A DNA stretch of 64,000 nt from Calditrichia bacterium. GTDB lineage: Bacteria > Calditrichota > Calditrichia > RBG-13-44-9 > J075. Shown piece after piece: positions 1 through 64,000 of this stretch. The position numbers and the translations under genes are program-made. The first letter of the stretch is position 1. Each line of letters starts with the position of its first letter. Where the stretch lies: the NCBI GenBank assembly GCA_050633245.1, contig JBOEGD010000020.1, positions 269,712 through 333,711 of the forward strand. The letters are read 5' to 3'. The notes beneath the pieces are model-generated. The model made no database searches, had not been told where the DNA came from, and saw only the letters and a program-made list of their open reading frames with translations.

Positions 1-22
1 ACTGCCGACTGCCGACTGCCGA
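1..22. repeat. Tandem heptamer repeat (ACTGCCG)x3, probably continuing upstream of the window
   Basis: actgccg actgccg actgccg a read directly at the window start. Confidence 0.7.
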
Positions 23-144
23 TTCAACATACACTATCGACTATATAAATGGAATTCAAACTTTCCGAACGCGGCGTTTTGCAAAACCGAATGGTATTCT
101 TATGCAAAATCCATTATTATAAAGCGAACAGAGAAGGAGTTGAC

Positions 145-1023
145 ATGGAATTACTACATCTTCGTACGTTTGTGGTTGTCGCAGAAGAGGAAAATCTGAC
201 GCGGGCGGCCCAGCGCCTCTATCTAACACCACCCACGGTTAGCGGACATATCAAAGCGCTGGAAGATGAGCTAAACGTGACGTTATTTATCCGTAGTTCC
301 ACCGGAATGCAGCTTACTGAAAAAGGTGAACTGTTGAAGCAAAAGGCACTGGCAACGCTACAGGCTGCACAAAATATGGTGAATCATGCAACTGAGCTTC
401 AGGAGCATCTTATTGGCAGCGTACAGCTTGGTTTAAATGCTCCTCCACTGTTGCTGCGTGTCCCGCAATTGATTACAACGCTCGAATCGGCTTGTCCCGG
501 AATTAAACTTCAGCTGACATCTTCCTCGACAGGCAAGCTCTTAAAAGACCTACAGTCCGGTAAAATAGATCTCTCATATATTTTTGATGCTTCACCTTAT
601 CAGGATATTGAAACGATTCCCCTGGAAAATGTAGATTTGTCGATAGCGATTCCGGCATCCTGGGGCGAGCGAATAACCGGCGATAGCTGGGAAGAGTTGG
701 CTGCGTTCCCATGGGTTTGCTCCGACGGCTATTGTCCATCCCAGAGCTTAATTGACGAGCGATTTAGTAAGTTGGGGCTTGAATATGACCGTGTTGTAAT
801 GTCTGATGATGAGCGTACCAAGCTCGATCTGGTTCGCGATGGCGTAGGTATCAGCTTGCTGGAGCATGCTGCATTAACCACAGATATCGCGCAGAAAAGA
901 ATTGTCATTTGGGAGCATCAAACCTTCTCCGCAAAGCTTCACTTTGCCTATTCTACCAGTCGAAAGAACGAGCCGTTGCTTAGAGCTCTGTTACCGATAG
1001 TAAAGAATCTTTGGCAAGTTTAA
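145..1023 (+). CDS. LysR-family transcriptional regulator
   Basis: N-terminal HTH (LRTFVVVAEEENLTRAAQRLYLTPPTVSGHIKALEDEL) plus substrate-binding domain; start moved to ATG 145 after RBS AAGGAG. Confidence 0.95.
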   Translation: MELLHLRTFVVVAEEENLTRAAQRLYLTPPTVSGHIKALEDELNVTLFIRSSTGMQLTEKGELLKQKALATLQAAQNMVNHATELQEHLIGSVQLGLNAPPLLLRVPQLITTLESACPGIKLQLTSSSTGKLLKDLQSGKIDLSYIFDASPYQDIETIPLENVDLSIAIPASWGERITGDSWEELAAFPWVCSDGYCPSQSLIDERFSKLGLEYDRVVMSDDERTKLDLVRDGVGISLLEHAALTTDIAQKRIVIWEHQTFSAKLHFAYSTSRKNEPLLRALLPIVKNLWQV

Positions 1024-1099
1024 TTCCTACCTCATAAAAATTATATTATTATTCAGCAACATTTCAGTTCTTAACCAATCTCTTATATGCGAGGTCGCT

Positions 1100-1534
1100 A
1101 TGAATTCTGATGCTGTAAGTATTCGTTCAATTGTGCACGCACTTTATGACATCATCTCGGGGGATGCCGGTGAACCGCGAGACTGGGAGCGCGATAAAGC
1201 ACTTTTTTATCCAGACGCACGGATGATGCGTACCGGAGTTGACGATGCCGGAAAACCATGGGCTTTGTCTATGTCGGTAGATGAGTATGTGAATAACGTT
1301 GAAGATTACTTTGCCTTAAATGGCTTTTACGAATACGAAACGAAGTGTCGTGTTGAACAATTTGGGAATATTGCCCATGCCTTTAGCTATTATGAAGCGA
1401 AGCATCACCCCGATGATGTCGAGCCGTTTAAACGTGGAATAAATTCTATCCAACTTTATCATGATGGCCAACGTTGGTGGGTTGTCAACATGCTTTGGGA
1501 TAATGAGCGTGAGGGTAACCCACTGCCTGATTAA
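1100..1534 (+). CDS. NTF2/SnoaL-like hypothetical protein
   Basis: 144 aa; FGNIAHAFSYYE...RGINSIQL...WW..MLWD pattern typical of NTF2-like hypothetical proteins; GAGG RBS. Confidence 0.7.
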   Translation: MNSDAVSIRSIVHALYDIISGDAGEPRDWERDKALFYPDARMMRTGVDDAGKPWALSMSVDEYVNNVEDYFALNGFYEYETKCRVEQFGNIAHAFSYYEAKHHPDDVEPFKRGINSIQLYHDGQRWWVVNMLWDNEREGNPLPD

Positions 1535-1545
1535 GGAGCTGTAAG

Positions 1546-2478
1546 ATGCGCTTTTGGTCTTTCTTGTTTTTTGTGCTATTTTTCAACGGTTGTGGCGTTT
1601 TTAGTCATACTGCTTCCTTTGCCATTGTGCAGCCGCATCGCTGTAGCGATGAAGAGAGTCGTAAATACTTTCCGCAAGGCATTCACCCGGAAGAGTACAA
1701 TCTTGCACATCAGGAATTTTCCATCACCGTTCGCGATACTCTTGAACTGAAGGGCTGGCATGTTCAGACATCGCTGAATTCTTCCAGAGGGACGATGATT
1801 ATCGTTCACGGTATGGGAAGTTGTAAAGAACATCAGGTTGGCCTGGCAGAAGTTTTTGCCTTAAAAGGGTTTAACTCAATCCTTTTTGACCTGCCGGCAC
1901 ATGGTAAAAGCGGGGGAAAATACACCACTTACGGCTACTACGAGCGCCATGATATTGTTGAACTAATCGATTCGCTTGATGTACGATATAACCTACCGAA
2001 ACCATTGGGTATTTTCGGAAATTCACTTGGCGGAGCCATTGCACTACAGGTGATGGCTGAAGACTCACGGATTAAGTGCGGAGTAATTGAAAGCACTTTT
2101 GCCACGCTGGATGAGGTTGTTTATGATTATCTGAACGATGCTTTTCCGATGGCTACACGCGGCATGATTTCTTCAGCACTTGAGAAAGCCGGAAAGCTGG
2201 CCAATTTTGAACCCGACTCGGTGCGCCCTGAAGAATCTGCTAAAGGTATAGGACAGCCGGTACTGATTATTCATGGAACAGAGGATGCTCATATTTCGGT
2301 TGCTTACGGACGACGGATTTACGATAATTTACTTTCCGAAGAGAAAGAGATGTATGAAATTGCCGGCGGCACGCATGACAACCTATGGCAGGTTGGAGGT
2401 GAACCGTATAAGCAAAAATTTCTCGGCTTTTTGATAGACAAGATGCGTTTGCAGGAAGCCGTTTCCCTACAGGAGTAG
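1546..2478 (+). CDS. Alpha/beta hydrolase (Hydrolase_4-like), possible lipoprotein
   Basis: HG oxyanion motif, GNSLGG nucleophile elbow, HGTED and GGTH triad motifs; hydrophobic N-terminus with FNGC. Confidence 0.9.
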   Translation: MRFWSFLFFVLFFNGCGVFSHTASFAIVQPHRCSDEESRKYFPQGIHPEEYNLAHQEFSITVRDTLELKGWHVQTSLNSSRGTMIIVHGMGSCKEHQVGLAEVFALKGFNSILFDLPAHGKSGGKYTTYGYYERHDIVELIDSLDVRYNLPKPLGIFGNSLGGAIALQVMAEDSRIKCGVIESTFATLDEVVYDYLNDAFPMATRGMISSALEKAGKLANFEPDSVRPEESAKGIGQPVLIIHGTEDAHISVAYGRRIYDNLLSEEKEMYEIAGGTHDNLWQVGGEPYKQKFLGFLIDKMRLQEAVSLQE

Positions 2479-2481
2479 TTT

Positions 2482-3591
2482 GTGCGACCAATGAAAGATG
2501 GCCTGAATGAGGCTGCCATTGCGCGAATAGAACAGGCACTAGCCGCGGTTCTTCCCGATTTTAATCCAACACAATTTCGACACGAGGCGCTCGATAAATT
2601 GGACGATCTTGAGCTAAAAGAGCGCGTTACCCATCTCATAGGTGTCTTGTCAAATTATCTTCCGGAAGAGTATCCGGCGGCAGCGGATGCGCTTATTGCA
2701 CTGAAGCCGCACTGGGAGTCCGGTGATCCCGATGACAATCTGCGCGGATTTGCTGCCTGGCCACTCCTCGACTACAGCGCAACCTATGGTCTTCAGCATC
2801 CTCAAAAAGCACTTCATTTATTTGAAGAGCTTACCTCGCTATTCTCAGCAGAGTTTGCGATTCGCCCCTTTTATATAGAACACTTTGAAGCAACCTACGC
2901 CCGGGCAATGGACTGGTGTAAACATGATGATCATCATGTGCGTCGTTTGGCATCGGAGGGGATTCGTCCACTTTTGCCTTGGGGGTTGCGTCTGCAAAAG
3001 CTGGTTGCTGACCCTGCTCCAATTTTACCGCTACTCGAATTGCTCAAGGATGACAAAACCGATTATGTGCGTCGTTCCGTTGCCAATACGCTAAACGACA
3101 TCGCAAAGAATCAACCTGAAACAGTGGTCGAGGTGTGTAAGCGCTGGCAGCAGGGGGCATCGCCTGAACGCGAATGGGTGATTCGTCATGCAACGCGAAC
3201 GCTGGTGAAAGCGGGTCATCCTGCAGTGTTTGGTTTATTGGGATTTACGGATAATCCGAAAGTAGAGCTGGCCAAATTAGCGCTGAATAAGACGGCTGTA
3301 CAGCTTGGAGACGAGCTCACGGCAGATTTTGTGCTTTCTTCAACCGCGGCCAAACCGCAAAAAGTGGTTGTCGATTATGCGATTCATTATATGAAGGCAA
3401 GTGGCAAAACGAGTCCGAAAGTGTTTAAGTTCACGACCGCCAACTTAAAAGCGAACGAGCAGGTTCGGTTCTCGAAAACACATGTCTTTCGTGATGTAAC
3501 AACTCGTAAACACTATTCGGGAATTCATAAATACGAAGTTTTAATTAATGGCAAACCTGTCGGACTTGCTGAATTTATGCTTCAGGGTTAA
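2482..3591 (+). CDS. DNA alkylation repair protein, AlkC-like HEAT-repeat glycosylase with C-terminal Ig-like domain
   Basis: SAEFAIRPF, HHVRRLASEGIRPLLPW, YVRRSVANTLNDIAK, TTRKHYSGIH motifs. Confidence 0.9.
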   Translation: MRPMKDGLNEAAIARIEQALAAVLPDFNPTQFRHEALDKLDDLELKERVTHLIGVLSNYLPEEYPAAADALIALKPHWESGDPDDNLRGFAAWPLLDYSATYGLQHPQKALHLFEELTSLFSAEFAIRPFYIEHFEATYARAMDWCKHDDHHVRRLASEGIRPLLPWGLRLQKLVADPAPILPLLELLKDDKTDYVRRSVANTLNDIAKNQPETVVEVCKRWQQGASPEREWVIRHATRTLVKAGHPAVFGLLGFTDNPKVELAKLALNKTAVQLGDELTADFVLSSTAAKPQKVVVDYAIHYMKASGKTSPKVFKFTTANLKANEQVRFSKTHVFRDVTTRKHYSGIHKYEVLINGKPVGLAEFMLQG

Positions 3592-3623
3592 ATTCGCTTT
3601 TTGCCCCCTGCTTCTGATACGAA

Positions 3624-3652
3624 TTGCATCATCAGCTTCAATCCACTATATT
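3624..3652 (+). promoter_or_regulatory. Candidate sigma-70 promoter of the kinase gene
   Basis: TTGCAT-N17-TATATT. Confidence 0.5.
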
Positions 3653-3697
3653 TTTTAATTCACGCCTCTGAACTACTACACAAACCTGAATACGCTT

Positions 3698-6070
3698 ATG
3701 GTTGGTAAAACAATTGCGCATTATCGAATCATTGAGTTAATCGGCTCCGGTGGAATGGGAGACGTGTATCGTGCCGAAGATACGCGGCTGAAACGGGACG
3801 TCGCGCTTAAATTTCTTTCCCCACATCTTGTAAGAGATAATGCCGCCGCAGAGCGCTTTTTGCGCGAAGCGAGTGCTGCCGGCCAGTTTGATCATGCGAA
3901 TATATGTACGATTTATGATGTGAATCGGTCTGATGGTTACGTCTATATTGCAATGGCTCTGCAAAAAGGACAAACGTTAAAGCAGCTCATTTCCGAGGGT
4001 GACATTCCGATTAAAAAGGTGCTTAAGTGGAGCATGAGCCTGTTATCCGGTTTACAGGCTGCGCACAGTCGTGGCATTGTTCATCGCGATATTAAACCTG
4101 CCAATATAATGATCGATGAGCAAGACGCATTAACTATCCTCGATTTCGGTCTTGCAAAGATTCGTAGTAGTGAGCTCACTCAAACCGGTACCTCGATGGG
4201 AACGGTTGCTTACATGTCTCCGGAGCAGAGTTCAGGGCAGCCCGTTGACTTGCGTACGGATATTTGGTCGGTGGGAATTATTCTGCATGAAATGCTCACC
4301 GGCTCACGCCCCTTCAACGGTTCCTACGATCAGGCTGTTATTTATTCCATCTTGAACGAAAATCCACCAGCTGTTCGCAGCCTGAATCCGGTGGTCTCGG
4401 CAACAGTTGAGGAGGTTGTTTCCAGGGCTCTGGAAAAACACCCTGAGAAACGGTTTAATAGTGCTGCCGAGTTCTCTCAGGCCCTCGCTTCAGAAATGCC
4501 TGTTGAGATGGCAGAAGGACATAAGCGAATAAACTATTCCCGACCCGCTCCGGAATTTCATGGATCGAAGCTCGTCTTGCCGATTCTGCTGCTGATCGCT
4601 ATCCTTTCGATGACAACCTTCTGGTTCCTTGGGCAAAATAATGATTCGATAACGGAGGCGGAAAGCCAAGCCTATACTTCTATCGCGGTTCTTCCCTTTC
4701 TGGATTTAAGTCCGCAGAAGGATCAGGAGTTTCTTTGTGATGGAATTACCGAGGAGTTATCAACGCGCTTCTCGCGACTGAATAATATGCAGGTAATTGC
4801 GAGAAGTTCTGCAATGGCCTATAAAGATAATAAATCCGGCCCACGGCAAATTGCCGATGAGCTTGGGGTACAAACCCTATTAACAGGTAGTGTCCGAAAG
4901 CATAAGAATAAGATTCGTATCAGTGCTCAATTGGTAGATGGCAAAAGTGGGCTGAATGTTTGGGCCGATAGTTTTGATGGGCAGTACGATCAGATATTTA
5001 CATTGCAGGATGACATCTCGTTAAAAATTGCAACAGCCCTCAAGGGACATTTATCTTCCGGAGACAAAGGAACGATCCAGTTACAGCGTCACCCGAATAC
5101 GCGAGTGTATGAACTGGTTTTGCGCGGACGTTTTCGGTTCTCGGAAACTTACTTTAGAAGTGGTAAGGCGGAAGTGTTTGACTATTGCATGGAGCCTGTG
5201 TTTGATGCACTGGAGCTCGACTCGACCTATGCCTTCGCGTATGAAACATTGGCTAATGCCTATCATATGCGCTGGGTACGTAATCACTGGATAGATGATG
5301 AAGCAATTGGTCTTAGCGTAAGGTATGCCCAAAGAGCTTTTGAGCTACAGCCGAACTCTGCAGAAGCGTTGGCCACGTTGGGTATGTGTCAGATTACCCA
5401 AGGCAATATCGATAGTGGGTATCAAAATCTTAAAAAGGCGTTTTCTTTTGATCAAAATAATATAACCGCCTGGCATGCCTCCGCTTTTGTTTATCGCTTT
5501 ACGGGCGAGATCGAAAAGAGTGCAGCCTGCTTCCAGAGAGTTACGGAGTTGGACCCACTTACTGCTGTTCGTTATACCCTGCTTTCAGAAGGGCTGCTGC
5601 TCATGAATGATCTGCAGAAAATTGCGGTGAAACTACAACACCTTAAAGGCATGCCCAGAGTTCCGTCCCCGGTAACGGATCTGGCTGAGCAGATAGCTGC
5701 AGAAGTCATGTTGATGAAGGGAGAAATCGATTCTGCAGCCGTCATAATTGATGGACTCGAAAAGAATAAGCCTTCAGGATGGTACTTCACAAAAGCACTA
5801 CTTTTAGCGTCTGATGGAAATTTGGAAGAGGCGTTAACTTACGATCGATCTCCTGCGATTTACCTAGCCGCAGGAGAAGTGGATAAAGCTATCACCAGGT
5901 TTCGTAATGCGGAGGCAGATAGATTGCGGCCTTCCCGTTATCATCTGCTGCATAAGTATCATTGGTATCAGCCGTTTCGCCGGCATCCCGAGGGAAAAAA
6001 GATAATTGCAGAAGAACATCGAAAAGCTCTTGAGTTGCAGACCAAATATTCAGATGTTGCGCCATTATAA
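3698..6070 (+). CDS. Hanks-type Ser/Thr protein kinase with TM helix, TolB-N-like domain and TPR repeats
   Basis: GSGGMG, VALK, HRDIKPAN, DFG, YMSPEQ; TM segment; SIAVLPF...DGITEEL; TPR-like C-terminus. Confidence 0.95.
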   Translation: MVGKTIAHYRIIELIGSGGMGDVYRAEDTRLKRDVALKFLSPHLVRDNAAAERFLREASAAGQFDHANICTIYDVNRSDGYVYIAMALQKGQTLKQLISEGDIPIKKVLKWSMSLLSGLQAAHSRGIVHRDIKPANIMIDEQDALTILDFGLAKIRSSELTQTGTSMGTVAYMSPEQSSGQPVDLRTDIWSVGIILHEMLTGSRPFNGSYDQAVIYSILNENPPAVRSLNPVVSATVEEVVSRALEKHPEKRFNSAAEFSQALASEMPVEMAEGHKRINYSRPAPEFHGSKLVLPILLLIAILSMTTFWFLGQNNDSITEAESQAYTSIAVLPFLDLSPQKDQEFLCDGITEELSTRFSRLNNMQVIARSSAMAYKDNKSGPRQIADELGVQTLLTGSVRKHKNKIRISAQLVDGKSGLNVWADSFDGQYDQIFTLQDDISLKIATALKGHLSSGDKGTIQLQRHPNTRVYELVLRGRFRFSETYFRSGKAEVFDYCMEPVFDALELDSTYAFAYETLANAYHMRWVRNHWIDDEAIGLSVRYAQRAFELQPNSAEALATLGMCQITQGNIDSGYQNLKKAFSFDQNNITAWHASAFVYRFTGEIEKSAACFQRVTELDPLTAVRYTLLSEGLLLMNDLQKIAVKLQHLKGMPRVPSPVTDLAEQIAAEVMLMKGEIDSAAVIIDGLEKNKPSGWYFTKALLLASDGNLEEALTYDRSPAIYLAAGEVDKAITRFRNAEADRLRPSRYHLLHKYHWYQPFRRHPEGKKIIAEEHRKALELQTKYSDVAPL

Positions 6071-6091
6071 TTCAAAATATGAGGGGACTTA

Positions 6092-6571
6092 ATGCCATCA
6101 TCATTTCGCACCCCTGAAGAATTAACCTATGACCAATTGCGCTGTTTCCTCGTTGCTGCCTGGACATATATGCGGCGTGAGAATCCTATGTTTGCCGATA
6201 TTCCGGCTGAGGCCGATCCGGTGATGGAGCTTGCCCGCATGGAAAAAACCGTTAGCGAATCTCGCTTACGTCAGGCTGTTAAACAAGCAGTACAGGATTT
6301 GATAGCCGTTTTTAAGCAAATGCCCGCTGAACATATTTCGCGTCTTGAACAGCACCTTGATAAGGAAGAAGCACCGTCACTTGCGCGAATGCTCAGCAAC
6401 ACGCGATCGCGTATCGATCAACTCATTGAGCGAGCTGAAATACGCTCGGTTCGCGAATATTATCTGCTTCAGGACTATCTCTCCAGTGATGAAGCCAATG
6501 ATCTGCCTGATAGCGATCGACAACATGTTGAAAACCTTTTGACTGCCTATAAAAACCGTCCATTGGATTAA
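6092..6571 (+). CDS. Hypothetical helical protein
   Basis: 159-aa ORF with GAGGGG RBS directly after the kinase; no recognisable motif. Confidence 0.7.
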   Translation: MPSSFRTPEELTYDQLRCFLVAAWTYMRRENPMFADIPAEADPVMELARMEKTVSESRLRQAVKQAVQDLIAVFKQMPAEHISRLEQHLDKEEAPSLARMLSNTRSRIDQLIERAEIRSVREYYLLQDYLSSDEANDLPDSDRQHVENLLTAYKNRPLD

Positions 6572-6583
6572 GTGTATTAATTA

Positions 6584-6798
6584 AGACTGGAGCAGTTTTC
6601 AAAACTGCTCCAGTCTAATTCGAAACCGCCAACAAATGACGTTGCTTTTTTCTGGTTTTAACCAGACAACTGGAGCATTGTCAGAATGGAGCAGTTTGGG
6701 AGCTCGATGGCTCTCAATCTTTATTAAAAAAATTGCCGTAAATTTTGGTAACTATTTTTTTATATAACCTGGAGCAGTTTTCCAACCTGCTCCAGGTT
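6584..6798. repeat. Composite REP-like element, copy A: palindrome 6584-6616, core 6669-6704, palindrome 6766-6798
   Basis: AGACTGGAGCAGTTTT-C-AAAACTGCTCCAGTCT has perfect 16-bp arms; a related inverted copy lies at 40626-40873. Confidence 0.85.
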
Positions 6799-6859
6799 TA
6801 TTCACAGGTTGGTTGCAACTGTTCTAATTCGCTTTATAAGCTGAGGTACCCTTTAAACT

Positions 6860-7669
6860 ATGCGCAAGCTCATTCGCCGTCTTTTTATCATTTCCATCCT
6901 TCTCTTTGCAGTATATATTTTATCAGGACTTCCCGATAGCGCGCAGCTTCCAAAGGCAGCAAAAGATACCCTGCGAATTGCTACATTGAATATCAATTAT
7001 CGGAATCAGAGCGATGATGAAATAGAGGCATTCATTCGCCAAAATGAGCTGGACGTCATCCTGATTGTCGAGTATACAAAATGGACTACCTTTCCGGACC
7101 TTCTGAAGGACAAGTATACTATCGCCTGTGCTTACCCTGCAAATACTCATGGGTTAGCGTTGCTGTATCGCAAAGACTTGGATGTTTCTGCCTCCATCGA
7201 GCCGATACCGGTTAAGGTGGTTTGTAATATGCCATTCGTTGCTGCAACGATTGGTTGGAACGGAAAGAAATTTTCGCTGCTGGGCCCACACGCGCCTCCG
7301 CCGGTTCCACGCTGTGGTTTTACTACCGATAAGGTTTTGAAAGCGTATTCTGATCTTATCCAGGATGGGAAGCTTAAGCGTCCGGTGGGGAAAGCTGAGA
7401 ATGAAAAACCACTGATCCTGTTGGGAGATCTAAATGCTTTTCCTGTTCAGTCGGGAATTTCTGCACTTAAGGATGCCGGAATGGCAGACGCCTGGACGGG
7501 GAATCGTTGGGGTACGGGCTTGAGCTGGGCGCCGATTAAAGGACTATTTGCGCTTGCCCGAATCGACTATATAATGCATGGATCAGCAATTGAGGTGGAA
7601 ACAATATACAATACAAATCTTCCTGGCTCGGATCACAATGCTATTATTGCAGATATTCGCTTAAGGTAA
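6860..7669 (+). CDS. Endonuclease/exonuclease/phosphatase (EEP, YafD-like) protein with N-terminal membrane anchor
   Basis: LRIATLNI, DVILIVE, LGDLNA, RIDYI, GSDH motifs. Confidence 0.9.
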   Translation: MRKLIRRLFIISILLFAVYILSGLPDSAQLPKAAKDTLRIATLNINYRNQSDDEIEAFIRQNELDVILIVEYTKWTTFPDLLKDKYTIACAYPANTHGLALLYRKDLDVSASIEPIPVKVVCNMPFVAATIGWNGKKFSLLGPHAPPPVPRCGFTTDKVLKAYSDLIQDGKLKRPVGKAENEKPLILLGDLNAFPVQSGISALKDAGMADAWTGNRWGTGLSWAPIKGLFALARIDYIMHGSAIEVETIYNTNLPGSDHNAIIADIRLR

Positions 7670-7685
7670 ATACGAGCTGGTTCGC

Positions 7686-8846
7686 TTAGAATATGTTTGT
7701 CACATTAACGTCGACTGCTCCAGCGATGCCCATACTGTCTTTTACGTAATCCGGCGTGCGCATTCCGTTCAACACAACGTCTATGCCTTGCATTGATCGA
7801 CAAACGGAAAGCGCCTTTTGCGACATCGTCAGGTTTGCGAACTTAGGATTCGCTTTATCAAAGCCAGCCCTAAGTTTTGTTGTGCGTTCGTTTAATGCGC
7901 TATTAGAAAGACGAACGAGCTGATTGTTCTCAATTGCATTCAAGGGACGATTGGCGAGAACCGCAAGATCCAGCGATTGTGCCAGCTCAAGAACCGTTTG
8001 CTGCTTCTCGCTGCTTCTATAGGTTGCAGCACCTTTTTCTATCCAGTTAAACGGCACTTGAATCACCGCAAAATGTCCTTCTTCAGGTGTTAACCCCTTT
8101 TGCAGGCAGACATCCTGATATGCTCGCCATACCAGATCGAGATTAACAGCGTTAACAGAACCTGCCGACAGAGAAAAGCCATTTGATGAAATACCGTACC
8201 AGCGGATAAGTCCCTCGCTAACCATGTCTTCCATCTGCACAAATGCTTTACGAATACGATCATAAAACTGTTTAGAAGCAGTTTGTGAATCTATTCCCTG
8301 CTGCATAGCATGGCTCAAAAAATATTCCGGGTTGTGTAGCAGATAGACGTCGAGCGTATCCAGATGCATGCGGGCAAGAGTACGCGTAATCTGATCTTCC
8401 AGAAACTCAGGATGAATGCAATGCCAGAGTCCATTTTGATATTTAACGACTTCTGGAAACGGCTCCTCTTTCCCCTCTCTTGCTAAGGCAATCTCCATAT
8501 TTTCACCCTGAATATAACCAGCCTTGCTAACAATAATCAGCTCTTCGCGTGCACGCTCTCCCCACACCACTTCTTCATTTAACAGGTCTCCGATTAGCAC
8601 TTCGGCATTGCCATCAGTATAATTTGCGGACGTATCGAACAGATTGCAGCCACTTTGAAGCGCTAAACGAATGGCGTCTTTGTGTTGCTGGATGTCTGAA
8701 TGGCAGCGGTAGGTACCAAATCCTAACCGCGATGCGAGCAGATCGGTGCGTCCTAATCTCGTAAAGCCGTGCTGTTGAACAGAACTCGTCTGACGCTGAG
8801 CAAATTCGGCTGTTGCTGAGGGAGAAGCATATTCTGGTATAGACAT
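7686..8846 (-). CDS. Aldo/keto reductase
   Basis: LGRTDLLASRLGFGTYR, FDTSANY, VSKAG, LLHNPE, GISSN. Confidence 0.9.
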   Translation of the reverse strand: MSIPEYASPSATAEFAQRQTSSVQQHGFTRLGRTDLLASRLGFGTYRCHSDIQQHKDAIRLALQSGCNLFDTSANYTDGNAEVLIGDLLNEEVVWGERAREELIIVSKAGYIQGENMEIALAREGKEEPFPEVVKYQNGLWHCIHPEFLEDQITRTLARMHLDTLDVYLLHNPEYFLSHAMQQGIDSQTASKQFYDRIRKAFVQMEDMVSEGLIRWYGISSNGFSLSAGSVNAVNLDLVWRAYQDVCLQKGLTPEEGHFAVIQVPFNWIEKGAATYRSSEKQQTVLELAQSLDLAVLANRPLNAIENNQLVRLSNSALNERTTKLRAGFDKANPKFANLTMSQKALSVCRSMQGIDVVLNGMRTPDYVKDSMGIAGAVDVNVTNIF

Positions 8847-8938
8847 TATTTATCCTATTTCTATCGGTGTATAGCGGCGGATAAAATGCATCAATTTAGC
8901 GGAAAATGCAAGGGGGGATAGAAAGTATGACGGATAGA

Positions 8939-9751
8939 TTAACTACCATTTACCGGCGGATCATCTTTCATCATTTCATCTGCAAACTTTTGCAGCTTTT
9001 TAGCGGTGTCGTATCCGCCTTCTTTTAGTGTGGCAAAAATACTGTAGACACGATGGCGTAGCTTGCGAATGTCTTTCTCATAAAAGTCGTACAGCACGTT
9101 CAGCTTGTCGATTGTCTGATATGCATCGAGGTTTACGTTGGAATAGTTTTGCTGAATCGTTGTGCGGTTCGAGTGAAACATAATATCGATAATAGGAGCG
9201 AGGCCTTTTTTCTTCAGGCTTTCATAAAAATTGTAGAGCGCGGCTTCTTTAACAAACACCTCATTGAATGCTTTGATATATAAATCATAGCTTACCAGAG
9301 AATCAATGGCATTGATGATGAGCATTGGAATGCTTTTAAACGGATTGAAGTGATCTGGGGCGACTAACAATCTGCTTTTTATGTTCTTCAGCTGCTCGCT
9401 GATAACAGAGTTCTTTAAAAAACGACCAAAGGCATACTTTATCAATAGCTGATAGATAATGCCAACAAATACGGCATGAAGCATTTCATTGCCTTTAAAC
9501 TCTGGCAACTCGAGTCCGAAAAGCTTCAGCGGTTTTACGTCTCCGATATACAAGACCCAGATCTTAAATACCAGAGCTGCAAGCAACATATTTAGTATTA
9601 AATGGGTGAATATATAGGCGTACGCTTTTCCATTTGCCTTCTTAAAAAAGAGAGCAATAGATTCATTTTTAATGCCATCAAAGAAGATAATAATGTTCGA
9701 TAGCAGCGATATCGCGCTTACAATGAGGTAGTATTGTTGCAATTCTGCCAA
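8939..9751 (-). CDS. Hypothetical membrane protein (about 3 N-terminal TM helices plus soluble C-terminus)
   Basis: 270-aa AT-rich ORF with hydrophobic segments. Confidence 0.65.
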   Translation of the reverse strand: MAELQQYYLIVSAISLLSNIIIFFDGIKNESIALFFKKANGKAYAYIFTHLILNMLLAALVFKIWVLYIGDVKPLKLFGLELPEFKGNEMLHAVFVGIIYQLLIKYAFGRFLKNSVISEQLKNIKSRLLVAPDHFNPFKSIPMLIINAIDSLVSYDLYIKAFNEVFVKEAALYNFYESLKKKGLAPIIDIMFHSNRTTIQQNYSNVNLDAYQTIDKLNVLYDFYEKDIRKLRHRVYSIFATLKEGGYDTAKKLQKFADEMMKDDPPVNGS

Positions 9752-9888
9752 TTCCGTTAGGGTAATGTTTCGTATGAATATACAAAATAGTCATTCATAT
9801 GAAGTGAATCGGCGCAATTTTGATGAATTTACTGAAAAAACAGGGGAGATTGGAATAATACGCTCTGCCATAGCGACAGAGCATAGAT

Positions 9889-10242
9889 CTATACTTTGCT
9901 TAGAACGCCGTTCTTTGTCGATTGCTTCTTACAGGTTACTTTTCCTTTTTCCGTGAGGGTAAATCCCTCAATCTCCGGGTTCAACAACTTTCGGGAATAT
10001 GATATCTGAACCGGTTGAACGTAAGATGTCCGCGATAACACATCTAATACGCCAAGAATTTGACTTGTCCGCGCATTGAATTGTGTAATGATACTGGATG
10101 TTGGTAAAAAATCAAACCGATTCAGTAAATTCAGAATCTGTAGTGCCAAATCATCTTCATCCTGAACCTGATGAAGGTGTAGGTTGCGCTTCTTGATGTC
10201 TTGATTCATGCTTTTCTTTACGGCTCGTAGAATTTCCGTCAT
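9889..10242 (-). CDS. Hypothetical protein, possibly winged-helix
   Basis: 117 aa; AAGGGG RBS; C-terminal FTLTEKG resembles a wHTH wing. Confidence 0.55.
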   Translation of the reverse strand: MTEILRAVKKSMNQDIKKRNLHLHQVQDEDDLALQILNLLNRFDFLPTSSIITQFNARTSQILGVLDVLSRTSYVQPVQISYSRKLLNPEIEGFTLTEKGKVTCKKQSTKNGVLSKV

Positions 10243-10291
10243 CGTGTCCCCTTCGTGCTGTCTTCGTCCTGATAGAACCTATCCTGTATAA

Positions 10292-10321
10292 AATATACGA
10301 ATTTACAGCTACTTTTGTCAA
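10292..10321 (-). promoter_or_regulatory. Candidate sigma-70 promoter for the 10242/9751 genes
   Basis: TTGACA-N18-TATATT on the minus strand. Confidence 0.5.
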
Positions 10322-10538
10322 GTAGCAGCAATTTTATACTGCTTTAACTAAAGCTATAATCGGTGGATTTACTGTGATGTATTACGGATTATCGAATCCG
10401 TTGTCGCGAAGAAACGTATCAGGTCTGTTGTAAAATGTTCACACCTGTGATGCTGCCACACGGAAGAAAGACCTATTATGTCTTTGTTGATTTTTAGTTT
10501 GTGTTGTTTTTATTGAGTTTATACCGTCTTCTCTTGTT

Positions 10539-10554
10539 TGGCATGATATCTGAA
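10539..10554 (+). promoter_or_regulatory. Candidate sigma-54 (-24/-12) promoter of the lipoprotein gene
   Basis: TGGCATG-ATAT-CTGAA versus consensus TGGCACG-N4-TTGCW; the -12 element is imperfect. Confidence 0.4.
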
Positions 10555-10612
10555 TTACTATTTGGCAATTGGGCAAGAGTAAAACAAAACTATATAGACG
10601 GAAGGAAACATC

Positions 10613-12061
10613 ATGAAACGCATCTCTCAAAAAATGGTCATGCTGGTATTGATTTTCGCAATGGCATTATTTAACGGTTGTGAGGATTCTCCGGTTGACA
10701 GTATGGAGCCAACACCGGATCCTACATTTAAATTGAGCGCCGGGGCCGAAAGTGGCGCCAAGGCAAGCTTTCAAATGGTTCGCACCATGCAAACGCAAAA
10801 TCAGCTTCTGGGAGCAGTAGAAGGAAATCCAATGGAGATTGATGATGTGCCGGAAGCAATGGTGACTATCATGGATATTCGTCATGAGGCCGAGAAGGTG
10901 CAACGTGTGTATGAATATGCACGTCAGTCGGGCAATTTCTCAAAGCTAAGCGGTGATTCTCTCATCTGGTCTGAAGTGTGGGACGATCCGGTTTCCGGAA
11001 CCGCCGGAAAACGCGAGTTCTATTATGATTCTGAAACCGAAATTGCTCGAGTGCTGGAAGTGATCACGCAGTTTCCGTCTACGCTTGATCTGGAATACGA
11101 TTCCACTACAATTCGTGCGTTCGTTGGTCCTGATTTGTCAGACGACTCGGATGATCGCGTTCTGAGTGTGTATGACTTAACGCTTTTCACCGCCGGTTTT
11201 TATATCGAGCGTGTGGAAGGAAATGTTAATGTAACCGGGTGGACCAGTGAAAACGAGATTGCAGCAGCAACGCTTGTGAATAGTGTCACCTATGGCCCGC
11301 AGAGTGATATTCAGAAATTATCGGTGGATGCCACCTGGAACGAAAACGAGACCGGCAGCTTAAGTGAGCGCGTCGATTATCGTGATGGTACATTTCTGAG
11401 TCGCTCCGTTACATTTGCCGAAAATTACGAAGGTAGCTTTAGTGAAACATGGCGAGATGGAACGACAGCTAACGGCACGTTCGACTTGCTTGAAGACGAT
11501 AACCATGCTTCCATTACGCGTAACATTGATTTTGCAACGAATCCGTATGTCACTCGTCTTGAACAGGCAGTAGACTACACGCTGGTTCCGGAAGATTCAT
11601 CCAGCAATGCAAACTTTGTTGAGCGCATTTTCTTCCCGAATGGTGAACTCGATACAACTAGTGTAGATGTAACGCGTCGCCCGATGGGAGATCATGTTAA
11701 TGAAGAATATGATATTCGCACGAGTAATGATGGTCTTACCCATCTTTGGGTAGACTATTATGAGACCTATACAAAAGTTCGCGGAGAGCATGATGCACCT
11801 GACGGCCACTTTGGCACCATCGATGCCATTGAATACAGTGACGGCAGTGGAGAATCTACGCTTAAAGTTTGGGTCTCTCGCGATTCTTACAATAACGGCG
11901 ACGATCCGCTGGTCGTAATCACTATTCGTTATCAGGGTGACGGAACCGGTAACGGAACGATTGCCGAGGGAGAAGACGTCTACGATATCTCCATGGATTC
12001 AAATGGCGAAATTGAAGTAGACAACCGGGCTGGTGAGTCAGTAACCATTAGCGGCTATTGA
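10613..12061 (+). CDS. Acidic, beta-rich hypothetical lipoprotein
   Basis: Signal peptide II with lipobox FNGC followed by EDSP; very D/E/T/S-rich 482 aa. Confidence 0.8.
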   Translation: MKRISQKMVMLVLIFAMALFNGCEDSPVDSMEPTPDPTFKLSAGAESGAKASFQMVRTMQTQNQLLGAVEGNPMEIDDVPEAMVTIMDIRHEAEKVQRVYEYARQSGNFSKLSGDSLIWSEVWDDPVSGTAGKREFYYDSETEIARVLEVITQFPSTLDLEYDSTTIRAFVGPDLSDDSDDRVLSVYDLTLFTAGFYIERVEGNVNVTGWTSENEIAAATLVNSVTYGPQSDIQKLSVDATWNENETGSLSERVDYRDGTFLSRSVTFAENYEGSFSETWRDGTTANGTFDLLEDDNHASITRNIDFATNPYVTRLEQAVDYTLVPEDSSSNANFVERIFFPNGELDTTSVDVTRRPMGDHVNEEYDIRTSNDGLTHLWVDYYETYTKVRGEHDAPDGHFGTIDAIEYSDGSGESTLKVWVSRDSYNNGDDPLVVITIRYQGDGTGNGTIAEGEDVYDISMDSNGEIEVDNRAGESVTISGY

Positions 12062-12086
12062 TAATTCTTGCCCACATATAGCCGAT

Positions 12087-12122
12087 ACGGTCGCCGCGGA
12101 CAGTGTTCGCGGCGCCGTGTTT
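12087..12122 (+). terminator. GC-rich hairpin after the lipoprotein (terminator or stabilising stem)
   Basis: ACGGtCGCCGCGGAC-agt-GTTCGCGGCGCCGT followed by gttt. Confidence 0.55.
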
Positions 12123-12220
12123 GTCTAAAATCAGTAGAAAATATCTGTGATCTGGTATTTGGTAAAATAAAGAGTTTCGTGTAGATTAGAGCATATCGTA
12201 CACCAGGGGATTAAATTAAA

Positions 12221-13549
12221 TTGCCGTACTTAAGATTGACATTTTTTATCAGAAGCCTTTTGTTAGGGATGATGATTCTGATGCCCGCGTTCGCTCAGGG
12301 AGACCGCTCCTTAACGGTGGAAGAGATTGTAATAGAGGGCAATAGCAAGACCAAGGCGTCTGTTATTGAAAACTATTTAGATCTCTCGCCAGGGCAGACG
12401 ATCACCAAAGAGCAGCTACGTCAGACCCAGCTTCGTTTGGAACAAACCAATTTCTTTAAAGATGTCGAGTTGTTCTTGAGTCCCGGGACGGCCCGTGGCA
12501 GCGCAAAGCTTACACTAAAGGTTCAGGAGCGCTGGGGACCATATTTCAGCTTTCGCAGCGGATACAATGAACTCGATGGCTGGTATGTGAGTCCGGTTGG
12601 TCTGTATTTTGACAATCTCTTTGGACGTGGAAATATTATCGGAACAGAGTTGCTGATCGGCGACCGAATCGCCGGTCTGGACATCAACTACGTTCGGCCA
12701 TTTTTCTTCGGATCGGAATACGACTTTACTGCTCAGATTTTTGCTTACGGCAGAGAATTCCTGCACTTCATTGATGGTGAGCGCTTCAAACACTCGGTCC
12801 CCACCGGCGGTTTGAAACTAAACCTAAGCGGTAATAGCGGGATTGCGCGGTTCTTTTCTGTCTCTTATATCGCTCAAAATGTTGATGCAGATAGCTTGTT
12901 TCGAGTAAAAGAAGGCGAAACTGAAGCGCGCCCGGTCACCGGAGCCTTGCTGGACGTTGCCGGTCTGAATGAAATTCGCCGATTTGTGCTTACTGCAAAA
13001 ATTGATACCCGTGACAAGCGAATCCACCCTTCCAATGGCTGGTGGGGAAGTATTTCCTACGATCAATCTGCCAAGCAGCTTAACAGCTTTGCCGATTTTT
13101 ATCGTTTTATAATCGATGTTCGTCGCTATCAGCCGCTTTACAAAAAGATGATTGCCGCGGCTCGCGTGCAGTATGGTAACGTGAGCGATGTCGCGCCGTT
13201 CTACGAAAAGTTTTATTTGGGCGGACCGAATTCACTGCGTGGTTATCGCGATCGCAGTCTGACACCCGAGGGCTATGCCTCAAATATGGCGCTGGCCAGC
13301 GGCGAAATTCGTTTCCCCCTATCCGGTCGGTTAAAAGACCCGGATCGTTTTACCGGTGTGCTCTTTTATGATGCCGGCTATGTTTGGAATGAACCGCAAA
13401 CATTTAAAGTCTCGCGGCTAAAGGCCGGTATTGGAGCGGGAGTTCGCATGGAGTTACCGATTATCGGACTCGTTCGAGTCGACCTCGCTTACCCGGTTCC
13501 GGATTATAGTGATTATCAAATTCATGTTTCCTTAGGCCATACGTTTTAG
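12221..13549 (+). CDS. Omp85 (BamA/TamA-family) outer-membrane protein with a single POTRA domain
   Basis: IVIEGNSKTK POTRA; FYLGGPNSLRGY loop-6 motif; C-terminal SLGHTF beta-signal. Confidence 0.9.
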   Translation: MPYLRLTFFIRSLLLGMMILMPAFAQGDRSLTVEEIVIEGNSKTKASVIENYLDLSPGQTITKEQLRQTQLRLEQTNFFKDVELFLSPGTARGSAKLTLKVQERWGPYFSFRSGYNELDGWYVSPVGLYFDNLFGRGNIIGTELLIGDRIAGLDINYVRPFFFGSEYDFTAQIFAYGREFLHFIDGERFKHSVPTGGLKLNLSGNSGIARFFSVSYIAQNVDADSLFRVKEGETEARPVTGALLDVAGLNEIRRFVLTAKIDTRDKRIHPSNGWWGSISYDQSAKQLNSFADFYRFIIDVRRYQPLYKKMIAAARVQYGNVSDVAPFYEKFYLGGPNSLRGYRDRSLTPEGYASNMALASGEIRFPLSGRLKDPDRFTGVLFYDAGYVWNEPQTFKVSRLKAGIGAGVRMELPIIGLVRVDLAYPVPDYSDYQIHVSLGHTF

Positions 13550-13587
13550 TTGAATCGCAGAAACTGCTATCAGACAGAAAGCTTTGC

Positions 13588-14241
13588 TTGAAGAATCGAT
13601 ACCGACATATCCTGTACGTTATGCTGCTGTTTGGGTGGACGCACTTGTTCGCGCAACAGGACTTAACGATGGAAAATATTCAGCCGTTTCGCGATGGTGA
13701 TACGCTGAAATGCAGTTTTGCCAGCCCCGATTTGTTCGAAGGGCGTGTTGGCAAAGCACTGCTTTCGGGGTTGCCGGTATTAGTGGAGTTGCATTCTCAG
13801 GTATTGCAGAAGGAAACCAAGCCTGCGCGTGTCGAAAGCTATCGCTTGTCTTATGACATTTGGGAAGATGAGTTTTTGCTCGAATCGCGTAAAACATCGC
13901 GTACATTTTCTTCGTTAAGCGAGCTACGCAATTCGTGGAACCCGCGCCCGGATTTGAAATTGACGCGTGTCGAAAATCTGGATAAAGGGCAATTGGCCAT
14001 TAAGCTGCGAATGCGTGTCGTATTGTTGAGTCGTTCACAAAGTGAACGGCTACGCGAATGGATTCTGAATCCTTCTGAAGTAGAAGACAATGCGCCATCG
14101 TATCAACGCGATACCGGGTTTACGTTGAATCTAAATCGACTGGTCTCTTTTTTCCTCAATAAAGATGATATCTCCGAAACGTTCGAAGTTACCTCCCAAT
14201 CTCAGCAGTTTCAGATTACGGAACTCAAAAAAGAAGAGTAG
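13588..14241 (+). CDS. Periplasmic DUF4390-like protein
   Basis: Signal peptide; LLSGLP...YRLSYDIWEDEF pattern; position upstream of an NtrY-like kinase. Confidence 0.65.
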   Translation: MKNRYRHILYVMLLFGWTHLFAQQDLTMENIQPFRDGDTLKCSFASPDLFEGRVGKALLSGLPVLVELHSQVLQKETKPARVESYRLSYDIWEDEFLLESRKTSRTFSSLSELRNSWNPRPDLKLTRVENLDKGQLAIKLRMRVVLLSRSQSERLREWILNPSEVEDNAPSYQRDTGFTLNLNRLVSFFLNKDDISETFEVTSQSQQFQITELKKEE

Positions 14242-14262
14242 CCTGCACGTACTCCTAAGCCT

Positions 14263-15798
14263 ATGAAAACCATTCGCAGTAAGATTATTCTGATCACTCT
14301 TGCGATCGCGCTGTTACCGCTGATTCCGATCGGCTGGCTAGCGAATACCCTGATGCAGCAAAGCTATGAGATAGGCGTTAATCCACAAGTTGAAGAAGCT
14401 CTCAGGCAGGGCGTCGACTATTCCAAGCAGCTTTATCAAGTGAAAAAAAAAGCGCTGTCAGACTATCTGAATGATCTCTCTGATGCAGAGCTCAAAAATA
14501 TCCTTGCCCAGCCGCAGCCTGAAAAAATCGATGTCTTATTCAAAACAAACGACAACTTTTGGAAACTTCGATCACTGCAAATTTTTTCGCCGGATGGAGA
14601 GCTACTTTGGCCAACTGGCATTGCAGCAGATAGTAGTTGGTTTCCTGGTAAGGCTCGACTGAGTGAAACAACGGATGCGACAGAAGGCCGAATGATTTTT
14701 GCCAATCGAAAAGCAAATCGCTTTTTTGCGGTGGAAAGACGCGAAGTATCAAGCTATTCTGAACCGCTGTTTCTTTGTCTTACCGCTCAGCTCGATCCTG
14801 AATATCTCGCTTCAACAGAACAGGCCCTGAAAGTTTATCAGCTTTATCAAACACTGGATATTACTTCTCTTTCGGTTCCGCAACAGCTTCTGTTCATCTT
14901 TTTGCTCTTAACGCTTTTTGTTGCGCTGTTGGCAATTGCGGTAGCAATTTGGCTGTCGCGTCGAATTACCCGTCCGCTTGGAGAGCTCGTGCGCGGTACC
15001 AGAGAGATCGGGAGCGGTAATCTGGATTATCGTCTTCGGCGGCAAAGCAAAGACGAGATAGGCGACCTGGTAGTTCATTTCAACAGCATGGCGGAAGAGC
15101 TAAAAACTTCGCAGGAACGCACCATCTATTTGGAGCGAATGGCAGCCTGGCAGGAAATTGCTCGTCGCATGGCGCATGAGATCAAAAATCCGCTGACGCC
15201 GATTCAATTAACCATGCAGGAGATGGTCGATCAATATCCCGGGAAAGATTTGGAATACAGCAGTCTGTTGAAAGAATGTCGCGAAATTATTAATGAAGAA
15301 ATAGAGAGTTTGCGTAGACTCGTTAACGAATTTTCCAGCTTTGGGCGATTACCGGAACTGGTAAAAGAACCGACTGATGTGAACGCGCTGGTTAGCGAGA
15401 TTACGGCAATGTATTCGCACCTGAGTTTAGATTTGCAGCTTCAGCAAGACTTACCAGCTATTGCATTGGATAGCGACCGGATGCGTCGTGTGATTATTAA
15501 TCTAATCGAAAATGCAGCGCAGGCGATACCGAATGACGGCAAGATCACAATTATTACCGATAAAAATCAGCATTTTATACGTGTTGATGTAAAAGATAAT
15601 GGGACGGGAATTCCGGCAGACGTTGTTTCAGAGGTGTTTACACCTTATTTTTCAACCAAAAGCAGTGGAATGGGATTGGGACTGGCAATTACCCGAAAGA
15701 TCATTGAGGAACATAGCGGTAGTATAACCGTAAATTCAGTAGTTGGGGAAGGAACGGTTTTCACTATTTTGCTCCCATTGAAAGAAACAGAAGAATAG
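14263..15798 (+). CDS. NtrY-like HAMP sensor histidine kinase
   Basis: Two TMs, HAMP, AAWQEIARRMAHEIKNPLTPIQL H-box, N/G1/F/G2 boxes. Confidence 0.95.
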   Translation: MKTIRSKIILITLAIALLPLIPIGWLANTLMQQSYEIGVNPQVEEALRQGVDYSKQLYQVKKKALSDYLNDLSDAELKNILAQPQPEKIDVLFKTNDNFWKLRSLQIFSPDGELLWPTGIAADSSWFPGKARLSETTDATEGRMIFANRKANRFFAVERREVSSYSEPLFLCLTAQLDPEYLASTEQALKVYQLYQTLDITSLSVPQQLLFIFLLLTLFVALLAIAVAIWLSRRITRPLGELVRGTREIGSGNLDYRLRRQSKDEIGDLVVHFNSMAEELKTSQERTIYLERMAAWQEIARRMAHEIKNPLTPIQLTMQEMVDQYPGKDLEYSSLLKECREIINEEIESLRRLVNEFSSFGRLPELVKEPTDVNALVSEITAMYSHLSLDLQLQQDLPAIALDSDRMRRVIINLIENAAQAIPNDGKITIITDKNQHFIRVDVKDNGTGIPADVVSEVFTPYFSTKSSGMGLGLAITRKIIEEHSGSITVNSVVGEGTVFTILLPLKETEE

Positions 15799-15845
15799 AT
15801 TCCACACGACGCGGTGGATATTTTGTATAACGGAGGTTCGTTTAG

Positions 15846-16679
15846 TTGGCTATATCGTCACGAAAAAAGTTTGCAATTTCATTAATCGGCGCCGCCGCAG
15901 GCAGCGTCGTTTTTAGTCGTTTGTTCGAAACGCAGTGGTTGGAGGTAAACCAGGAGCAGATTAGCCTGGGACTGGAAAAGCCGCTTCGCCTTTTGCATCT
16001 GTCCGATTTACACGCATCGGAACTAGTGCCCTATGATTATCTGGAAGAGGCAATTGAACTTGGGCTTGGCTATCACCCGGATATTATTTGTATCACCGGT
16101 GATTTTATTACCAATCGCATTCCGGCTAAGAAAACATATAAGCGTTTGCTGCAAAAACTGTCTGCCGCCGCTCCGAGCTATGGTTCATTTGGAAATCACG
16201 ATGGCGGTAGTTGGATTATCCGCAAAGGTGGCTATAAAACATTGGATCCTGTAAGCGACTTGCTTGGTGAGAGTGACATTGTTCCGCTGCGAAATGAAAG
16301 TATGTATGTAACGATTAAGCAGCAGAAACTGCGGTTGGTTGGTTTGGGTGACTTGTGGGCCGCGGATTTATTGCCGGAAACGGATTTGTTTAATACGCCC
16401 GAAGAAGCAACGCCTACCATTGTGTTGTCACATAATCCGGATACCAAAGATCACCTGAAAAAATATCCCTGGCAATTATTGCTGGCCGGGCATACGCATG
16501 GTGGTCAATTTCGCTTACCGGGAATTGGTGCGCCGATTGCCCCGGTGCGAGATATGCGCTATGTGGAAGGACTTCATGAATGGGATAACCGCTGGCTGCA
16601 CGTTAGCCGTGGAATTGGCAATGTCTATGGATTTCGCATAAACTGCAGGCCACAGGTCAGCATTCTGGATTTGGTATAG
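15846..16679 (+). CDS. Calcineurin-like metallophosphoesterase (YaeI/YkuE family)
   Basis: SDLH, TGDF, GNHD, SHNP, GHTHGGQ, SRGIG. Confidence 0.9.
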   Translation: MAISSRKKFAISLIGAAAGSVVFSRLFETQWLEVNQEQISLGLEKPLRLLHLSDLHASELVPYDYLEEAIELGLGYHPDIICITGDFITNRIPAKKTYKRLLQKLSAAAPSYGSFGNHDGGSWIIRKGGYKTLDPVSDLLGESDIVPLRNESMYVTIKQQKLRLVGLGDLWAADLLPETDLFNTPEEATPTIVLSHNPDTKDHLKKYPWQLLLAGHTHGGQFRLPGIGAPIAPVRDMRYVEGLHEWDNRWLHVSRGIGNVYGFRINCRPQVSILDLV

Positions 16680-16682
16680 CTT

Positions 16683-18032
16683 ATGCCTTTTTCTGTTCAT
16701 ATTGTCGATGACGAAAAAAATATTCGACGGTCGCTCGAACTCATCTTACGCCCCAAGAGATATCGTGTGAAAACCTTCGAGAGCGGTACCAGCTTTCTCG
16801 AAAATCTTCCTAATGAGCAACCCGACGCCGTACTGCTCGATGTCAATCTGGGAGATATGGATGGCATTGACGTTTTGCGCAAGTTGAAGGAGCTTTCCCC
16901 TCATACTGAAGTAGTAATGATTTCCGGCCACGCTACGTTATCGACAGCTGTTGAAGCGACGCATGCCGGTGCCTACGATTTTCTGGAAAAACCACTTCAA
17001 AAAGAAAAAATTCTCATTACGCTTCGCCATATCAAAGACCGTCATTCATTGCAAACAAAAGTTCATTCGCTTCAAACATCGGTTGATGATGGCTATCAGA
17101 TTATTGGTGAGTCGGCTGGTATCAGGCAAATCCAAACCTATATCGAAAAGGTGGCACCTACAGACAGTAAGGTGCTGATAACCGGTGAGAGCGGTGTCGG
17201 CAAGGAGCTGGTTGCATACGCGGTTCATAAGCTTAGCAATTGTGCCGACGGACCTTTTGTAAAGATGAACTGTGCGGCTATTCCGGAAGACCTGATCGAG
17301 AGCGAATTGTTTGGCAATGAGAAAGGCGCATTTACCGGCGCAACCGAACGACGCGAAGGAAAGTTTCAGCAGGCCGATGGAGGCTCGCTCTTTCTTGACG
17401 AAGTTGGTGATATGAGCCTGCGCGTGCAGACGAAAGTGCTGCGTGTTCTGCAGGATGGCGAATTTCAACGGGTTGGCGGTAAAGATACCTTAAAGGCCGA
17501 AGTTCGGGTTATTGCCGCTACCAATCGCGATCTTGAAGAGATGGTAAAGGAAGGCACGTTTCGCGAGGATCTTTATTTTCGTTTGAATGTGCTACCAATT
17601 GAAGTCCCCCCACTTCGTGAGCGCGCTGATGATGTGCCCCTTTTGATTGCGCACTTTGTGCAACGCTACTGTCGTAAAAACAATCGGCGTGAGATGCGGG
17701 TCGAAGCTGCACTGGAAAAAGCCCTTCAGGCCTATCAGTGGCCGGGCAATATTCGTGAGCTGCAAAACTTGGTAGAGCGCCTGATTATTCTCGCCGATGG
17801 AGAAGAAATTAAAAAGGCGGATCTACCTGCCTCATATTTAAGTAATATAAATCCTACGGTTTCCTTTTCACCCGGCAGCCGCACATTGGCGGAGGTTCGG
17901 GAGGAAGCAGAGCGGACATATATTCTGGCATGCTTGGAAAGTTCTGATGGTAATGTGAGTCAGGCAGCCCGCATGCTGGGCATGGAACGGACGAATCTGC
18001 ATAAAAAAATGAAATCTTTGGGTATTCGTTAA
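16683..18032 (+). CDS. Sigma-54-dependent response regulator (NtrX/NtrC family)
   Basis: REC domain (VDDE, LLDV, ISGH, KP), GESGVGKE, GAFTGA, FLDEVGD, Fis-type HTH. Confidence 0.95.
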   Translation: MPFSVHIVDDEKNIRRSLELILRPKRYRVKTFESGTSFLENLPNEQPDAVLLDVNLGDMDGIDVLRKLKELSPHTEVVMISGHATLSTAVEATHAGAYDFLEKPLQKEKILITLRHIKDRHSLQTKVHSLQTSVDDGYQIIGESAGIRQIQTYIEKVAPTDSKVLITGESGVGKELVAYAVHKLSNCADGPFVKMNCAAIPEDLIESELFGNEKGAFTGATERREGKFQQADGGSLFLDEVGDMSLRVQTKVLRVLQDGEFQRVGGKDTLKAEVRVIAATNRDLEEMVKEGTFREDLYFRLNVLPIEVPPLRERADDVPLLIAHFVQRYCRKNNRREMRVEAALEKALQAYQWPGNIRELQNLVERLIILADGEEIKKADLPASYLSNINPTVSFSPGSRTLAEVREEAERTYILACLESSDGNVSQAARMLGMERTNLHKKMKSLGIR

Positions 18033-18208
18033 AAGTCGTATTAAATTTTTATCTGGACTTTGCGTGTTCAAAAAGGTCGGTACTCTTGCCGATACTAGGG
18101 TGTGAGCGGAGTATTAATCGCTTCTTTATTCCGGAACGTAATCAATCGTACGGAATGAAAGACGGTTGTGAAATAATTTACGAAGTTCCAACCTTAGAAA
18201 GGTACGTT

Positions 18209-19561
18209 ATGAGACCCCTTTTATTCCCCGTTTTGATTTTCTGTTTAGTTTTAGGAATGTTCTCAACAATTGGTTTTTCTCAAGGCAGTGCAAATGTAAC
18301 GCTGCTAAAACAACTTGATGCGTATCAGGGCTACAATGATTGCTGGGGATATACGGCTCCCGATGGTCGTGAGTATGCTCTGCTCGGCGTTCGCAATGGA
18401 ACCAGCATTGTCGATATAACCGATGGTCCTAATTCTGTAGAAGTGGCATTTATCCCGTCAGCAACTTCGACCTGGAAAGACATCAAGACCTACCAGAATT
18501 ACGCTTACACCGTTACGGAATCAAGTACCGATTTGCAGGTAATTGATCTGTCGAATCTACCGACTAGCGCCACTCTGGCAAATACTTACTCTACCGGATT
18601 TAGCACGAATCCGCATAACATCTACATTGATGAAGAAGCCGGGATTCTTTATGGTGCTGAGGACTTCAACTTTGGTCAGTCTATCCGGATGTTTAGTCTT
18701 GCCGATCCGGTAAACCCCGCGCCACTGCATTCTTTTGGGAGTGACTGTCACGATATGTTCGCTCAGGATGGTGTGCTGTATGTTGCTGAAGGAGTCGATG
18801 GAAGCATCGGAATCTTTGATGTAAGCAATACTGCTGTTGTTCCACCGCTGATTAGCCGTATCCCGATTCCTTCTCCCGGTTATGTTCACAATGTCTGGGT
18901 TACAGAGGATAATAATTATATGATGACCACTGAAGAAACCAGTGGTAAGACGGTTAAAATGTGGGATATAAGCGATCCTCTTAACGTTGCACTGGTGGAT
19001 GACTACCTTGGGCCAAATGGTTTGGCACATAATGCACATATTAAAGGTGATTATAGTTATCTCTCACACTATGGTTCGGGGTTGCGAATCGTTAATATTG
19101 CCGATCCTACGAATATTTTTGAAGAAGAATTCTATCAAACTTCCGATGCCTGGGGAGCCTGGCCGTTTTTCGATTCCGGTAAGGTGCTTATCTCTGATAT
19201 TAGCGGTGGCCTTTACGTCACCTTTTATCCCGGCGCTGTAGTTACGCCAACTGGAATTGGTGATGACGATGAAGTCTTGCCTTCCGAGTTTACGGTAAGC
19301 AGTAACTATCCGAATCCATTTAATCCCAGTACTACTATCGATTATTCGCTTGGTACGAACTCCCCCGTATCACTGGAAATTTACAATATTTCAGGTCAGA
19401 AAGTAAAAACGTTAGTAAGTGGTAATCAGGCTGCCGGTTCCTATAAAGCGGTTTGGGATGGAACGGACTTTAGCGGAGAATCCGTTGCGAGCGGAGCTTA
19501 CATATATCGATTTACAGCAAACGATTTTCAAAAGACACAAAAAATGATGTTTATCAAATAA
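18209..19561 (+). CDS. Choice-of-anchor B (LVIVD-repeat) secreted protein with C-terminal FlgD-Ig/T9SS-like domain, paralogue 1
   Basis: DCWGYTAPDGREYALLG, repeated H[ND] motifs, GAWP, NYPNPFNP; start ATG 18209 after AAAGG. Confidence 0.85.
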   Translation: MRPLLFPVLIFCLVLGMFSTIGFSQGSANVTLLKQLDAYQGYNDCWGYTAPDGREYALLGVRNGTSIVDITDGPNSVEVAFIPSATSTWKDIKTYQNYAYTVTESSTDLQVIDLSNLPTSATLANTYSTGFSTNPHNIYIDEEAGILYGAEDFNFGQSIRMFSLADPVNPAPLHSFGSDCHDMFAQDGVLYVAEGVDGSIGIFDVSNTAVVPPLISRIPIPSPGYVHNVWVTEDNNYMMTTEETSGKTVKMWDISDPLNVALVDDYLGPNGLAHNAHIKGDYSYLSHYGSGLRIVNIADPTNIFEEEFYQTSDAWGAWPFFDSGKVLISDISGGLYVTFYPGAVVTPTGIGDDDEVLPSEFTVSSNYPNPFNPSTTIDYSLGTNSPVSLEIYNISGQKVKTLVSGNQAAGSYKAVWDGTDFSGESVASGAYIYRFTANDFQKTQKMMFIK

Positions 19562-19571
19562 GCAATGCCTC

Positions 19572-19600
19572 AAGCGCCTCTATTTCAGAGGCGCTTTTTT
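19572..19600 (+). terminator. Rho-independent terminator
   Basis: AAGCGCCTCT-atttc-AGAGGCGCTT plus T run. Confidence 0.85.
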
Positions 19601-19662
19601 ATTGAACGAGACACAAACTTAAATTCATTTATCTTTTTAACCGTTTTCAGAGAGGAGTCTGA

Positions 19663-22146
19663 ATGCAATCCCGATTGAAACTGATTATGATGCTGATCTG
19701 TTTCCTGCTAGTGGGTCAGCTTTTTGCCCAGGGAACCGGAAGTCCGAATGTACCGCTTTTGGCAAACTTTAACCCTTACCCCAGCGTTGGTTATAGTGAT
19801 GTGTGGGGATATACTGCCCCAGATGGCCGCGAATATGCTTTACTTGGCGCCCGTAATGGCCTAAGTATTGTCGATATTACCGATACTGGTAATGTGCAGG
19901 AAGTTGCTTTTATTGCCAGCCCCAATTCATCCTGGAAAGATTACAAAACGTATGATACGTATGCATATGCCGTTACTGAGGCCAATGATGTTGTGCAGAT
20001 CATCGATCTGTCGAATTTGCCAAACGGTGCAGCAGTAGTCAATACCTGGAGCACAAACGCTACCAATCCACACAATGTATATATCGATACCGAAGCGGGT
20101 ATTATGTATGTCATTGAGGACTTTAACTTCAACAATTCAGTTAAAGCTCTCAGCCTGGCAGATCCCGTAAACCCAACATTCATTACTGCTTTTGCAGCTG
20201 ACTGTCATGATGTTGCGACGCAATCTGGTCGTCTGTATGTGGCCGGTGGAAGCAATCCCTTCATCGATCTATACGATGTAACGAATATCAATAGCCCGCA
20301 GTTGATCACCAGCGTAGCAATTCCTGCGGCAGGTTACGTCCACAATGTCTGGTCTACCGCAGACAATAATTATATGATGACCACTGAAGAAACCGGTGGT
20401 AAAACGATCAAGTATTGGGACATCACTGATCCAATGAGCCCAAGCATTGTAAGTGAAGTGCTTGCACCCGATGGCTTGGCACACAATGCCTTCATCAAAG
20501 GTAACTATGCTTATGTGTCGCACTATGGTGATGGCCTGCGAATTTATGATCTCAATGATCCCAGTAATGTCTTCGAAGCTGGCTTCTATGACACATGGGC
20601 TCCGCCATCGGGAACCTTTGACGGTGCCTGGGGCGCTTATCCTTATTTTGCTTCCGGCAAAGTTCTGATTTCTGATCAGACAACCGGTTTGTATGTGGTT
20701 TTCTTTGCAGGGGCAGTCGACGCCGACGCTCTTGATCCTAAAGCACCGGAGAACCTAATTGCCTATAGCGATTATACCTCCCCGACCGAAATGCAGCTAA
20801 GCTGGACCGATCCAACAGAATTGATTAACGGGGATCCAATACCCTCCGGTGGTTTTACTATTGAAGTCGAGCGAGATGGAATTATGATTGGCGGCACTTA
20901 TCCTGGTATTCAAGGCTATACCGATACGGGTCTTACCGATGGCCAAACGTACGAGTACAAGATAAGTGTTCGCCTTCAAGCTACAGACAGTACCAGTCGT
21001 CAGATTGGTGCTTCATGGACTGCCGGTGGAGCTGCAATGCCATCTGCCCCTGAAATCACCGGATTGGACGGCGACGCGAATCAGGTAAATATTACCTGGA
21101 GCAACCCAAGCAAGAATGTTGACGGAACGCCAATGGATGACCTTGCTGAAATTCGTCTGTATCAGGACGGTGCTTTTGTTGCCTCTTTCTCTCAGGCGAC
21201 AAGCGATAGCGGTGCCACTGTAACCGAATCCTACACACCGGCAACAGCCGGCAACTATGCCTATACAATTACGAGCGTGGATAACGAATCTCCGGAAAAT
21301 GAGAGTGTTGTTTCCAATTCCGCATTTACCCCGCTTTCTGCTCCGTTCTCAGACAATTTTACTACCGCTGGTGTGCCGAACACCAGCATGTGGATGACGA
21401 CGAACGTGGATGTAACCAATCGCGCCAGTGGAGAGGTGAGTGCTCCGTTCTCGATGACGTTGAATGGTAACCCCGATGGTGAAGATATTGTAGAGTCTCT
21501 GCCGATTAACTTAGCTGGTCTTGAAAACAATCAGGTAATGATGACCTATTGGTATCAGCCTGCCGGAACCGGTAATGACCCGGAAGTTCAGGATAGTCTG
21601 CAGCTCTTCTTCAAAAATGATCAAAATCAGTGGGTTGTTATCAATGCCTATCCCGGTCGCCCATTTCAGGCTTTCCAGGAGGTTACGGTAGATCTTGGCA
21701 CGCTGCCTGCCGATCGCGGTAATATGTTCCACAGTCAGTTCCAGATGCGTTTCCGCAGTCTTGGTTCGCAGAGCACTACTCAGTTCTTTGATGAGTGGTT
21801 TATCGATGATTTAAATCTGGATCTTGGAATTGCTACCGGTATCGGAGATGATGAACTTAGTGCGATTACTGAGTTTAAGCTTGAGGCAAACTATCCGAAT
21901 CCATTCAATCCGACAACAACCATTAGCTATCAGCTGCCAAAGAGCAGCGATGTGCGCCTGACGATTTACAATACGTTAGGTCAGCGCGTTCGCACGCTGG
22001 TTGATGCGAATCGTTCTGCCGGTGCATATGATGTGGTATGGAATGGCCGAAATGATGCCGGCGCACAGGTTGGTACCGGATTGTATTTCTACATTATCGA
22101 AACATCTGGTTTTACCCAGACTCGCAAGATGATGCTGTTGAAGTAA
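19663..22146 (+). CDS. Choice-of-anchor B secreted protein with FN3-like domains and FlgD-Ig/T9SS-like C-terminus, paralogue 2
   Basis: Same N-terminal propeller motifs; two FN3-like modules; NYPNPFNP. Confidence 0.88.
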   Translation: MQSRLKLIMMLICFLLVGQLFAQGTGSPNVPLLANFNPYPSVGYSDVWGYTAPDGREYALLGARNGLSIVDITDTGNVQEVAFIASPNSSWKDYKTYDTYAYAVTEANDVVQIIDLSNLPNGAAVVNTWSTNATNPHNVYIDTEAGIMYVIEDFNFNNSVKALSLADPVNPTFITAFAADCHDVATQSGRLYVAGGSNPFIDLYDVTNINSPQLITSVAIPAAGYVHNVWSTADNNYMMTTEETGGKTIKYWDITDPMSPSIVSEVLAPDGLAHNAFIKGNYAYVSHYGDGLRIYDLNDPSNVFEAGFYDTWAPPSGTFDGAWGAYPYFASGKVLISDQTTGLYVVFFAGAVDADALDPKAPENLIAYSDYTSPTEMQLSWTDPTELINGDPIPSGGFTIEVERDGIMIGGTYPGIQGYTDTGLTDGQTYEYKISVRLQATDSTSRQIGASWTAGGAAMPSAPEITGLDGDANQVNITWSNPSKNVDGTPMDDLAEIRLYQDGAFVASFSQATSDSGATVTESYTPATAGNYAYTITSVDNESPENESVVSNSAFTPLSAPFSDNFTTAGVPNTSMWMTTNVDVTNRASGEVSAPFSMTLNGNPDGEDIVESLPINLAGLENNQVMMTYWYQPAGTGNDPEVQDSLQLFFKNDQNQWVVINAYPGRPFQAFQEVTVDLGTLPADRGNMFHSQFQMRFRSLGSQSTTQFFDEWFIDDLNLDLGIATGIGDDELSAITEFKLEANYPNPFNPTTTISYQLPKSSDVRLTIYNTLGQRVRTLVDANRSAGAYDVVWNGRNDAGAQVGTGLYFYIIETSGFTQTRKMMLLK
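21127..21842 (+). repeat. ~715-bp near-identical intragenic duplication, copy 1 (copy 2 at 24643-25358)
   Basis: Direct read-across at a constant 3516-bp offset; differences mostly synonymous. Confidence 0.9.
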
Positions 22147-22168
22147 GACTTTATTTGGTATGACTTTG

Positions 22169-22206
22169 AAAAACCGGGAGCGTTTAAATGTTCCCGGTTT
22201 TTTTTT
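22169..22206 (+). terminator. Rho-independent terminator
   Basis: AAAAACCGGGAGCGT..ATGTTCCCGGTTTTTTTTT; homologous to the terminator at 25688. Confidence 0.85.
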
Positions 22207-22314
22207 GCAGTTTAGAAAAATGCGTGTAACTTGATGTAAGATGTTTTTTGTGGCTTTCAGCTTCAGCTTGCGTAGGCAGCTCTTATAACACAGATAAATT
22301 AAGATGGTATCCAG

Positions 22315-23073
22315 ATGAACCAATCAACAAAAGGCCTGGTGCTTGTTACCGGTGGTAGTCGTGGTATTGGTGCAGAGACCGCTATGCTTGCCGCTGCCAG
22401 AGGGTACACGGTTTGCGTGAATTTTCACTCAAACAGCAGGGCTGCAGAAAAGGTTGTCTGGCGAATTGAAGAATCAGGGGGCAGTGCAACATCGTTTAAG
22501 GCAGACATCTCTATTGAAGCCGATGTGCTTCGCCTGTTCGAATATACTGATTCGCTTCCCGAATCTCTGGTTGGTTTGGTAAATAATGCCGGTATACTGG
22601 AAACGCAAATGCCACTTGTGGAAATGACCGCCGCGCGTATAGAACGAATTTTTTCTATAAACGTAACGGGTTGCTTTCTTTGTGCTCGTGAAGCGATTAA
22701 ACGTATGAGCGTTAAAAGTGGTGGAAATGGTGGTTCAATTGTGAATATCTCTTCGGTCGCATCCAGAACGGGTTCCCCGCATGAGTATATTGATTATGCT
22801 GCCTCAAAGGGGGCAATCGATACGATGACGATTGGACTCGCAAAGGAGGTCGCTGCTGAAGACATTCGCGTGAACTGTGTGCGCCCCGGGCTAACGCATA
22901 CAGAAATTCACGCCAGTGGTGGTGAAGCGAATCGAATAGAACGATTAAAAGGAAGAATTCCGCTACAGCGAGGTGGCTTGCCGGAAGAGGTTGCTGCTGC
23001 AGTTGTTTGGCTGCTCTCGGAAGAAGCTTCCTACACGACAGGCGCCCTTCTGGATGTAGCAGGAGGACTTTAA
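22315..23073 (+). CDS. SDR oxidoreductase (YgfF-like)
   Basis: TGGSRGIG, NNAG, YAASK, RVNCVRPG. Confidence 0.93.
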   Translation: MNQSTKGLVLVTGGSRGIGAETAMLAAARGYTVCVNFHSNSRAAEKVVWRIEESGGSATSFKADISIEADVLRLFEYTDSLPESLVGLVNNAGILETQMPLVEMTAARIERIFSINVTGCFLCAREAIKRMSVKSGGNGGSIVNISSVASRTGSPHEYIDYAASKGAIDTMTIGLAKEVAAEDIRVNCVRPGLTHTEIHASGGEANRIERLKGRIPLQRGGLPEEVAAAVVWLLSEEASYTTGALLDVAGGL

Positions 23074-23187
23074 CTTTCTGTTAATTAGCTCACCGTAAGT
23101 AATAAAAATTTAGCCCACATTAGTAGTCTGCATTGTCTACTTTGATGACACATATCTAAATATTTATCTCTATTAGAAAGGGATCTT

Positions 23188-25662
23188 ATGCGCTCATTAT
23201 CGCAACTAATCTTTGTCTTGCTAATTATTTTTTTAACGCTACCACTTTTTGCTCAAGGTCAGGGTTCACCGAATGTAACGCTTCTCGCGAATGTTGACCA
23301 GTATAGCAGCACCGGATATAATGATATTTGGGGCTATACTGCACCGGATGGCCGTGAGTATGCTTTGTTAGGTGTTCTGAACGGCACCAGCATTATCGAT
23401 ATCACTGATCCCGCGAATACGACCGAGATTAACTTTATCTCGTCTGCTCAATCTACCTGGCGAGACATTAAAACATATCAGACCTACGCGTATGTTGTGA
23501 ATGAAACTAGTGGCGGAATACAAATTATCGACCTATCGGATCTTCCTAACTCTGCTAACTTAATTACCTCATCCAATATTTTATCTGCTTCGCACAATAT
23601 CTATGTCGACGAACCTGCAGGCATTTTGTATTCTGAAGGTGAAAGTGGCTTGGCCGTTCGGATAATTAGTCTTGCCGATCCGGAAAACCCGGTTCAGATT
23701 TCGAGTATATCAGGTCAGTGTCACGATATATATGCACAGGATGGAGTGCTCGTTGTTTCCGAAGGAACGAATGCTTCTTTTGGTTTTTATGATGTTAGTG
23801 ATCCTGCAAACCCTACGCTTATTACACGCTTGAACGTTCCGGCTGGTGGCTATGCTCATAATGCCTGGATGACCGCAGATGGTAACCATATGATGACCAC
23901 TGAAGAAACCGGTGGTAAAACCGTTAAGCATTGGGATATTTCTGATTTCACTAATATAACTTTGGTATCCGAGGTTCTGGCGCCAGATGGTATTGCCCAT
24001 AATGCCCATATTAAACGCGAGTATTCTTATGTGTCGCATTATGGTGATGGTATGCGAATTTATGATGTCTCAGATCCGGCCAATGTAACAGAGGTTGGCT
24101 ATTACGATACCTTCCCGGGACCAGCTGGTGGTTTCGAAGGAAATTGGGGCGCTTATCCATTTCTCACAACGGGAAAAGTGTTAATCTCCGATCGTAGTAC
24201 CGGGCTATATGTCGTGCAGTTTGATGGTGCGATTGACGCCGATTTGCTCGACCCAAAATCGCCGGTTAGTTTAAATGCCTATAGCGATTATACAACCCCA
24301 ACTGGAATGACGCTTACCTGGACAGATCCCGACCAGTTTGTTAATGGTGATCCGCTGCCTTCGTCTGATCTTAGTATCGAGATTTCACGCGACGGCATTA
24401 TGGTTGGAACCGTTGCTGGTGGTACAGAGAGCTTTACTGACGCCGGACTTGTAGATGGACAAAGCTATAGCTACACGGCTTCTGCCCGAGTTATTTCGAA
24501 TGATAGCACAAGTTTTGAGGCGCGGGCAAGCTGGATCGCCGGTGGCTCAAAGATTCCTACAGCACCCACTCTGGTCGGTTTAGATGGCGATGCAAATGGC
24601 ATTACCATAACCTGGCGCAACGCGACAAAAAATATAGACGATACGCCAATGGATGACCTTGCTGAAATTCGTCTGTATCAGGACGGCTTATTTGTTGCCT
24701 CTTTCTCTCAGGCGACAAGCGATAGCGGTGCCACTGTAACCGAATCCTACACACCGGCAACAGCCGGCAACTATGCCTATACAATTACGAGCGTAGATAA
24801 CGAATCTCCGGAAAATGAGAGTGTTGTTTCCAATTCCGCATTTACCCCGCTTTCTGCGCCGTTCTCAGACAATTTTACTACCGCTGGTGTGCCGAACACC
24901 ACTATGTGGATGACCACTAATGTGGATGTAACCAATCGTGCAAGCGGCGAAGTGAGTGCACCGTTCTCGATGACGCTCAATGGAAATCCTGATGGAGAAG
25001 ACATTGTTGAGTCTTTGCCGATCAACCTGGCTGGTCTTGAAAACAATCAGGTAATGATGACCTATTGGTATCAGCCTGCCGGAACCGGTAATGACCCGGA
25101 AGTTCAGGACAGTCTACAGCTCTTCTTCAAAAATGATCAAAATCAGTGGGTTGTTATCAATGCCTATCCCGGTCGCCCATTTCAGGCTTTCCAGGAGGTT
25201 ACGGTCGATCTTGGCACGCTGCCTGCCGATCGTGGTAATATGTTCCACAGCCAGTTCCAGATGCGCTTCCGCAGCCTTGGTTCACAAAGCACGACTCAAT
25301 TCTTCGATGAGTGGTTTATCGATGATCTGAGTCTTGATCTCGGAATTGCTACCGGTATTGATGACGCAATTAGCGGCGTTATCAACGAGTTTAAACTGGA
25401 TGTGAACTTTCCCAATCCGTTTAACCCGTCTACTACGATTAGTTATCAACTGCCGAAGCAGAGCGATGTTTCCCTGACAATTGTCAATACGCTGGGTCAG
25501 AAAGTCCGCACACTTGTAGATGAATCTGTCTCTGCCGGAGCCTATGAAGTTGTCTGGAACGGTTTGAATGATGCAGGTCAGCAAGTGAGTAGCGGTCTTT
25601 ATTTTTATCGCATCGAAGCAGAAGGCTTCACGCAGACGCGTAAGATGATGCTGCTGAAATAA
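23188..25662 (+). CDS. Choice-of-anchor B secreted protein, paralogue 3
   Basis: Same architecture as 19663..22146; NFPNPFNP. Confidence 0.88.
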   Translation: MRSLSQLIFVLLIIFLTLPLFAQGQGSPNVTLLANVDQYSSTGYNDIWGYTAPDGREYALLGVLNGTSIIDITDPANTTEINFISSAQSTWRDIKTYQTYAYVVNETSGGIQIIDLSDLPNSANLITSSNILSASHNIYVDEPAGILYSEGESGLAVRIISLADPENPVQISSISGQCHDIYAQDGVLVVSEGTNASFGFYDVSDPANPTLITRLNVPAGGYAHNAWMTADGNHMMTTEETGGKTVKHWDISDFTNITLVSEVLAPDGIAHNAHIKREYSYVSHYGDGMRIYDVSDPANVTEVGYYDTFPGPAGGFEGNWGAYPFLTTGKVLISDRSTGLYVVQFDGAIDADLLDPKSPVSLNAYSDYTTPTGMTLTWTDPDQFVNGDPLPSSDLSIEISRDGIMVGTVAGGTESFTDAGLVDGQSYSYTASARVISNDSTSFEARASWIAGGSKIPTAPTLVGLDGDANGITITWRNATKNIDDTPMDDLAEIRLYQDGLFVASFSQATSDSGATVTESYTPATAGNYAYTITSVDNESPENESVVSNSAFTPLSAPFSDNFTTAGVPNTTMWMTTNVDVTNRASGEVSAPFSMTLNGNPDGEDIVESLPINLAGLENNQVMMTYWYQPAGTGNDPEVQDSLQLFFKNDQNQWVVINAYPGRPFQAFQEVTVDLGTLPADRGNMFHSQFQMRFRSLGSQSTTQFFDEWFIDDLSLDLGIATGIDDAISGVINEFKLDVNFPNPFNPSTTISYQLPKQSDVSLTIVNTLGQKVRTLVDESVSAGAYEVVWNGLNDAGQQVSSGLYFYRIEAEGFTQTRKMMLLK
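24643..25358 (+). repeat. ~715-bp near-identical intragenic duplication, copy 2
   Basis: Matches 21127-21842. Confidence 0.9.
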
Positions 25663-25687
25663 AATTTGCGTTTAATCTTTTATTGAG

Positions 25688-25721
25688 AACCGGGAACGTG
25701 TAAACGTTTCCGGTTTTTTTT
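25688..25721 (+). terminator. Rho-independent terminator
   Basis: AACCGGGAACGT-gtaa-ACGTTTCCGGTT plus T run. Confidence 0.85.
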
Positions 25722-25765
25722 ATTCAAAAAAACACGACAGGAATGATAATAAATAATAACGGGGA

Positions 25766-25827
25766 TGTTTGTTGTTGAAAATTGTTTGTTGTTGAAAATT
25801 GTGGCGTGGGTTATAACCCACGCCACA
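25766..25827. repeat. 17-bp tandem duplication (TGTTTGTTGTTGAAAAT x2) abutting a perfect 28-bp REP-like palindrome
   Basis: Duplication at 25766-25782 and 25783-25799; palindrome TGTGGCGTGGGTTA|TAACCCACGCCACA at 25800-25827. Confidence 0.85.
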
Positions 25828-25853
25828 CAATGGTGATTTTATATGGTCTTACG

Positions 25854-26342
25854 ATGAACAAACAATATGGTAAAACCCGGTCATACCGCCGTTGGTATGT
25901 AAATGGCGGATGTTATTTTTTTACGGTTGTAACCGAATTTCGTCGGCCGATTTTAACACGTCCAAATGAAATTTTGGTATTGCGAGATGCGTTTCGTCAT
26001 GTGATGCAACAATATCCGTTTAAAATAGACGCCATTGTTATATTGCCAGACCACCTTCATGCAATTTGGACGATGCCTAATGATTCAAGCAATTTTTCAA
26101 TTCGCTGGCGATTGATAAAAGCTTACTTCACTAAGAATTGTGATCCGTCCCTCAGAGTTTCTACCGGGCGGAGGTCAAAAATTTCCAAGGGAGAGCAAGA
26201 GATCTGGCAACGAAGATTTTGGGAACATCAGATAAAATCAGAGAATGAGCTACAAAATATCATTCGCTATATCCATAACAACCCTGTAAAGCACGGGTAT
26301 GTTTCAGATCCCAGAGATTGGCCATACTCTAGCTATTCTTAA
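25854..26342 (+). mobile_element. REP-associated tyrosine transposase (RAYT, Y1_Tnp/IS200-like HUH)
   Basis: YRR...GGCYFFTVVT, LPDHLHAIW (HUH), WQRRFWEH, YIHNNPVKHG, WPYSS; adjacent REP palindrome. Confidence 0.93.
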
Positions 26343-26363
26343 GAAAAATTATGTCATTTAATA

Positions 26364-27425
26364 TTAGCAACATCCACCGGGACCGTCATCTGAACTGCCA
26401 GACTCTCCCGGGGCACAATCGAATTCACCATAATGTGTAGAACGATCGCCAATGATGGTAAAATACTTACCAAAGCGAGTTTCTTCAACCATTGCAGCCG
26501 AGTTACCACAGACCAACATTGGCATTCCTGTCTTGAAAAGATGATGATCATCGAGCATAAACTCATGAGGCGAATCTTCTATTCCACCATTATAAAATGC
26601 CACCTGACCAAAGTCTTCACAGATATCCTCCAGGCTGTTCAGCTTGAAAGCGCGGATAGTCATTGAGTAAAAGTCGATCATACCGGCTCGCTTTTCGATC
26701 TCCGGATTGTCCAGCGAAATTTGACGACTGCTTACAACGCGGTAATCCAGACAGCCAATATCTTGAAGCATGCGGCGGAAGTCCTCTACATAGAGCGCTC
26801 CCGAAAGGCACTCACCATACAGAACGGGATCTTCGCGTAGCTCTGTCGGAATCCGTCTTCCGCTAAATACATCAGAGAAATACAGCTCACCGCCCGGCTT
26901 CAACACGCGAAAGATTTCGGCAAATACCTTTTCTTTTACCGGAGACAGGTTTATCACGCAGTTGGAGATAACCACATCCACAGAGTTGTCGGCAATGCCG
27001 AGTGCCGCAAGATCTTCAATGTAGCCGTGATGAAATTCCGTGTTCGGTTTGGAAAATCCAAATGCTTTTGCCTGCTCCTCGCGGTATTTGTTCGCAACCT
27101 GAAGCTGTTCTTCAGTCATATCTACTCCGATAACACGCCCCTTTTCACCAACAAGAGCCGAGGCCAGATACACGTCTCTGCCACTTCCACAACCGAGATC
27201 CAATACCGTCATTCCCTCCAGGGCAAGTGGCATTGGTGAACCGCAGCCGTAAAACTTTTCCATGACCTCATCTGCAATATTAGCAAGAATGGCTTTGTGC
27301 TTTTCAGGCAGGTCTTCAGTTGTACAGCACGCACTGGTTTGCAAGTCATCGGTATTAGCGAGTATCTTGCCATAATAATCTTTTACTACATCATGAGTCT
27401 TTGCATCGAGAGTTATGGTAGCCAT
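26364..27425 (-). CDS. arsM: Arsenite S-adenosylmethionine methyltransferase (AS3MT-like long form)
   Basis: TSACC, FYGCG, LDLGCGSGRD, ISNCVINL, YGECLSGA (the conserved As-binding Cys positions); C-terminal GGCC. Confidence 0.92.
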   Translation of the reverse strand: MATITLDAKTHDVVKDYYGKILANTDDLQTSACCTTEDLPEKHKAILANIADEVMEKFYGCGSPMPLALEGMTVLDLGCGSGRDVYLASALVGEKGRVIGVDMTEEQLQVANKYREEQAKAFGFSKPNTEFHHGYIEDLAALGIADNSVDVVISNCVINLSPVKEKVFAEIFRVLKPGGELYFSDVFSGRRIPTELREDPVLYGECLSGALYVEDFRRMLQDIGCLDYRVVSSRQISLDNPEIEKRAGMIDFYSMTIRAFKLNSLEDICEDFGQVAFYNGGIEDSPHEFMLDDHHLFKTGMPMLVCGNSAAMVEETRFGKYFTIIGDRSTHYGEFDCAPGESGSSDDGPGGCC

Positions 27426-27476
27426 ACATGTTCTCCTCGTAATATTTGATATGTTTTAATTGACAATTTTTGCACC

Positions 27477-28265
27477 TTAATAAACCCCTGTTTTCCTCTC
27501 TTTTGCCGGAAGTACCTCAAGACAGGTTGTCCACCAGCCGGTAAGAACGGTTTCGACAAACTCTTCAGGTAGCCCCTCCGAACGCATTTCGGAAGCTAGG
27601 CGTTGAAAGTCATAGGCAATGGGGATATAAGTAAACTCAGGCGTCTCCTTCAGTTCGAGAAGCATATAACCAACATGCGTTTCGCCATTGTTCTCCGGAC
27701 GACCGATGACCCCGACATTGGCAAAGTGTTTGTCGCTTCGTAAAGACCGCTGCCAATGAATTCCGGTATGGGTTGCGCAGATGATATCAGCCTGATGGTC
27801 ATCGCAAAGCTTGCTGAGGAAATGGTCGGGCGTGGTAGAGTGCCAGAGAAATTCATTCATCTTTCGTGGAGAACCATGGCAAAGTAGAACTCGGTAGTCC
27901 CCCAAAAGGAAGCGTATTTCTTCAGGTAACTCGCGCATCCAGACTTTGTTTGCGTCGCTGGTGTTTGCGAATGTATAGTCATAGCTCAGTTTGGCAAAAT
28001 AGTTGTCGCGCGGGTCGGTATAGCCACATTGACAATCCTCCAGATTGTTTCCGATCGAATTGTCGTAATTTCCTTGAACAACCGGGATGTTATTGTCCAT
28101 CAAGAGCGGGAATACCCGATCTGGATACGGACCAAATGCGCCGAGATCTCCGAGGCAGTAAATGCCATCGACACCGCGGTCTTGTGCATCTCGAATCGTT
28201 TCTTCCAGAGCGAGATAGTTGCTATATACGCCGCCAATGAGAGCTACTTTTTTATGTTCTTTCAA
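27477..28265 (-). CDS. Calcineurin-like metallophosphoesterase with CQCGY insert
   Basis: GGVYSN (variant of DxH), LGDL, GNYD, HGSP, THTG, NVG. Confidence 0.85.
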   Translation of the reverse strand: MKEHKKVALIGGVYSNYLALEETIRDAQDRGVDGIYCLGDLGAFGPYPDRVFPLLMDNNIPVVQGNYDNSIGNNLEDCQCGYTDPRDNYFAKLSYDYTFANTSDANKVWMRELPEEIRFLLGDYRVLLCHGSPRKMNEFLWHSTTPDHFLSKLCDDHQADIICATHTGIHWQRSLRSDKHFANVGVIGRPENNGETHVGYMLLELKETPEFTYIPIAYDFQRLASEMRSEGLPEEFVETVLTGWWTTCLEVLPAKERKTGVY

Positions 28266-28309
28266 TATTGCTACTACCTATTGTTTAGTGCTTGTGTCGC
28301 AATCATGAA

Positions 28310-29269
28310 TTAACCCATGACGCGTTTATCTTGCTGTCCCGCGTCTTGCTCTACTGGACGCGCGTTTTTAAGCGTCTCCTTGCTGCCCATAGTTGCATTC
28401 GTGCATATCGAGCCATAGAGATAGCAGGTATAGCAGGCTTGTTCGCTTAGATTATAGCTCTTGGTGGATTCTTTAAGCGTCTTGCCCATATAGGCGGACG
28501 GTGATTCCAGTAATATGGGGCAAACCACAACACCGCGATTTGTTGCCACACGACTATTTGAGCAAATGAGTTGGCTACAGTCATAATCGACCAACATTTC
28601 AGGCGTGATATGTTCGTAGCTGTCATAGCCACGTGTTCTGGCAATCTCTTTACCGATTTTCAAAGACGGCAAAATCTTTAAACGCGGGCGTTGATATCCG
28701 TGTTCTTTCAGAACGCGGATAAATCCTTCCATGACGGCTTCATCTTCAGTCTCTGCCCACGTTTTGGTTATGGTAATGATGGGAAGAAATCCATGCTCAT
28801 AAAGCAACTTGGTTCCCGCCATGGCTTTTTTAAAAACACCTTCACCGCGAATGGCATCGTTCATTTCTTCGGTGTATCCGTCCATGGAGATTCGCATTTC
28901 CAGCGAATAGCGTGATGCTGCTTCAATTTCCTGAAGGCGTTTGGCGCGCTTTTCTGTGATTAGCATGCCGTTAGAGAGAACCGTTGCCGGGCCATAGGTG
29001 AGTGTTAGTTCCAGAATTTCCAGCATCTGCTTGTTGATGAAGGGCTCTCCTCCGGTGAAGTAATATTCCTTCACACCCAACTCCACGGATTGCTCCAGAT
29101 AGCCATGAACTTCTTCCAGAGTCATAATACCAAAGTTGTGGTTTGTAGGGCTACAGCTGATAAAGCAATGACCGCAAGCAATATTGCAAAGCGTTCCGCT
29201 TACCTGGAACCACAGGTTGTCCAAAGAATCTAAATGCAGATCCGGATGCGCTGTTTGAGTTGCTGACAT
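28310..29269 (-). CDS. Radical SAM protein, ArsS-like
   Basis: CNIACGHC, FTGGEPF, and C-terminal Cys motifs (LICS, VCP, CYTC..GSIC) in the layout of ArsS; next to arsM. Confidence 0.8.
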   Translation of the reverse strand: MSATQTAHPDLHLDSLDNLWFQVSGTLCNIACGHCFISCSPTNHNFGIMTLEEVHGYLEQSVELGVKEYYFTGGEPFINKQMLEILELTLTYGPATVLSNGMLITEKRAKRLQEIEAASRYSLEMRISMDGYTEEMNDAIRGEGVFKKAMAGTKLLYEHGFLPIITITKTWAETEDEAVMEGFIRVLKEHGYQRPRLKILPSLKIGKEIARTRGYDSYEHITPEMLVDYDCSQLICSNSRVATNRGVVVCPILLESPSAYMGKTLKESTKSYNLSEQACYTCYLYGSICTNATMGSKETLKNARPVEQDAGQQDKRVMG

Positions 29270-29291
29270 TATTTGTTCCTTACACTTAAAA

Positions 29292-30533
29292 TTACATGGT
29301 TAGCGACTGATGTTCGACATCCCGATATAGGTCCAGGGCAGAGTCTTCCTTGATGAGTTGGAAAACATCGCGAATTTGCTCATGACCAATGCGAAGCAAA
29401 AAGTTTGGACTCTTTCCATAGCTCTTCATGCCAATAATGTAAAAGTTGGGTTCAGGGTTCTTTAAGACCTCCGCACCCTTACTGGTCTGCGCCAGACAAT
29501 CTTCTGAAGAATCTCCAAGTAGTGCAGCAGCCAGGCTCATTGGTCCGCGCGAAGCATAGCATTCATGAATTTGCAGCTCGCTGTATAAAGAGTTGTCAGG
29601 AGAGTGGCCAACACAGGCCAGGATTTGATCGGCTTCAATGCTCTGAAAGGAATCTCCCTGACGAATTTCTACCGTAAACGAGGTGTCAGTCTTCTTTTGA
29701 ATAGACTGTATCAGTGCACCTGAGATTCGGGTAACGGCTGCAGACTGTGCGACCCGATTCGCTCGGTCAATAATACGAGTACGCTCCTGTAGTGGATCAC
29801 TTTCGATTGTTGAGAACGGGGGAGTATTATCGCTGCGCGTTATCCAGATTAGTCGGCTACCAGGCGCTGTTGCGCACAGATCCTCGAAGTTTGCCAGCGT
29901 TGTTGCCGCACTGTGTCCATTGCCAATCAGCAACATCGTTTTGTTCGCATATTGCTTGGCATTTGCTTTAAAGTTTGCGATTCCATACTCTATCGAGCTT
30001 TGTAGGCCTTGCTCGCCAATGGCAGGAATCCCGCCTTCACCAAGCCAGTTTGCATTTGAGAAAGTGCCGCTGCAGTCTAAAACCACGTCGGCAGTCTCGA
30101 CAAACTCATTGCCGTCTTCCTTGCGCAATAATAAGCGGAATGGAAAGGTTGCTCTGGCCGGATCACCAATCATATCGCGTTTCATCTGCGTGCTTCGTGC
30201 GACACTGATTACCTCAACACCGGAATGAATGAGGTCTTTTATAGCCGGGGTATCAGCCAGTGGAAGTAAATATTTATTGCGAAACTCATTTCCGCTTAGA
30301 TATGAATCATCATCTGGTAATGTATGATTGGTCTGGCTTAAGTATTCTCGACCAAGCGTGGAGGCGTTCATCTTGAATGGGGAGAAGAATGTGACGTGTT
30401 GCCACTGTTTTATGTGGTTTGCAACGGATGCCTTTTCGAAAACGCTCACCTTATATCCAAGGTGGGTTGCATAAAGCGCTGCTTCCAATCCGATCGGACC
30501 TGCGCCGATAATTGCGATGTGTTTCGTGTCCAT
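29292..30533 (-). CDS. FAD/NAD(P)-dependent oxidoreductase (flavin monooxygenase-like, ArsO/ArsV-type superfamily)
   Basis: IIGAGPIGL FAD motif, IGNGHSA NAD(P) motif, ELQIHECYAS, EPNFYIIGMKSYG; start ATG 30533. Confidence 0.85.
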   Translation of the reverse strand: MDTKHIAIIGAGPIGLEAALYATHLGYKVSVFEKASVANHIKQWQHVTFFSPFKMNASTLGREYLSQTNHTLPDDDSYLSGNEFRNKYLLPLADTPAIKDLIHSGVEVISVARSTQMKRDMIGDPARATFPFRLLLRKEDGNEFVETADVVLDCSGTFSNANWLGEGGIPAIGEQGLQSSIEYGIANFKANAKQYANKTMLLIGNGHSAATTLANFEDLCATAPGSRLIWITRSDNTPPFSTIESDPLQERTRIIDRANRVAQSAAVTRISGALIQSIQKKTDTSFTVEIRQGDSFQSIEADQILACVGHSPDNSLYSELQIHECYASRGPMSLAAALLGDSSEDCLAQTSKGAEVLKNPEPNFYIIGMKSYGKSPNFLLRIGHEQIRDVFQLIKEDSALDLYRDVEHQSLTM

Positions 30534-30641
30534 CGTTTCCCTCTTTGGTTTTAGACAGGGCATGCTGAACCGCATGGATGTAACCCATCGGTCGAGCAGA
30601 AGGAGTCTCTGTCGAGATTTAACTTGTGTTGTGATCGTATT

Positions 30642-31457
30642 TTAGCGCTGGGCTACGGGAGGGGGAAGCTGAAAAAGATGTGTAAACTCCAGCTGTTGCG
30701 GAATAATGTTGCGGTGCGATCTATCGCTTATAAAGGCTGGTAGTTTCAACGAATTTAAAAGTGTTGCCAGTTGCGAAATTAGAGATGCTGTCTTGTTATG
30801 CGCCTTTTGAAACCAGCGTTTTAAGTCCGAAGAGTTGTCAATGTCCTGTAGGGAAGGTAGCAGAAATATGTTGTGTCTGGCGCGTTTTAAATTCTCAAGA
30901 AGCGTGGAACTTACGCTGTTTGTGCCCCAGGAAAGATTGTCAAAAAGAGATCTCGAAAAACTGGAGAGACCAAGCAGGTAAAAGCCGCCATCACATGAAT
31001 TGCCTAAAACGCTATGACCACACTTCAGCTGTTCGAATGTGTCTATCAAATGACTCGCCGACAAATCGAGACAGTCATTACCGATAATCGCAACATGTTT
31101 ATAGCCCTTGGAAAATCCTGAGCTGAGAGCGGATGATATATTTGTATTGAAATTTGACCCCGAGTGAGCAATGAAATCAAACGGTAGCGGGTGTTCACAT
31201 GAATCGTTTATTTTCTGAAGAGCGGTAAGATCAGACGCATCTGATGCGATTATTAAATCGAATGGAGAAAGAGCCTGTGCTTCTGAAATTGTTTTAAAGA
31301 GGTGCTGTAAAAAATAGCGATAAACAACCAGTTGGGAATGGGCATTTTTCGTCAAGCGTTTCTGCCGCGCGTCCTTTAACGGATCGCGTGTTAGTAGAAC
31401 CAGTGCGTTAGAACAAGACTTCTGTGATTTTAAGGGTTTCATTTCCTGCTGCTTCAT
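30642..31457 (-). CDS. DUF2064 (TIGR04282/CofC-like) transferase
   Basis: IIGNDC, LGNSCDGGFYLLGL, LSWGT, LQDIDNSSDL. Confidence 0.85.
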   Translation of the reverse strand: MKQQEMKPLKSQKSCSNALVLLTRDPLKDARQKRLTKNAHSQLVVYRYFLQHLFKTISEAQALSPFDLIIASDASDLTALQKINDSCEHPLPFDFIAHSGSNFNTNISSALSSGFSKGYKHVAIIGNDCLDLSASHLIDTFEQLKCGHSVLGNSCDGGFYLLGLSSFSRSLFDNLSWGTNSVSSTLLENLKRARHNIFLLPSLQDIDNSSDLKRWFQKAHNKTASLISQLATLLNSLKLPAFISDRSHRNIIPQQLEFTHLFQLPPPVAQR

Positions 31458-31567
31458 TGTTACGGTTGCTTAGTATAACTTACATAAGAATCGTCATTAA
31501 AGTTCTCACGAAACTGTAACATTTTTGTGCATACACTGATCTTTTTTTGAAGTCCAAGGTGGATAAT

Positions 31568-32326
31568 TTACTTCTTATCCAATTCAGATCGGATGTCGGA
31601 GAGATTCTGTTCGAATTGTCGCTTGGTCTTAAAATGCCAATCGAAGGCTGATGAGAAGATTGTAACCAAGATAATTGTGCCGGCACCAATAACCCCTTTG
31701 AGCGTGCCGGAAATTTTTGACTTTCCTATTCGTTTGCGATAGCGAACCGGAACTTCCAGTTCTCGAACCCCACGTTGGGCAGCTTTGATTTGCATCTCGA
31801 CTGTCCAGCCATAGGTTTGATCCTTCATGTTCAGGGAATTTAACGCCGAGAGCGTTATTGCGCGGAAGGGGCCAAGATCTGTATATCGAACTCCCCAAAA
31901 CAGCCGCATGAGTTTGCAGGAGAGCCAGTTACCAAATATCGCCTGTGGGGTTAATGCACCTTTTTCAGAATCACCTGCAACGCGCGAGCCGATGACCATT
32001 TCGAACTTCCCTGATAAAATAGGATCGACCAGCAAGTCCATCTCTTCCGGGTAATCGCTGTAGTCGCCATCCAGAAAAACCACGATGTCTGTTTCTTCCT
32101 GAAGTGCTTCAATGCCGGCAAGACAGGCAGAGCCGTATCCGCGCAGGTTTTCTGAAATTACGCGCGCTTTGTGGGCACGTGCAACCTGAGCCGTATTGTC
32201 CGTAGAGCCGTTGTCTACAACAATAACATCGTCTACATAATGTGGAATATCGCTGATAACCTTACCGATAGACTGTTCTTCATTCAAAACGGGGATGATG
32301 ACTGAAATTCGCAAGTCGTTCTTCAT
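31568..32326 (-). CDS. GT2 glycosyltransferase (polyprenol-phosphate glycosyltransferase-like)
   Basis: IIPVLNEE, VDNGSTD, FLDGD, TDLGPFRA, GKSKISGT. Confidence 0.92.
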   Translation of the reverse strand: MKNDLRISVIIPVLNEEQSIGKVISDIPHYVDDVIVVDNGSTDNTAQVARAHKARVISENLRGYGSACLAGIEALQEETDIVVFLDGDYSDYPEEMDLLVDPILSGKFEMVIGSRVAGDSEKGALTPQAIFGNWLSCKLMRLFWGVRYTDLGPFRAITLSALNSLNMKDQTYGWTVEMQIKAAQRGVRELEVPVRYRKRIGKSKISGTLKGVIGAGTIILVTIFSSAFDWHFKTKRQFEQNLSDIRSELDKK

Positions 32327-33776
32327 ATCCTTCTGCTACCTCCGTTGGTGTGGCAGTTAACGATTGCCGATTCAGCCTCCATTCATATATAAATACGAGC
32401 CAAACAGGTACAAATTCAACCCAAACAACCCACTGACTAAAGATGTCTGTACGACCCATAAGGTTGTAGCAATGCCATAAATAATACAGCGGCATTAGTG
32501 CAGTCAGCATAAATAATGATCGGCGTTGATAAAGCACAAGAAGAGGGACTATCCAGATTGCATACCATGGGAATTGTGTTGGACTTAGCATGAAAATAGC
32601 CGTAACAACCATCAGGCAGCGTCTTATAAGCTCCTGCTTTTTTCCAGGATGAGAAAAACTATACCAGGAAATCAGTGCCAGACAAAGTAGTGCAACCAGG
32701 CCTCTGGCGCTCTGTTGAGCGTATAGATGAGCGAAACCTTCCCGCAAATCGAATAGGTTAAAGAACACATCAAATGCGGAAAAGATCATTAAGAATAATG
32801 AATCATTAAGCTGCCAGCGTTGGCTATAGGCGTTTAAGCCGGAGCCAGAGTCCAGGCCAGTGGCATAAATGGGCCAGAAGAAGAGTGCCGTAAGCGTCAG
32901 CGTAATGCTGAGAGCAATAAATAATTTCAGGGGTTGTCTCAGCCAGGGGCGAAAAAGTATGGGGAACAGGGCCAGCGGCCAAATCTTTATTGCGCCTGCA
33001 AATGCGATAAATATGCTCGCCCAAAGCGGTCGATTTTGAAATACCAATAGCAGAGCCGCTAATAAGAAAGGAAATATAAGCAAGTCCATGTGGGCAGAAT
33101 TGAATATCTCTTTTATAAGAAGCGGATTCAGCCAATAAGCGGCAAGCCAAAGCGGTGAAAGACTCAGATGCGCTAACAGCTTAAACAACAGGAATGTCGT
33201 TATCACATCCATTAACAGGAGAACAATTTTCCATGCGGTAATGCTCCACGGAAAAATCCAGTGTGCCAGTGCAAAGAAAAACTGCGTGACTGGTGGATAG
33301 ATCGTACGCAAATAAGAATGATTAATCTCGTTCAGGTGAGCGGAACCGGATTTTTTAACCTTGCTAAACCCATCATTGGGTACCGTGTTCTTTATCGCAT
33401 CAGGAGAGTGGGAATATGGATTTAAGCCATTTGCTGTTACTGCACCATCCCATAAATAGCGATGATAGTCATCTTCCAAAATCGGCGTAGAGGTGATTGC
33501 CGCCAGCCTCATAATTATGCCAAGAAAAAGAACCCATAGGAGAACCTGTTTTTTGGCAGGTGTGTGTACGATGCCCTCAATAAGAAATAAATAGGCCATT
33601 CCGGCGAGCACCATTAGAAAAACAAAGTGTTCATACGGATATTCAGTGGCAGGGATATCCATGCTGAAAGCGGGGCTAAGTTGAATGGCGGAGAAAAAAA
33701 ATCCCAATAAAAATAGTCCACCAAGGAACCATCTTATCGGGATTTTAAAAGACTTTAGATCGATGCTTCTAAACAT
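32280..33776 (-). CDS. Polytopic GT-C fold glycosyltransferase (GT87/DUF2029-like)
   Basis: EDDYHRYLWDG, TIYPP, WLNPLLIKE, HMD, PWY; many TM helices. Confidence 0.85.
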   Translation of the reverse strand: MFRSIDLKSFKIPIRWFLGGLFLLGFFFSAIQLSPAFSMDIPATEYPYEHFVFLMVLAGMAYLFLIEGIVHTPAKKQVLLWVLFLGIIMRLAAITSTPILEDDYHRYLWDGAVTANGLNPYSHSPDAIKNTVPNDGFSKVKKSGSAHLNEINHSYLRTIYPPVTQFFFALAHWIFPWSITAWKIVLLLMDVITTFLLFKLLAHLSLSPLWLAAYWLNPLLIKEIFNSAHMDLLIFPFLLAALLLVFQNRPLWASIFIAFAGAIKIWPLALFPILFRPWLRQPLKLFIALSITLTLTALFFWPIYATGLDSGSGLNAYSQRWQLNDSLFLMIFSAFDVFFNLFDLREGFAHLYAQQSARGLVALLCLALISWYSFSHPGKKQELIRRCLMVVTAIFMLSPTQFPWYAIWIVPLLVLYQRRSLFMLTALMPLYYLWHCYNLMGRTDIFSQWVVWVEFVPVWLVFIYEWRLNRQSLTATPTEVAEGYEERLANFSHHPRFE

Positions 33777-33812
33777 TTGAACAGGTGTATCCTTTTCAAA
33801 GACTTGTAGACT

Positions 33813-35261
33813 TTATCGCTGTCCGGAAAATGAGGAGATTGCGATATAATAAAAGCCGAATTGAAACAGCAGAAAAAATGGTGCAGAATAGTATATTTCC
33901 TGCGAAATAAAATAGTACCAACCATAGGTAAAGTAGCTGGCTATCATAAATTCAAAGATATGCTGATAATTCTTACCGGGTCGATAAAGTTTTTTGCGCC
34001 AACTTCCTTTTTTGCCTTCAAGCTTGAACTTCGGCGTGCGAATGAAGTCGCTTTTGTAGCCTAGTAATGCTTCCAATGCCGCCTTACCGTTGTTGAAAGA
34101 CAACCCGATTCCAAAAGCCATTAACAGTGGCAAATAAAGCACGTGTGGCCAAAGTTTGCCAAGTGAATCGCGAATCGCAACGCTATAATAAATCAGAATG
34201 GAAATGGTTGCGGCAAAGAAGACCATAAAATAAACGAACACCAACTTCCACGGAACATCGCCCATCGCAAGCTGCGTTTTTAATACCGGCACCAGTAATA
34301 GCGCCGGAATGGCCATCAATAAATAGGCGAAGTTATTGGAGAGGTGAATAATCGCTTCAACACGGATATAAAACGGATGATCAGACTGCCAAATACGCTT
34401 CATTAGCTTAAGAGCGGTTTGCACCGAACCTTTTGCCCAGCGATGCTGCTGGCCTTTATAGGCATTCATTTCTGCAGGAAGTTCAGCCGGTGAAACCACA
34501 TTTGGCAGATAGCGAAACTTCCAGCCAACAATCTGTGCACGATAGCTAAGATCGAGATCTTCAGTGAGGGTGTCATGTTGCCAGCCACCCGCATCGCTAA
34601 TGGCTTGCTTACGCCAAACGCCTGCCGTTCCGTTAAAGTTAAAAAATCGACCAGAGCGATTTCGGGCAAGATGCTCAATAATGAAATGCGCATCAAGAAA
34701 GATCGCCTGCAGCTTAGTCAGCAGAGAGTAATTGCGGTTAATATGACCCCAGCGCGTTTGCACCATGCCTATTCCCGGCTGCATGAGATGAGGAATAGTT
34801 TTACGCAAAAAGTCGCTGTTCGGTACAAAATCCGCATCAAAGACTGCTACAAACTCGGCATCGGTATGCTTCAGTCCATAAGCAAGTGCGCCTGCTTTGA
34901 AGCCCACGCGATTACTGCGCCTGACATGGTCGACTCGCCAACCCTTCTTCTGAAGCGTTTCAACGAGTTTTGCAGACAACCGAACGGTGCTGTCAGTAGA
35001 GTCATCAAGCAATTGGATATGCAGCTTATCTTTTGGATAGTCCATGCAAATGACTGTCTTGAGGAGTCGCTTTACGACGTATTTTTCATTGTAAATGGGA
35101 AGCTGAACCGCTACCTCCGGCCATTCTTCTGGCTCATCAATCTGAGGTTCGGGGTGGCGTTTGTACTGTCGGTACATATACAGTAGGTGGTACTTGTGAA
35201 TTCCGAAAAGACCCAGAATCACCAGGGCAAATATATATATGCCAAATAAGAAGTTATCCAA
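33813..35261 (-). CDS. Cellulose-synthase-like processive GT2 (CslA-like)
   Basis: QLPIYNE, DDSTD, KAGAL, FDADF, TEDLDLS, QQHRW (QxxRW), C-terminal TMs; TTG start. Confidence 0.93.
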   Translation of the reverse strand: MDNFLFGIYIFALVILGLFGIHKYHLLYMYRQYKRHPEPQIDEPEEWPEVAVQLPIYNEKYVVKRLLKTVICMDYPKDKLHIQLLDDSTDSTVRLSAKLVETLQKKGWRVDHVRRSNRVGFKAGALAYGLKHTDAEFVAVFDADFVPNSDFLRKTIPHLMQPGIGMVQTRWGHINRNYSLLTKLQAIFLDAHFIIEHLARNRSGRFFNFNGTAGVWRKQAISDAGGWQHDTLTEDLDLSYRAQIVGWKFRYLPNVVSPAELPAEMNAYKGQQHRWAKGSVQTALKLMKRIWQSDHPFYIRVEAIIHLSNNFAYLLMAIPALLLVPVLKTQLAMGDVPWKLVFVYFMVFFAATISILIYYSVAIRDSLGKLWPHVLYLPLLMAFGIGLSFNNGKAALEALLGYKSDFIRTPKFKLEGKKGSWRKKLYRPGKNYQHIFEFMIASYFTYGWYYFISQEIYYSAPFFLLFQFGFYYIAISSFSGQR

Positions 35262-35321
35262 TATTTCAGTGCCTAAGGTTTATCCAACAAAGGGATTAAC
35301 TAAACTTTATTACAAGATGTG

Positions 35322-35350
35322 AAAGTACACTGCTCCTTCTACATTTGCAA
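35322..35350 (-). promoter_or_regulatory. Candidate sigma-70 promoter of the glycosyltransferase/arsM operon
   Basis: TTGCAA-N17-TACTTT on the minus strand. Confidence 0.5.
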
Positions 35351-35558
35351 ATTTTTTTAAGATCCACAAACCTTACTAAACCTTTATCACAAAAGGATAA
35401 CCATTCCCTAATTTTTTCCTGTCATTGGGAAGAACATGTTTTCCAAACATCTGAGCAGGGGGTGAGCTATTGATTGCCTCTCTGAAAATTTGTGCTTTCC
35501 GTGAGCCCTTAGCTTCACTATTTTATTCAGCAAAGACAAACTATAACAGATATGGGTT

Positions 35559-37499
35559 ATGCTGGCAATTTATAAATTCAGTTTTCAAGAGAATGAAACT
35601 CCGCAAATACGGTCGGAGCATATTGAGCATGTCGGGAAAAATCTGTCTGCTCATTTCAATACGCGCGAGTGGGTACACTGGACGTCAGGCCCAACCCTAT
35701 ATGTTTTTTTAGTCCATCAATCTGGTGAAGAGATAAGTGCTGCTAAAGTTTGCAAGGCGTTTGAAGACGAGTTGCCGTGTCAGCCTTTAGCGTCCGAGTT
35801 CTACTCAGGAGAGGCTGCTGTAGAGCATTTTTTAGAGGTGGCTTCCGGAATTGCTCATGGATTATATGGCCGAGCGCATTTAGAGGCTTTGCAGGAAAGT
35901 TATCAGAATGCTACAGGACGTGGTACTATCGGCCCGATTATGCATCATCTGTTTCAGCGAGGTATTTTGCTGCACGAGCAAGTGCGACAGGATACCGACT
36001 TCTTTCGTCTGGCGGTAAACTCTGAGGCTGCACTATACGAGCTTTCTGCTAAGGTACTTGCCTTAAGCGAAGGCAGTCGTGTTTTGTCAATTGGGGATAT
36101 AGAACCCGCATTGCCATTTTTCCATTTTTTGCGTGGCAGGGGAATACGTCACCTACAGGCTGTCAGCGATACAGAGGCACCTGAGCAATTGCCTGACTTT
36201 ATTACCTTTAAGATGTCTAAGTATGTTCAGCCAATCTCCGCTGATGAAAGTGTGCTACTCCTCTTTCCCTCAACAGCTCTTCAGATCTCGGATGCGCAGC
36301 TAATCGAGCTGGCGAAAACCCGTAAGAAACCTCTGCTGGTGTTCGACCTTACCAATACTGCGCGAAACCTGCGTAGTCTACGCCGCCAGGCAATGCTCTA
36401 TTTTAATACTGAAGACGACCTGAAGGCCGTTATCTCTTCAAATTTAAACGGGAGAAAACAGACGACTCGCGAGATTTCACGCTGGATATCACTCGAGCGC
36501 GAGCAATTCTTCCAGTGGCTTGCCAGCGATGAGCGTTTTGAATTTGCCGGTATTGTCGGTTCTACGCCGGCAATGCAGCAAGTGTTTGAACTCATCTCTC
36601 GTATTGCCCGTACCGATATAACGGTGCTGATAGACGGGGAAAGCGGAACGGGTAAGGAGCGGGTTGCACGTGCGATTCACTCCCTTAGCGGACGCTCTGA
36701 ACGCCCATTTCAAGTTCTTAATTGCGGTGCGATTCCGGAGAACCTTCTTGAGAGTGAACTGTTTGGGCACGAAAAAGGTGCCTTTACCGGAGCTGTTGTC
36801 CAAAAACGCGGTCTATTTGAGGAAGCCGATGGCGGTACGTTGCTACTCGATGAAATTGGTGAATTACCTGCTCATCTTCAGGTAAAGCTGCTGCGCTTTC
36901 TACAGGAAGGGGAAATTAAGCATGTCGGCAGCAATGAAACTCGTAAAGTTGATGTGCGAATTGTTGCGGCAACCAACCAGGATCTTGCTGCCATGGTGGC
37001 CAAGCAGACCTTTCGTAGTGATTTGTATTATCGGTTAAATGTGTTGCAGCTTACCGTGCCTCCACTGCGAAAGCGCAAGGAGGATGTGCTGTTGTTGGCC
37101 GAGCATTTTCGCCGCCGTTTCTCCCAAAAGCTGCATAAGTCGGTCAACTCAATTTCCGACGAGGCCTTACGCGTGCTGCAGCATTACAGTTGGCCGGGAA
37201 ACGTGCGCGAACTGGAAAATGCTATTGAACGCGCAGTTGCTCTCGCACTTGGGGAACAAATACTTGCTGTAAATCTGCCTCAAATTGTGCAGAGCCCGCC
37301 AGTTGCCGGTGCGGCAATGAGCGATATTCCATTCCGTGGTAAGCAGCTTACGCTGAAAGAACTGGAAAGGGAATATATTTTAGCAACGCTGGAACAGTTC
37401 GATTGGAATTATGATGAGGTCTGCAAGAAGTTGGCTATTGGACGTACGACTCTATGGCGAAAGCTGCGCGAATATAATGTAATTCCGCCATCCTCATAA
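35559..37499 (+). CDS. Sigma-54 enhancer-binding protein with an N-terminal degenerate glutamyl-tRNA reductase (HemA)-like domain
   Basis: AAA+ ([28 protein letters not shown]) and Fis HTH; N-terminal ~325 aa align by eye to HemA ([57 protein letters not shown]). Confidence 0.85.
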
Positions 37500-37500
37500 A

Positions 37501-37533
37501 TTTCAACTTGAAAAACGCCGTTTCAAGTTGAAA
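37501..37533. promoter_or_regulatory. Tandem palindromes, candidate upstream activator sites
   Basis: TTTCAA-C-TTGAAA (37501-37513) and TTTCAA-G-TTGAAA (37521-37533), 20 bp centre to centre, about 135-165 bp upstream of a -24/-12 site. Confidence 0.65.
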
Positions 37534-37666
37534 TTCCTGCACAGTATGCAGTCTTTTGGTAAATTCTCTCCCAAAAATCTTCTCTCTGTTTTAAGTGGTT
37601 GTTTATATTCGTCATGTAGTCTCTTTTTTGTGTTCCTTTTCTTGTCGGTACTCCTAAATTTGTTCT

Positions 37667-37682
37667 TGGCACAGCAATTGTT
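37667..37682 (+). promoter_or_regulatory. Candidate sigma-54 (-24/-12) promoter
   Basis: TGGCAC-AGCAA-TTGTT, about 70 bp upstream of the lipoprotein start. Confidence 0.65.
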
Positions 37683-37749
37683 TAGAGTATTCGCAGTTGT
37701 ACCTTAGCATGTTTATTGAATACTCTAACATATCCAGGAGCTTGTCGCA

Positions 37750-38241
37750 ATGAAACGCAATACCCTCACTTTTCTCTTCATGTTTTTACTTTTTGGTCTT
37801 TTTACTTTATCCTGCAGTGATGATAGTCCTACTGAAGTCCCTGAGTTTGGTAGCATTTCCGGAACTGTATCCTTTACCGGAACCTGGCCCGCAGCCGGCG
37901 ATATTCAGGTTTCTATCTACGCGCCGTTGACACCTCCATACGTTCCTACCGGAGCTCCGCTGGCTTTTACGGATCCGATAGCTTCCGGTGTAAACACATA
38001 TGACTTCAACTTTGAAGGGTTGGAAAAAACTGAATATGGCGCTATCTTTGTGAGCTGGCGCGATCCTGCAAACCCTGCAGCCTCCAAGCTATTGGGTATG
38101 TACTGGACAGATGCGACGGATGCCGGAATTAATGTTCAAACCGGACTTCCGACAGCCCAGCCATCTACAATTACCATTGATGATGATAATATTGACGTGA
38201 CCGGTGCGAATCTAACTGCGAATTTAGATCTGGCACAATAA
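37750..38241 (+). CDS. Hypothetical lipoprotein
   Basis: Lipobox TLSC followed by SDDSPT; GSISGTV beta-sandwich-like start; AGGAG RBS. Confidence 0.85.
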   Translation: MKRNTLTFLFMFLLFGLFTLSCSDDSPTEVPEFGSISGTVSFTGTWPAAGDIQVSIYAPLTPPYVPTGAPLAFTDPIASGVNTYDFNFEGLEKTEYGAIFVSWRDPANPAASKLLGMYWTDATDAGINVQTGLPTAQPSTITIDDDNIDVTGANLTANLDLAQ

Positions 38242-38271
38242 GTTTCGCTTAACATAGAATCATATTGTTTA

Positions 38272-38340
38272 GACGAGATCGTTCATGCCAAACGTGCCGA
38301 TGCCCCTGGCGGCATGGCCGATCTCGTCGACGATTTTTTT
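38272..38340 (+). terminator. Long intergenic hairpin plus T run between lipoprotein and TonB receptor (attenuator or stabiliser)
   Basis: GACGAGATCG..CATGCC pairs with GGCATG..CGATCTCGTC; T7 at 38334-38340. Confidence 0.5.
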
Positions 38341-38353
38341 GGATACCCCACTC

Positions 38354-40621
38354 ATGCAGAAGACCTTGCTGTTTTGTTACCTGATTTTTCCAGTCCTTTT
38401 ATTCCCTCAAATCGAGGATGTTCAGCCTACGGCTGAACGCACCGGTATGATTAGTGGCCGCGTTATGAATAGCGAGACGGGTTCGCCGCTGGATTTTACC
38501 GATGTGTATTTGGACAGTTTGCCACTCGGTAATGCTACTGATAATCACGGTAACTATCTCATTCGCTATGTGCCGCCAGGTATTCATACGTTGGTTGTAA
38601 GCCGGTTGGGCTTTGTAGAGCATAGAGAAACGGTCTCTGTTGTCGCAGGAAAGTTGTTGTCGCGAGAGATTTCGTTAATTCCAACGCAGGTGAGTGGGGA
38701 CGAGGTTGTCGTTACCGCTACGCGAAAAGAGCAGACCGCTCAGATGGCGCCGGCCAGCGTTGCTATATTAACCGCTGAAGACGTTGCCATTCGTCCGGTT
38801 ACAACCTTCGATCAAATTTTGGAATCCGTTCCGGGAGTAGCGGTATTTCGGGCAGCGGGCGTTTCTGTGCAAAGCTTATCTATTCGCGGCAGCTCGGATG
38901 TTGCCGGTGGCGGTGTGGGAAATCGGGTTTTGCTTTTGGTGGATGGACGTCCGGCGCTCACGGCTGAAGCCGGTGGTGCCTATTGGGGACTTGTTCCCAC
39001 TAACTTTGTCGAGCGTGTTGAAGTGGTAAAAGGCGCGTTTTCCAGTCTCTATGGCTCTACGGCAATGGGAGGTGTGGTAAACGTAATTACGCGCCGCCCG
39101 ACAAAATCAACGACAAGCCTGGCTATGAAGTATGGATTTTTTGAAAAAGCCGATCCGGAAATTCGCTATACCGATGAAACCCTTTTTCAGAATGAGCTCG
39201 AGTTAAGTCACTCGGGGATTCGCGGACCGGTAAGCTATCTGTTTAACATCAGCAGAAAAGAGTCTGATGGACATGCCACGCAAACCGGCTATGAGTTTTA
39301 TGATGTCTTCTCAAAGCTATTGTTCGATCTAAACCTGAATCGCAATCTCGAGCTTACCTTAGGTGGAGGTTGGGCGGAAAATGACTACCCGCATTCCTGG
39401 TTGAATGCAGCTCAGCCTTTGTCGGTGCGACCGTCTCGAACCGATAATCGGCAGGAGAAGCGTCAATTTAATGTTGATGCCCACTATTGGGCGGTGCCAA
39501 ACAATCGCAGTAAATATTCCTCGCGCTTTTATTGGTATCGCAACACTGCAAATTCTTTCTTTAATGAAAACGATCCAAATCTTGAAATTACCAGAAATGA
39601 ACCGCTTGGCACCAAAACGCTGCTGGATGGTGATAAGTTAGGCAATATCACTCAGTTCGATACCTATCTCAGCGATAAGAATTATTTTATTGTCGGCATT
39701 GATTTGCAGCTCGATTATGTTGAGTCTTCACCCGATACCGTGCTGTACGGAAAACAGCAGGTAAACAATGGGGCATTCTATCTGCAAAATGAAACGCAGT
39801 TCTCGAAGGAGCTAATTGCGACAGTTGGCCTGCGTTATGATGTGAACCACTTGGTTAGCGGTAAGACGCTGAGGGAATTCAGTCCGAAGATTTCGCTGGT
39901 ATATTCTCCTACAAAAACCTTTACCCTACGCGGATTGTTTGGACAGGCTTTTCGTGCCCCGACAATTTCAGAACGTTTCTTTGAGGAAGAGATTGGCGGA
40001 GGTATAGACTTTGTGCCCAATCCCGATTTGGATGCAGAACGCATGGATGTTTCACTGGAAGCCGGTGTGCGTTGGCAGGCGACGAGCTATGCCGATTTGG
40101 ATGTGGCCTGGTTTTACTATCATTATGAGAATCTTATCTACTGGCGAGATATTGGAATTGACAATGGTGCAACTGCAGGTACCGTTTTTCAGGTGCAAAA
40201 CCTCAATCGCGCTCTTCTTCAGGGGATCGAGTTAACAGGTAATTTGCGAATAAAAGATGCGGTTCATCTAAGTGCAAACTATACCTGGTTGAATGCAGAG
40301 GATCAGTCTGATGATCGTTTGGATGACGTTCTTGCCTACCGTCCCGAGCACTCATTAAATCTTGCGGCAACGGCTCGCTGGAATCGACTGCAGTTCCATA
40401 CCAATGGACGTTTTCGCAGCGACATCGAAGAAGTATTTTTATTCCCACCGAGTGCTCCGGATGCTTTTTGGGTATGGAATAGCAAGCTGTCTGTGAACCT
40501 GACCTCAATGTTTAGCGCCAATGTGACGCTGAATAACCTGTTCGATGCACAGTACGAAGAACTGGCCCGCTATCGTATGCCCGGACGAAACTGGCTCTTT
40601 GGGCTTTCGCTTCGTTTTTAG
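38354..40621 (+). CDS. TonB-dependent receptor with N-terminal carboxypeptidase-regulatory-like domain (BtuB/CirA-like)
   Basis: EVVVTATR TonB box, SIRG, VEVVKGAFSSLYGSTAMGGVVNVIT plug, FRAPT, NNLFD, terminal Phe. Confidence 0.93.
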   Translation: MQKTLLFCYLIFPVLLFPQIEDVQPTAERTGMISGRVMNSETGSPLDFTDVYLDSLPLGNATDNHGNYLIRYVPPGIHTLVVSRLGFVEHRETVSVVAGKLLSREISLIPTQVSGDEVVVTATRKEQTAQMAPASVAILTAEDVAIRPVTTFDQILESVPGVAVFRAAGVSVQSLSIRGSSDVAGGGVGNRVLLLVDGRPALTAEAGGAYWGLVPTNFVERVEVVKGAFSSLYGSTAMGGVVNVITRRPTKSTTSLAMKYGFFEKADPEIRYTDETLFQNELELSHSGIRGPVSYLFNISRKESDGHATQTGYEFYDVFSKLLFDLNLNRNLELTLGGGWAENDYPHSWLNAAQPLSVRPSRTDNRQEKRQFNVDAHYWAVPNNRSKYSSRFYWYRNTANSFFNENDPNLEITRNEPLGTKTLLDGDKLGNITQFDTYLSDKNYFIVGIDLQLDYVESSPDTVLYGKQQVNNGAFYLQNETQFSKELIATVGLRYDVNHLVSGKTLREFSPKISLVYSPTKTFTLRGLFGQAFRAPTISERFFEEEIGGGIDFVPNPDLDAERMDVSLEAGVRWQATSYADLDVAWFYYHYENLIYWRDIGIDNGATAGTVFQVQNLNRALLQGIELTGNLRIKDAVHLSANYTWLNAEDQSDDRLDDVLAYRPEHSLNLAATARWNRLQFHTNGRFRSDIEEVFLFPPSAPDAFWVWNSKLSVNLTSMFSANVTLNNLFDAQYEELARYRMPGRNWLFGLSLRF

Positions 40622-40625
40622 GCAC

Positions 40626-40873
40626 TTTGGAGCAGTCTTCAAGACTGCTCCAAACTCTTGCAAACTCTGCTGTCGGCGATCACTTACATGTGCCGAGGTG
40701 GCATTTATTTTTTTTATACTTCAAAAAACTCCGTCTTTTTTCTAAGTAAAGGTAGACCCTCTAGCTCCCAACACTGCTCCATTCTGACAATGCTCCAGTG
40801 TTTTGTCGGAGATTTTCGATTCCAGACCCCCCAACTTCTTCTCTAGACCGGGAGCAGTTTGCAAAACTGCTCT
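40626..40873. repeat. Composite REP-like element, copy B (inverted relative to copy A)
   Basis: Palindrome 40626-40654; core 40763-40799 is the reverse complement of 6669-6704 with a 1-nt indel; palindrome 40845-40873. Confidence 0.85.
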
Positions 40874-40898
40874 TAATTTATTGGTTTGAAAATCATAC

Positions 40899-40966
40899 TT
40901 GACAAATTGTGTTTTTGTTAGTTATGTTTAACATGTCTTTCAGTCGTACAGTGTGATGTACGACTG
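40899..40966 (+). promoter_or_regulatory. Candidate sigma-70 promoter and leader inverted repeat for the ATPase gene
   Basis: TTGACA-N18-TATGTT; CAGTCGTACA-gtgtga-TGTACGACTG at 40941-40966. Confidence 0.5.
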
Positions 40967-41008
40967 CCTTACCCTGTGGCGGACTTCATTTATCAAAAGG
41001 AGAGATGT

Positions 41009-42352
41009 ATGGAAGACCTTTTAAAAGAATACAACCCCCATTGGGAAGACGCCAATCCATACAAAGACCTTATTCAGCGCGAAAGTTACCGTACACACTT
41101 ACATGACCTTATTGATCGCAAGGAAATCGTTATCCTCAAGGGTATTCGCAGGTCCGGCAAAAGCAGCCTGCTTAAGCTGGTGATCAGCGATCTGTTGACG
41201 CGTGGCGTTAATGCGCGAAACATGATGTTCATGAATCTCGAAGACTATCGCTTTGGTAGTGAGAAGACGCTCGAAACACTGGATGAAATCTATCAAACCT
41301 ACAAGCAAATGCACAAGCCGCGCGGCAAGCGCTATATTCTGCTCGATGAGATTCAGGAAATTCCTGAGTTCGAGCGCTGGTTGAGAACCTATTATGAAAA
41401 AGAAAAACAAATCAAGTTCGTAATTACGGGTTCATCCTCATCGCTTTTTTCAAGCGAGCTGGGGACCTTGTTGACAGGCCGACAGATTTCAACGGAAGTC
41501 TTCCCATTTTCGTTTCAGGAATTTCTTGCGCATCATGCAAAAACAATTGCAAAAAACGCTGCTAAAAAGCCGATCGATTCACTTTATCTGTCCGCATCAT
41601 TTAAGAAGATCGAGCCGCTTCTACAGCGATATCTCGACTCCGGTGGTTTTCCAGAGATCGTAAAAAACGAACAATCCGAAAGCAATGTTTTATTGCTTCA
41701 GCAATATATCAGCGATATCCTGCTGCGCGATATTGCAAAGCGCTACAATATTCGCAAGGTTCAGGTGCTTCAAAAGCTAACGCTCTATCTAATCTTCAAT
41801 ATGGGATTAGACATGAATGTCTCTCGCATCGCTGAACGCATTGGCAGCAACCGCACGACAGTTCTTGAGCTGATTGGCTATCTTCGTGAAGTGTATATGA
41901 TCTTCCCGTTAAGCAGCTTTAGCTTTAGCGCAACCGAACAACAGACTACAAAGCATCGTAAAGTTTTTTGCATAGATAATGGATTTTATGCCGCGATAAA
42001 AACCGACTCCAAACGCGATCGTTACAAGAAGTTTAAAAATGCCGTGTTCCAACAAGTTCGATTTCAGTGGGGAAAGACAGTGGCTTATTGGCGGGAAAAG
42101 GTCGAGATAGATTTTGTGCTTGAGGACGGCTTTCCAATTAACATCATGCCCGATGAGGGGTCGATTGACAGTGAAATCGATCGACTGCTCTATTTCATGA
42201 ATAACCACAATATGCGTGAGGCGTTACTCATTACTTGGAATAAGCTGCAAATTATTGAAGAGAACGACCGACGTATTTTACTACTTCCGCTATGGCTGCT
42301 ACTTGTAAAAAATGAAGAACAGATTCGCAAATATTTGTCCGAGGGCGACTAG
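41009..42352 (+). CDS. AAA_14/DUF4143 family ATPase
   Basis: GIRRSGKS Walker A, LLDEIQ Walker B, ITGSSS, LTGR, GGFPE, KVFCIDNG, EIDF. Confidence 0.9.
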   Translation: MEDLLKEYNPHWEDANPYKDLIQRESYRTHLHDLIDRKEIVILKGIRRSGKSSLLKLVISDLLTRGVNARNMMFMNLEDYRFGSEKTLETLDEIYQTYKQMHKPRGKRYILLDEIQEIPEFERWLRTYYEKEKQIKFVITGSSSSLFSSELGTLLTGRQISTEVFPFSFQEFLAHHAKTIAKNAAKKPIDSLYLSASFKKIEPLLQRYLDSGGFPEIVKNEQSESNVLLLQQYISDILLRDIAKRYNIRKVQVLQKLTLYLIFNMGLDMNVSRIAERIGSNRTTVLELIGYLREVYMIFPLSSFSFSATEQQTTKHRKVFCIDNGFYAAIKTDSKRDRYKKFKNAVFQQVRFQWGKTVAYWREKVEIDFVLEDGFPINIMPDEGSIDSEIDRLLYFMNNHNMREALLITWNKLQIIEENDRRILLLPLWLLLVKNEEQIRKYLSEGD

Positions 42353-42385
42353 CGTTTTTTGGTCGCCAGTCTTCTGGTATTCCGA

Positions 42386-43216
42386 TTAGCCCTGTTTGCG
42401 AGCCAGAAAGATCATGCGACGACTGTCGTGCTTGAACGGACTCTTATCGTAATATCCATAAATTTCTTCCACAACAAAACCAGATCGTTCCAGTAGCAAC
42501 TCCATTTCATAGCGAAAGATGTAGCGTATTGGCAGGATGTTGGTGGTCTTCGACAAAAAATTGCCGGCGTTGTCATGGCGCTCATGAATGTAAACGTGCA
42601 CAGCGATCTGCCTGGAGGGATCATAGCCTCTGGCTAGGTAGCGCGTGATGGTATTACCATTTCGCGGATCGTTGAACGTGCCCTCGTATTTTACCGGCAT
42701 GGAGTGCCCCCAGCGCGCAATTTCACCACCCTCATAAGACACACGTTGCTCGCGTGCATCCCAATTGCTCATCCCGATTATTAACAATCCATCCGGCGTT
42801 AGGTGGTCATGCACACGGCGCAGAGTTTCCAGCTGTCTTTCCGTCTCAATAACATGTGCAAATTCTCCATAGGGCATTAATGCGAGAGTAAACTCTCCAT
42901 TAACGTCCATCTCAGACATGTTTTGCCGGTCGAGCTGCACAAGTTGTTGAATCTCTTCTGGCTGTTCAGACATTTTGTCGCGGGCAATCTTCAACATATT
43001 CTCAGAAAGATCGAAGCCACTTACCCGATAGCCGGCTTTGGCCAGCGCCAGCGTAACCCTGCCGGTGCCGCAACCGATTTCAAGAACCGGCGACCCTTGT
43101 TTTTGAGCATAGTCGAGGAAAAGGGGCAGGTCGTCCTGCTTGTTTTGATGCGTAAGTTCATAGAGCTCTGCCCAATCCGCAAAGGGATCGCCTGTAAGTT
43201 CATGCTTGTTTTTCAC
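42386..43216 (-). CDS. Class I SAM-dependent methyltransferase
   Basis: VLEIGCGTGRV, GFDLSENML, HLTPDGLL, ELLLERSGF. Confidence 0.9.
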   Translation of the reverse strand: MKNKHELTGDPFADWAELYELTHQNKQDDLPLFLDYAQKQGSPVLEIGCGTGRVTLALAKAGYRVSGFDLSENMLKIARDKMSEQPEEIQQLVQLDRQNMSEMDVNGEFTLALMPYGEFAHVIETERQLETLRRVHDHLTPDGLLIIGMSNWDAREQRVSYEGGEIARWGHSMPVKYEGTFNDPRNGNTITRYLARGYDPSRQIAVHVYIHERHDNAGNFLSKTTNILPIRYIFRYEMELLLERSGFVVEEIYGYYDKSPFKHDSRRMIFLARKQG

Positions 43217-43365
43217 GATTCGAATTCCTTCTTTAGCTGAGAATGTTGTGCTGTATACTGACTTGCTATCTAAAACTTTATCTCATGTTGCCCTCATTCC
43301 TAATAAAACTTTGTTTTTTTCTGTCGATACCTTTATTTTCGAAAGCCTTGTATAAAAGAAAATAA

Positions 43366-43382
43366 ACTTTGTGTTGCAAAGT
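43366..43382. promoter_or_regulatory. Palindromic operator ACTTTG-N5-CAAAGT, repeated at 44479-44495
   Basis: ACTTTG-TGTTG-CAAAGT before the pair and GCTTTG-TTTAA-CAAAGC after the wHTH gene; weaker copy at 43331-43345. Confidence 0.6.
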
Positions 43383-43431
43383 AGTTTGTCGAATAAATAT
43401 ATTAGAGCGTTATCGAAGAGGAGAGATTCGC

Positions 43432-44094
43432 ATGATTGCCAATCATATTCATCATGCACTGGCACAAGTTCGCGAGCTACAGCAGAAGATACTGGAAGGA
43501 CAGCGCTTCAAGGGCTACTCTGGACGCGCCCGTGCAATTTGCGGTGTTGCTGCTCTGGCAGCTGCAATGTTCATGAGCTCACCGCATTATCCCAGTGCAA
43601 CTGCTGCTCATGCCCTCGGATGGGGATGTGTCGCATTATTTGGCGTACTTTTAAACTTCGGCTCTCTGATTCACTGGTTCCTTTTTGACCCCCAGGTGAA
43701 ACGCGACATTCGACGATTAAAGCCAACACTTGACGCACTGCCTCCCATATTAGTTGGAGGCGTTTTAACATTTGTCCTGCTGGATAATGGATTACACGAA
43801 TATTTGTTTGGCGTTTGGATGTGCCTGTTTGGATTGTCTAACCTGGCATCCCGGCACGTACTGCCTCAGCGAATCTGGCTGGTAGGCACCTATTATATCG
43901 CCTGTGGTACTCTATTCCTTGTATTTGGCGGAATGCCTTTTACAAATCCGTGGCCAATGGGACTAGTCTTCTTTGCAGGCGAATGGATTGGCGGGCTTGT
44001 CATTCACTTCGATGATCCGCGTAAGCTTTCTCTTACCCAAGTTTTCAGTATTTTTTTTAATTTAAAGGAGAACAAAAATGCCGGAAAAGCATGA
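43432..44094 (+). CDS. Integral membrane protein (about 6 TM) paired with a wHTH regulator
   Basis: Hydrophobic helices; GAGGAG RBS; overlaps the downstream regulator. Confidence 0.8.
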   Translation: MIANHIHHALAQVRELQQKILEGQRFKGYSGRARAICGVAALAAAMFMSSPHYPSATAAHALGWGCVALFGVLLNFGSLIHWFLFDPQVKRDIRRLKPTLDALPPILVGGVLTFVLLDNGLHEYLFGVWMCLFGLSNLASRHVLPQRIWLVGTYYIACGTLFLVFGGMPFTNPWPMGLVFFAGEWIGGLVIHFDDPRKLSLTQVFSIFFNLKENKNAGKA

Positions 44095-44452
44095 AAATCC
44101 GTTTAATGCGCTCGAGCGGATTTTTCACGAGCCGAACCGTCTGGCGATCATGTCCGCACTTTCCGGGGCCGCGAATGGTCTCAGCTTTCGTGAACTTAAG
44201 GAAAATTGCGATTTGACGGATGGTAATCTCAGTCGTCATCTCAAGGCTCTTGAAGAAGCCGATGCAGTGCAAATTGAAAAGGCCTTCGTTGGTGCGAAGC
44301 CAAGAACAACCGTTGTGTTGACCGATAATGGCCGCGAACGATTTATTGAATATTTACAGGCATTAGAGGAAGTGCTGTTGAAAGCTGCCGATGCAGTTTC
44401 AGCTACCTCGGAACAAGTGGTTGTTCCAATGGCTCGGGTTAAGCCGGCTTAG
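44078..44452 (+). CDS. Winged-helix transcriptional regulator (HTH_34/MarR-like)
   Basis: IFHEPNRLAIMSAL, LTDGNLSRHLKALEEA, KPRT..LTDNGR. Confidence 0.9.
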   Translation: MPEKHENPFNALERIFHEPNRLAIMSALSGAANGLSFRELKENCDLTDGNLSRHLKALEEADAVQIEKAFVGAKPRTTVVLTDNGRERFIEYLQALEEVLLKAADAVSATSEQVVVPMARVKPA

Positions 44453-44684
44453 CCGCATTGCCTTTTTTTTGCAACGATGCTTTGTTTAACAAAGCTCTTT
44501 GCGGAAATTTAGGTGCTTTGATTTAGGCTATATGCATAAGAATTAAAGATAATTCGGTTGTGGGTAGATGAAAGTGACGTAACATATTGCGCGTTTGCCG
44601 AAAAGTGTTACATTAAACACTTTGCAAAAGCATCACCCGCGCTGGACTTGTCCAGACTAATCAAAAACTTTCAGAGGTTTCTAA

Positions 44685-45485
44685 ATGATCGACTCGAATG
44701 GTACCGCTTCCAGTAAGCTTGAGCTACAGCGTCTCATCGATCAGGGATACGAACTACCGCGACACGTGGCAATTATCATGGACGGAAATGGACGATGGGC
44801 TAAAAGACGACTTTTACCGAGAGCTGCAGGACATCGTGAAGGCGTCCGTTCCGTTAAAGCAATTGTAAAAGCTGTTGGCGCATTAAAAATAGATCACCTA
44901 ACGCTATATACATTCTCCAAAGAAAATTGGGGACGACCGGCAACGGAAGTTTCTACTTTGATGAAGCTGCTGGTTTCTTCTTTAAAAAAAGAGCTGCAGG
45001 AACTCATCGAGCAAAATGTACGTCTGCAAACTATCGGCGATCTAAACGATTTGCCACCAGCCGCGCGTGAAGAGCTTGAAAGTGCAATTGAATCGACACG
45101 ACATAATTCAGGACTCACCCTGAATCTGGCGTTGAGCTATGGAAGTCGCTCCGAGATCCTCAACGCAACGAAGGAAATTGCTCGCCGCGTACGCGATGGT
45201 GAGCTGTATCTTGAAGATCTGGATTCGGAAATGTTTGAAGATGCGCTATATACGCGCAATATCCCCGACCCCGATTTGTTGATTCGAACCAGTGGTGAAC
45301 AGAGAATCAGCAATTTCCTGCTTTGGCAAATCGCATACTCCGAAATTTACATTACTGATACGCAGTGGCCCGCTTTTCGCGAAAAACAACTCAATACAGC
45401 ACTCATCAGTTATCTGCAGCGCGAGCGTCGCTATGGGAAAACCAGCGAGCAGCTTAACGGGCAACTAAATGGACATGCCGGATAG
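44685..45485 (+). CDS. uppS: Undecaprenyl diphosphate synthase (cis-prenyltransferase)
   Basis: HVAIIMDGNGRWA, FSKENWGRP, PDLLIRTSGEQRISNFLLWQIAYSE, RRYG. Confidence 0.96.
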   Translation: MIDSNGTASSKLELQRLIDQGYELPRHVAIIMDGNGRWAKRRLLPRAAGHREGVRSVKAIVKAVGALKIDHLTLYTFSKENWGRPATEVSTLMKLLVSSLKKELQELIEQNVRLQTIGDLNDLPPAAREELESAIESTRHNSGLTLNLALSYGSRSEILNATKEIARRVRDGELYLEDLDSEMFEDALYTRNIPDPDLLIRTSGEQRISNFLLWQIAYSEIYITDTQWPAFREKQLNTALISYLQRERRYGKTSEQLNGQLNGHAG

Positions 45486-45500
45486 CGATCGTTTTTGTGT

Positions 45501-46787
45501 ATGAATAATGAATTTGAAGAAGCGTATCGCGCGCTGCTGGAAAATCTGTATGGCTTGCAGCGCGCCGGAGTAAAGTATACGCTGGACAATATACTTTTCT
45601 TGCTTGAAGCAGTCGATAACCCGCACCTGAAGTGGCCGTCGATTCACGTGGCCGGAACGAATGGCAAGGGATCAACATCGGCTCAAATGGCTGCGATTCT
45701 ACAGCAAGCGGGTTACAAAACCGGGCTGTATACGTCACCTCACCTTATCAACTTTACCGAACGTATCCGCGTAAATGGCAGAGAAATGCTGCCCGCAGAT
45801 GTAACGGAGTTTATGCAGATAATCCAACCTGCAATCGATGAAATTCATCCTTCCTTTTATGAAGTGACGACTGCAATGGCTTTTTGGGAGTTTGCGCGTC
45901 AGAAAGTTGATATTGCTGTAATCGAAACCGGGCTTGGTGGAAGGCTGGATTCTACCAATGTAATTACGCCGCTGATTAGCGTAATTACGCCGATAGGAAT
46001 GGATCACTCTGACTACCTTGGCGACACCCTTGAGGCCATTGCCGGGGAGAAAGCGGGAATCATAAAACCAGGCGTTCCCTGTATTACAAGTAACCGTGAT
46101 GAAGCTGTTTTGAAGGTTTTTCAGGAAAAATGCAAAAAAAATCACTCAAGTTTCTATAAAGTTTTCGATTATATAGAATATCAGATGCTTGCCTCTGATT
46201 TAACCGGGACACGTTTTCAGTATTGGTCAGAATCCAACCCGACCCCAAAAACGGCTTTTATTTCATTGGCAGGCGAGCACCAGATGGAAAACGCTTTGCT
46301 GGCCATTCATGCACTGAAACTGCTCTCAAATACATTCCCGATTCCTGAAAAGGCAATGAACGCATTAGAGAAGGTTCGCTGGCCGGGTCGTTTAGATGTG
46401 ATTCATAATGAGCCATTGGTTATTGTTGACGTGTCTCATAATCGCGAAGGTTTTCAGCAAACGATGTCGTTTTTAAAACCTTTTGTGAAACCGTCGAAGA
46501 CAAAGATCGTATTGCTCTTACAAAGCAACAAGCCGTATAAAGATATAGCGAAGCAGCTGTCGGGTAAATCAGAAGCTGTTTATGTGGTCGATATGTCGTT
46601 AGGGAATCCGGTAAAAGCAGCGGTATTAAAGCGGGAACTTGAAAAAAATCATGTGCGGGTTGAGGTTGTAAATTCCATTGAGAAATTACAGGGCAGAATA
46701 GATGATTCCGCGAAAACAGATGCCTGGCTCATTATTGGATCACATTATTTGGCAGGGGAAGTATACAATAGTCTACATTTATCTTGA
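45501..46787 (+). CDS. folC: Folylpolyglutamate/dihydrofolate synthase
   Basis: HVAGTNGKGS, YTSPHL, ETGLGGRLDSTN, EKAGIIK, WPGR, DVSHN. Confidence 0.95.
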   Translation: MNNEFEEAYRALLENLYGLQRAGVKYTLDNILFLLEAVDNPHLKWPSIHVAGTNGKGSTSAQMAAILQQAGYKTGLYTSPHLINFTERIRVNGREMLPADVTEFMQIIQPAIDEIHPSFYEVTTAMAFWEFARQKVDIAVIETGLGGRLDSTNVITPLISVITPIGMDHSDYLGDTLEAIAGEKAGIIKPGVPCITSNRDEAVLKVFQEKCKKNHSSFYKVFDYIEYQMLASDLTGTRFQYWSESNPTPKTAFISLAGEHQMENALLAIHALKLLSNTFPIPEKAMNALEKVRWPGRLDVIHNEPLVIVDVSHNREGFQQTMSFLKPFVKPSKTKIVLLLQSNKPYKDIAKQLSGKSEAVYVVDMSLGNPVKAAVLKRELEKNHVRVEVVNSIEKLQGRIDDSAKTDAWLIIGSHYLAGEVYNSLHLS

Positions 46788-46812
46788 TTTTTGAAAAAAG
46801 GGAATTTATATT
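46784..46812 (+). promoter_or_regulatory. Candidate sigma-70 promoter of rho, giving a ~245-nt leader
   Basis: TTGATT-N17-TATATT. Confidence 0.5.
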
Positions 46813-47060
46813 CCGCTGTGCTGACGTTTTCAGCACCTTCCATTGAGTACCTCCCTTTGCCTGATGAATAGAGGATATTCCTAAAAGTATAAGAGTTTAT
46901 ATCTAGTCAACGTCAGTATCGTATCATCGCCTCGACCTCTGACAATCCCTGCAGAAACATTCGGGAAAATTTCAGCCAACTATTCGCAAAAACTTTCGTT
47001 AAAAATCAAAAATACATACAACCATCCACACTACACCTCTCAAACTGGAGTAATACCATC

Positions 47061-48311
47061 ATGCTTGATCTGGATTCCTTAAAATCCTTAAAGATATCTG
47101 AGCTGAACCAAGTTGCACAAGAGCTCAATATCCAGAGCACTTCCGGTCTGAAAAAACAGGAATTGATATTCAGAATTCTGGAAGAGCAGACGGCTCAAGA
47201 GGGATTGATCTTCTCGAAAGGTGTGTTGGAAGTTCTTCCCGATGGATACGGCTTCCTACGCTCTCCGAAGTTCAATTACCTGCCCGGCCCTGATGACATT
47301 TATGTTTCCCCCTCACAAATTAAACGCTTCGACTTACGCACTGGTGATACCGTTTCCGGTCAGATTCGTCCGCCGAAAGACAATGAGCGCTTCTTTGCTC
47401 TGCTTCGTGTAGAAGCCGTTAACTTTGAGAGCCCGGATAAAAAACGCGATGTGAACCTTTTTGATAACCTTACGCCAATTTATCCAATTGAAAAACTGAA
47501 CCTTGAAGGCAATCCCAAAGAGTATACCATGCGCATCATGAATCTGCTGACGCCGATTGGTGGTGGTCAACGCGGACTGATCGTATCGCCACCGCGTGCT
47601 GGTAAAACAGTCATTATGCAAAAAATTGCCAATGCAATTACCGAAAATAATCCCGACTCGGTAATGATTGTGCTGTTGATTGATGAACGCCCGGAAGAAG
47701 TTACGGATATGGAGCGAAGCGTTAACGCCGAGGTCGTGTCTTCTACATTTGATGAACCGCCAGAGCGTCACGTTCAGGTTGCCGAGATGGTTTTGGAAAA
47801 GGCCAAGCGCCTTGTTGAATACGGCAAAGACGTTATTATTTTGCTGGACTCTATTACGCGTCTGGCTCGTGCTCACAACACCGTAGTACCACATAGTGGA
47901 AAAATTCTGTCTGGTGGTGTGGATTCAAACGCGCTTCGTCATCCGAAACGCTTTTTTGGTGCTGCTCGCAATATCGAAGAGGGTGGAAGCCTTACTATTA
48001 TCGCTACGGCGTTGGTGCAAACCGGTTCCCGTATGGATGAGGTGATCTTCGAAGAATTTAAGGGGACCGGTAACATGGAAATTGTTCTCGATCGCCGTTT
48101 GGCTGACCGTCGAATTTTCCCTGCTATCGATATCAATAGCTCAGGTACGCGTAAGGAAGAATTGCTGCTTTCGCAGAAAGAACTTTCCCGCGTATGGATT
48201 CTTCGCAAGTTGCTTAATGAAATGAATCCGATTGAAGCAATGGAGTTCCTGGTGAACAAAATGCGCCAAACAGAAACGAATGAAGAGTTTCTGGATAGTA
48301 TGAGTTCCTAA
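47061..48311 (+). CDS. rho: Transcription termination factor Rho
   Basis: [48 protein letters not shown]. Confidence 0.99.
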
Positions 48312-48327
48312 AAAAAGAAACTGGTGC

Positions 48328-48356
48328 TTGCTTTTGGTCGATTTCGTTAATATTTT
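48328..48356 (+). promoter_or_regulatory. Candidate sigma-70 promoter of rpmE2
   Basis: TTGCTT-N17-TATTTT. Confidence 0.4.
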
Positions 48357-48400
48357 TGCGTGATTGAACCAAAAAGTACGCTGTTAAGGAGTTTTTAGTA

Positions 48401-48652
48401 ATGAAAAAAGACATTCATCCAAATTATCGCCCGGTCGTTTTTAAAGACATTTCGACGGACTTTGCCTTCCTCACGCGTTCAACCGCTAATACGAAGGATA
48501 CGATTAAATGGGAAGACGGAAACGAGTATCCGCTTATTAAAGTGGAAATCTCTGCAGACTCGCATCCATTTTTCACTGGTACGCAGAAGCTTATTGACTC
48601 TGCCGGCCGCGTAGAGAAGTTCCTCAAAAAGTATGGCGATCGTCGTAAGTAA
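48401..48652 (+). CDS. rpmE2: 50S ribosomal protein L31 type B (Zn-free)
   Basis: [16 protein letters not shown]...SHPFFTG...GRVEKF; no Cys. Confidence 0.97.
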
Positions 48653-48671
48653 CGCGCTGTAACGAATTGCG

Positions 48672-48718
48672 AAGGCGGAATGTCCAAACCGACAAAGGTT
48701 TGGGTGTTCCGCTTTTTT
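48672..48718 (+). terminator. Rho-independent terminator
   Basis: GCGGAATGTCCAAACC-gacaaa-GGTTTGGGTGTTCCGC plus T6. Confidence 0.8.
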
Positions 48719-48788
48719 GCTGAATTGGCAAGAAACTTTGCCGGAATTCCCCTCTTACAACACAGACTAAAACAGGTAATATTATCTC

Positions 48789-49862
48789 ATGCTCGATAAG
48801 CTAAAGAGTCTCGAGGACAAATTTAATAAAATTTCAGCCAGCATGGCCGATCCCGATATCGCTTCAGACCCAGACAAGTATACTCAGCTTGCCAGGGAAT
48901 ATTCCGATCTTGAGCCGGTTGTAAAAGCCTATCATCGTTATCGTGATGTATTGCAGGGAATTACAGATTCCGAGCAGATTTTACAGGAAACTAATGACGA
49001 AGAAATGAAAGAGCTTGCCAAGATGGAGCTCGATGAATTGAGAAGCGAAAGCACTTCCCTCGAAAAGAGTATACAGCAGTTGCTGGTTCCACCCGATCCA
49101 AACGACAATAAGAACCTTATTATGGAAGTTCGCGCCGGCTCTGGTGGTGATGAGGCTTCGATCTTTGCTGCAGATCTGTTTAAAATGTATGCCAGATACT
49201 GTGAGAATAATAAGTGGAAGGTCGAGTTGATTAATGCCAATGGCACTGAGCAAGGTGGTTACAAGGAAGTGACGCTTTCGGTAACGGGTAAAGGGGCTTA
49301 CGGGCGTCTGAAGTTCGAAAGTGGTGTGCACCGTGTGCAGCGCGTTCCCGAAACCGAATCCCAGGGACGTGTGCATACTTCAGCTGCGTCGATAGCCGTT
49401 CTCCCAGCAGTGGAAAATGTTGAGATTGATATTCAGGAAGCCGATTTGCGCATCGATACATTTCGTGCCAGCGGAGCTGGTGGGCAGCACGTAAACCGAA
49501 CCGAATCGGCGATTCGAATTGTGCATATTCCAACTGGCCTTATGGTCTCCTGTCAGGATGAAAAATCTCAGCACAAAAATAAGGCGAAGGCCATGAAGGT
49601 GTTGAAAGCGCGACTCTATGATATGGAGCTGCGAGCGCAACAAGAGAGTATGGCAAGCCAGCGTCGCAATATGATTCGCACCGGCGACCGCAGTGAAAAA
49701 ATTCGCACTTACAACTACCCTCAAGGACGCATAACCGATCACCGTATTGGCCTAACTCTTTATCGCCTTGATGAGGTTATGCAGGGCTCGTTAGATATGT
49801 TGATTGACGAGCTTCGCCTGGCAGATCAGGAAGAGCAGCTAAAGATAAGTGCATCAGACTAA
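48789..49862 (+). CDS. prfA: Peptide chain release factor 1
   Basis: PET (PxT) motif, GAGGQHVN, RTYNYPQGR. Confidence 0.98.
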   Translation: MLDKLKSLEDKFNKISASMADPDIASDPDKYTQLAREYSDLEPVVKAYHRYRDVLQGITDSEQILQETNDEEMKELAKMELDELRSESTSLEKSIQQLLVPPDPNDNKNLIMEVRAGSGGDEASIFAADLFKMYARYCENNKWKVELINANGTEQGGYKEVTLSVTGKGAYGRLKFESGVHRVQRVPETESQGRVHTSAASIAVLPAVENVEIDIQEADLRIDTFRASGAGGQHVNRTESAIRIVHIPTGLMVSCQDEKSQHKNKAKAMKVLKARLYDMELRAQQESMASQRRNMIRTGDRSEKIRTYNYPQGRITDHRIGLTLYRLDEVMQGSLDMLIDELRLADQEEQLKISASD

Positions 49863-49863
49863 T

Positions 49864-50724
49864 ATGACCGAAGCCTGGACGGTAAAAAAAGCCCTTCAGT
49901 GGACCACCGGCTATTTTGAATCAAAGCAAATTCCGGAGCCACGCCTTGGCGCAGAACTTCTTCTCGCCCACATTTTGCAGTGCAAACGCCTCGAGCTTTA
50001 TCTTCGTTTTGACAGTATTCTAACGCCCAATGAACGTGCCACTTATCGCGAGGTGATTTATCGCCGTGTCGAGCGTGAGCCCGTTCAGCACATACTTGGC
50101 TATACCGAATTTATGGGGTACCCGATCAAGGTGAGTCGTGAGGTGCTGGTGCCGCGTCCGGAAACAGAGCAGCTGGTCGATAAGCTGGTTGAGTTTTGTC
50201 GCGAGCATAGGATTCAAGATCCCAGGATCGTGGATATCGGCAGTGGAACTGGGTGTATTGCTATCGCCCTGAAACATCTGATGCCGGAGGCAAGCATAAC
50301 CGCAATTGAAAAAAGTGGTAAGGCTCTGGAGTTGGCAAAACAAAATGCAGCGGAAAACAATGTCGATGTTCAGTTTATCTCTGGTGATGTATTTGAGGTG
50401 TTTAACGGCGAAGCCGGATCATTTAACTTGATTGTAACCAACCCGCCATATATTACACAGGGCGATTACGATAAGCTCGAGCCGGAAGTAAAAAACTTTG
50501 AACCCATTGAAGCACTCGTGGGAGGCGCGGACGGACTGGATTTTTACCGACGTCTGGCGCCACTAGCTAAAAAATTGCTGTCTGATGATGGAAGCCTCTT
50601 CATGGAAGTTGGTTACGATCAGGCAGAGGCGGTTGCCGCACTTTTTGCCCGCGAAGGCTTTAAAACGAATACCGCAAAAGACTATAATCAAATTGACCGG
50701 GTTGTATTTGCACATCGCAAGTAG
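49864..50724 (+). CDS. prmC: Release factor glutamine methyltransferase
   Basis: EPVQHILG, VPRPETE, DIGSGTG, NPPY; follows prfA (alternative start 49849). Confidence 0.96.
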   Translation: MTEAWTVKKALQWTTGYFESKQIPEPRLGAELLLAHILQCKRLELYLRFDSILTPNERATYREVIYRRVEREPVQHILGYTEFMGYPIKVSREVLVPRPETEQLVDKLVEFCREHRIQDPRIVDIGSGTGCIAIALKHLMPEASITAIEKSGKALELAKQNAAENNVDVQFISGDVFEVFNGEAGSFNLIVTNPPYITQGDYDKLEPEVKNFEPIEALVGGADGLDFYRRLAPLAKKLLSDDGSLFMEVGYDQAEAVAALFAREGFKTNTAKDYNQIDRVVFAHRK

Positions 50725-50778
50725 AAATAATAGATGACGCGATCCGTTTGAAACATGAAAGTGAAGAAATTATAACAG

Positions 50779-52941
50779 ATGAAAAAAAGAAAAGCAGCAA
50801 AAAAAGAAAAGCAAACTAAAAATCCCTACCCCAAAAAAATACTCAGCTTTTTGAAGCGTAAAGAAGGTGAAGGCTATCGTCGTAAAGAGATATCCAAAGC
50901 TCTGAACGTTAAGAAAGCAACCTACTTCCTTTTTGATGAAGCCCTAAAAAGTTTGACCGACTCGGGTAAAGTTTTTCGCCAAAAAGGTGGACGCTATTCC
51001 TTGCTAAAGTCGCGCGAAACAGTTGTCGGTACGCTACAAATGACCCGACGTGGATTCGGGTTCGTGATTACCGAATCACTTGAAGAGGATGTGTATATCT
51101 CCGGAAAAAATCTGGAGACGGCATTTAATGGTGATGAAGTAAAAGTTGAGTTGTACAACGACTCTCGTGGGCGCAGCCGTGAAGGACGCATTGTAAAAGT
51201 AGTGAATCGCAATATAACAACCTTTGTCGGCACCTTTCAAAAGAGTGCTTACTACAGCTTTGTGAATCCCGATAATAATCGCGTGAGTCAGGATTTTCTG
51301 GTACCGGCTGAACATGATGGCGGTGCAAAAAACGGACAAAAGGTTGTCATCGAACTGCTGGGTTGGGATCCAAAACGTCCGAACCCGGAAGCGAAGATTG
51401 TTGAAATCTTAGGCTACCCCGATGAGCCGGGCGTCGATGTTTCCTCTATTGTAAAGGGACATGGATTGCCATTGGTTTTTTCGAATGCAATCGAGAAAGA
51501 AGCCGCGAAGATGAAGCTGCGCATCACCAAGCAGGAATTGAGCAATCGACTGGATTTGCGCGACAAGTTAATCTTCACCGTCGACCCACACGATGCCAAA
51601 GACTTTGATGATGCTATATCGCTCGAAGAACTTGAGAACGGAAATCAGCTGCTTGGTGTGCACATTGCCGATGTCAGCTTTTTTGTGGAGGAAGGTTCGC
51701 GTCTCGATAGAGAAGCGCTTAGCCGAGCCACAAGCATCTATTTGGTAGACCGAGTAATCCCAATGCTGCCAGAACACCTGTCGAATAAGCTATGTAGCCT
51801 GCAGCCGAATGTCGACCGAATGGCATTTAGTTGCTTTATGGAGTTGGATGCTAAATGTGATGTGGTCGATTATGATGTGCGCACATCTGTAATCAACAGC
51901 AAGCGTCGCTTCACCTATGAGGAGGTGCAGGAAATATTCGATGATAAAAAGTCGAAAGATGAATACGCTGAAATTTTAGGCAAAATGCACGCGCTTAGTC
52001 GCAAGCTGCGCGATTTACGCAGCCGAAATGGTAGCATCGACTTTAGCACGGCGGAAGTGAAGTTTGTTCTGAATGAAAAAGGTGAACCAATAGATATCGT
52101 GCCGCAAACCAGCGATCACAGCCATCAGATGATTGAAGAATTTATGCTAATGGCAAATCAGACCGTTACGAAGGTGGTTCATCGTCGCCGTAAAGATGGT
52201 CGCAAGGCCAAGCCATTGCCGTTTGTCTATCGCAATCATGAAACGCCGAGTCCGGAAAAACTGCAAAACTTTCGCACATTTCTGAATGCACTCGGTTATA
52301 AGGTGAACATTCCAAACGATATTAGCCCGGCTGAATTTCAGAAAATACTGAATCAGTTTGAAGGAAAAAGCGATGAGAGCCTGATCAAGGTTGTTGCTCT
52401 GCGCACCATGATGAAGGCCATGTATGGCACACGTAATACAGGGCACTTTGGCCTTGCCTTTGATAACTATGCCCACTTTACCTCACCGATTCGTCGCTAT
52501 CCGGATTTAGCAGTACATCGTCTGATTAAAGAGTATGCCCGCGGACCGATTGCTCCGGCTCGTCGTAGTACGATTGATAAGAAATTGACGAAGATCTGTC
52601 AGATCTCCTCCCAGCGTGAACGCGCTGCAATGGAAGCCGAACGCGACAGCATTCGACTGAAGCAGGTGGAATGGCTGATGAAGCATAAGGATCAGGAGTT
52701 TGAGGGTATTGTCTCCGGCGTCACATCTTTTGGCGTTTTCGTGGAAACACAGCCGTATCTGATCGAAGGTCTCATTCGCATGGACGAGCTTTCGGATGAC
52801 TACTATGTCTTCAATGAAAAAACCTATACCATGGTTGGTAGGGATAAAGGTCGTAAAATTCGTCTGGGAGATCCGATGCGAGTTAAGGTTGCGCATATTG
52901 ATCGCGAGACGAATGAAATCGACTTTCGCATGGTGGACTGA
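50779..52941 (+). CDS. rnr: Ribonuclease R
   Basis: HTH and CSD domains, DPHDAKDFDDA, IEEFMLMAN, HFTSPIRRYPDL, S1 domain. Confidence 0.96.
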   Translation: MKKRKAAKKEKQTKNPYPKKILSFLKRKEGEGYRRKEISKALNVKKATYFLFDEALKSLTDSGKVFRQKGGRYSLLKSRETVVGTLQMTRRGFGFVITESLEEDVYISGKNLETAFNGDEVKVELYNDSRGRSREGRIVKVVNRNITTFVGTFQKSAYYSFVNPDNNRVSQDFLVPAEHDGGAKNGQKVVIELLGWDPKRPNPEAKIVEILGYPDEPGVDVSSIVKGHGLPLVFSNAIEKEAAKMKLRITKQELSNRLDLRDKLIFTVDPHDAKDFDDAISLEELENGNQLLGVHIADVSFFVEEGSRLDREALSRATSIYLVDRVIPMLPEHLSNKLCSLQPNVDRMAFSCFMELDAKCDVVDYDVRTSVINSKRRFTYEEVQEIFDDKKSKDEYAEILGKMHALSRKLRDLRSRNGSIDFSTAEVKFVLNEKGEPIDIVPQTSDHSHQMIEEFMLMANQTVTKVVHRRRKDGRKAKPLPFVYRNHETPSPEKLQNFRTFLNALGYKVNIPNDISPAEFQKILNQFEGKSDESLIKVVALRTMMKAMYGTRNTGHFGLAFDNYAHFTSPIRRYPDLAVHRLIKEYARGPIAPARRSTIDKKLTKICQISSQRERAAMEAERDSIRLKQVEWLMKHKDQEFEGIVSGVTSFGVFVETQPYLIEGLIRMDELSDDYYVFNEKTYTMVGRDKGRKIRLGDPMRVKVAHIDRETNEIDFRMVD

Positions 52942-52993
52942 TACGACCCGGTGAGTGGGAGGAGCGGGCGCTTTATCTATAGGGTGCTTCGCT

Positions 52994-53172
52994 GGTTCAA
53001 AGTTCAAGGTTCAAAGTTTTTATTCTGCCCAAAGTCCAAGTGCCTAACTTGTCTTCGACTCTCACTGCTGCTGCCCGTTTCTCACCTTCTTTTCTGGCAA
53101 GCTGCACCGTTGAGCAATTAGGTTATACCTTCCATCTTGAGAGTCCACTTTTCAAACTTTGAACTTGGAACT
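52994..53172. repeat. Inverted heptamer-repeat arrays flanking ~135 bp of intergenic DNA
   Basis: (G/A)GTTCAA x3 at 52994-53019; AAACTTTGAACTTGGAACT at 53154-53172 is 17/19 complementary. Confidence 0.6.
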
Positions 53173-53338
53173 CCCAACTTTATTTATCCAATAAATATCC
53201 AAATCCGAAATCCGGTAATTCTTCACAAATCTATCTGCGTTTTGTAGTATTATTACCAACGTGTTTCAGGCCCGGGAGGCGCCCCGAAACCGTTCTTGCC
53301 AGAATACACACAGAATGTTCCCGCAAAAGGAGTTGTTG

Positions 53339-55144
53339 ATGAAGAATACCCCTCACATTGAGGTGCCGTTGCCAGATATTGTATTGAACAAAGGAGCAAA
53401 TGCTGCTTCGCTTGAGATGTCCAATACTGGTGGGCGCTTTTTGACCAACCGTAGTGGGGCGGAAAATATTTTTACGCGCGAAAAGCTCAGTGAAGAGCAA
53501 CGCACGATGCAGCAAACGGTGCAGAGCTTTGCACGCGATGAGGTAGCTCCCAAGTCACCTGATATAAGCACCTTTGACGCAAAAACCACAAAAAATCTTT
53601 TAAAGCGAGCGGCTAAGTTGGGTCTGCTCTCCGCTGACGTAGAAGATGGTTACGATCTGGTTAGCTTAAATAGTATTGCATCTGCAATGATCTCCGAGTC
53701 TTTTGCCATTGGCAATAGTCCGGAGTTCTCCAGTATGCTCGCCGCACAGTCTGAAAATTTATTGACTCCTCTTATTCTCTATAGCAGCGAGGAGCAGCGC
53801 TCGTCAATATTAAAAAAGCTTTTGAGTGGAGACGCTACCGCGGCCTATCAGCTGCTCTGCGACAAACAGCCGCTCTCTGCGCGAGTCTCCGCAGATAAGA
53901 CGGCTTATATCATTTCGGGCAAAGCGCACTTTGTTTCAGGTGGTGAGAATGATGGTTTTTTGCTGATTCTTGCTGATGTCGATGGACAAGCTACAGTGCT
54001 TTTGGTTCCAAACAACCAGCAGGGTTTACAGTTCAATAAGGAATCTGTACATCAACGACCTGATGGTCTTTATCGCCAGGAAGTCTCTTTCGAAGATGTT
54101 CGAATTACAAAACAGCAAGTTGTTCACAGTGTCGGTGGAGGCAAGGCCGTTGTTGAAAGCACCTACAATCTTGGTCGATTAAAGCGTTCCGCCAGTATGT
54201 TGGGACACTGTAAACAAAATATAAATTTGGCTCTTCATCACGCGTTGGAAAGCCGTCGTTTTAGCCGCGCCATTGCTCATTACAATTTAACCAAAGGCAA
54301 ATTTGCTGATATGGTGCTGCAAACCTATGCTCTCGACAGTATGGTTTATCGTACCGCCGGGTACTTAAACCAATCGGTTATGCGCACACCGGGAGACGAC
54401 AATCGCTTTCATGAAGAACTTCTTCAGGCGAGTGAGCAGTTCTCAATCGAGTGCTCGATTATCAAGCTGTTTGGAGCGCAGGCCCTTCAAATAACCAGCG
54501 ACGCACGTCGTGCTGTGCGAAATAGTACCAAGCCGCTGGATCAGAAAGACGAAGGACGCAGGATGCAGGACGACAAGCTGGAATACTTTCTGAACACCGC
54601 AAAAGAAACCAGTCGTCAGCAGATTACAGAATTCTTTTTGGAAAAAACGCTTATTGATGAACTACCGCTCAGGCAGCGTGTTCGACAAATCCATAATGGC
54701 GCCGAGCGGAAAGTGGCCGGCATGAGTCCACTTGCGGCTGAGGTTGATGCGCTGGAGATCGCCAAGCAACTTACGATCTACTTGTTTAACCAGGCGCTCG
54801 TAACGCTGGGAAAAGATTTGCTGAATCAACAGCAAATTGTAGAGCTTTTGTCAAATCTTTTCATCGATATTTATGCGATGGACAGCAGTATTTGCCGTGC
54901 CAGACAACATCCCGAGAATACGGTTCATACAAAAATCGTAAAGGCTTTTTGCGTAGAGCGCATTCTTGATGTTGGCCATCGTGTAGAGCTGGCACTTTAT
55001 AGCATCTTCGGCGGTTCACGCCTGGAAAAAGCACTTGGGCGTTTGTATTCGTCTAAAGAGCAAATGAATCTGAAATACAATGTATTCAAGCTGAAACAGG
55101 AGATTGCTGAGCACTTATACAGCAATCAAACATACTGTTACTAG
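53339..55144 (+). CDS. Acyl-CoA dehydrogenase (FadE-like) homologue with degenerate FAD/catalytic motifs
   Basis: GGRFL..IFTRE.LSEEQ, NLGRLK, SIECSIIK, IYAMDS; the TEPxAGSD, HGGxG and IFEGTNE motifs are missing. Confidence 0.8.
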   Translation: MKNTPHIEVPLPDIVLNKGANAASLEMSNTGGRFLTNRSGAENIFTREKLSEEQRTMQQTVQSFARDEVAPKSPDISTFDAKTTKNLLKRAAKLGLLSADVEDGYDLVSLNSIASAMISESFAIGNSPEFSSMLAAQSENLLTPLILYSSEEQRSSILKKLLSGDATAAYQLLCDKQPLSARVSADKTAYIISGKAHFVSGGENDGFLLILADVDGQATVLLVPNNQQGLQFNKESVHQRPDGLYRQEVSFEDVRITKQQVVHSVGGGKAVVESTYNLGRLKRSASMLGHCKQNINLALHHALESRRFSRAIAHYNLTKGKFADMVLQTYALDSMVYRTAGYLNQSVMRTPGDDNRFHEELLQASEQFSIECSIIKLFGAQALQITSDARRAVRNSTKPLDQKDEGRRMQDDKLEYFLNTAKETSRQQITEFFLEKTLIDELPLRQRVRQIHNGAERKVAGMSPLAAEVDALEIAKQLTIYLFNQALVTLGKDLLNQQQIVELLSNLFIDIYAMDSSICRARQHPENTVHTKIVKAFCVERILDVGHRVELALYSIFGGSRLEKALGRLYSSKEQMNLKYNVFKLKQEIAEHLYSNQTYCY

Positions 55145-55210
55145 TATCTGACGTAAAACTATCTTGTAAAAAACAATAAATCATAGTCTACAACTTTCTG
55201 AGATGCGATA

Positions 55211-56356
55211 ATGGCGGATTCTCTGTACCCCTCTTTTATCATCGACGCAATTCGCAGTCCTATCGGTTTACACGATGGGCAATTAGCTGCAATTCGTCCG
55301 GATGACCTTCTTGCTCAGGTGCTAAGTCGCCTGATCGATCGGAACTCTGCTTTTTCGCCTGATCAGGTAGAAGAAATTTTGCTGGGATGTGCATTTCCCG
55401 AAGGTGCACAGGGACAGTTAGTTGCACGCGCGGCTGCGCTTCTTGCGGGGCTGCCGCCAACAACCTGTGCTACTGTTATTAACCGCTTGAGCGGGTCTTC
55501 GCTAACGGCTTTGGTGCAAGCAAATGCTACTATTCGAATGGGCAATGCACAAGCACTTGTGGCTTCGGGAATAGAGCATATGGGCTGCGTTCCGGATGGA
55601 GGATTTAATCCGGGATTTCACCCGCAGCTGCGTACGCAAAACTACTACATAAATCAAGGCGAAGTAGCAGAGTCCCTTGCCAAAGAAGCAGGAATAAGTC
55701 GTGCAGCACAGGAACAATATGCCATAAGTTCACATGAAAAAGCACTTGAGGCCTGGGAAAGTGGACGCTATAGCGAAGAGGTTGTTCCAATCGAACTACG
55801 CGAATTACTTGTCGATCGCGATGAAGGCCCGGTCTACCCTAATGCAGAAGAATATACGCGCGAACAGCCCTCCTTTCTGAAAGATGGGACAATTACTGCT
55901 TCTACCACGGCCAGGCCGGCTATTGGTGCATCGGCGGTTTTACTCGCGAGTGAGCTGTTTGTTAAGGAGTATCGATTAAAACCTCGTGCCCGTATTTTAA
56001 GCAGCGCGGTGTGTGGCGTCCACTGGCAGCAGAGCGGCCTTGGTCCGCTTTCGGCGGTTGAGATGGCGCTTCAGCGTGCTGAATTGACTTTGGATAATAT
56101 TGGTGCAATTGAGCTGCATGAGGCATTTGCCGGACAGGCGCTTTATGTCTTAAATCGTGGGAAATGGCCGTTGAAAAAAACCAATCGTCTGGGCGGTTCA
56201 TTGGCTTTCGGACATCCGGTTGGTTGTACCGGCGGCAGATTGATCTCAACACTTTTAAATGTGATGGAGTACGAATCGTTACGCTATGGACTTGCAGCAA
56301 CGTCAATTAGCGGCGGACAGGGAATAGCCGTAGTACTTGAACGAATAGAGGAATAG
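55211..56356 (+). CDS. Thiolase (FadA-like) homologue with both catalytic Cys replaced by Ser
   Basis: DAIRSPIG, RPDDL, NRLSGSS (normally NRxC), HEAFA, GHPVG, TSISGGQG (normally MCIGGGQG). Confidence 0.85.
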   Translation: MADSLYPSFIIDAIRSPIGLHDGQLAAIRPDDLLAQVLSRLIDRNSAFSPDQVEEILLGCAFPEGAQGQLVARAAALLAGLPPTTCATVINRLSGSSLTALVQANATIRMGNAQALVASGIEHMGCVPDGGFNPGFHPQLRTQNYYINQGEVAESLAKEAGISRAAQEQYAISSHEKALEAWESGRYSEEVVPIELRELLVDRDEGPVYPNAEEYTREQPSFLKDGTITASTTARPAIGASAVLLASELFVKEYRLKPRARILSSAVCGVHWQQSGLGPLSAVEMALQRAELTLDNIGAIELHEAFAGQALYVLNRGKWPLKKTNRLGGSLAFGHPVGCTGGRLISTLLNVMEYESLRYGLAATSISGGQGIAVVLERIEE

Positions 56357-56361
56357 TCGCC

Positions 56362-58755
56362 ATGACGAGCATTAAACGTGTCGCGATTCTTGGTGCTGGT
56401 GTGTCCGGTGGACAATTAGCCGCACTCTTTTCGAATGCTGGCTTTGAAACACTCTTGTATGATCTCACTCAGGAACTTGTTGAGGAGCAGTTAAAGCATC
56501 TGCAGGAAACGGTGCCTTCTCCATTCTTTTCGGCGCGCTGTGCACGCAAGGTAAAGGCATGTAACTACCGGGAGCACCTTGCTGAACTGGCAACAGTCGA
56601 TTGGGTAATTGAATCTATTGTTGAGCGGCCTGAAGCAAAGCAGGAACTTTTTGCCTCAATCGCCAAGGTCATTCGTCCCGACGCAATTATCTCCACAAAT
56701 ACCTCTGGTTTATCCGTCAATTCATTATCTGGTTATCTTCCGGTCGCCTCACGTGAATACTTCTGTAGTACTCATTTCCTCAATCCACCACGCTATCGTG
56801 AACTGGTAGAAATTATTCAAGCAGAAGAGACGCTGCCGGAAGTGATCGAACTCCTCGAAAAAACTTGTCGAGAGCGTCTTGGTAAGCAGGTTCTCTTTGC
56901 TTCCGATACGCCATACTTTGTTGCTAATCGCATAGGCGTCCACGCTATTATGTCGGCCCTGAACATTGCTGATGATATGTCATTTAACGTCTCGCTCGCC
57001 GATGCATTAACCGGCGCGGCTTTGGGAAGAGCTGATGCCGCCGTTTTTCGAATGGCAGATTTGATTGGCCTGGACACGCTGGTTTTGATGTCTACAAATA
57101 TCTCAGGCGCTCTTCCAGCAGATGCCGCAAGCGATGTCTTTGAAATTCCGGAGTATATGCGCCTGATGATCTCGCGAGACTGGCTTGGAACAAAGACCAA
57201 ACAGGGTTTTTATAAAGAAGTAAATGGTCTTAAAGAAACGCTTAATCGTGCAAGTATGGAGTATGAGCCATACGATAACCCCGTTTCGTCTGCGCTTGAG
57301 CTTGCGGCAGAATATCATACCACGCCAGGTAAAATCAGCGAGATCGTTGATTATCCTGATGCCGGTGGCGAGTTTACCTGGCGCTGGCTGTCCAGCGTGT
57401 TTCTTTATGCCGCCAACCGAATTCCCGAAGTAAGCCGCGATATCTTAACAATAGACCAGGCTATGAAATGGGGTTTTGGCTGGGAGCTGGGGCCATTTGA
57501 ACTTTGGGACGCTATCGGCGTCGAAAAGATGGTGGATCGTATGCGGGCCGATGGAAGAGATATTCCGGAGTGGATAGAGGCAATGCTGCATGAAAACTGC
57601 TATTCATTTTATAAAATTGATAGTGGGCAATCGTTTTATTTTGATACGTACTACGGCGAGATCCAGCCAATAATACAGCCCGACAATGTGCTGCGTTTAA
57701 ACTTGCTGAAAGAACAGTGTAATATCCTTGAAGATAATTGGGGGGCGTCTCTGGTCGATATCGGAGACGGGGTTCTGTGTGTGGAGTTTCACAGCATTGC
57801 ACCAATCGGAACCAATCCAATAGATTCTGCTACTCTGGATATATTGGAGGATGGACTTGAGCTGCTCGAGAGCGGTGATTACGTTGGATTGGTTCTCGCA
57901 AACGAGTCGCAGCATTTTTCTAATGGCCTAAACTTACCTGCATTAATCAAGCTGATTCAGGAAAAGCGTTGGGATACGCTGGAGCGTCGCAGTAAGCGCT
58001 ATCAGGATATCGCTCAGGCGCTACGCTATACGCCTTATCCAATCGTTGCCGCACCTCATCATTATACCACATTTCAGGGGCTTGAACTTGCACTCGCATG
58101 TGATAAGCGGACCGCATTCTCTGAGCTCTACTGTGGATTTACAGATATTCAACTTGGCCTGCTTCCGTTTGGCTCGGGAATTCTACAAATTCTCCGCAAT
58201 TATTATCTGCAGATGAAAAGCGAAAACCCCGGTCCCTTTCCACCTGTGCGTAAAGCATTTGATTGGTTTTGGCAGGGAAATGTTTCAAGCTCGGCGCTGG
58301 AGGCGCTGGAAGAAGGATTGTTGAGAAATTCTGACCGTATTATTCTCAATCGACGATACCTGCTGGCAACAGCACGGAATTTGGTGGTTGAGATGGCTGC
58401 GACATATAGTCCGCCATCAAAAGAAACAACATTTATATTACCAGGCGAGCCGGGGCGACTTGTTTTGCAAGATGCAATTGATCAGCAGGTACAGATAGGA
58501 CAGGTAGATGCTCATACCGGAATGCTCGCGAATAAGCTGGCATTTATTCTTTGCGGTGGCAACTCTGCAGGAACTCTACAACCAATAACTGAACAAATGC
58601 TGTTGGATTTAGAGCGTGAGGCTTTCCTTCAGATCTGTTCTGATCCCGCTACGCTACCTCGCCTGCTGAGTGCTTTGGTTTCCGGGAGCCTTCCACAGAA
58701 AAACCTAATGCGCGGCATAGACAGCCTACGGGATAAGAAACGATTAATAGCATAA
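56362..58755 (+). CDS. 3-hydroxyacyl-CoA dehydrogenase/enoyl-CoA hydratase fusion (FadN-like), hydratase domain degenerate
   Basis: GAGVSG, NTSGL, HFLNPPRY..LVE, ANRIG, WELGPFELWD, LLDLEREAF. Confidence 0.88.
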   Translation: MTSIKRVAILGAGVSGGQLAALFSNAGFETLLYDLTQELVEEQLKHLQETVPSPFFSARCARKVKACNYREHLAELATVDWVIESIVERPEAKQELFASIAKVIRPDAIISTNTSGLSVNSLSGYLPVASREYFCSTHFLNPPRYRELVEIIQAEETLPEVIELLEKTCRERLGKQVLFASDTPYFVANRIGVHAIMSALNIADDMSFNVSLADALTGAALGRADAAVFRMADLIGLDTLVLMSTNISGALPADAASDVFEIPEYMRLMISRDWLGTKTKQGFYKEVNGLKETLNRASMEYEPYDNPVSSALELAAEYHTTPGKISEIVDYPDAGGEFTWRWLSSVFLYAANRIPEVSRDILTIDQAMKWGFGWELGPFELWDAIGVEKMVDRMRADGRDIPEWIEAMLHENCYSFYKIDSGQSFYFDTYYGEIQPIIQPDNVLRLNLLKEQCNILEDNWGASLVDIGDGVLCVEFHSIAPIGTNPIDSATLDILEDGLELLESGDYVGLVLANESQHFSNGLNLPALIKLIQEKRWDTLERRSKRYQDIAQALRYTPYPIVAAPHHYTTFQGLELALACDKRTAFSELYCGFTDIQLGLLPFGSGILQILRNYYLQMKSENPGPFPPVRKAFDWFWQGNVSSSALEALEEGLLRNSDRIILNRRYLLATARNLVVEMAATYSPPSKETTFILPGEPGRLVLQDAIDQQVQIGQVDAHTGMLANKLAFILCGGNSAGTLQPITEQMLLDLEREAFLQICSDPATLPRLLSALVSGSLPQKNLMRGIDSLRDKKRLIA

Positions 58756-59202
58756 CTAGTTTTGTATCGCCGGGTTGGGTTTCTTCTCCATTACCAAATT
58801 GAAGATGATCCAGCCTGAATCTGTCCGCAGTAAATTGTAGTATGCTCTGATGCGCTCAGACTTGCTGACCAGAAGAGCTGTTACCGTGCCAACGGAACCT
58901 GAGATGTCCATATTTTTAATTTTCACTTCCGTTGGAACTCCGCCCATATTTTTCATTTTGAAAGACTCCAAAAATGCGCTTCGTGAATAAAGCCCCATTT
59001 CATTTTTCGAGCTTATACCTGCCTGAAACCTGGGGTGTAGTCTTTCACCAATCTCTTCAACATTCTGTACGATGATGTTTTGATTAAAGGTGTTAATTAA
59101 TTCTTCCACTTTTTCGATTTCGTGTTCGCCTCCGGCAAATAGCGGTGCAGAAATGAGGTAAGAAAGAATGAGTAAAAAAAGGGTCGCATATCGATTACGC
59201 AT
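58756..59202 (-). CDS. Secreted NTF2-like (lumazine-binding/DUF4440-like) protein
   Basis: Signal peptide; NTF2-type C-terminus (YNLLRTDSGWII); GGAGA RBS before ATG 59202. Confidence 0.65.
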   Translation of the reverse strand: MRNRYATLFLLILSYLISAPLFAGGEHEIEKVEELINTFNQNIIVQNVEEIGERLHPRFQAGISSKNEMGLYSRSAFLESFKMKNMGGVPTEVKIKNMDISGSVGTVTALLVSKSERIRAYYNLLRTDSGWIIFNLVMEKKPNPAIQN

Positions 59203-59377
59203 AGCTGATCTCCATTGTTTTTCTATTCCTGATATTTCAATAAAGGAATAAAATGCTGAAAAGTAGCTACGATTTTTTTGTCGCATTTTTTGAGCATTTG
59301 TAAAATCAGCTTGTTTGTCGGGATCAAAACAGCGATTTTGTGAGTTTTATAAGACAACGATTAATTTGGGAGTTGGA

Positions 59378-60187
59378 ATGTTTAAGATCGCCATTATTGG
59401 TTGTGGAAGCATGGGTAGTACTTATGCACGATCATTTCTTCAATTTAATTTGGTTACGCGTGAAAACTTGCTGCTGGTAGCGAAGGATGCGGAACAGAAC
59501 GCTTTTTTGCAGACGCTCGATTTGGGAATGGTTTCTACCGGGATGGATGCCTCAATAGAAGAGCAGGGAGTAATAATCATTGCCGTGAAGCCGCAAAATT
59601 TTTCTGCTATTGTTGAACCGTTAAAAAAACATTTAAAACCCCATCATTTGGTGTTATCTATAATGGCAGGCATTCGTCTCGAAACGCTACAGGAAAGTCT
59701 GGAACATGCCGCAATAATTCGAGCGATGCCAAATACGCCTGCTCAGCTGGGTATGGGAGTAACGGCTTTTTCAGCCATCGAAGGGGTGAATATTCATCAA
59801 ATCAGCATCATCGATAATTTGCTGAGCACAACCGGACGCACACTATTTTTGGATAATGAAGCACTTCTGGATTCGGTAACGGCACTAAGTGGTAGTGGTC
59901 CGGCATATTTTTATTATATCGTAAAGCATATGATTGACGCCGGCAGGGAAATGGGACTTGAGGAGTCGGTTGCTGCTATGCTGGTAAAGCAAACCATGCT
60001 GGGATCGTTTCACCTGATGAACCAGTCCCCCAAGTCACTGGATGAGTTAATTGGGGCCGTTGCATCGAAGGGGGGAACAACTGAGGCGGCACTAAGTAAA
60101 ATGGAAGAAGAACAGTGTGGCAAATCTCTTGCTGATGGAATTCTGGCAGCGGAAAAAAGAGCCAAAGAATTGTCAAAGGGGCAATAA
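59378..60187 (+). CDS. proC: Pyrroline-5-carboxylate reductase
   Basis: IGCGSMG, AVKPQ, RAMPNTP, TALSGSGPAY, VASKGGTT. Confidence 0.96.
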   Translation: MFKIAIIGCGSMGSTYARSFLQFNLVTRENLLLVAKDAEQNAFLQTLDLGMVSTGMDASIEEQGVIIIAVKPQNFSAIVEPLKKHLKPHHLVLSIMAGIRLETLQESLEHAAIIRAMPNTPAQLGMGVTAFSAIEGVNIHQISIIDNLLSTTGRTLFLDNEALLDSVTALSGSGPAYFYYIVKHMIDAGREMGLEESVAAMLVKQTMLGSFHLMNQSPKSLDELIGAVASKGGTTEAALSKMEEEQCGKSLADGILAAEKRAKELSKGQ

Positions 60188-60500
60188 TCAAGTCTATGGG
60201 CTTGATAAAATGGTTTAAAGTTTTGGGGCTTTAAAAAATGTGATTAAAGTCAAAGGCGTGTTTTGATTCTACTTATAGTGTCGCTAATATACGACGAGAC
60301 TTTAACCGAAAAGTGAGTTAAGCGACGATTTGTCATTTCTTAAATTTATTTCCCTTGAATAAGAGTCCCTTCTTCGGCTATTTTCTCATAATCGGCCTTG
60401 TTTTAAATTAATTAATCCCCACATATTATTTTATCCTTAATTCTTCGGAACAGCAGGTAGTCGCTGTTTCATGCATACACCCTATTCAATGGAGTGATAC

Positions 60501-60875
60501 GTGATGTTAACCGATTTGACAACAATTCAGGAGACGCTACAAAATATCTTAACGGCTCACTCGCCTGCCCTTGAAGTGCGTAAGAATGACGGCAAGACTT
60601 TTGAAATTGCCGGAACCAAAGAGGTAATGCAGGGAAAGCAAAAGGTGAACGGACATTATTTTGCAAGCGTTATGTCAAAACCGAAAGATATTAGACTCTA
60701 TTTCTTTCCTATTTATACTCATGTCGATTCATTCTCGATTTCAGATGATCTGAAAAAGTGTCTCAAGGGCAAAAGTTGCTTTCACATAAAAAAGCTTTCG
60801 GATGAGATGGTTGGTGAAATAACTGAAATGATAGCAACAGGCGTGTCGCTTTATGAAAAAGATGAATTAATCTAA
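60501..60875 (+). CDS. Hypothetical protein, DUF1801-like
   Basis: YFAS...LYFFPIY...LKKCLKGKSCFHIK pattern. Confidence 0.65.
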   Translation: MMLTDLTTIQETLQNILTAHSPALEVRKNDGKTFEIAGTKEVMQGKQKVNGHYFASVMSKPKDIRLYFFPIYTHVDSFSISDDLKKCLKGKSCFHIKKLSDEMVGEITEMIATGVSLYEKDELI

Positions 60876-60878
60876 ATC

Positions 60879-61790
60879 ATGTTTAAGCGCATTATAGATT
60901 CGATTGGGGGCGAAGCAATACTCGATAAAATCACCTCCCAACTTTCCGGAACTGACTTTGCCTCCTTTCTGCTTGAAGTGTTTCGTCGTAGAGCTGAGAA
61001 GATAGCGGCGAGTGACCTGCTTCAGCAATTTCGAGACAGCCGTTTTGTGGCTACAGCTGATATGAATTGTATTGGATACAAAGAAATTGAACTCGTTTGG
61101 TTGCGCTATGCAAAACGTAAAGGGTTTGAACCGGTAATCTTTTCACCGGTTGCACCACTTGGCAGCTGTTCAGCGATTGCTCCGGTAAACCAGAATAAGA
61201 TTGTCAGTGCAGCACGCAATACCGAAGTTGTTGCAGACATTACAAATATGATGGCCTTGAAGACGGCCGAGATAATTCGATCTAAGTCCGATGAAAACAA
61301 TATTATCCGACTGGCATCTGCGCACCGGCACATTCGTGCACAAGCATTCCCCGATCCCTCGTTTGCTGCGCACTTTGGTGTATTATGTCTTACCTCAGGC
61401 GGGCTGGATACAGGCAACTATTCTTTCGAGCTAAGTCAATTGAAAGAACATTTGAACTATCATTATAAAATGTTGGCATCCTGTTTTGACTCTGCTCGAT
61501 TAACAACGCGAATTTACATAAGCGATAAAAGGCTGGCTGACCCAATAGACCGCCTTTTGAAAAAAATTGCTTATTCATCTCCGGCAGAACGCGTAAATGA
61601 GCCGCTCGAGAGTAACTATTACTTTCCTCTGCAGTTTAAGATTTTTCTTACATTGGAGGATGCTGAAATCGATCTTGCTGATGGCGGAGTTGTCGATTGG
61701 ACTCAGCAGCTATTGTCTAATAAGAAACATCGTTTTTTTATCAGCGCAAGCGGGATTGAGCGTGTGTACAAACTGGCCTATATTGAATGA
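60879..61790 (+). CDS. Conserved hypothetical protein, possible class II aaRS-like fold
   Basis: SPVAPLGSCS, HRHIRAQ, DGGVVDW..ISASGIER; 3-bp gap after the upstream gene. Confidence 0.7.
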   Translation: MFKRIIDSIGGEAILDKITSQLSGTDFASFLLEVFRRRAEKIAASDLLQQFRDSRFVATADMNCIGYKEIELVWLRYAKRKGFEPVIFSPVAPLGSCSAIAPVNQNKIVSAARNTEVVADITNMMALKTAEIIRSKSDENNIIRLASAHRHIRAQAFPDPSFAAHFGVLCLTSGGLDTGNYSFELSQLKEHLNYHYKMLASCFDSARLTTRIYISDKRLADPIDRLLKKIAYSSPAERVNEPLESNYYFPLQFKIFLTLEDAEIDLADGGVVDWTQQLLSNKKHRFFISASGIERVYKLAYIE

Positions 61791-61911
61791 TGAATCCTTA
61801 ATCTTATTCATTTTAACTCTCCAGGATGCCGAAATGATTTGGCGGGCAAACGGCTGGGGAGTTTTGCAAAAAGATCTGGTTTCGAATAGCACCGCATGGA
61901 AGGTCATTATC

Positions 61912-61949
61912 AAAAAAAGCACCCAAATCAGTTCTGATTCGGGTGCTTT
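61912..61949 (-). terminator. Rho-independent terminator of the PL7 gene, possibly bidirectional
   Basis: AAAGCACCCAAATCAG-tt-CTGATTCGGGTGCTTT with an A7 run on the plus strand. Confidence 0.75.
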
Positions 61950-61981
61950 AATAATGTGTGGGCTTAAATTTGACTTACCGT

Positions 61982-63292
61982 CTACTTCATTAAGATCATG
62001 CGCCGCATTTGGGTAAAACTTCCGGTCTGGATACGATAGAGATAGATACCACTTGCCAGGTTAGAGGCGTCAAACTTGACAGTATGTTCTCCAATTTCAA
62101 CCGGGCGATCGATCAACTGTTGAGCCAGTTTACCATTTATGTCATAAATAGCCAGATCAACATGTGACTCTTTGGGCAAGGAAAAGGTGATATTCGTAGA
62201 TGGATTGAAGGGATTTGGGTAGTTTTGATTTAGATAAAACCCCTTTAAAATCTCTATGTCAGAATCTACTCCGATACCTGTGACTATAGCGGGACCTACA
62301 GTTGCTTCTTTAAACCATACTTCTGCATAACTTCCATTTGCATATTGATCTGCTAAGTTTCCATTATACGTTTGCGCTCCTGTATTCCACACCATATTAT
62401 CCGAAGGATTTTTGCCGTTAGACTGATTGTAGGAACCCTGTTTGAAATACTGAAGCTCACCGGCATAAGCATTTGCTTTTTCTGTGCCATCCTGACCTGT
62501 AGAAGCGAATACGGTCAAGACTTGTTGGGGGATATCTGAATAATTTGTATACTCAGAAACAATCAGGTTTTTGGTAAACGACTTTGTTGGATGACCCGGG
62601 CTTGTAAAAGTTAGGTACATTATTCCATCATATACATTCACTTCATAGCTAAACTCTTCGTTTAATTCTATGCCATCGGCAGGCTCGGCAGGATATGTTG
62701 TTGAATCTGTACCAACAACAGACCAGTCATAGCCCCAAACAGCCGTTGAAAAGTCCCATCTTTCTGAATTACTGCCTTCTGTGTTAATTTCATAATTCCA
62801 GAAAACAGATCCCTTTGTATGCCCCGGAAACTTTTTATAATAGATTTTAAGCGGTTCATTTTCATGACCTTCATCGCTGTGAATTTGCCCAACGACACAT
62901 GAAAAAGCTGCGGGCACCATGGCATTACTTGTAGTTGATACGTTCATTACTTTTAATGTAGCTGTTAAATTTCCACCGGTTTCAGGTGTCCATTCTGACT
63001 TTTGTCGCAGTTCGGATCTTGTATTAGATGAATTCGGTGTTGTACCACCAGAGTTAGGCGTTTTATAGACTACCCAGTCTGTTGTTCCATCATTGGTATC
63101 GAAAAAATAATCCGGGTGCTCAAAGTCAATTAAATTGCTCTCACTTGAACCATCTCCCATGGTGATCCTCCATTCGGCAAAAAATGGAATTACGTCGCTT
63201 GGAAAGTTGGCAATATACCCTGCTAAAATTGGTGAAAATGCTACTATCAGAACAAGCAATGAAAATAGCCTCGCTTTGTAACTCTTTTTCAT
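61982..63292 (-). CDS. Polysaccharide lyase family 7 (alginate lyase-like) with FlgD-Ig/T9SS-like C-terminus
   Basis: RSELRQ, QIH, YFKQGSYNQ PL7 motifs; signal peptide; NYPNPFNP. Confidence 0.9.
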   Translation of the reverse strand: MKKSYKARLFSLLVLIVAFSPILAGYIANFPSDVIPFFAEWRITMGDGSSESNLIDFEHPDYFFDTNDGTTDWVVYKTPNSGGTTPNSSNTRSELRQKSEWTPETGGNLTATLKVMNVSTTSNAMVPAAFSCVVGQIHSDEGHENEPLKIYYKKFPGHTKGSVFWNYEINTEGSNSERWDFSTAVWGYDWSVVGTDSTTYPAEPADGIELNEEFSYEVNVYDGIMYLTFTSPGHPTKSFTKNLIVSEYTNYSDIPQQVLTVFASTGQDGTEKANAYAGELQYFKQGSYNQSNGKNPSDNMVWNTGAQTYNGNLADQYANGSYAEVWFKEATVGPAIVTGIGVDSDIEILKGFYLNQNYPNPFNPSTNITFSLPKESHVDLAIYDINGKLAQQLIDRPVEIGEHTVKFDASNLASGIYLYRIQTGSFTQMRRMILMK

Positions 63293-63472
63293 CTTATTTT
63301 CCTTATTTTAACGAATGATATTACCTAAACTGTCTGTTGTAATACATCATACAAATTCTTGGTTTTTGATGCAAAGGTTTTTTATTGAAAGAACTTCTGA
63401 GCTCTTACAATTAATTTGAAAAAACCAGGAGGGTGGCATAAAAAGGCCGTTAAATTTAATTATTAACACGGC

Positions 63473-64000
63473 CTAAAATAGATTCATTTGTGCATCGCCG
63501 GGACGTCGAAACGATTTGGTGGAAAGACGACTATGATCGCTTCTGCCTTCCGGAATGCCGGCATTTCTGCAGGCAGCTTGAAACAAGGTCTTAACCTGCT
63601 CAGCAAAAGCGCCATCACCCTTCATGCGTTCAAAAAAGCGACTATCGTTTACGTTCCCGCCGCGAATGTCGCGTACTCGGTTCATAACCTTTTCTTTCCG
63701 TTCCGGAAAGTTGCTTTCCAGCCACTGTTCGAATAACCCCGAAACGCTATAGGGTAAGCGCAGCATCACGTAGCCCGCGAAAGACGCGCCGGCATCCGCA
63801 GCAGTTTTAATGATAGCCGGAATTTCGTGGTCTGTTAGTCCGGGTATTACCGGCGCAGTAAAAACCCCAACCGGGATGCCGGCTTCGGCAAGTTTGCGGA
63901 TTGCTTCAATGCGCCGTGTCGGTTGAGACGTTCGTGGCTCCATCTTGCGTGCTAATGCTCCATCCAGCGTGGTTACAGATACCACAACCCGAATGGCATT
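63473..64000 (-). CDS. PA0069/Rv2578c-family radical SAM protein (spore photoproduct lyase-like), 5' part outside the window
   Basis: SVTTLD..LARKMEPR, APVIPGLTD, MLRLP, RMKGDG, terminal QMNLF. Confidence 0.88.
   Translation of the reverse strand, partial: NAIRVVVSVTTLDGALARKMEPRTSQPTRRIEAIRKLAEAGIPVGVFTAPVIPGLTDHEIPAIIKTAADAGASFAGYVMLRLPYSVSGLFEQWLESNFPERKEKVMNRVRDIRGGNVNDSRFFERMKGDGAFAEQVKTLFQAACRNAGIPEGRSDHSRLSTKSFRRPGDAQMNLF

Follow-up and report, generated by a model that had tools for sequence, protein, structure and literature searches.

An eight-gene Calditrichia cluster built around an undescribed radical-SAM family and a metallophosphoesterase-fold partner, with a possible link to organoarsenic synthesis

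In the arsenosugar pathway of Synechocystis, the methyltransferase ArsM is accompanied by the radical-SAM enzyme ArsS, which transfers a 5'-deoxyadenosyl group to dimethylarsenite and carries a Cys-rich C-terminal domain (DUF3641). A radical-SAM enzyme, ArsL, likewise works with ArsM in arsinothricin production by Burkholderia gladioli (arsQML). As described in the available part of PMC8552651, the B. gladioli ArsL has 428 amino acids, with CX3CX2C in mid-protein (residues 194-201) and no more than three conserved Cys, and ArsM requires four conserved catalytic Cys. A third point of comparison is provided by the metallophosphoesterase (MPE) genes found in some ars operons. According to the accessible portion of PMC12124457, the MPE from a Paraclostridium ars operon shares ~40% identity with the As(V) reductase Car1 and contains the Cys74 and Cys76 that are essential in Car1; Paraclostridium dentum IIB4, one of three strains with an MPE gene in the ars operon, methylates As(V).

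The window that we analysed, a stretch of 64,000 nucleotides, contains eight co-oriented genes (g1 to g8) on the minus strand, between positions 26364 and 35261. The host is a sediment-type bacterium. All the ORFs were found where the first-pass annotation had placed them, and its description of a tightly spaced cluster was confirmed, with distances from g1 to g8 of 36 nt, a 47-nt overlap, 110, 66, 22, 44 and 51 nt (gaps of 22-110 nt and one overlap). Seven of its eight domain assignments (g1-g5, g7 and g8) also held, the exception being g6, which it had called ArsS-like. As in the Synechocystis arsenosugar pathway, a radical-SAM gene is found here in the vicinity of ArsM.

Judged by its sequence, g8 (26364..27425, minus strand; 353 aa) is an As(III) SAM methyltransferase, namely an ArsM of the long form with a CC at its end, both full-length homology and the catalytic Cys set being present. 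It matched the Chlamydomonas ArsM 5evj over residues 12-340 (357.8 bits, E 5.6e-106) and CmArsM (4kw7/4fr0) with ~332.8 bits; its score against NCBIfam PRK11873 (207.6 bits) was below the cut-off of 263, in a subfamily model that spans 272 positions only. The Cys set, already read as intact from the sequence alone, consists of C33/C34, C61, C156 and C206, which fall in conserved ArsM motifs shared with 5evj and are kept in all the homologs examined, 19 of them fused to and four adjacent to g6-type radical-SAM enzymes.

The core of the system is g6 (28310..29269, minus strand), which encodes a 319-aa radical-SAM enzyme with the motif CX3CX2C at C28/C32/C35 and five further invariant Cys (C236, C250, C279, C282 and C289). 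Its assignment as ArsS-like did not survive comparison with the ArsS model TIGR04167: g6 scored 54.6 bits against a cut-off of 300, along positions 5-148 of 303, corresponding to the N-terminal core only, and the Pfam scan (E<=0.001) retrieved PF04055 as sole domain, with neither a SPASM domain nor the ArsS-type Cys-rich C-terminal domain detected. We therefore rejected the identification of g6 as ArsS. Its identification as ArsL was rejected too, since its length, the position of its motif (residues 28-35) and its Cys count, with five extra invariant residues, differ from those of ArsL, a protein compared here by its description in the available text of PMC8552651 only. In addition, the ArsQ-type permease of arsQML has no counterpart here. 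The best NCBIfam model was that of the Rv1681 family (100.8 bits versus a cut-off of 380) and the best PDB sequence matches were SkfB (43.4 bits) and BlsE (41.4 bits). Like g6, twitch/SPASM enzymes (SkfB, BlsE, CteB, MoaA) and the Rv1681 family have a canonical CX3CX2C core at the N terminus and many Cys in the C-terminal part, but the matches covered the core only and remained far below cut-offs; we know of no member of these groups with an arsenic link. Sequence comparison places g6 in a compact, undescribed family of radical-SAM enzymes, putatively of the twitch/SPASM type; among 1.84 billion representatives, 170 clusters matched it at E<=1e-30. Its AF2 model was poor (pLDDT 59, and below 50 in the C-terminal part).

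Directly downstream, g7 (27477..28265, minus strand) encodes a Car1-like protein of 262 aa with an MPE fold (Pfam Metallophos_2, 39.7 bits versus a gathering score of 27), whose AF2 model (pLDDT 87.4) is nearest to SapH (3qfn, TM 0.77/0.81). Canonical metallophosphoesterases bind two metals through a ligand set made of D-x-H, GD, GNH[D/E], H and GH-x-H. In g7, D40, N66, H130 and H166 are retained and the complete set is not, as both D-x-H and GNH are replaced: motif I reads GGVYSN, versus SDIHAN, SDIHSN or SDVHSN in three aligned ars-operon MPEs, and GNH has become GNY. All 48 radical-SAM-linked MPEs compared have both Y14 and the CxC pair C78/C80. In the alignment, this pair falls on Cys74/76 of the Paraclostridium ars-operon MPE; positions 74 and 76 are indeed Cys in the MPE encoded on the P. 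bifermentans plasmid. A tblastn search of g7 against plasmids gave 40 records; among the nine inspected, all six matches of at least 124 bits belong to ars operons that begin with ArsR and include acr3, arsM or arsC. These MPEs, from Bacteroidota, Bacillota and Actinomycetota, are 26-34% identical to g7 (E down to 1e-35), share with it the GNYD motif and the CxC pair and, like it, are often next to arsM. The g7-type proteins differ from them in having GGVYSN instead of D-x-H and a conserved C-terminal tail, and g7 lies outside ArsR control with no efflux pump adjoining.

Sequence similarity therefore relates g7 to the ars-operon MPE genes, among which Car1 is a reported arsenate reductase; the likeness to Car1 is drawn via the Paraclostridium MPE, Car1 itself being known here by its description in the available part of PMC12124457. 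Because of this relationship, the window may contain an arsenate reductase function after all. The first-pass annotation had noted the absence of arsR, arsC, acr3/arsB and arsP, and we indeed found none of them at family level among the scanned ORFs of the 64-kb window. Alternatively, since motif I is lost, the radical-SAM-linked MPEs may bind arsenic instead of reducing it.

Structure prediction suggested that g6 and g7 form a heterodimer. The predicted complex had an ipSAE of 0.91, against 0.42 for the best of three controls. In the benchmark, 116 of 157 solved complexes reached that mark, as did two of 215 mismatched pairs; this calibration holds only roughly, because the complex was run on custom alignments. 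At least 64% of contacts agreed between runs, with a partner pLDDT of at least 94, and the conserved C-terminal tail of the radical-SAM-linked MPEs (GWWTTCLE.LP.KER) is part of the predicted g6 interface. The genomic distribution of both genes agrees with a close association. Among 80 loci related by the radical-SAM gene, each with up to 10 kb of flank, an MPE gene occurred in 66 of the 70 with at least 900 bp downstream, in 64 of them directly downstream of the radical-SAM gene, and a flavin oxidoreductase (FADox) of the g5 type lay upstream in 33 of the 73 with upstream room. This obligatory MPE-fold partner and frequent FADox partner of g6 may set it apart from ArsS. Partner matches in the 80 loci share the strand of the radical-SAM gene, save one MPE and one GT-C gene. 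Natural fusions link the same partners: 41 long homologs of g6 comprise 19 with an ArsM-type domain, 12 with a g5-type FADox, eight with a g7-type MPE and two with glycosyltransferase domains. Comparison across loci thus shows g6 and g7, almost always adjacent, sometimes fused and predicted to form a heterodimer, to be the core layer of the system; g5, g8 and g4 would form a layer of frequent partners and the glycosyltransferases g1-g3 a lineage-specific addition.

The gene g5 (29292..30575, minus strand; 427 aa) encodes an FAD/NAD(P)H oxidoreductase (Pfam Pyr_redox_3/2) whose family has no name, with conserved GxGxxG, a second Rossmann motif and C339/C360; in the 12 fusions, a FADox 36-47% identical to g5 is N-terminal to the radical-SAM enzyme. 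Further upstream, g4 (30642..31457, minus strand; 271 aa) is a DUF2064 protein with a nucleotide-diphospho-sugar-transferase fold (PF09837, 74.4 bits versus 25.8; PDB 3cgx, 60.1 bits) that narrowly missed the cut-off of TIGR04282 over the full model (113.2 versus 134), and g3 (31568..32326, minus strand; 252 aa), which overlaps g2 by 47 nt, is a GT2 of the polyprenyl/dolichyl-phosphate hexose synthase type (PF00535, 78.9 bits). By its scores, g3 appears nearer to the AglJ/dolichyl-P-hexose type (141.2/325) than to TIGR04283 (48.2 bits, below the cut-off of 182). The HMM comparison proposed at first pass for TIGR04282/TIGR04283 thus failed for the two genes of the window and succeeded in related loci: a Melioribacteraceae GT2-DUF2064 fusion next to a radical-SAM/MPE pair of the g6-g7 type passes both models (202.5/134 and 191.7/182, respectively), and a Roseomonas plasmid groups a TIGR04282 gene with DUF547, two radical-SAM genes, a Phn-type ABC importer, an MPE, FADox genes and a GT2. 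DUF2064/TIGR04282-type and GT2 neighbours are also shared with the ArsS-ArsM pathway. The two remaining genes encode a GT-C fold glycosyltransferase (g2, 32280..33776, minus strand; 498 aa), GT87-like (PF09594, 30.7 bits versus a cut-off of 25, positions 2-236 of 237), and a membrane GT2 resembling processive beta-glycan synthases (g1, 33813..35261, minus strand; 482 aa; Glyco_trans_2_3, 84.4 bits), which scored far below the cut-offs of the NCBIfam CelA-domain (128.7) and PgaC (124.3) models. In support of the first-pass interpretation, genes of the DUF2064/TIGR04282 type and for polyprenol-P GT2/GT-C also accompany this radical-SAM gene in other lineages: homologs of g4 occur in 17 of the 80 loci, always on the radical-SAM strand, those of g3 in nine (five Calditrichia, four Ignavibacteria-type) and those of g2 in seven (five Calditrichia, one Ignavibacteria-type, one unlabelled). 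Homologs of g1 beside the radical-SAM gene, and the full trio, were found in five loci, all Calditrichia.

We propose that the cluster is an arsenic-linked route from As(V) to organoarsenic compounds in which g7 would reduce, g8 would methylate and g6 would probably form an As-C bond, a reading in which we place about as much belief as doubt. The arsenic link stands only on evidence new since the first-pass annotation, namely the natural fusions between radical-SAM and ArsM domains and the relatedness of g7 to ars-operon MPEs and to Car1. Several observations count against the proposed route, the loss of motif I in the radical-SAM-linked MPEs among them. No ArsR or other arsenic-responsive regulator was found in the scanned ORFs of the window, and a search upstream of g1 for a -24/-12 site found none, next to a divergent gene for a sigma-54 enhancer-binding protein (35559..37499, plus strand; Sigma54_activat, 245.5 bits; a 320-aa N-terminal domain without family) that keeps this position in three Calditrichia loci (L002, L003 and L006). 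Upstream of g1 there is a sigma-70-like promoter match (35540..35568, minus strand; TTGCCA-17-TATAGT with TG, 10/12), a consensus match only. The only terminator-like stems on the minus strand of g1-g8 are four weak ones of 5 pairs, every one within an ORF. The widest gap of the cluster (110 nt) parts the trio g1-g3 from g4, which, together with the restriction of the trio to one lineage, also speaks against our reading.

The cluster might alternatively serve an unconventional detoxification, with g7 reducing arsenate and g8 turning arsenite, by methylation, into species that are volatile or less toxic, as ArsR-MPE-ArsM operons do, while g5 would recycle thiols, g6 would be an auxiliary redox or maturation partner of g7 making no As-C bond, and the glycosyltransferase genes would be unrelated. 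Paraclostridium, Adhaeribacter and Rubrobacter do have resistance operons with such an MPE-ArsM neighbourhood, the available text of PMC12124457 reports As(V) methylation by P. dentum IIB4 with its ars-operon MPE gene, and the full glycosyltransferase trio is seen in Calditrichia only. However, neither ArsR nor efflux genes (acr3, arsB, arsP) were found in the scanned ORFs of the window or among the scanned operon-run ORFs of the 80 loci, a scan that took in 80 of the 91 ORFs selected together with cluster representatives. Related loci encode importers instead: PHO4 phosphate transporters adjoining ArsM in L009 and L035, Porin_O_P genes in 15 loci and the Phn-type ABC system. It is, moreover, hard to call accessory a radical-SAM gene that adjoins the MPE gene in 64 of 70 loci and whose fusion with ArsM arose at least three times. 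We consider detoxification unlikely; the cluster looks arsenic-linked, as first proposed, and its gene content fits uptake and transformation of arsenic better than efflux resistance of the classical kind.

The distribution of ArsM bears on another alternative, chance juxtaposition, in which a radical-SAM/MPE/FADox core devoted to a non-arsenic function (cofactor, lipid, selenium or antimony) would have received ArsM recently in this genome. ArsM adjoins the radical-SAM gene in nine of the 80 loci and was not found within the fetched flanks (<=10 kb) of the other 71, including all 33 Planctomycetota and all 24 Ignavibacteria-type loci, which counts against an arsenic function. The nearest relatives (L002, L003 and L006) are without it, and L003 and L006 have a porin and an SSS-like transporter at its position. 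With the full trio restricted to Calditrichia, the eight genes are not a conserved unit; the first-pass annotation had named in advance two observations that would speak against it, and both were formally made, g6 not being an ArsS and related loci mostly lacking ArsM and the trio. A gene for a REP-associated tyrosine transposase (25782-26342) abuts arsM, and MPE-radical-SAM fusions, common in Actinobacteria (165 long matches), extend the core family into that group, which also weighs against our proposal. The names of some neighbours (SelL-related, TIGR03169 'Nterm_to_SelD', TrsS-like) evoke selenium and likewise count against arsenic, in whose place another metalloid is possible. Nevertheless, the loci with adjacent ArsM belong to Calditrichia, Acidobacteriota and Verrucomicrobiota, and a quick IQ-TREE analysis indicated at least three independent origins of the radical-SAM/ArsM fusion and at least four changes of ArsM adjacency. 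The fusions exist in both domain orders, NCBIfam models confirm the identity of their ArsM domains (PRK11873 with up to 249 bits, NF040538 with up to 377), and the C-terminal CC aligns in 19/19 of them, where C33/C34, C61, C156 and C206 are kept as well. NF040538, the arsinothricin-type ArsM model, is the best one for some fused and Acidobacteriota ArsMs, at 335-377 bits, below its cut-off of 500. As the MPE partner also belongs to the ars-operon family and retains the CxC pair, we regard mere juxtaposition as quite improbable. Still less credible is that g6 breaks As-C bonds, doing anaerobically what the ArsI lyase does, with methylated or complex organoarsenicals from outside the cell as its substrates, while ArsM re-methylates or buffers the products: a porin and an SSS-like transporter do alternate with ArsM at the operon 3' end in close Calditrichia relatives, and no anaerobic C-As lyase was found in the literature searched, but a methylase fused to a demethylase would be counter-intuitive and the TIGR04282/TIGR04283 and glycosyltransferase genes suggest building, not degrading.

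Under the organoarsenic route that we favour, arsenate would enter the cell via phosphate-type transporters, whose genes lie in related loci and not in this window, and g7 would use its CxC pair to reduce As(V) to As(III). With electrons derived from NAD(P)H, g5 could supply g7, the [4Fe-4S] cluster of g6, or both. Methylation of arsenic would be carried out by g8, and g6 would attach a carbon group to trivalent arsenic by means of a SAM-derived radical, by analogy with the non-orthologous ArsS and ArsL. Finally, g4 and g1-g3 may link the product to a sugar or to a polyprenyl-phosphate carrier, so that an arseno-glycolipid or an envelope compound could, speculatively, be formed. The cluster thus suggests a route, not described so far, by which organic arsenic compounds would be made.

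The eight genes that the first-pass annotation read as an arsenosugar or arsenolipid biosynthesis operon (g1 to g8) are present head-to-tail on the minus strand (26364..35261), separated from g1 to g8 by 36 nt, a 47-nt overlap, and 110, 66, 22, 44 and 51 nt. Pfam and NCBIfam searches identified them as a membrane GT2 resembling processive glycan synthases (g1), a GT-C/GT87 protein (g2), a GT2 nearest to AglJ/dolichyl-phosphate-hexose synthases (g3), a DUF2064 protein (g4; 113.2 bits with TIGR04282, under the cut-off of 134), a FAD/NAD(P) oxidoreductase (g5), a radical-SAM protein (g6), a metallophosphoesterase (MPE; g7) and ArsM (g8). The latter is full-length with its conserved Cys motifs present, as had been claimed, and matched the structures of the Chlamydomonas enzyme (5evj, 357.8 bits) and CmArsM (~332.8 bits). 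The reported lack of arsR, arsC, acr3/arsB and arsP also held: none of the ArsR, ArsC, ACR3, ArsB or ArsP families was detected among the window ORFs scanned. Outside the cluster, the window carries ordinary chromosomal genes (rho, prfA, prmC, RNase R, uppS, folC), and by the names of its nearest radical-SAM homologues it belongs to Calditrichota. A T9SS-tailed alginate lyase (61982-63292, minus strand) and three genes for fatty-acid beta-oxidation (acyl-CoA dehydrogenase, thiolase and 3-hydroxyacyl-CoA dehydrogenase; 53261-58755, plus strand) are likewise ordinary and unrelated to the arsenic cluster.

The proposed ArsS-like nature of g6 did not survive comparison with the ArsS model TIGR04167, which gave only 54.6 bits against a cut-off of 300, over the N-terminal core only, and so ruled out ArsS identity. 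The best NCBIfam model was instead the Rv1681 family (100.8 bits, cut-off 380), for which the papers listed on Rv1681/moeX all concerned diagnostic markers. The CX3CX2C motif of g6 (C28/C32/C35) is accompanied by five more invariant cysteines (C236, C250, C279, C282 and C289). This is not the architecture of the arsinothricin enzyme ArsL; BgArsL is described as a 428-aa protein whose motif spans residues 194-201 and in which no more than three cysteines are conserved (PMC8552651). The best sequence matches in the PDB were twitch/SPASM enzymes (SkfB, BlsE, CteB) and viperins. An AF2 model built from 12 sequences reached a pLDDT of 59 with the C-terminus unmodelled, and no fold search was based on it. 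The family is compact (170 clusters at E<=1e-30 versus 5119 at 1e-10 in a profile search of 1.84 billion representative proteins), and its nearest homologues bore only generic names among the sources seen. Protein Atlas gave generic names for g6 and g5, with one row showing a radical-SAM/MPE fusion. A ladderane-lipid lead from a Kuenenia fusion protein was abandoned, the literature having given nothing relevant.

A scan of species-representative genomes retrieved 386 g6 relatives; the best 80 of these 386 loci were fetched and their neighbours counted by tblastn with the window proteins. An MPE gene occurred in 66 of the 70 loci that offered 900 bp or more of downstream sequence, in 64 of them directly after the radical-SAM gene. 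A g5-type oxidoreductase was found in 33 of the 73 loci with upstream room and DUF2064 in 17 of 80, followed by g3-type GT2 (9/80), GT-C (7/80) and g1-type GT2 (5/80, Calditrichia only). ArsM occurred in nine of 80 loci: all five from Acidobacteriota, two of ten from Calditrichia, one unlabelled (L035) and one from Verrucomicrobiota; in the fetched flanks, tblastn detected it in none of the 33 Planctomycetota or 24 Ignavibacteria-type loci. From these partner counts, the eight-gene unit is not conserved, whereas the radical-SAM/MPE pair is. The system spans at least nine phylum-level labels (Calditrichota, Ignavibacteriota, Planctomycetota, Acidobacteriota, Latescibacterota, Gemmatimonadota, Verrucomicrobiota, Nitrospinota and Balneolota), mostly in anaerobic or sediment bacteria.

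Clustering of all ORFs revealed recurrent partners that are not in the window, namely a Porin_O_P-like gene (15 loci) and a membrane protein of 457 aa that weakly matches sodium/solute symporters (26 loci). Thiol-redox proteins also recur in related loci with none in the window, and PHO4 phosphate transporters, likewise missing from it, adjoin ArsM in L009 and L035 (214 bits). Among close Calditrichia, the 3' slot after the MPE gene is held by ArsM in the window and in L001, and by the porin and transporter-like genes in L003 and L006, the closest relatives of the window; on the tree, sister taxa switch between these two arrangements. Three Calditrichaceae loci (L005, L007 and L008) carry a T9SS-tailed subtilase (S8) gene of ~783 aa between the oxidoreductase and radical-SAM genes. 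On plasmid pHP-187 of Marinobacter adhaerens HP15, a g6 relative (9001-9871; 27.6% identity, matched in two pieces) is probably a pseudogene, as the PLSDB table, which omits pseudogenes, lists no gene there; the sodium:solute symporter gene after it recalls the transporter partner of the Ignavibacteria-type loci.

The AF2 model of g7 (pLDDT 87.4) was nearest in fold to SapH, an Ap4A hydrolase/phosphodiesterase (TM 0.77-0.81). In the radical-SAM-linked MPE family, GGVYSN stands where the lost D-x-H motif would be, and GNH has become GNY; all 48 MPE sequences keep C37, C78, C80 and C248. A tblastn search with g7 against annotated plasmids returned 40 records, of which nine were inspected. The six inspected matches of at least 124 bits all lay in ArsR-headed ars operons, such as arsR-DUF6428-MPE-acr3 in Pontibacter, arsR-MPE-arsM in Paraclostridium and arsC-arsM-arsR-arsH-MPE-arsC in Rubrobacter, with comparable operons in Mucilaginibacter, Hymenobacter and Adhaeribacter; two weaker ones (107 and 77 bits) were outside any ars context and a third (82 bits) was in a Roseomonas cluster. 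According to published work, the As(V) reductase Car1 of Rufibacter tibetensis is ~40% identical to the Paraclostridium ars-operon MPE, which has its essential Cys74 and Cys76 (PMC12124457). In our alignment, the cysteines at 74 and 76 of the P. bifermentans plasmid MPE coincide with C78 and C80 of g7, and GNYD is common to all six aligned MPE proteins. The radical-SAM-linked MPEs differ from the ars-operon ones in lacking motif I and having a conserved C-terminal tail. By sequence, then, the family to which g7 belongs is otherwise known from arsenic operons.

Structure prediction also pointed to contact between g6 and g7. Their predicted complex scored 0.91, the best of three controls 0.42; in calibration, 116 of 157 solved complexes and 2 of 215 mismatched pairs attained that mark, counts that hold only roughly here since our own alignments were used. 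The model runs agreed in at least 64% of contacts with partner pLDDT of at least 94, and the predicted interface involves g7 residues 141-149 and 250-258, including the conserved C-terminal tail, and g6 residues 62-68, 92-94, 120-124, 160-162 and 194-196. Conserved by comparison of loci, the g6-g7 pair is probably also a physical one.

Natural fusions provided another line of evidence. Among 41 long g6 homologues (>559 aa), 19 carry an ArsM-type methyltransferase domain, 12 a g5-type oxidoreductase (36-47% identity to g5, counting P0128, missed by Pfam), eight a g7-type MPE (counting P0137) and two GT domains. The ArsM domains were confirmed by NCBIfam, occur in both domain orders and retain C33/C34, C61, C156 and C206 in 19 of 19 cases, with the C-terminal CC aligned in 19 of 19. 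A quick IQ-TREE search on 106 radical-SAM domains, which left out eight of 81 sources (radical-SAM ORF unclustered or <230 profile positions covered) and eight of the 41 fused proteins (<230 positions), indicated at least three origins of the ArsM fusion and at least four changes in ArsM adjacency. On these sequence grounds, g5 and ArsM recur as partners and have become fused on several independent occasions. With g7 as query, 165 longer proteins were matched; nearly all of the best 120 were MPE-radical-SAM fusions of ~560 aa, many from Actinobacteria. The Micromonospora nigra protein, for example, has an MPE half 46% identical to g7 and a radical-SAM half 26% identical to g6, the latter reaching 251.9 bits with the Rv1681-family model, whose cut-off is 380. 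In three proteins (P0156, P0158 and P0159), ArsM is fused to other SPASM-type radical-SAM enzymes, whose match to the g6 profile is confined to the N-terminal core; the one checked, P0156, was NirJ/AhbD-like by NCBIfam. The ArsM-radical-SAM fusion theme thus extends beyond the g6 family.

Some loci also contain families named after arsenosugars. In L032 (Melioribacteraceae), a GT2-DUF2064 fusion passes both TIGR04282 (202.5/134) and TIGR04283 (191.7/182) and adjoins DUF547, porin, transporter, radical-SAM, MPE and g3-type GT2 genes. Plasmid p546-1 of the cultured Roseomonas haemaphysalidis 546 combines TIGR04282 (185.2/134), DUF547, a 459-aa radical-SAM protein, a Phn-type ABC importer and MPE, with DUF547, two FAD oxidoreductases and a GT2 on the opposite strand; the g6 relative in this cluster shows 30% identity. 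Selenium-flavoured names also occur among some neighbours (SelL-related, TIGR03169, TrsS-like).

No sigma-54 promoter was found 5' of g1 at up to two mismatches, matches across the window were at chance level (34 observed versus 34.9 expected), and internal terminators and promoters were no more numerous than in shuffled sequences. A nearby sigma-54 activator gene (35559-37499, plus strand) has a 320-aa N-terminal region (residues 1-320) that no family matches confidently, the one weak match being to GlutR_N (27.8 bits), and is kept beside the g1-g3 glycosyltransferase trio in three Calditrichia loci. The best -24/-12-like match near the cluster (37667-37682, plus strand; TGGCAC-N5-TTGT, one mismatch) lies just 3' of this gene and 68 nt 5' of a 163-aa ORF without family (37750-38241), followed by a TonB-dependent receptor gene (38285-40621). 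From its position, the activator may control these two genes and not the glycosyltransferase operon. At the other end, a REP-associated tyrosine transposase gene (25782-26342, plus strand; NF047646, 194.4 bits, cut-off 80) converges with arsM, 21 nt past its stop; at the 5' end of the transposase gene are a perfect palindrome of 28 nt (25800-25827) and a 17-nt tandem repeat (25766-25799), and a search for REP elements around both genes found short repeats only. Beyond it lie three "choice-of-anchor B" surface protein genes (18086-19561, 19663-22146 and 23188-25662, plus strand), one with a confirmed T9SS tail. The two long ones, flanking an SDR gene (22315-23073), encode proteins 71% identical overall and nearly the same over residues ~490-720, a pattern suggestive of recent gene conversion.

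We propose that the CxC pair of g7 serves to reduce or bind arsenic; g5 would feed electrons, g8 would methylate, and g6, orthologous to neither ArsS nor ArsL, would by analogy with both perform SAM radical chemistry on trivalent arsenic. The product might afterwards be elaborated by g4 and g1-g3 on a carrier, either a sugar or a lipid. The alternative, efflux-type resistance, is less favoured because importers replace efflux pumps in related loci and no ArsR was detected among the window ORFs scanned. The original preference for biosynthesis over detoxification is partly supported, in the broader form of biosynthesis or transformation, and weakened by the absence of ArsM from the fetched flanks of most loci. 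This absence also counts against our proposed mechanism, as do the catalytic motif lost in g7, the selenium-flavoured neighbour names and the many actinobacterial MPE-radical-SAM fusions. A bolder reading, which we consider improbable, is that g6-g7 represent a third independent enzymatic solution to As-C bond formation and that Calditrichia make an arsenic-bearing glycolipid or envelope glycan. Under that bolder reading, g7 would take arsenate, reduce it on the CxC pair and pass As(III) directly to the bound twitch-type g6; in Calditrichia, g4 and g3 would load the product onto polyprenyl phosphate and the GT-C protein g2 would transfer it outside the cytoplasm.

Radical-SAM routes to arsenic-carbon bonds numbered only two in the literature searched, ArsS for arsenosugars and ArsL for arsinothricin. 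To our knowledge, it is poorly defined how the synthesis of arsenosugars and arsenolipids proceeds in its later steps and where these compounds come from in anoxic environments. Organoarsenical chemistry by radical-SAM enzymes and ArsM is known; what appears new is this radical-SAM family with its reductase-like partner. In the full-text literature searched, which included few subscription journals, we found no account of this family, of its pairing with an MPE or of its fusion to ArsM. Three kinds of natural fusion tie this unnamed family to ArsM, a dedicated flavoprotein and an arsenate-reductase-like protein, and the outcome is a four-gene module open to direct testing, with homologous or related systems in the cultured Thalassoglobus neptunius KOR42 (L075), Roseomonas haemaphysalidis and Micromonospora nigra. 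It would give a first functional lead for hundreds of proteins annotated as "radical SAM protein" or "metallophosphoesterase family protein" and, if the glycolipid or envelope-glycan reading were true, arsenosugars or arsenolipids would have, in anoxic sediments, a hidden source in non-phototrophic bacteria.

Follow-up and report, generated by a model that had tools for sequence, protein, structure and literature searches.

A sigma-54 activator with a glutamyl-tRNA reductase-derived pseudoenzyme domain in the Calditrichota

Introduction

What does a sigma-54 activator respond to when its regulatory module resembles a biosynthetic enzyme? One gene in the window, by which we mean the whole 64,000-nucleotide stretch of DNA analysed, raises this question. 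A preliminary description made from the sequence had proposed that its product joins a degenerate glutamyl-tRNA reductase (GluTR, HemA) to an enhancer-binding protein (bEBP). Here, we examine the two halves of the protein, the authenticity of the fusion, its relatives and neighbours, and the readings of its role that these allow.

Results

The gene encodes a sigma-54 activator

The open reading frame occupies exactly 35559-37499(+), encodes 646 aa and has no competing frame. The features of the gene, all on the + strand, are as follows.

35559..37499, +: whole gene, sigma-54 enhancer-binding protein of 646 aa with a GluTR-derived N-terminal domain, P0001 (open reading frame, Pfam, equal-length homologues of the same architecture)
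35559..36533, +: GluTR (HemA)-like pseudoenzyme sensor domain, aa 1-325 (phmmer against PDB, profile, exhaustive search, column comparison, Atlas structure)
36552..37052, +: Sigma54_activat AAA+ domain, aa 332-498 (Pfam PF00158, 2.9e-73)
36636-36659, +: Walker A GESGTGKE, aa 360 (motif position)
36777-36794, +: GAFTGA loop, aa 407-412 (motif position)
36840-36863, +: Walker B LLLDEIGE, aa 428 (motif position)
37068..37295, +: AAA+ lid domain AAA_lid_14, aa 504-579 (Pfam PF25601, 1.3e-25)
37350..37475, +: Fis-type HTH_8 DNA-binding domain, aa 598-639 (Pfam PF02954, 2.7e-12)
37440-37466, +: HTH recognition helix GRTTLWRKL (R, T, T, L, W, R and K invariant in 14 aligned family members)

The C-terminal half had been described as a complete enhancer-binding protein, and this holds: the Pfam domains are present and the Walker A and B motifs, GAFTGA loop and HTH are intact. 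The F-T-G-A positions of the loop are invariant in an alignment of 14 relatives, and the genome from which the window derives (G000) encodes rpoN (Sigma54_DBD, 2.7e-58, on contig C4). With these motifs, an rpoN gene and putative -24/-12 target promoters, the product of 35559-37499 would be classed as a bEBP on its sequence. NCBIfam scores of P0001 lie far under every named equivalog, the best being NifA at 367 against a cut-off of 528.85, over aa 322-572 only.

The N-terminal domain is homologous to GluTR

The N-terminal ~325 aa had been said to track HemA domain by domain. Pfam detects GlutR_N, the family that the preliminary description expected there, on aa 78-146 with 27.8 bits against a cut-off of 27. 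When aa 1-325 were compared with PDB by phmmer, only GluTR structures were matched, apart from one chance match: 1gpj_A scored 4.6e-11, with 84-312 aligned against 78-313, and 4n7r_A scored 0.0036. A profile of four family members matched 1gpj_A at 6.2e-18 (positions 30-314), 4n7r_A at 4.9e-8 and no other structure. An exhaustive phmmer search of the same residues against 1.84 billion proteins returned 1003 matches at E<=1e-3. The best ~22 of these 1003 were fusions of the same architecture; among the 150 matches listed, the other proteins were mostly ~420 aa long, and the HemA TCNR motif was found in 108.

Every motif pair listed in the preliminary description was recovered in the HMMER alignment to 1gpj_A. 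VLSIGDIE of P0001 aligns with VLVVGAGEM of GluTR, and PLLVFDL with PILIIDI; a 13-letter P0001 segment aligns with EAVRHLFRVASG of GluTR and an 11-letter one with DDLRVIARENL, and the 16-letter helix is recovered as well. Structural support for the fold comes from ESM Atlas models, in which residues 1-328 match GluTR models with TM scores of 0.75-0.83 over 305-326 residues (10 of 10 rows GluTR). Sequence comparison and predicted structure together confirm residues 1 to ~325 as a GluTR/HemA homologue over the catalytic-domain, Rossmann-domain and spinal-helix regions. These residues comprise what is left of the N-terminal catalytic domain, followed by a Rossmann domain that has degenerated and the first part of the 'spinal' helix. 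The match stops at aa ~325 and GlutR_dimer starts at aa 323 in one genuine HemA of the phylum, in agreement with the proposal that the AAA+ domain begins where the HemA dimerisation domain would be.

The domain has lost the features of an enzyme

The S-T-C-N-R motif, whose T, C, N and R are 100% conserved in 60 HemAs, aligns to T42-S43-G44-P45-T46 of P0001, so the catalytic Cys is absent; the TCNR-to-TSGP replacement noted earlier is correct, and the STCNR motif occurs in 0 of 22 family members. The HemA-invariant residues H102, S112, G116, E117, Q123 and V-P-R (P0022 numbering) presumably have roles in substrate recognition. All are lost or variable in the 22 fusion N-domains compared with 60 HemAs. 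H102 is kept in 7 of the 22, and P0001 retains the equivalent H90 and none of the other invariant positions. HemA G192-A193-G194 is aligned to G-D-I in P0001 (SIGDIE). Of the NADPH motif GxGxxG only the first Gly (G179) remains, as the preliminary description had it in calling these glycines mostly lost; the second Rossmann Gly is lost in the 22 fusions, and the Rossmann motif of one family member (P0004) still has a GAGAA stretch. GlutR_dimer (PF00745) was found neither in P0001 by Pfam nor elsewhere in the genome, and the AAA+ domain stands in its place. Judged by its sequence, the N-terminal domain is a pseudoenzyme.

Across 18 diverse N-domains, K165 is the sole invariant residue and no Cys or His is conserved. 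The sensor domain therefore offers neither an obvious residue to ligate heme nor a conserved pocket for a small molecule.

The fusion is a genuine and conserved protein

Same-architecture proteins fall into about 22 cluster representatives, with GAFTGA in every one that extends that far, and about 24 of the 86 Calditrichota genomes have a fusion ORF of 615-680 aa. In a tree, one branch (SH-aLRT 99) splits the fusion N-domains from the HemAs, and the former make up a separate, fast-evolving group. Occurrence beyond the phylum is indicated by a single NCBI label, 'candidate division KSB1'. Scans with the deep-branching P0053 and P0019 returned 6 and 80 loci, which were set aside as generic bEBPs matching in the AAA+ and HTH regions only (query residues ~205 on); they are uninformative on the taxonomic range of the family.

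An independent contig of 15,108 nt, from runs X1 and X2 of one study, spans 35400-38300 in one piece; it differs from the window at 227 letters, with indels only at 37610-37618 and none inside the ORF. Runs X4 and X5 cover the stretch in short pieces only. An assembly chimera is ruled out by this junction-spanning contig together with the homologues in many genomes, which answers a doubt raised in the preliminary description. The chance that the gene is an artefact of either kind, a chimera or a decaying, functionless pseudogene, is negligible, given the intact frame of 646 aa, the homologues of the same length, the second contig across the junction and the conservation of all AAA+ and HTH motifs.

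We found no GluTR-bEBP fusion described in the literature that we searched, as the preliminary description had suspected, and this supports regarding the fusion of a GluTR fold with a sigma-54 activator as undescribed. The proposal that a sigma-54 activator took over an enzyme as its regulatory domain stands and is strengthened: the domain is a pseudoenzyme, the architecture is conserved and the junction is bridged.

A palindrome pair and a sigma-54 promoter-like element follow the gene

Downstream of the activator gene lie the following elements.

37501..37513, no strand assigned: palindrome 1 of a putative enhancer (UAS), TTTCAACTTGAAA (TTTCA-N3-TGAAA)
37521..37533, no strand assigned: palindrome 2 of the putative enhancer, TTTCAAGTTGAAA (20 bp from palindrome 1)
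37537..37551, +: small hairpin and T-rich tail, a weak candidate for a terminator of the activator gene (shuffles contain as many such sites or more)
37667..37682, +: sigma-54 promoter-like element, TGGCACAGCAATTGTT (TGGCAC-N5-TTGT, one mismatch)
37750..38241, +: predicted target gene 1, LIPO, a 163-aa lipoprotein-like beta-sandwich protein (orthologues in L004)
38285..40621, +: predicted target gene 2, a 778-aa TonB-dependent receptor with an N-terminal CarboxypepD_reg-like domain (Pfam)

The 6.35-Mb genome holds 83 single TTTCA-N3-TGAAA sites and one pair, that at 37501-37533. The pair directly follows the activator stop codon and the sigma-54 promoter lies about 135 bp further on; the element at 37667-37682 has the -24 GG and the -12 'GT' and is 68 nt ahead of the ATG at 37750. 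Its -12 element reads TTGT, compared with TTGC. We rejected the inverted repeat after the stop codon as an intrinsic terminator: it has no G-C stem, it is not called as a terminator, and the same pair also occurs upstream of operons that have no fusion gene before them.

LIPO matches no Pfam or NCBIfam family, and in the Atlas it finds unnamed clusters only, with weak structural matches to DUF2141 and CarboxypepD_reg-like domains; it is 44% identical to its L004 orthologues. The receptor is 53% identical to its L004 orthologue. Its best NCBIfam match is TonB-hemin (TIGR01785), at 182.8 bits against a cut-off of 316.85, which excludes it from the curated heme-receptor family, and its score is also under the curated cut-off of the B12 family TIGR01779. 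The closest solved relative is CirA (1.2e-31), followed by PhuR (2.6e-24), with a FepA/PirA-type match as well. By eye, the receptor has FRAP and NPDL motifs with no His between them. CirA is a catecholate receptor, and the cargo may be an iron chelate. Three receptor types adjoin the fusion gene in the family, and the best NCBIfam matches of all three are heme and B12 families, every one below its cut-off. A conserved 230-aa protein follows the receptor at five loci (L004, L033, L034, L040 and L041) and has no Pfam, NCBIfam or PDB match.

The putative operator and promoter recur at heme and receptor operons of relatives

Exact palindrome pairs are found at the 3' end of the fusion in 8 of 22 loci, and a pair stands at the equivalent place in L004, L033 and L037-L041; a sigma-54 promoter adjoins the fusion gene at 13 of the 22. 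In relatives that still make heme, the pair and a sigma-54 promoter precede a hemX-hemA-hemC-hemD-hemE...hemB-hemL-hemH operon. The sole exact pair of genome G068 lies upstream of this operon and is followed by TGGCACATGATTTGT 82 nt before hemX, and that of G059 lies upstream of an unlinked LIPO and TonB-receptor operon, with TGGCATTCCGCTTGC. Palindromes upstream of the hem operon were found in 11 of 12 fusion-bearing compared with 0 of 10 fusion-less genomes, a contrast that overstates independence, as the genomes are kin. The relaxed search for sigma-54 elements, made by eye, covered fusion-bearing genomes only. LIPO is present in 13 of the 86 genomes of the phylum, all 13 of which carry the fusion, and the LIPO operon has palindromes and a sigma-54 promoter ahead of it in each of the 12 genomes that could be assessed and in L004. 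Rfam gave only a sub-threshold match (24.4 against 60 bits) for the short sigma-54 transcript of L038.

We infer from these arrangements that P0001 binds TTTCA-N3-TGAAA palindromes and activates the promoters beside them; co-occurrence and position are what pair the protein with the palindromes.

The organism has lost heme synthesis

The genome is 97% complete and 6.35 Mb in size, and it has lost hemA/B/C/D/E/H. Searches found no GlutR_dimer, ALAD or HemC in it, and tblastn with the operon proteins of G068 found no hemC, D, E, B or H. The canonical hemA that the preliminary description expected elsewhere in the genome was not found, and genome searches led us to reject it; the pathway is gone. 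Many cytochromes are nonetheless encoded, including two COX1 genes, and there are 12 ORFs with >=4 CxxCH motifs and CcsBA-type biogenesis genes. For HemL, which had been proposed as a partner, no orthologue was found in the genome: tblastn gave only 27-28% matches to generic aminotransferases. In the phylum, hemB is absent from about half of the genomes, and the fusion is retained in at least six genomes of >=90% completeness that have neither hemB nor canonical hemA.

Gene context supports HemX as a candidate partner

A PF01578 HemX-like gene lies directly upstream of, and co-oriented with, the fusion gene at 14 of 22 loci. At the remaining 8, some of them at contig ends and several belonging to family f1, there is no adjacent copy. 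Canonical hemA in the phylum is preceded by hemX in 22 of 23 operons. The fusion gene of the window has no HemX-like neighbour; a 297-bp gap separates it from a divergent GT2 gene. Its genome encodes a single HemX, an orphan of the operon type on contig C11, and neither a palindrome nor a sigma-54 element lies ahead of that gene. The auxotrophs G000, G064 and G069, which carry the fusion but no copy beside it, each retain an orphan operon-type hemX, and the fusion-less auxotrophs G062 and G063 have no HemX gene of that size. The fusion-linked HemX paralogue is 21-31% identical to operon-type HemX, and the HemX-type alignment has invariant His, Pro and other residues; four HemX residues are reported in PMC5801465.

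According to PMC5801465 and PMC10991733, HemX lowers GluTR abundance at heme sufficiency. The former states that, in 978 genomes, hemX never occurs without gtrR or heme synthesis and that the two genes are adjacent in 106 of 113; according to the latter, the mechanism of this heme-dependent control of GluTR by HemX is unknown. A predicted complex of G068 HemX with the fusion scored an ipSAE of 0.60 (runs 0.60, 0.59 and 0.62) compared with 0.00 for the best control, a weak pass of the kind that, by the calibration of the method, is wrong more often than right unless the pairing is already likely. Among solved complexes 58 of 80 passed the ipSAE mark, compared with 2 of 110 mismatched pairs (counts that are approximate, our own alignments having been used); 7 of the 80 solved complexes and both passing mismatches scored 0.60 or under. 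Contacts agreed by >=91% among the G068 runs, with a partner pLDDT of 80. Gene context supports HemX, which the preliminary description had not named, as a candidate partner of the fusion.

Discussion

Our preferred reading, to which we assign a probability of roughly 60%, is that the locus encodes a switch for heme status, derived from the feedback pair of HemX and GluTR, which would control heme synthesis and/or outer-membrane uptake; in it we infer both the signal and the cargo of the receptor. The GluTR-like domain would hold the activator off while heme suffices, by the same route as real GluTR control in Firmicutes, that is through the membrane protein HemX and possibly also through direct heme binding. 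When heme runs short, its synthesis, an outer-membrane uptake system or both would be switched on. The organism of the window has lost the biosynthetic operon and retains the regulator, the receptor operon and a hemX that stands alone; what is controlled there would be uptake of heme, another tetrapyrrole or an iron chelate for its many cytochromes.

A fuller version goes further than we would wager on, and we offer it tentatively. HemX-GluTR would be an ancient two-protein heme sensor, of which a duplicate was wired to transcription by fusing a dead GluTR to a sigma-54 motor. CcsA-like HemX would read heme availability at the membrane and hold or release the activator, which would in turn govern heme synthesis and also a hitherto unrecognised outer-membrane system for heme/porphyrin uptake, composed of a TonB receptor and a beta-sandwich lipoprotein. 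Auxotrophs would keep the sensor and the uptake arm only.

Three other inputs have to be weighed against a HemX-mediated heme signal. The GluTR-like domain may itself bind heme or another tetrapyrrole and gate AAA+ assembly, HemX being a dispensable, inherited neighbour. The 8 of 22 loci without an adjacent HemX-like gene, the window's own and several of family f1 among them, fit this idea, as does retention of the fusion in pathway-less genomes, which suits end-product sensing; PMC10991733 (citing Leasure 2023) reports that heme can be bound by the GluTR of S. aureus. The same source reports that GluTR without heme binding left heme homeostasis unchanged and that HemX was needed. The sensor domains of 18 loci share no Cys or His, and the HemX gene is kept in fusion-bearing auxotrophs and absent from fusion-less ones, so that we consider direct sensing unlikely. 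It is also improbable, to a greater degree, that the protein answers to iron or another nutrient, with a receptor that imports a siderophore or other chelate and a GluTR-like domain that serves as scaffold, oligomerisation module or proteolysis handle. CirA as the closest solved receptor, the FepA/PirA-type match, the scores of every receptor family under its curated cut-off and the poor conservation of the sensor domain all point that way; since heme synthesis uses iron as a co-substrate, shared control with hem genes would be sensible here too. On the other side, the sensor derives from a heme-regulated enzyme and is paired with its heme-dependent regulator HemX, the best NCBIfam families of the three receptor types are those of heme and B12, both tetrapyrroles, and the putative regulon contains a whole heme operon.

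Sensing of pathway substrates or partners, namely Glu-tRNA(Glu), NADPH, glutamate-1-semialdehyde or HemL, is the most doubtful of the three and would surprise us greatly. Its appeal lies in a GluTR fold that extends across the catalytic and Rossmann domains and in the GAGAA stretch of P0004. Throughout the family the catalytic Cys has gone, along with the conserved residues of the pocket and every Rossmann glycine but the first. With the pockets destroyed, NADPH or a glutamyl moiety is an unlikely input; the NADPH input suggested in the preliminary description falls with the glycines. HemL fares no better as a partner, since the fusion persists in genomes without sign of a hem operon, at least six of them lacking hemB and canonical hemA at >=90% completeness, and G000 offers only the generic aminotransferase matches.

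Like bEBPs of the NtrC/NifA/DctD/NorR class, P0001 has a central AAA+ domain with GAFTGA, a C-terminal Fis-type HTH and an N-terminal regulatory module, and the putative sites are likewise paired, dyad-symmetric and about 100-250 bp from a -24/-12 promoter; unlike theirs, its module is a GluTR fold and not REC, GAF, PAS, V4R, ACT or another listed sensory domain. A metabolic enzyme fold is also the signal input of an AAA+-type transcription activator in DhaR, which is controlled by DhaK and DhaL, whereas the enzyme-derived domain of P0001 is covalently fused and, by its sequence, catalytically dead. The fusion shares homologous domains with HemA/GtrR (1GPJ, 4N7R) and stands where hemA would, immediately after a hemX-type gene, but it is without the catalytic Cys, the conserved substrate residues and the dimerisation domain, its NADPH motif is degenerate and a transcription motor is attached. 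As in the post-translational HemX-GtrR heme feedback of B. subtilis and S. aureus, a PF01578 membrane protein of eight-helix type and about 272 aa is encoded beside a GluTR-fold protein. That published system responds to heme sufficiency, according to PMC5801465 and PMC10991733; the output of the fusion would be sigma-54 transcription instead of enzyme abundance, and the pair of HemX paralogue and fusion occurs in genomes without heme synthesis. The TIGR01785 and TIGR01779 receptors provide the best NCBIfam matches of the three fusion-adjacent receptor types, with PhuR among the top solved structures, yet scores are below the cut-offs, CirA is the best solved match, and a CarboxypepD_reg-like domain and a companion lipoprotein are present.

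The GluTR pseudoenzyme is an addition to the sensory-domain repertoire of bEBPs and a clear case of a biosynthetic enzyme converted to a regulator of its own pathway. A HemX pair in genomes without heme synthesis breaks the rule, given in PMC5801465, that hemX never occurs without gtrR and heme synthesis. The HemX-GluTR pair seems to be hard-wired to a promoter, and the interaction would be testable with reporters; if the reading is true, it would provide a genetically simple promoter read-out for the unsolved problem of heme sensing by HemX and of its action on GluTR. For a little-studied phylum, it predicts a compact regulon in which a defined operator and a sigma-54 promoter serve the hem operon and a lipoprotein/TonB-receptor operon. 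Auxotrophs keep the regulator and the receptor, a candidate scavenging system for tetrapyrroles or iron chelates in marine and sediment bacteria.

A complete sigma-54 activator with a glutamyl-tRNA reductase-like domain

The open reading frame at 35559-37499(+) is genuine, the sole long frame at that place, and encodes a 646-aa protein (P0001). Its C-terminal half had been described as a complete sigma-54 enhancer-binding protein (bEBP), and Pfam domains and motifs bore this out:

aa 332-498, Sigma54_activat (Pfam, 2.9e-73)
aa 504-579, AAA_lid_14 (Pfam)
aa 598-639, HTH_8 (Pfam)
aa 360, Walker A; aa 407, GAFTGA; aa 428, Walker B

Many named activators in NCBIfam matched P0001, restricted to aa ~310-640 and scoring far under every curated cut-off, indicating that P0001 is none of these named regulators. 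The recognition helix of the HTH is invariant in 14 family members, and rpoN was found in the window's genome (G000).

Homology to glutamyl-tRNA reductase (GluTR, HemA) covers residues 1-325. Pfam GlutR_N, the family predicted for this region in the preliminary description, passed its cut-off of 27 with 27.8 bits. A phmmer search of the PDB recovered 1gpj_A at 4.6e-11, with 84-312 aligned to 78-313, and 4n7r_A at 0.0036; a family profile of four sequences returned the same two structures at 6.2e-18 and 4.9e-8 and no other match. Over residues 1-328, an ESM Atlas model of P0001 had TM scores of 0.75-0.83 to GluTR models, and 10 of 10 rows were GluTR. The motif pairs originally named are those in the HMMER alignment.

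We then compared 22 fusion N-domains with 60 aligned HemAs, numbering residues by a HemA reference (P0022). There was no fusion-family consensus at the HemA-invariant S-T-C-N-R, S112, G116, E117, Q123, second Rossmann glycine or V-P-R, in line with the proposed decay of the catalytic motif and Rossmann glycines; we take the lost residues to be those that bind glutamate and NADPH, as in the 1GPJ literature. The catalytic Cys column holds G44 in P0001, Glu replaces K153 in 21 of the 22 fusions, and H102 is retained in just 7, including P0001 (H90). Positions that were kept are structural (A99, G109, G138, L144, R156, T159, D247, P276, D281, N313, R317 and W338). Among 18 diverse loci the N-domain is highly divergent (14-31% identity to P0001), with K165 as its sole invariant residue and no conserved Cys or His. 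No dimerisation domain was found in P0001; as noted at the outset, the AAA+ domain begins where that of GluTR would start. At the level of residues, the alignment shows a dead enzyme, with catalysis lost.

The fusion is a conserved family and not an assembly chimera

An exhaustive phmmer search of 1.84 billion proteins gave 1003 matches at E<=1e-3. The top ~22 cluster representatives were proteins of 620-680 aa with the fusion architecture; GAFTGA was present in every representative reaching that far and TCNR in none. Among the 150 matches listed, those outside the fusion family were mostly ~420-aa proteins, and 108 carried the HemA TCNR motif. Database names of members were limited to 'AAA family ATPase [Calditrichota]' and 'sigma 54-interacting transcriptional regulator [candidate division KSB1]'. 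Within the phylum, N-domain ORFs of 615-680 aa occur in about 24 of 86 species genomes (families f1, f6 and f8). In a quick maximum-likelihood tree of 80 rows, a branch with SH-aLRT 99 separated fusion N-domains from HemAs, and the phylum's own HemAs clustered with the enzymes. The tree is consistent with a single old origin of the fusion, its internal order being unsafe because of long branches.

An assembly chimera, raised as the alternative, would lack homologues of this architecture and spanning sequence. Neither was lacking: besides the conserved family, a Logan contig of 15,108 nt, present in two runs of a single study (X1 and X2), spans 35400-38300 without a break. It differs from the window at 227 letters (about 92% identity), with indels only in intergenic 37610-37618. 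We therefore ruled out an artefact.

Palindromes and a promoter-like element follow the fusion gene

Downstream of the fusion gene lie putative enhancer sites (TTTCA-N3-TGAAA palindromes), a lipoprotein-like gene (LIPO) and a TonB-dependent receptor gene:

37501, palindrome 1, after the fusion stop codon, TTTCAACTTGAAA
37521, palindrome 2, after the fusion stop codon, TTTCAAGTTGAAA
37537-37551, weak hairpin, separate from the palindromes
37667-37682, sigma-54 promoter-like element, 68 nt upstream of the LIPO ATG, TGGCACAGCAATTGTT
37750-38241, LIPO, 163 aa
38285-40621, receptor

The 6.35-Mb genome contains 83 single sites and just this one palindrome pair; terminator prediction in the window did not call the palindromes. 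Sigma-54 pattern matches across the window showed no excess (34 found versus 34.9 expected); the case for a promoter therefore rests on position and conservation. Among 22 loci compared, exact palindrome pairs lie at the 3' end of the fusion in 8, and a sigma-54-type element lies beside the fusion gene in 13, pointing at a divergent receptor in L042-L045.

A conserved hairpin was also observed downstream of the fusion in genomes G036, G037 and G035 (L037 3791-4101, L038 7250-7560 and L039 7750-8058(-), respectively), ~40-130 nt past a palindrome pair and sigma-54 promoter and nearest in G035. Its GCCGGCGGGC...GCTCGTCGGC plus T6 is perfectly conserved in the three genomes, with diverging flanks, making it a candidate sigma-54-dependent small RNA of the regulon. 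Rfam gave only a sub-threshold match to this transcript (24.4 versus 60 bits).

The fusion neighbourhood resembles a hemX-hemA pair

In 14 of the 22 loci a HemX-like gene (fX; PF01578, ~272 aa) lies directly upstream of, and co-oriented with, the fusion. None was found beside the window's fusion, which is 297 bp from a divergent GT2 gene. A TonB-dependent receptor adjoins the fusion in 10 loci, downstream in the window, L004, L033, L034, L040 and L041 and divergent in L042-L045. Orthologues of the window's LIPO and receptor occur in L004 (44% and 53% identity), L040 and L041. The divergent operon is kept in nine f1 loci, with GT2 72-76% identical:

30642-35261(-), GT2 (482 aa), GT87-like membrane protein (498 aa), GT2 (252 aa), DUF2064 (271 aa)

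The stretch between this operon and the window's fusion showed neither a palindrome nor a sigma-54 element.

The phylum's canonical hemA is likewise preceded by a PF01578 gene of hemX type (opX), in 22 of 23 operons examined (none was detected in G065); the order in G068 is hemX-hemA-hemC-hemD-hemE-...-PPO-hemB-hemL-hemH. The fX and opX proteins have equal length and common invariant residues, including three His, at just 21-31% identity. Because the arrangements match, the fX-fusion pair looks like an old duplicate of hemX-hemA, and gene order shows HemX-like genes and the fusion to be genomically paired. Choby et al. (PMC5801465) report hemX and gtrR adjacent in 106 of 113 genomes and hemX never without gtrR or heme synthesis; according to PMC10991733, HemX makes GluTR less abundant when cells have ample heme, in a way not yet explained.

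Complex prediction for the G068 fX and N-domain, run on custom alignments, gave an ipSAE of 0.60 (runs 0.60, 0.59 and 0.62; best control 0.00), at least 91% contact agreement between runs and a partner pLDDT of 80. The tool grades this 'weak support': of 80 solved complexes, 58 attain its mark, as do 2 of 110 mismatched pairs, and at 0.60 or under just 7 of the 80 do so, along with both passing mismatches. A solved HemX-GluTR complex on which the prediction might draw is not known to us.

Elsewhere in the window, identical 16-mers (21202-21217/24718-24733 and 21696-21711/25212-25227, both offset by 3516 nt) suggest a tandem paralogous gene pair including an 824-aa secreted protein (23188-25662), whose C-terminus resembles a T9SS sorting domain by eye. 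A 353-aa methyltransferase-like ORF with a Cys-rich C-terminus (26364-27425) adjoins a metallophosphoesterase, radical-SAM protein and pyridine-nucleotide-disulphide oxidoreductase cluster (27477-30575(-), Pfam).

Putative operator sites precede hem and LIPO operons

An exact-pair search covered five f1 genomes. The single pair in G068 lies 243-211 nt upstream of the hem-operon hemX start and is followed by TGGCACATGATTTGT at -82; that in G059 precedes an unlinked LIPO and receptor operon with TGGCATTCCGCTTGC. We then scanned 450 nt upstream of 22 hem operons, from 12 fusion-bearing and 10 fusion-less genomes. Palindromes were present in 11 of the 12: six exact pairs, two exact sites 198 nt apart (G070), three single exact sites (G059's with a loose second site alongside) and a loose pair (G065). 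Fusion-bearing G039 had none, and none was found in the 10 fusion-less genomes, one of which, G033, comes from a family with the fusion. A strict sigma-54 pattern matched at 4 of 12 versus 0 of 10 operons; GGCAY-N5-TTGH was seen by eye at six more in a relaxed look that covered fusion-bearing operons only. LIPO occurs in 13 of 86 phylum genomes, all with the fusion. In each of the 12 genomes where its upstream region could be assessed, LIPO is preceded by palindromes together with a sigma-54 promoter (a contig end cuts the region in G067; G069 has one degenerate half-site). The genomes are relatives, so these counts are not independent. The comparison shows a conserved layout of putative operator and promoter, and co-occurrence of that operator with the regulator.

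For the window's receptor, the best NCBIfam families were TonB-hemin and TonB-B12, both under cut-off; its nearest solved relatives are CirA, then PhuR. A ~230-aa protein follows the regulated receptor in five loci (L004 13138-13830 and equivalents in L033, L034, L040 and L041, 55-62% identical to L004's) and not in the window; it had no Pfam, NCBIfam or PDB match, and LIPO fell in no Pfam or NCBIfam family.

The window's genome lacks heme synthesis genes

A canonical hemA had been expected elsewhere in the genome. However, in this 97.1% complete genome GlutR_dimer, ALAD and HemC were not found, and tblastn with G068 operon proteins did not recover hemC, hemD, hemE, hemB or hemH; the hemA query met the fusion alone, and hemL and PPO gave weak generic matches. 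An orphan opX persists (C11:264477-265286; L048 6469-7293; 274 aa, 45% identity to G068's). It lies mid-contig (593 kb) with a convergent gene 8 nt past its end, so a missing contig does not by itself explain the loss. Also present are two COX1 genes, CcsBA-type biogenesis genes and 12 ORFs with at least four CxxCH motifs each (25 at most). On gene content, the organism is a heme auxotroph that would need heme.

Of 86 phylum genomes, 43 lack hemB (22 of the 53 rated high-quality), suggesting that heme auxotrophy is widespread here. The fusion accompanies the heme pathway in 12 genomes and occurs without hemB in 12, six of them at least 90% complete (G000, G069, G034, G038, G049 and G051). Fusion-bearing auxotrophs without adjacent fX retain an orphan opX (G000, G064 and G069), contrary to the published rule that hemX never occurs without gtrR; that of G064 (51% identity) still has one palindrome and a sigma-54-like element. 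In G062 and G063, two auxotrophs at 97% completeness that lack the fusion, no HemX-sized PF01578 gene was found.

A proposed model for heme-linked control

We propose that the fusion protein binds the palindromes and would drive the hem and LIPO/receptor operons from their putative sigma-54 promoters. At heme sufficiency, the GluTR-like domain, via HemX-like proteins and possibly heme itself, would hold the AAA+ motor off; the signal may instead be iron or something else. Coiled-coil linkers keep NtrC1/DctD-type activators inactive, and by analogy the HemA spinal helix may act like them.

The first description knew of no such fusion, and our literature search (GluTR, enhancer-binding, sigma-54, RpoN, heme biosynthesis and domain names) agrees, finding no description of one among the papers listed; heme, glutamyl and Calditrich do not occur in the searchable portion of a 2025 sigma-54 regulon survey. 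What is new here is a bEBP with an enzyme-derived sensory module, together with its putative regulon.

Follow-up and report, generated by a model that had tools for sequence, protein, structure and literature searches.

An intact fadE-, fadA- and fadN-like gene trio with altered catalytic residues in a Calditrichia bacterium

A 64,000-nt stretch of a Calditrichia genome (hereafter, the window) carries on its forward strand, at 53339–58755, three intact genes encoding a FadE-type acyl-CoA dehydrogenase (ACAD)-like protein, a FadA-type thiolase-like protein and a FadN-like protein. Neither catalytic Cys remains in the thiolase-like protein, and the catalytic Glu and two flavin-binding motifs are missing from the ACAD-like protein; the two proteins have kept their folds and are under strong purifying selection. 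We lean towards the explanation that the trio represents pseudoenzyme partners kept around the FadN-like protein after the loss of canonical chemistry.

Gene organization of the locus

The ORF listing contains three stop-free ORFs on the forward strand (53261–55144, 55211–56356 and 56362–58755), confirming an initial sequence-only reading that had described full-length fadE-, fadA- and fadN-like ORFs without stops. In the first ORF, ATG 53339, the start also adopted in that reading, is the likely start codon, because a Shine-Dalgarno-like AAGGAG (53327–53332, read directly) lies 6 nt 5' of it and an identical 601-aa product is present in a public collection (P0004). The ACAD-like gene (53339–55144) specifies a protein of FadE/VLCAD-type fold that is extended at its C-terminus. 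The thiolase-like gene (55211–56356) encodes 381 aa (P0002), and the FadN-like gene (56362–58755; P0003, 797 aa) starts 5 nt past the thiolase-like stop, with GAGGAA 5' of its ATG. The intergenic sequence separating rnr from the trio (52942–53338), which presumably includes the promoter, contains a pair of 19-nt inverted repeats (53001–53019 and 53154–53172) and shows no excess of promoter-like sites (9, versus 9.9 ± 3.7 in shuffles). None of the sequencing runs containing this stretch is recorded as RNA.

Catalytic residues of the three proteins

In the thiolase-like protein, AAC CGC TTG AGC GGG TCT TCG specifies NRLSGSS, with Ser94 (AGC) at 55490–55492, and GCA ACG TCA ATT AGC GGC GGA CAG specifies ATSISGGQ, with Ser365 (TCA) at 56303–56305. 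Alignment with FadA and FadI of the same genome places these residues on both catalytic Cys columns, which are invariant across 15 canonical relatives, whereas His335 of GHP (56213–56215) and His303 (HEAF) are retained. The codons and the alignment therefore bear out the earlier statement that Ser occupies both Cys positions while the His of GHP is kept.

The ACAD-like protein had been said to lack TEPxxGSD, GGYG and the catalytic Glu, and this is what its alignment with PDB 3owa and six canonical relatives reveals. A 10-residue deletion takes out TEPxAGSDA and leaves LLCDKQPL--SA, NSTK stands in place of GGYG, and FLNTAKE is found in place of YEGTNEI, so that the position of the catalytic Glu is occupied by Asn419 (54593–54595). 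The protein also has a lineage-specific N-terminal extension of ~28 residues; a fragment (P0411) is identical to its N-terminus at 78 of 116 positions, this extension included. It retains 58 of 117 near-invariant canonical columns, and its identity to canonical copies is 29–37% in the catalytic core domains and 43% in the C-terminal extension, versus 72–83% and 55%, respectively, between canonical copies. For the Pfam middle domain, the score of 17.9 bits falls short of the 33.3 cut-off. The AF2 model (pLDDT 81.4, pTM 0.86) matches 3owa with a TMq of 0.86–0.88 and is of low confidence at residues 402–417, the former GGYG loop.

In its 3-hydroxyacyl-CoA dehydrogenase part (residues 1–290; 56362–57231), the FadN-like protein retains GxGxxG (GAGVSGG), Asp34, Ser115, His138, Glu150 and Asn189, a set that includes the His/Glu/Asn noted previously as intact. 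The same full set is retained in the orthologue P0206 (70% identity), and the His, Glu and Asn are retained in P0207, a partial sequence whose N-terminal part is missing. The crotonase-like part (residues 461–640; 57742–58281) carries the motifs FSNGLNL, TTFQGLELALACDK and GFTDIQLGLLPFGSG, with the letters as earlier written, and these are identical in P0206 and P0207. In TTFQGLELALACDK, the first Glu (Glu575) is retained but the GGG motif is gone, and in GFTDIQLGLLPFGSG, Asp595 is found where the second Glu is expected. The sequence-only reading was thus right about the Asp and the altered motif but gave too little weight to the retained Glu575, and its description of 'systematically replaced' catalytic residues is overstated in view of the FadN-like protein. 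The crotonase part is 81% identical to that of P0206, whereas the other parts are 63–69% identical, and it is the best conserved part of the protein within the sub-clade. Given the complete dehydrogenase site, the one crotonase Glu and this conservation, the FadN-like protein may still be an enzyme.

Relatives, origin and canonical copies

In a tree of 36 rows, 13 thiolase-like rows form a single clade (SH-aLRT 99), and in a tree of 25 rows the five degenerate thiolase-like rows are supported at 100/100; this degenerate group branches from within canonical Calditrichota FadA of the same family. Of the 156 columns invariant in 15 canonical thiolase rows, 87 are retained in all 13 degenerate rows. 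In each member of the clade two or more catalytic residues are gone, and the substitutions differ between members: Cys365 is changed in 13/13 (S or A) and Cys94 in 10/13 (S, D or G), His335 is gone (N) in the three rows that still have Cys94, and position 303 is H, D or N. Such differences at catalytic positions between members of one clade are the signature of a maintained pseudoenzyme. Among the partner FadN-like rows, none of eight has both crotonase Glu residues, and GGG is lost in all eight.

In the sub-clade of the window, Ser365, His335 and His303 are each found in all six rows, and position 94 is Asp or Ser. Relatives with 66–70% identity share the altered state; the thiolase-like P0091, P0092, P0093 and P0200 have the motifs in the form NRLDGSS and TSISGGQG. 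In the 36-row tree, a long stem (0.89 changes per site) leads to the sub-clade and could be a mark of adaptive change.

Dead thiolase and FadN-like genes always occur as a pair, suggesting mutual partnering of their products. The ACAD-like gene is not a universal member of the module, since it is absent beside the pair in two genera, g11 and g4. The genome of the window contains two canonical clusters, TetR-fadN-fadA-fadE on contig C16 and fadI-fadJ-ACAD on contig C7.

Selection on the trio

Neutral drift was simulated until each gene had diverged from a canonical relative as far as is observed. Of 200 such runs per gene, none remained stop-free, the mean numbers of stops being 20.2, 8.2 and 23.9 for the three genes. 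A ~93% identical strain contains the complete trio, and none of its three genes has an indel: an 11,616-nt contig (runs X2/X3) spanning 53053–59278 differs by 419 substitutions and only two gaps, both intergenic (55155 and 55168). Among the best-supported 40 of the 556 strain differences, the sample from which the synonymous excess is calculated, 31 of 37 coding ones are synonymous and none lies in the FadN-like gene. The excess amounts to 22 of the 27 listed differences in the ACAD-like gene (binomial P 3e-10 to 3e-8, omega ~0.07–0.10) and 9 of the 10 in the thiolase-like gene (P 4e-5 to 2e-4, omega ~0.04–0.05).

Whenever the window is set against another genome of the analysed set, dS is saturated. 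Values of dN/dS are available for sister lineages. Between G010 and G013, the values are 0.070 for the thiolase-like gene (canonical copies, 0.078) and 0.220 for the FadN-like gene (canonical copies, 0.082), with 0.15–0.33 for every FadN domain; between G011 and G003, they are 0.14 and 0.15 for the thiolase-like and FadN-like genes. These ratios are not near 1. Together, the intact genes, the purifying selection in the lineage itself and in sister lineages, and the conservation of altered motifs at 66–70% identity uphold the earlier judgement that this is not ordinary decay.

Predicted contact between the thiolase-like and FadN-like proteins

Complex prediction covered the thiolase-like and FadN-like proteins of the three. 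With residues 179–797 of the latter, an ipSAE of 0.32 was obtained (runs, 0.28, 0.33 and 0.32), versus 0.00 for the best of three control pairs; the partners have pLDDT values of at least 92, and the runs share at least 77% of contacts. In the benchmark, 58 of 80 solved complexes attained the contact mark, as did 2 of 110 mismatched pairs; at ≤0.60, only 7 of those 80 complexes attained it, along with both mismatches. The tool cautions that, unless the pairing was already likely, a pass of this kind is wrong more often than not. The model thus lends weak support to a contact between the two proteins. The complex of all three proteins suggested in the sequence-only reading, as scaffold, acyl-CoA sensor, decoy or site of new chemistry, is hypothetical. 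A sequence search of the PDB for a full-length FadN-type structure returned none.

Comparison with known systems

The canonical counterparts of the three proteins are named FadN, FadA and FadE in the operon of Bacillus subtilis. Canonical operons of this type, including Calditrichota loci L045–L048, encode the same three architectures as the trio: a ~590-aa FadE whose C-terminus is extended as in VLCAD, a ~380-aa FadA, and a ~780-aa FadN that begins with the dehydrogenase part and ends with the crotonase part. Gene order in the canonical relatives is that of the trio, which is phylogenetically nested among them. What sets the trio apart is the missing thiolase Cys pair, the missing Glu and flavin motifs of the ACAD-like protein, the changed crotonase GGG and second Glu, and the identity to canonical copies (37, 52 and 43%). 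NCBIfam equivalog cut-offs are also missed.

According to a review (PMC8399759), the α2β2 ACADs of steroid degraders (ChsE1-ChsE2, ChsE4-ChsE5, IpdE1-IpdE2 and Scd1AB) also include, in a β-oxidation-like operon, a Glu-less ACAD-fold subunit that is needed non-catalytically. These enzymes are encoded by two adjacent ~380-aa-type ACAD genes and share FAD at the dimer interface, whereas the trio has one FadE/VLCAD-type gene with a deleted flavin loop, and the ACAD-like query found no same-type canonical partner in the genome. ACAD9, a VLCAD paralogue, is described in three papers (PMC7986633, PMC10716376 and PMC8497999) as a complex I assembly factor in which flavin loss is tied to the role; like the ACAD-like protein, it combines a VLCAD-type fold with a C-terminal extension, which in ACAD9 is put to a non-dehydrogenase use, and ACAD9 chains (8phe_A, TMq 0.69) are among the structural matches of the ACAD-like model. 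However, ACAD9 has kept the catalytic Glu and the FAD site, both lost in sequence from the ACAD-like protein, and can act as an enzyme; it is eukaryotic, and the likeness is one of resemblance, not kinship. PMC12329534 describes Ltp2 and Sal (aldolases) and SLP (SCP2-thiolase-like) as proteins that kept the thiolase fold, lost thiolase chemistry and work beside a hydratase in a β-oxidation-like operon; they belong to the SCP2-thiolase branch with YDHF or YDCY/YDCF motifs, and Ltp2 and Sal bind a DUF35 zinc-finger partner. By contrast, the thiolase-like protein of the window is FadA-type, carries HEAF and GHP, and has neither a Tyr motif nor a DUF35 neighbour. The BbsCD dehydrogenase, which takes part in anaerobic toluene degradation, reportedly contains inactive pseudoenzyme subunits. 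It would likewise place a pseudoenzyme subunit within a bacterial β-oxidation-like pathway, but it is an SDR-family enzyme whose operon encodes a single dead subunit next to an active paralogue.

Functional interpretation

It is conceivable, though rather unlikely, that other residues support activity at the remodelled sites, which would then form a short new pathway with the intact dehydrogenase. Crotonase-superfamily members with Asp replacing a Glu exist, and DpsC is a member of the thiolase superfamily with a Ser nucleophile; Ser/Asp94, His335 and His303 could serve in decarboxylation, hydrolysis, acyl transfer or retro-aldol cleavage, and Glu575 and Asp595 could act as an isomerase, a hydrolase or similar. 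This would agree with the fixed Ser365, the oxyanion-hole His335 and His303 in all six sub-clade rows, the crotonase motifs shared at 81% domain identity, the long stem followed by slow change, and thiolase-fold aldolases without the canonical Cys pair (Ltp2 and Sal; PMC12329534). Against it, no replacement residue is common to the clade (94, S/D/G/C; 365, S/A; 303, H/D/N; His335 to N in 3/13), members with very different residue sets are all under purifying selection, the flavin motifs of the ACAD-like protein are lost with no other cofactor site evident, and the hallmarks of Ltp2 and Sal (YDHF/YDCY and a DUF35 partner) are missing. The residues conserved within the sub-clade (Ser365, Asp/Ser94, His303 and Glu575/Asp595), like the high conservation of the crotonase part, fit an altered site as well as a dead one.

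Dead subunits might instead pair with canonical thiolase, ACAD or FadN and modulate real β-oxidation, an arrangement that would resemble the non-catalytic β subunits of α2β2 ACADs and that we regard as improbable. Thiolases and ACADs are obligate dimers or tetramers, and canonical and degenerate copies of the same type (~52% identical) occur together in all three genomes of genus g11. A documented precedent is the α2β2 ACADs with one Glu-less subunit (PMC8399759). However, the genome of the window lacks a canonical same-type copy: its best other thiolases are only 33–38% identical to the thiolase-like protein, no 587-aa-type FadE was found there with the ACAD-like query, a canonical same-type cluster was looked for and is absent in genus g4, and the constant pairing of dead thiolase and FadN-like genes points to each other as partners.

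Continued ordinary β-oxidation, through compensating residues or with catalytic positions misplaced by the alignment, is very improbable: all three proteins match their own families at full length, and the thiolase-like protein exceeds the cut-off of the TIGR01930 subfamily (328.7 versus 240.55), but the catalytic columns lie in gap-free, unambiguous blocks (NRxCGSS, GHP, CIGGGQG and YEGTNEI; 15–19 canonical rows), the TEPxxGSD loop is physically deleted, and all NCBIfam equivalog cut-offs are missed by wide margins (272 versus 600 for FadE; 394 versus 999 for FadB). Recent pseudogenisation, that is, dying genes that no stop codon has struck so far, has next to no credibility, as the long thiolase-like end branch seen with closer relatives left out (1.36 versus a median of 0.11) and the low retention of ACAD columns are contradicted by the simulations, the indel-free 5.4 kb of coding sequence and synonymous excess in the strain, the full-length orthologues with the same motifs, and the dN/dS of the sister lineages.

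The explanation that we prefer, pseudoenzyme partners around the FadN-like protein, would have the trio arise from a diverged duplicate of the Calditrichota fadE-fadA-fadN β-oxidation operon that selection retained once canonical chemistry was gone. The thiolase-like protein would be unable to perform thiolysis and the ACAD-like protein unable to perform FAD-dependent dehydrogenation, and the two would be non-catalytic subunits that, around the FadN-like protein, still bind one another or acyl-CoA. The sole complete canonical active site in this lineage would be the NAD-dependent 3-hydroxyacyl-CoA dehydrogenase site of FadN, accompanied by a remodelled crotonase domain that is strongly conserved. 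The module may thus process 3-hydroxy- or 3-ketoacyl-CoA while leaving the chain uncleaved, or simply bind it, and true β-oxidation would run via the two canonical clusters of the genome.

Gene organization and surroundings of the trio

The three genes are closely spaced on the forward strand at 53339–58755 and are free of stop codons, and the three full-length ORFs described in the sequence-only reading were thus confirmed. The first gene (53339–55144), which is preceded by AAGGAG at 53327–53332 before its ATG, encodes an acyl-CoA dehydrogenase (ACAD)-like protein of 601 aa, and an identical 601-aa product is present in a public collection. The second (55211–56356) encodes a thiolase-like protein of 381 aa, and the third (56362–58755), which starts 5 nt past the thiolase-like stop codon, encodes a FadN-like protein of 797 aa. 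Pfam and NCBIfam place the products in the FadE (Bacillus/VLCAD type), FadA, and FadN/FadB families, respectively, with FadE and FadB scores far under the equivalog cut-offs, i.e. 394 bits for the FadN-like protein against the NCBIfam FadB equivalog model (cut-off, 999).

The genes prfA, prmC, and rnr are located 5′ of the trio, and a convergent small ORF followed by proC is located 3′ of it. The convergent ORF (58756–59286, reverse strand; 176 aa), whose end abuts the FadN-like stop codon, shows weak matches to Lumazine_bd_2 and DUF4440 (SnoaL-like) and was not found beside the degenerate thiolase/FadN pair in other genera. Two adjoining forward-strand ORFs of 124 and 303 aa (60501–60875 and 60879–61790) have no Pfam, NCBIfam, or PADLOC match, and a reverse-strand gene (61982–63292) encodes a member of the alginate lyase family that carries a C-terminal sorting domain for type IX secretion. 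PADLOC assigned none of its families to the three proteins of the trio and three neighbours, and no Rfam match at E values up to 0.1 was obtained in the region upstream of the trio. Promoter-like and terminator-like sites numbered 9 and 7, compared with 9.9 ± 3.7 and 6.9 ± 2.8 in shuffled sequences, respectively. The intergenic stretch at 52995–53172, 5′ of the trio, contains a 19-nt inverted repeat (89% complementary) around 134 nt; related-strain contigs lose their match inside this stretch, with loose ends at 53053–53155, and the stretch may correspond to a small inserted element or to a regulatory region that is variable.

Replacement of catalytic residues

The residue roles used here are the textbook ones for the Zoogloea thiolase, MCAD/VLCAD, human HAD (roles and numbering), and the rat hydratase. 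The thiolase-like protein keeps the Thiolase_N and Thiolase_C fold (165 and 113.3 bits in Pfam), and the subfamily model TIGR01930 (328.7; cut-off, 240.55) is the only NCBIfam model that it passed. Alignment with the genome's own FadA and FadI indicated that the nucleophilic Cys of NRxCxS is replaced by Ser94 (codon AGC at 55490), in a column containing Cys in all 15 rows from canonical relatives, and that the acid/base Cys of CxGGGxG near the C-terminus is replaced by Ser365 (codon TCA at 56303). The oxyanion-hole residues His335 (GHP) and His303 (HEAF) are present, HEAF also being read in the genome's own FadI. In a relative sharing 93% identity (P0205), 25 of the 381 residues differ, and Ser94, Ser365, and His335 are all retained, whereas relatives at 66–69% identity (P0091, P0092, P0093, and P0200) contain NRLDGSS, TSISGGQG, HEAF, and GHP. 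A metagenome scan queried with the four nearest thiolase-like proteins in alignment, for which the selected patterns were unspecific, yielded a best identity of 49% among the 80 loci kept, all of which were then set aside, and no DNA from the 66–69% relatives.

In the FadN-like protein, the 3-hydroxyacyl-CoA dehydrogenase set is complete (GAGVSGG, Asp34, Ser115, His138, Glu150, and Asn189). All of these residues are kept in P0206, a FadN-like relative sharing 70% identity, and the His, Glu, and Asn covered by P0207 (70%; partial, with the N-terminal part missing) are kept as well. The crotonase part reads FSNGLNL, TTFQGLELALACDK, and GFTDIQLGLLPFGSG, and thus the first catalytic Glu is kept (Glu575), the second is replaced by Asp (Asp595), and GGG is lost; Glu occupies both positions in 18 of 18 canonical rows. 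FSNGLNL and TFQG stand in place of the oxyanion-hole motifs FxAGAxL and GGG, and the ECH_1 match of this part is 27.9 bits (cut-off, 27). The crotonase motifs of P0206 and P0207 are identical to those of the window's protein, and among close relatives the crotonase part is the best conserved part of the protein (81% vs 63–69% for the others). At the C-terminus (58690–58755), members of the window's sub-clade carry a variable basic tail of ∼20 residues, unlike canonical and other degenerate FadN copies, which end in a conserved ...KTGKPLRN.

The ACAD fold with a C-terminal extension is present in the first product, which matches the Pfam N, C, and ACAD C-terminal domains; the middle domain scored 17.9 bits (cut-off, 33.3), and NF058590 (FadE) gave 272 vs 600. 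In an alignment with PDB 3owa and canonical relatives, YEGTNEI corresponds to FLNTAKE, which places Asn419 at the position of the catalytic Glu, the TEPxAGSDA flavin loop is gone by a 10-residue deletion, and GGYG is replaced by NSTK. The residue changes that had been read from sequence alone in all three proteins, namely Ser at both thiolase Cys positions with the His of GHP kept, an ACAD devoid of TEPxxGSD, GGYG, and the catalytic Glu, and altered crotonase motifs beside an intact dehydrogenase His/Glu/Asn set, were reproduced by these alignments.

Structure and distribution of the ACAD-like protein

An AlphaFold2 model of the ACAD-like protein based on a 20-row alignment had a pLDDT of 81.4 and a pTM of 0.86, with low confidence in residues 1–28 (extension), 103–109, and 402–417 (the former GGYG loop). 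Foldseek ranked 3owa first (TMq 0.86–0.88; identity, 23–24%), followed by 2z1q, ACAD9, and VLCAD, and the Atlas model of the protein agrees, with TM values of 0.89–0.90 to canonical clusters. The core domains are 33, 29, and 37% identical to those of six close canonical FadE proteins, which share 72, 82, and 83% identity among themselves in these three domains, and the C-terminal extension is 43% identical to those of the same six proteins, which share 55% mutually. As judged from these identities, constraint on the ACAD-like protein has shifted off the catalytic core.

No full-length orthologue of >38% identity was found in 16 family genomes, nor of >37% in 86 phylum genomes or in a word-indexed collection of 5.8 billion (lengths, 330–1052). 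In an exhaustive HMMER search with the ACAD-like query, the best full-length match was 30% identical, and the only close match was a fragment of 116 aa (P0411), which is encoded by a 1,436-nt contig and annotated as a partial protein from Calditrichota. P0411 is identical at 78 of 116 residues to the N-terminus of the ACAD-like protein, lineage-specific extension included, and the ACAD-like gene therefore predates the window's species.

Origin of the degenerate clade

Canonical paralogues, for which the sequence-only reading had suggested a search, were found in the same genome: contig C16 carries a TetR-fadN-fadA-fadE cluster, in which FadE is of the E. coli type, the motifs are canonical, and the scores are close to or above curated cut-offs, and contig C7 carries fadI-fadJ and an ACAD gene. 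The canonical C16 cluster is followed by 647- and 689-aa proteins (locus L020, 271–4305, reverse strand) with sub-cut-off matches to the FxSxx-COOH-system TPR model. Many relatives from three families of the same order contain a canonical fadE-fadA-fadN cluster with the same gene order as the trio, and its products share 37% (FadE), 52% (FadA), and 43% (FadN) identity with those of the trio. Among 19 thiolase loci at ∼50–54% identity, both Cys residues are present in 16 and not in three.

With further members added from the protein collection, a tree of 36 rows unites all 13 degenerate thiolase-like rows in one clade (SH-aLRT 99), and five degenerate rows were united at 100/100 in a tree of 25 rows. 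This clade branches from within the canonical FadA proteins of the window's own family, indicating that it arose by duplication within that family. The degenerate thiolase/FadN pair is present in six of 16 family genomes, namely the window's genome, two genomes of genus g4 (G003 and G011), and three of genus g11 (G010, G013, and G015); the canonical fadE-fadA-fadN cluster is also present in all three g11 genomes and is absent from the window's genome and g4. In g11 (loci L042 and L043), the pair is located behind prfA-prmC-rnr, as in the window. The ACAD-like gene is absent beside the pair in both genera, and in g11 its position is occupied by a reverse-strand gene for a 414-aa FlgD_ig protein (L042, 6789–8033, and the matching place in L043). 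In g4, a giant surface protein of 1565 or 1653 aa (L041, 3662–8359, and L044, 3482–8443) containing He_PIG, Big_9, and cadherin-like repeats precedes the pair.

The 15 canonical thiolases share 156 invariant columns, of which the 13 degenerate rows all retain 87. Only two of these columns are altered in every degenerate row, namely position 198 and that of the acid/base Cys365 (S or A instead). Cys94, the nucleophile, is replaced by S, D, or G in 10 of the 13 rows and Asn303 by H or D in 10, and the three rows retaining Cys94 have Asn at His335. Neither GGG nor the full pair of crotonase Glu residues is found in any of the eight partner FadN-like rows, and the dehydrogenase set is complete in the window's protein (P0003), P0206, and another FadN-like row (P0215), being broken in differing ways in g4 and g11. 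The variety of residues found at a given catalytic site within this one clade argues that selection for catalysis, or at least for the canonical reaction, ceased at the base of the clade.

Selection and maintenance

Between G010 and G013, the dN/dS ratio was 0.070 for the thiolase-like gene (canonical copies, 0.078) and 0.220 for the FadN-like gene (canonical copies, 0.082), with values of 0.15–0.33 for each FadN domain; between G011 and G003, the ratios were 0.14 and 0.15, respectively, with dS near saturation. Ratios between the window's genes and those of the other genomes compared, which are too distant, were not computable because pS was saturated (0.76–0.84). Within the window's lineage, an 11,616-nt contig present in two public sequencing runs (X2 and X3) spans 53053–59278 with 419 substitutions (6.7%), and its only two gaps both lie in the spacer separating the ACAD-like gene from the thiolase-like gene, leaving no coding indels. 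The strain differences tallied, the best-supported 40 of 556, comprise three upstream of the ATG, 27 in the ACAD-like gene, 10 in the thiolase-like gene, and none in the FadN-like gene. Among these best-supported 40, 22 of 27 and nine of 10, respectively, are synonymous (31 of 37 coding differences), against a share of 23–31% expected under neutrality; P values for this excess are 3e-10 to 3e-8 (ACAD-like) and 4e-5 to 2e-4 (thiolase-like), and the same sample gives omega values of roughly 0.07–0.10 and 0.04–0.05. All of these ratios are well under 1. When a canonical relative was drifted neutrally to the observed divergence in simulations, an open frame was left in 0 of 200 cases per gene. Decay into pseudogenes is excluded for practical purposes by the lack of stops and coding indels and by the predominance of synonymous changes among the best-supported coding differences, and the earlier proposal that the operon reflects something other than ordinary decay is upheld by the open frames, the purifying selection, and the altered motifs kept in relatives.

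Comparison with known systems

The trio is most closely related to the canonical fadE-fadA-fadN operons. Eukaryotic kinases and proteases include well-studied pseudoenzymes, and BbsCD is reportedly another pseudoenzyme within a beta-oxidation-like pathway; we know of few descriptions of dead metabolic enzymes as conserved operon partners in bacteria. Neither a FadA-type thiolase pseudoenzyme nor an operon of this kind was found described in a literature search with most subscription journals outside its reach. The Glu-less subunits of alpha2beta2 ACADs (PMC8399759) offer an analogy to the ACAD-like protein, as does ACAD9. The heteromeric alpha2beta2 enzymes are encoded by a pair of neighbouring ACAD genes, only one of which specifies the Glu, whereas the trio has a single ACAD-like gene. 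A heteromer with a canonical ACAD of the same type was rejected, since a search of the window's genome with the ACAD-like query found no such paralogue, i.e. no second FadE of the 587-aa type. The thiolase-like protein may likewise be compared with Ltp2, Sal, and SLP (PMC12329534). According to that source, the steroid side-chain aldolases Ltp2 and Sal have a YDHF or YDCY motif and a DUF35 partner, whereas the thiolase-like protein has HEAF at this position and lacks such a partner, with no DUF35 domain detected in a scan of 11 ORFs around the trio.

Proposed role

The trio is a real and unusual case in which the beta-oxidation enzymes of an operon have been converted into catalytically degenerate proteins that are maintained, and it is one member of a small Calditrichota clade. 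Residues have been lost, folds kept, and the genes held under purifying selection; the thiolase/FadN pairing is conserved, and canonical pathways are encoded elsewhere in the genome. We propose that the thiolase-like and ACAD-like proteins would be pseudoenzymes serving the FadN-like protein or the cell by binding, and that the FadN-like protein of the window's lineage may have remained capable of oxidizing 3-hydroxyacyl-CoA. A complex predicted for FadN-like residues 179–797 and the thiolase-like protein (partner pLDDT, ≥92; agreement of contacts, ≥77%) weakly supports contact between the two. Its ipSAE was 0.32 (best of three controls, 0.00), on a scale where the contact mark is reached by 58 of 80 solved complexes and two of 110 mismatches, with seven of the 80 and both mismatches at ≤0.60. 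The PDB contains no full-length FadN-type structure by sequence, and the predicted contact is therefore unlikely to be pure template memory.

The main rival explanation is altered chemistry at remodelled sites in the window's sub-clade. It draws on the new residues being fixed in this sub-clade, on its long stem (0.89), and on the well-kept crotonase part. Going further than the binding role proposed here for two of the proteins, the whole module may have become a non-catalytic assembly in which the FadE-like, FadA-like, and, in some genera, FadN-like proteins are all dead and selected for binding acyl-CoA or partner proteins, a possibility that we consider rather doubtful. In g11 and g4, the dehydrogenase residues are gone as well at dN/dS values still of 0.07–0.22, and by their motifs these copies have no canonical active site left. 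If true, such an assembly would constitute a bacterial 'pseudo-metabolon' operon, acting, e.g., in sensing lipids or acyl-CoA, in buffering, or in regulating the canonical pathway.

Related strains and wider significance

The contig shared by X2 and X3 represents a strain ∼93% identical over 6.2 kb, at word depths of 111 and 43. Both runs are labelled with a eukaryotic organism, and Hi-C and polyA RNA libraries exist under the same label; short pieces of the window region (52800–59300) were also present in one coral and one marine metagenome run. None of the runs found to contain the stretch is recorded as RNA. The bacterium may be associated with an animal host.

The sources name these genes thiolase, acyl-CoA dehydrogenase, and 3-hydroxyacyl-CoA dehydrogenase, and metabolic reconstructions of Calditrichota would therefore include a beta-oxidation pathway that is most likely not operating. 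The degenerate clade stems from a datable duplication of a standard operon; its members lost catalytic residues each in a different manner, yet are under purifying selection, and they thus provide a natural series for asking why metabolic enzyme folds persist without catalysis.
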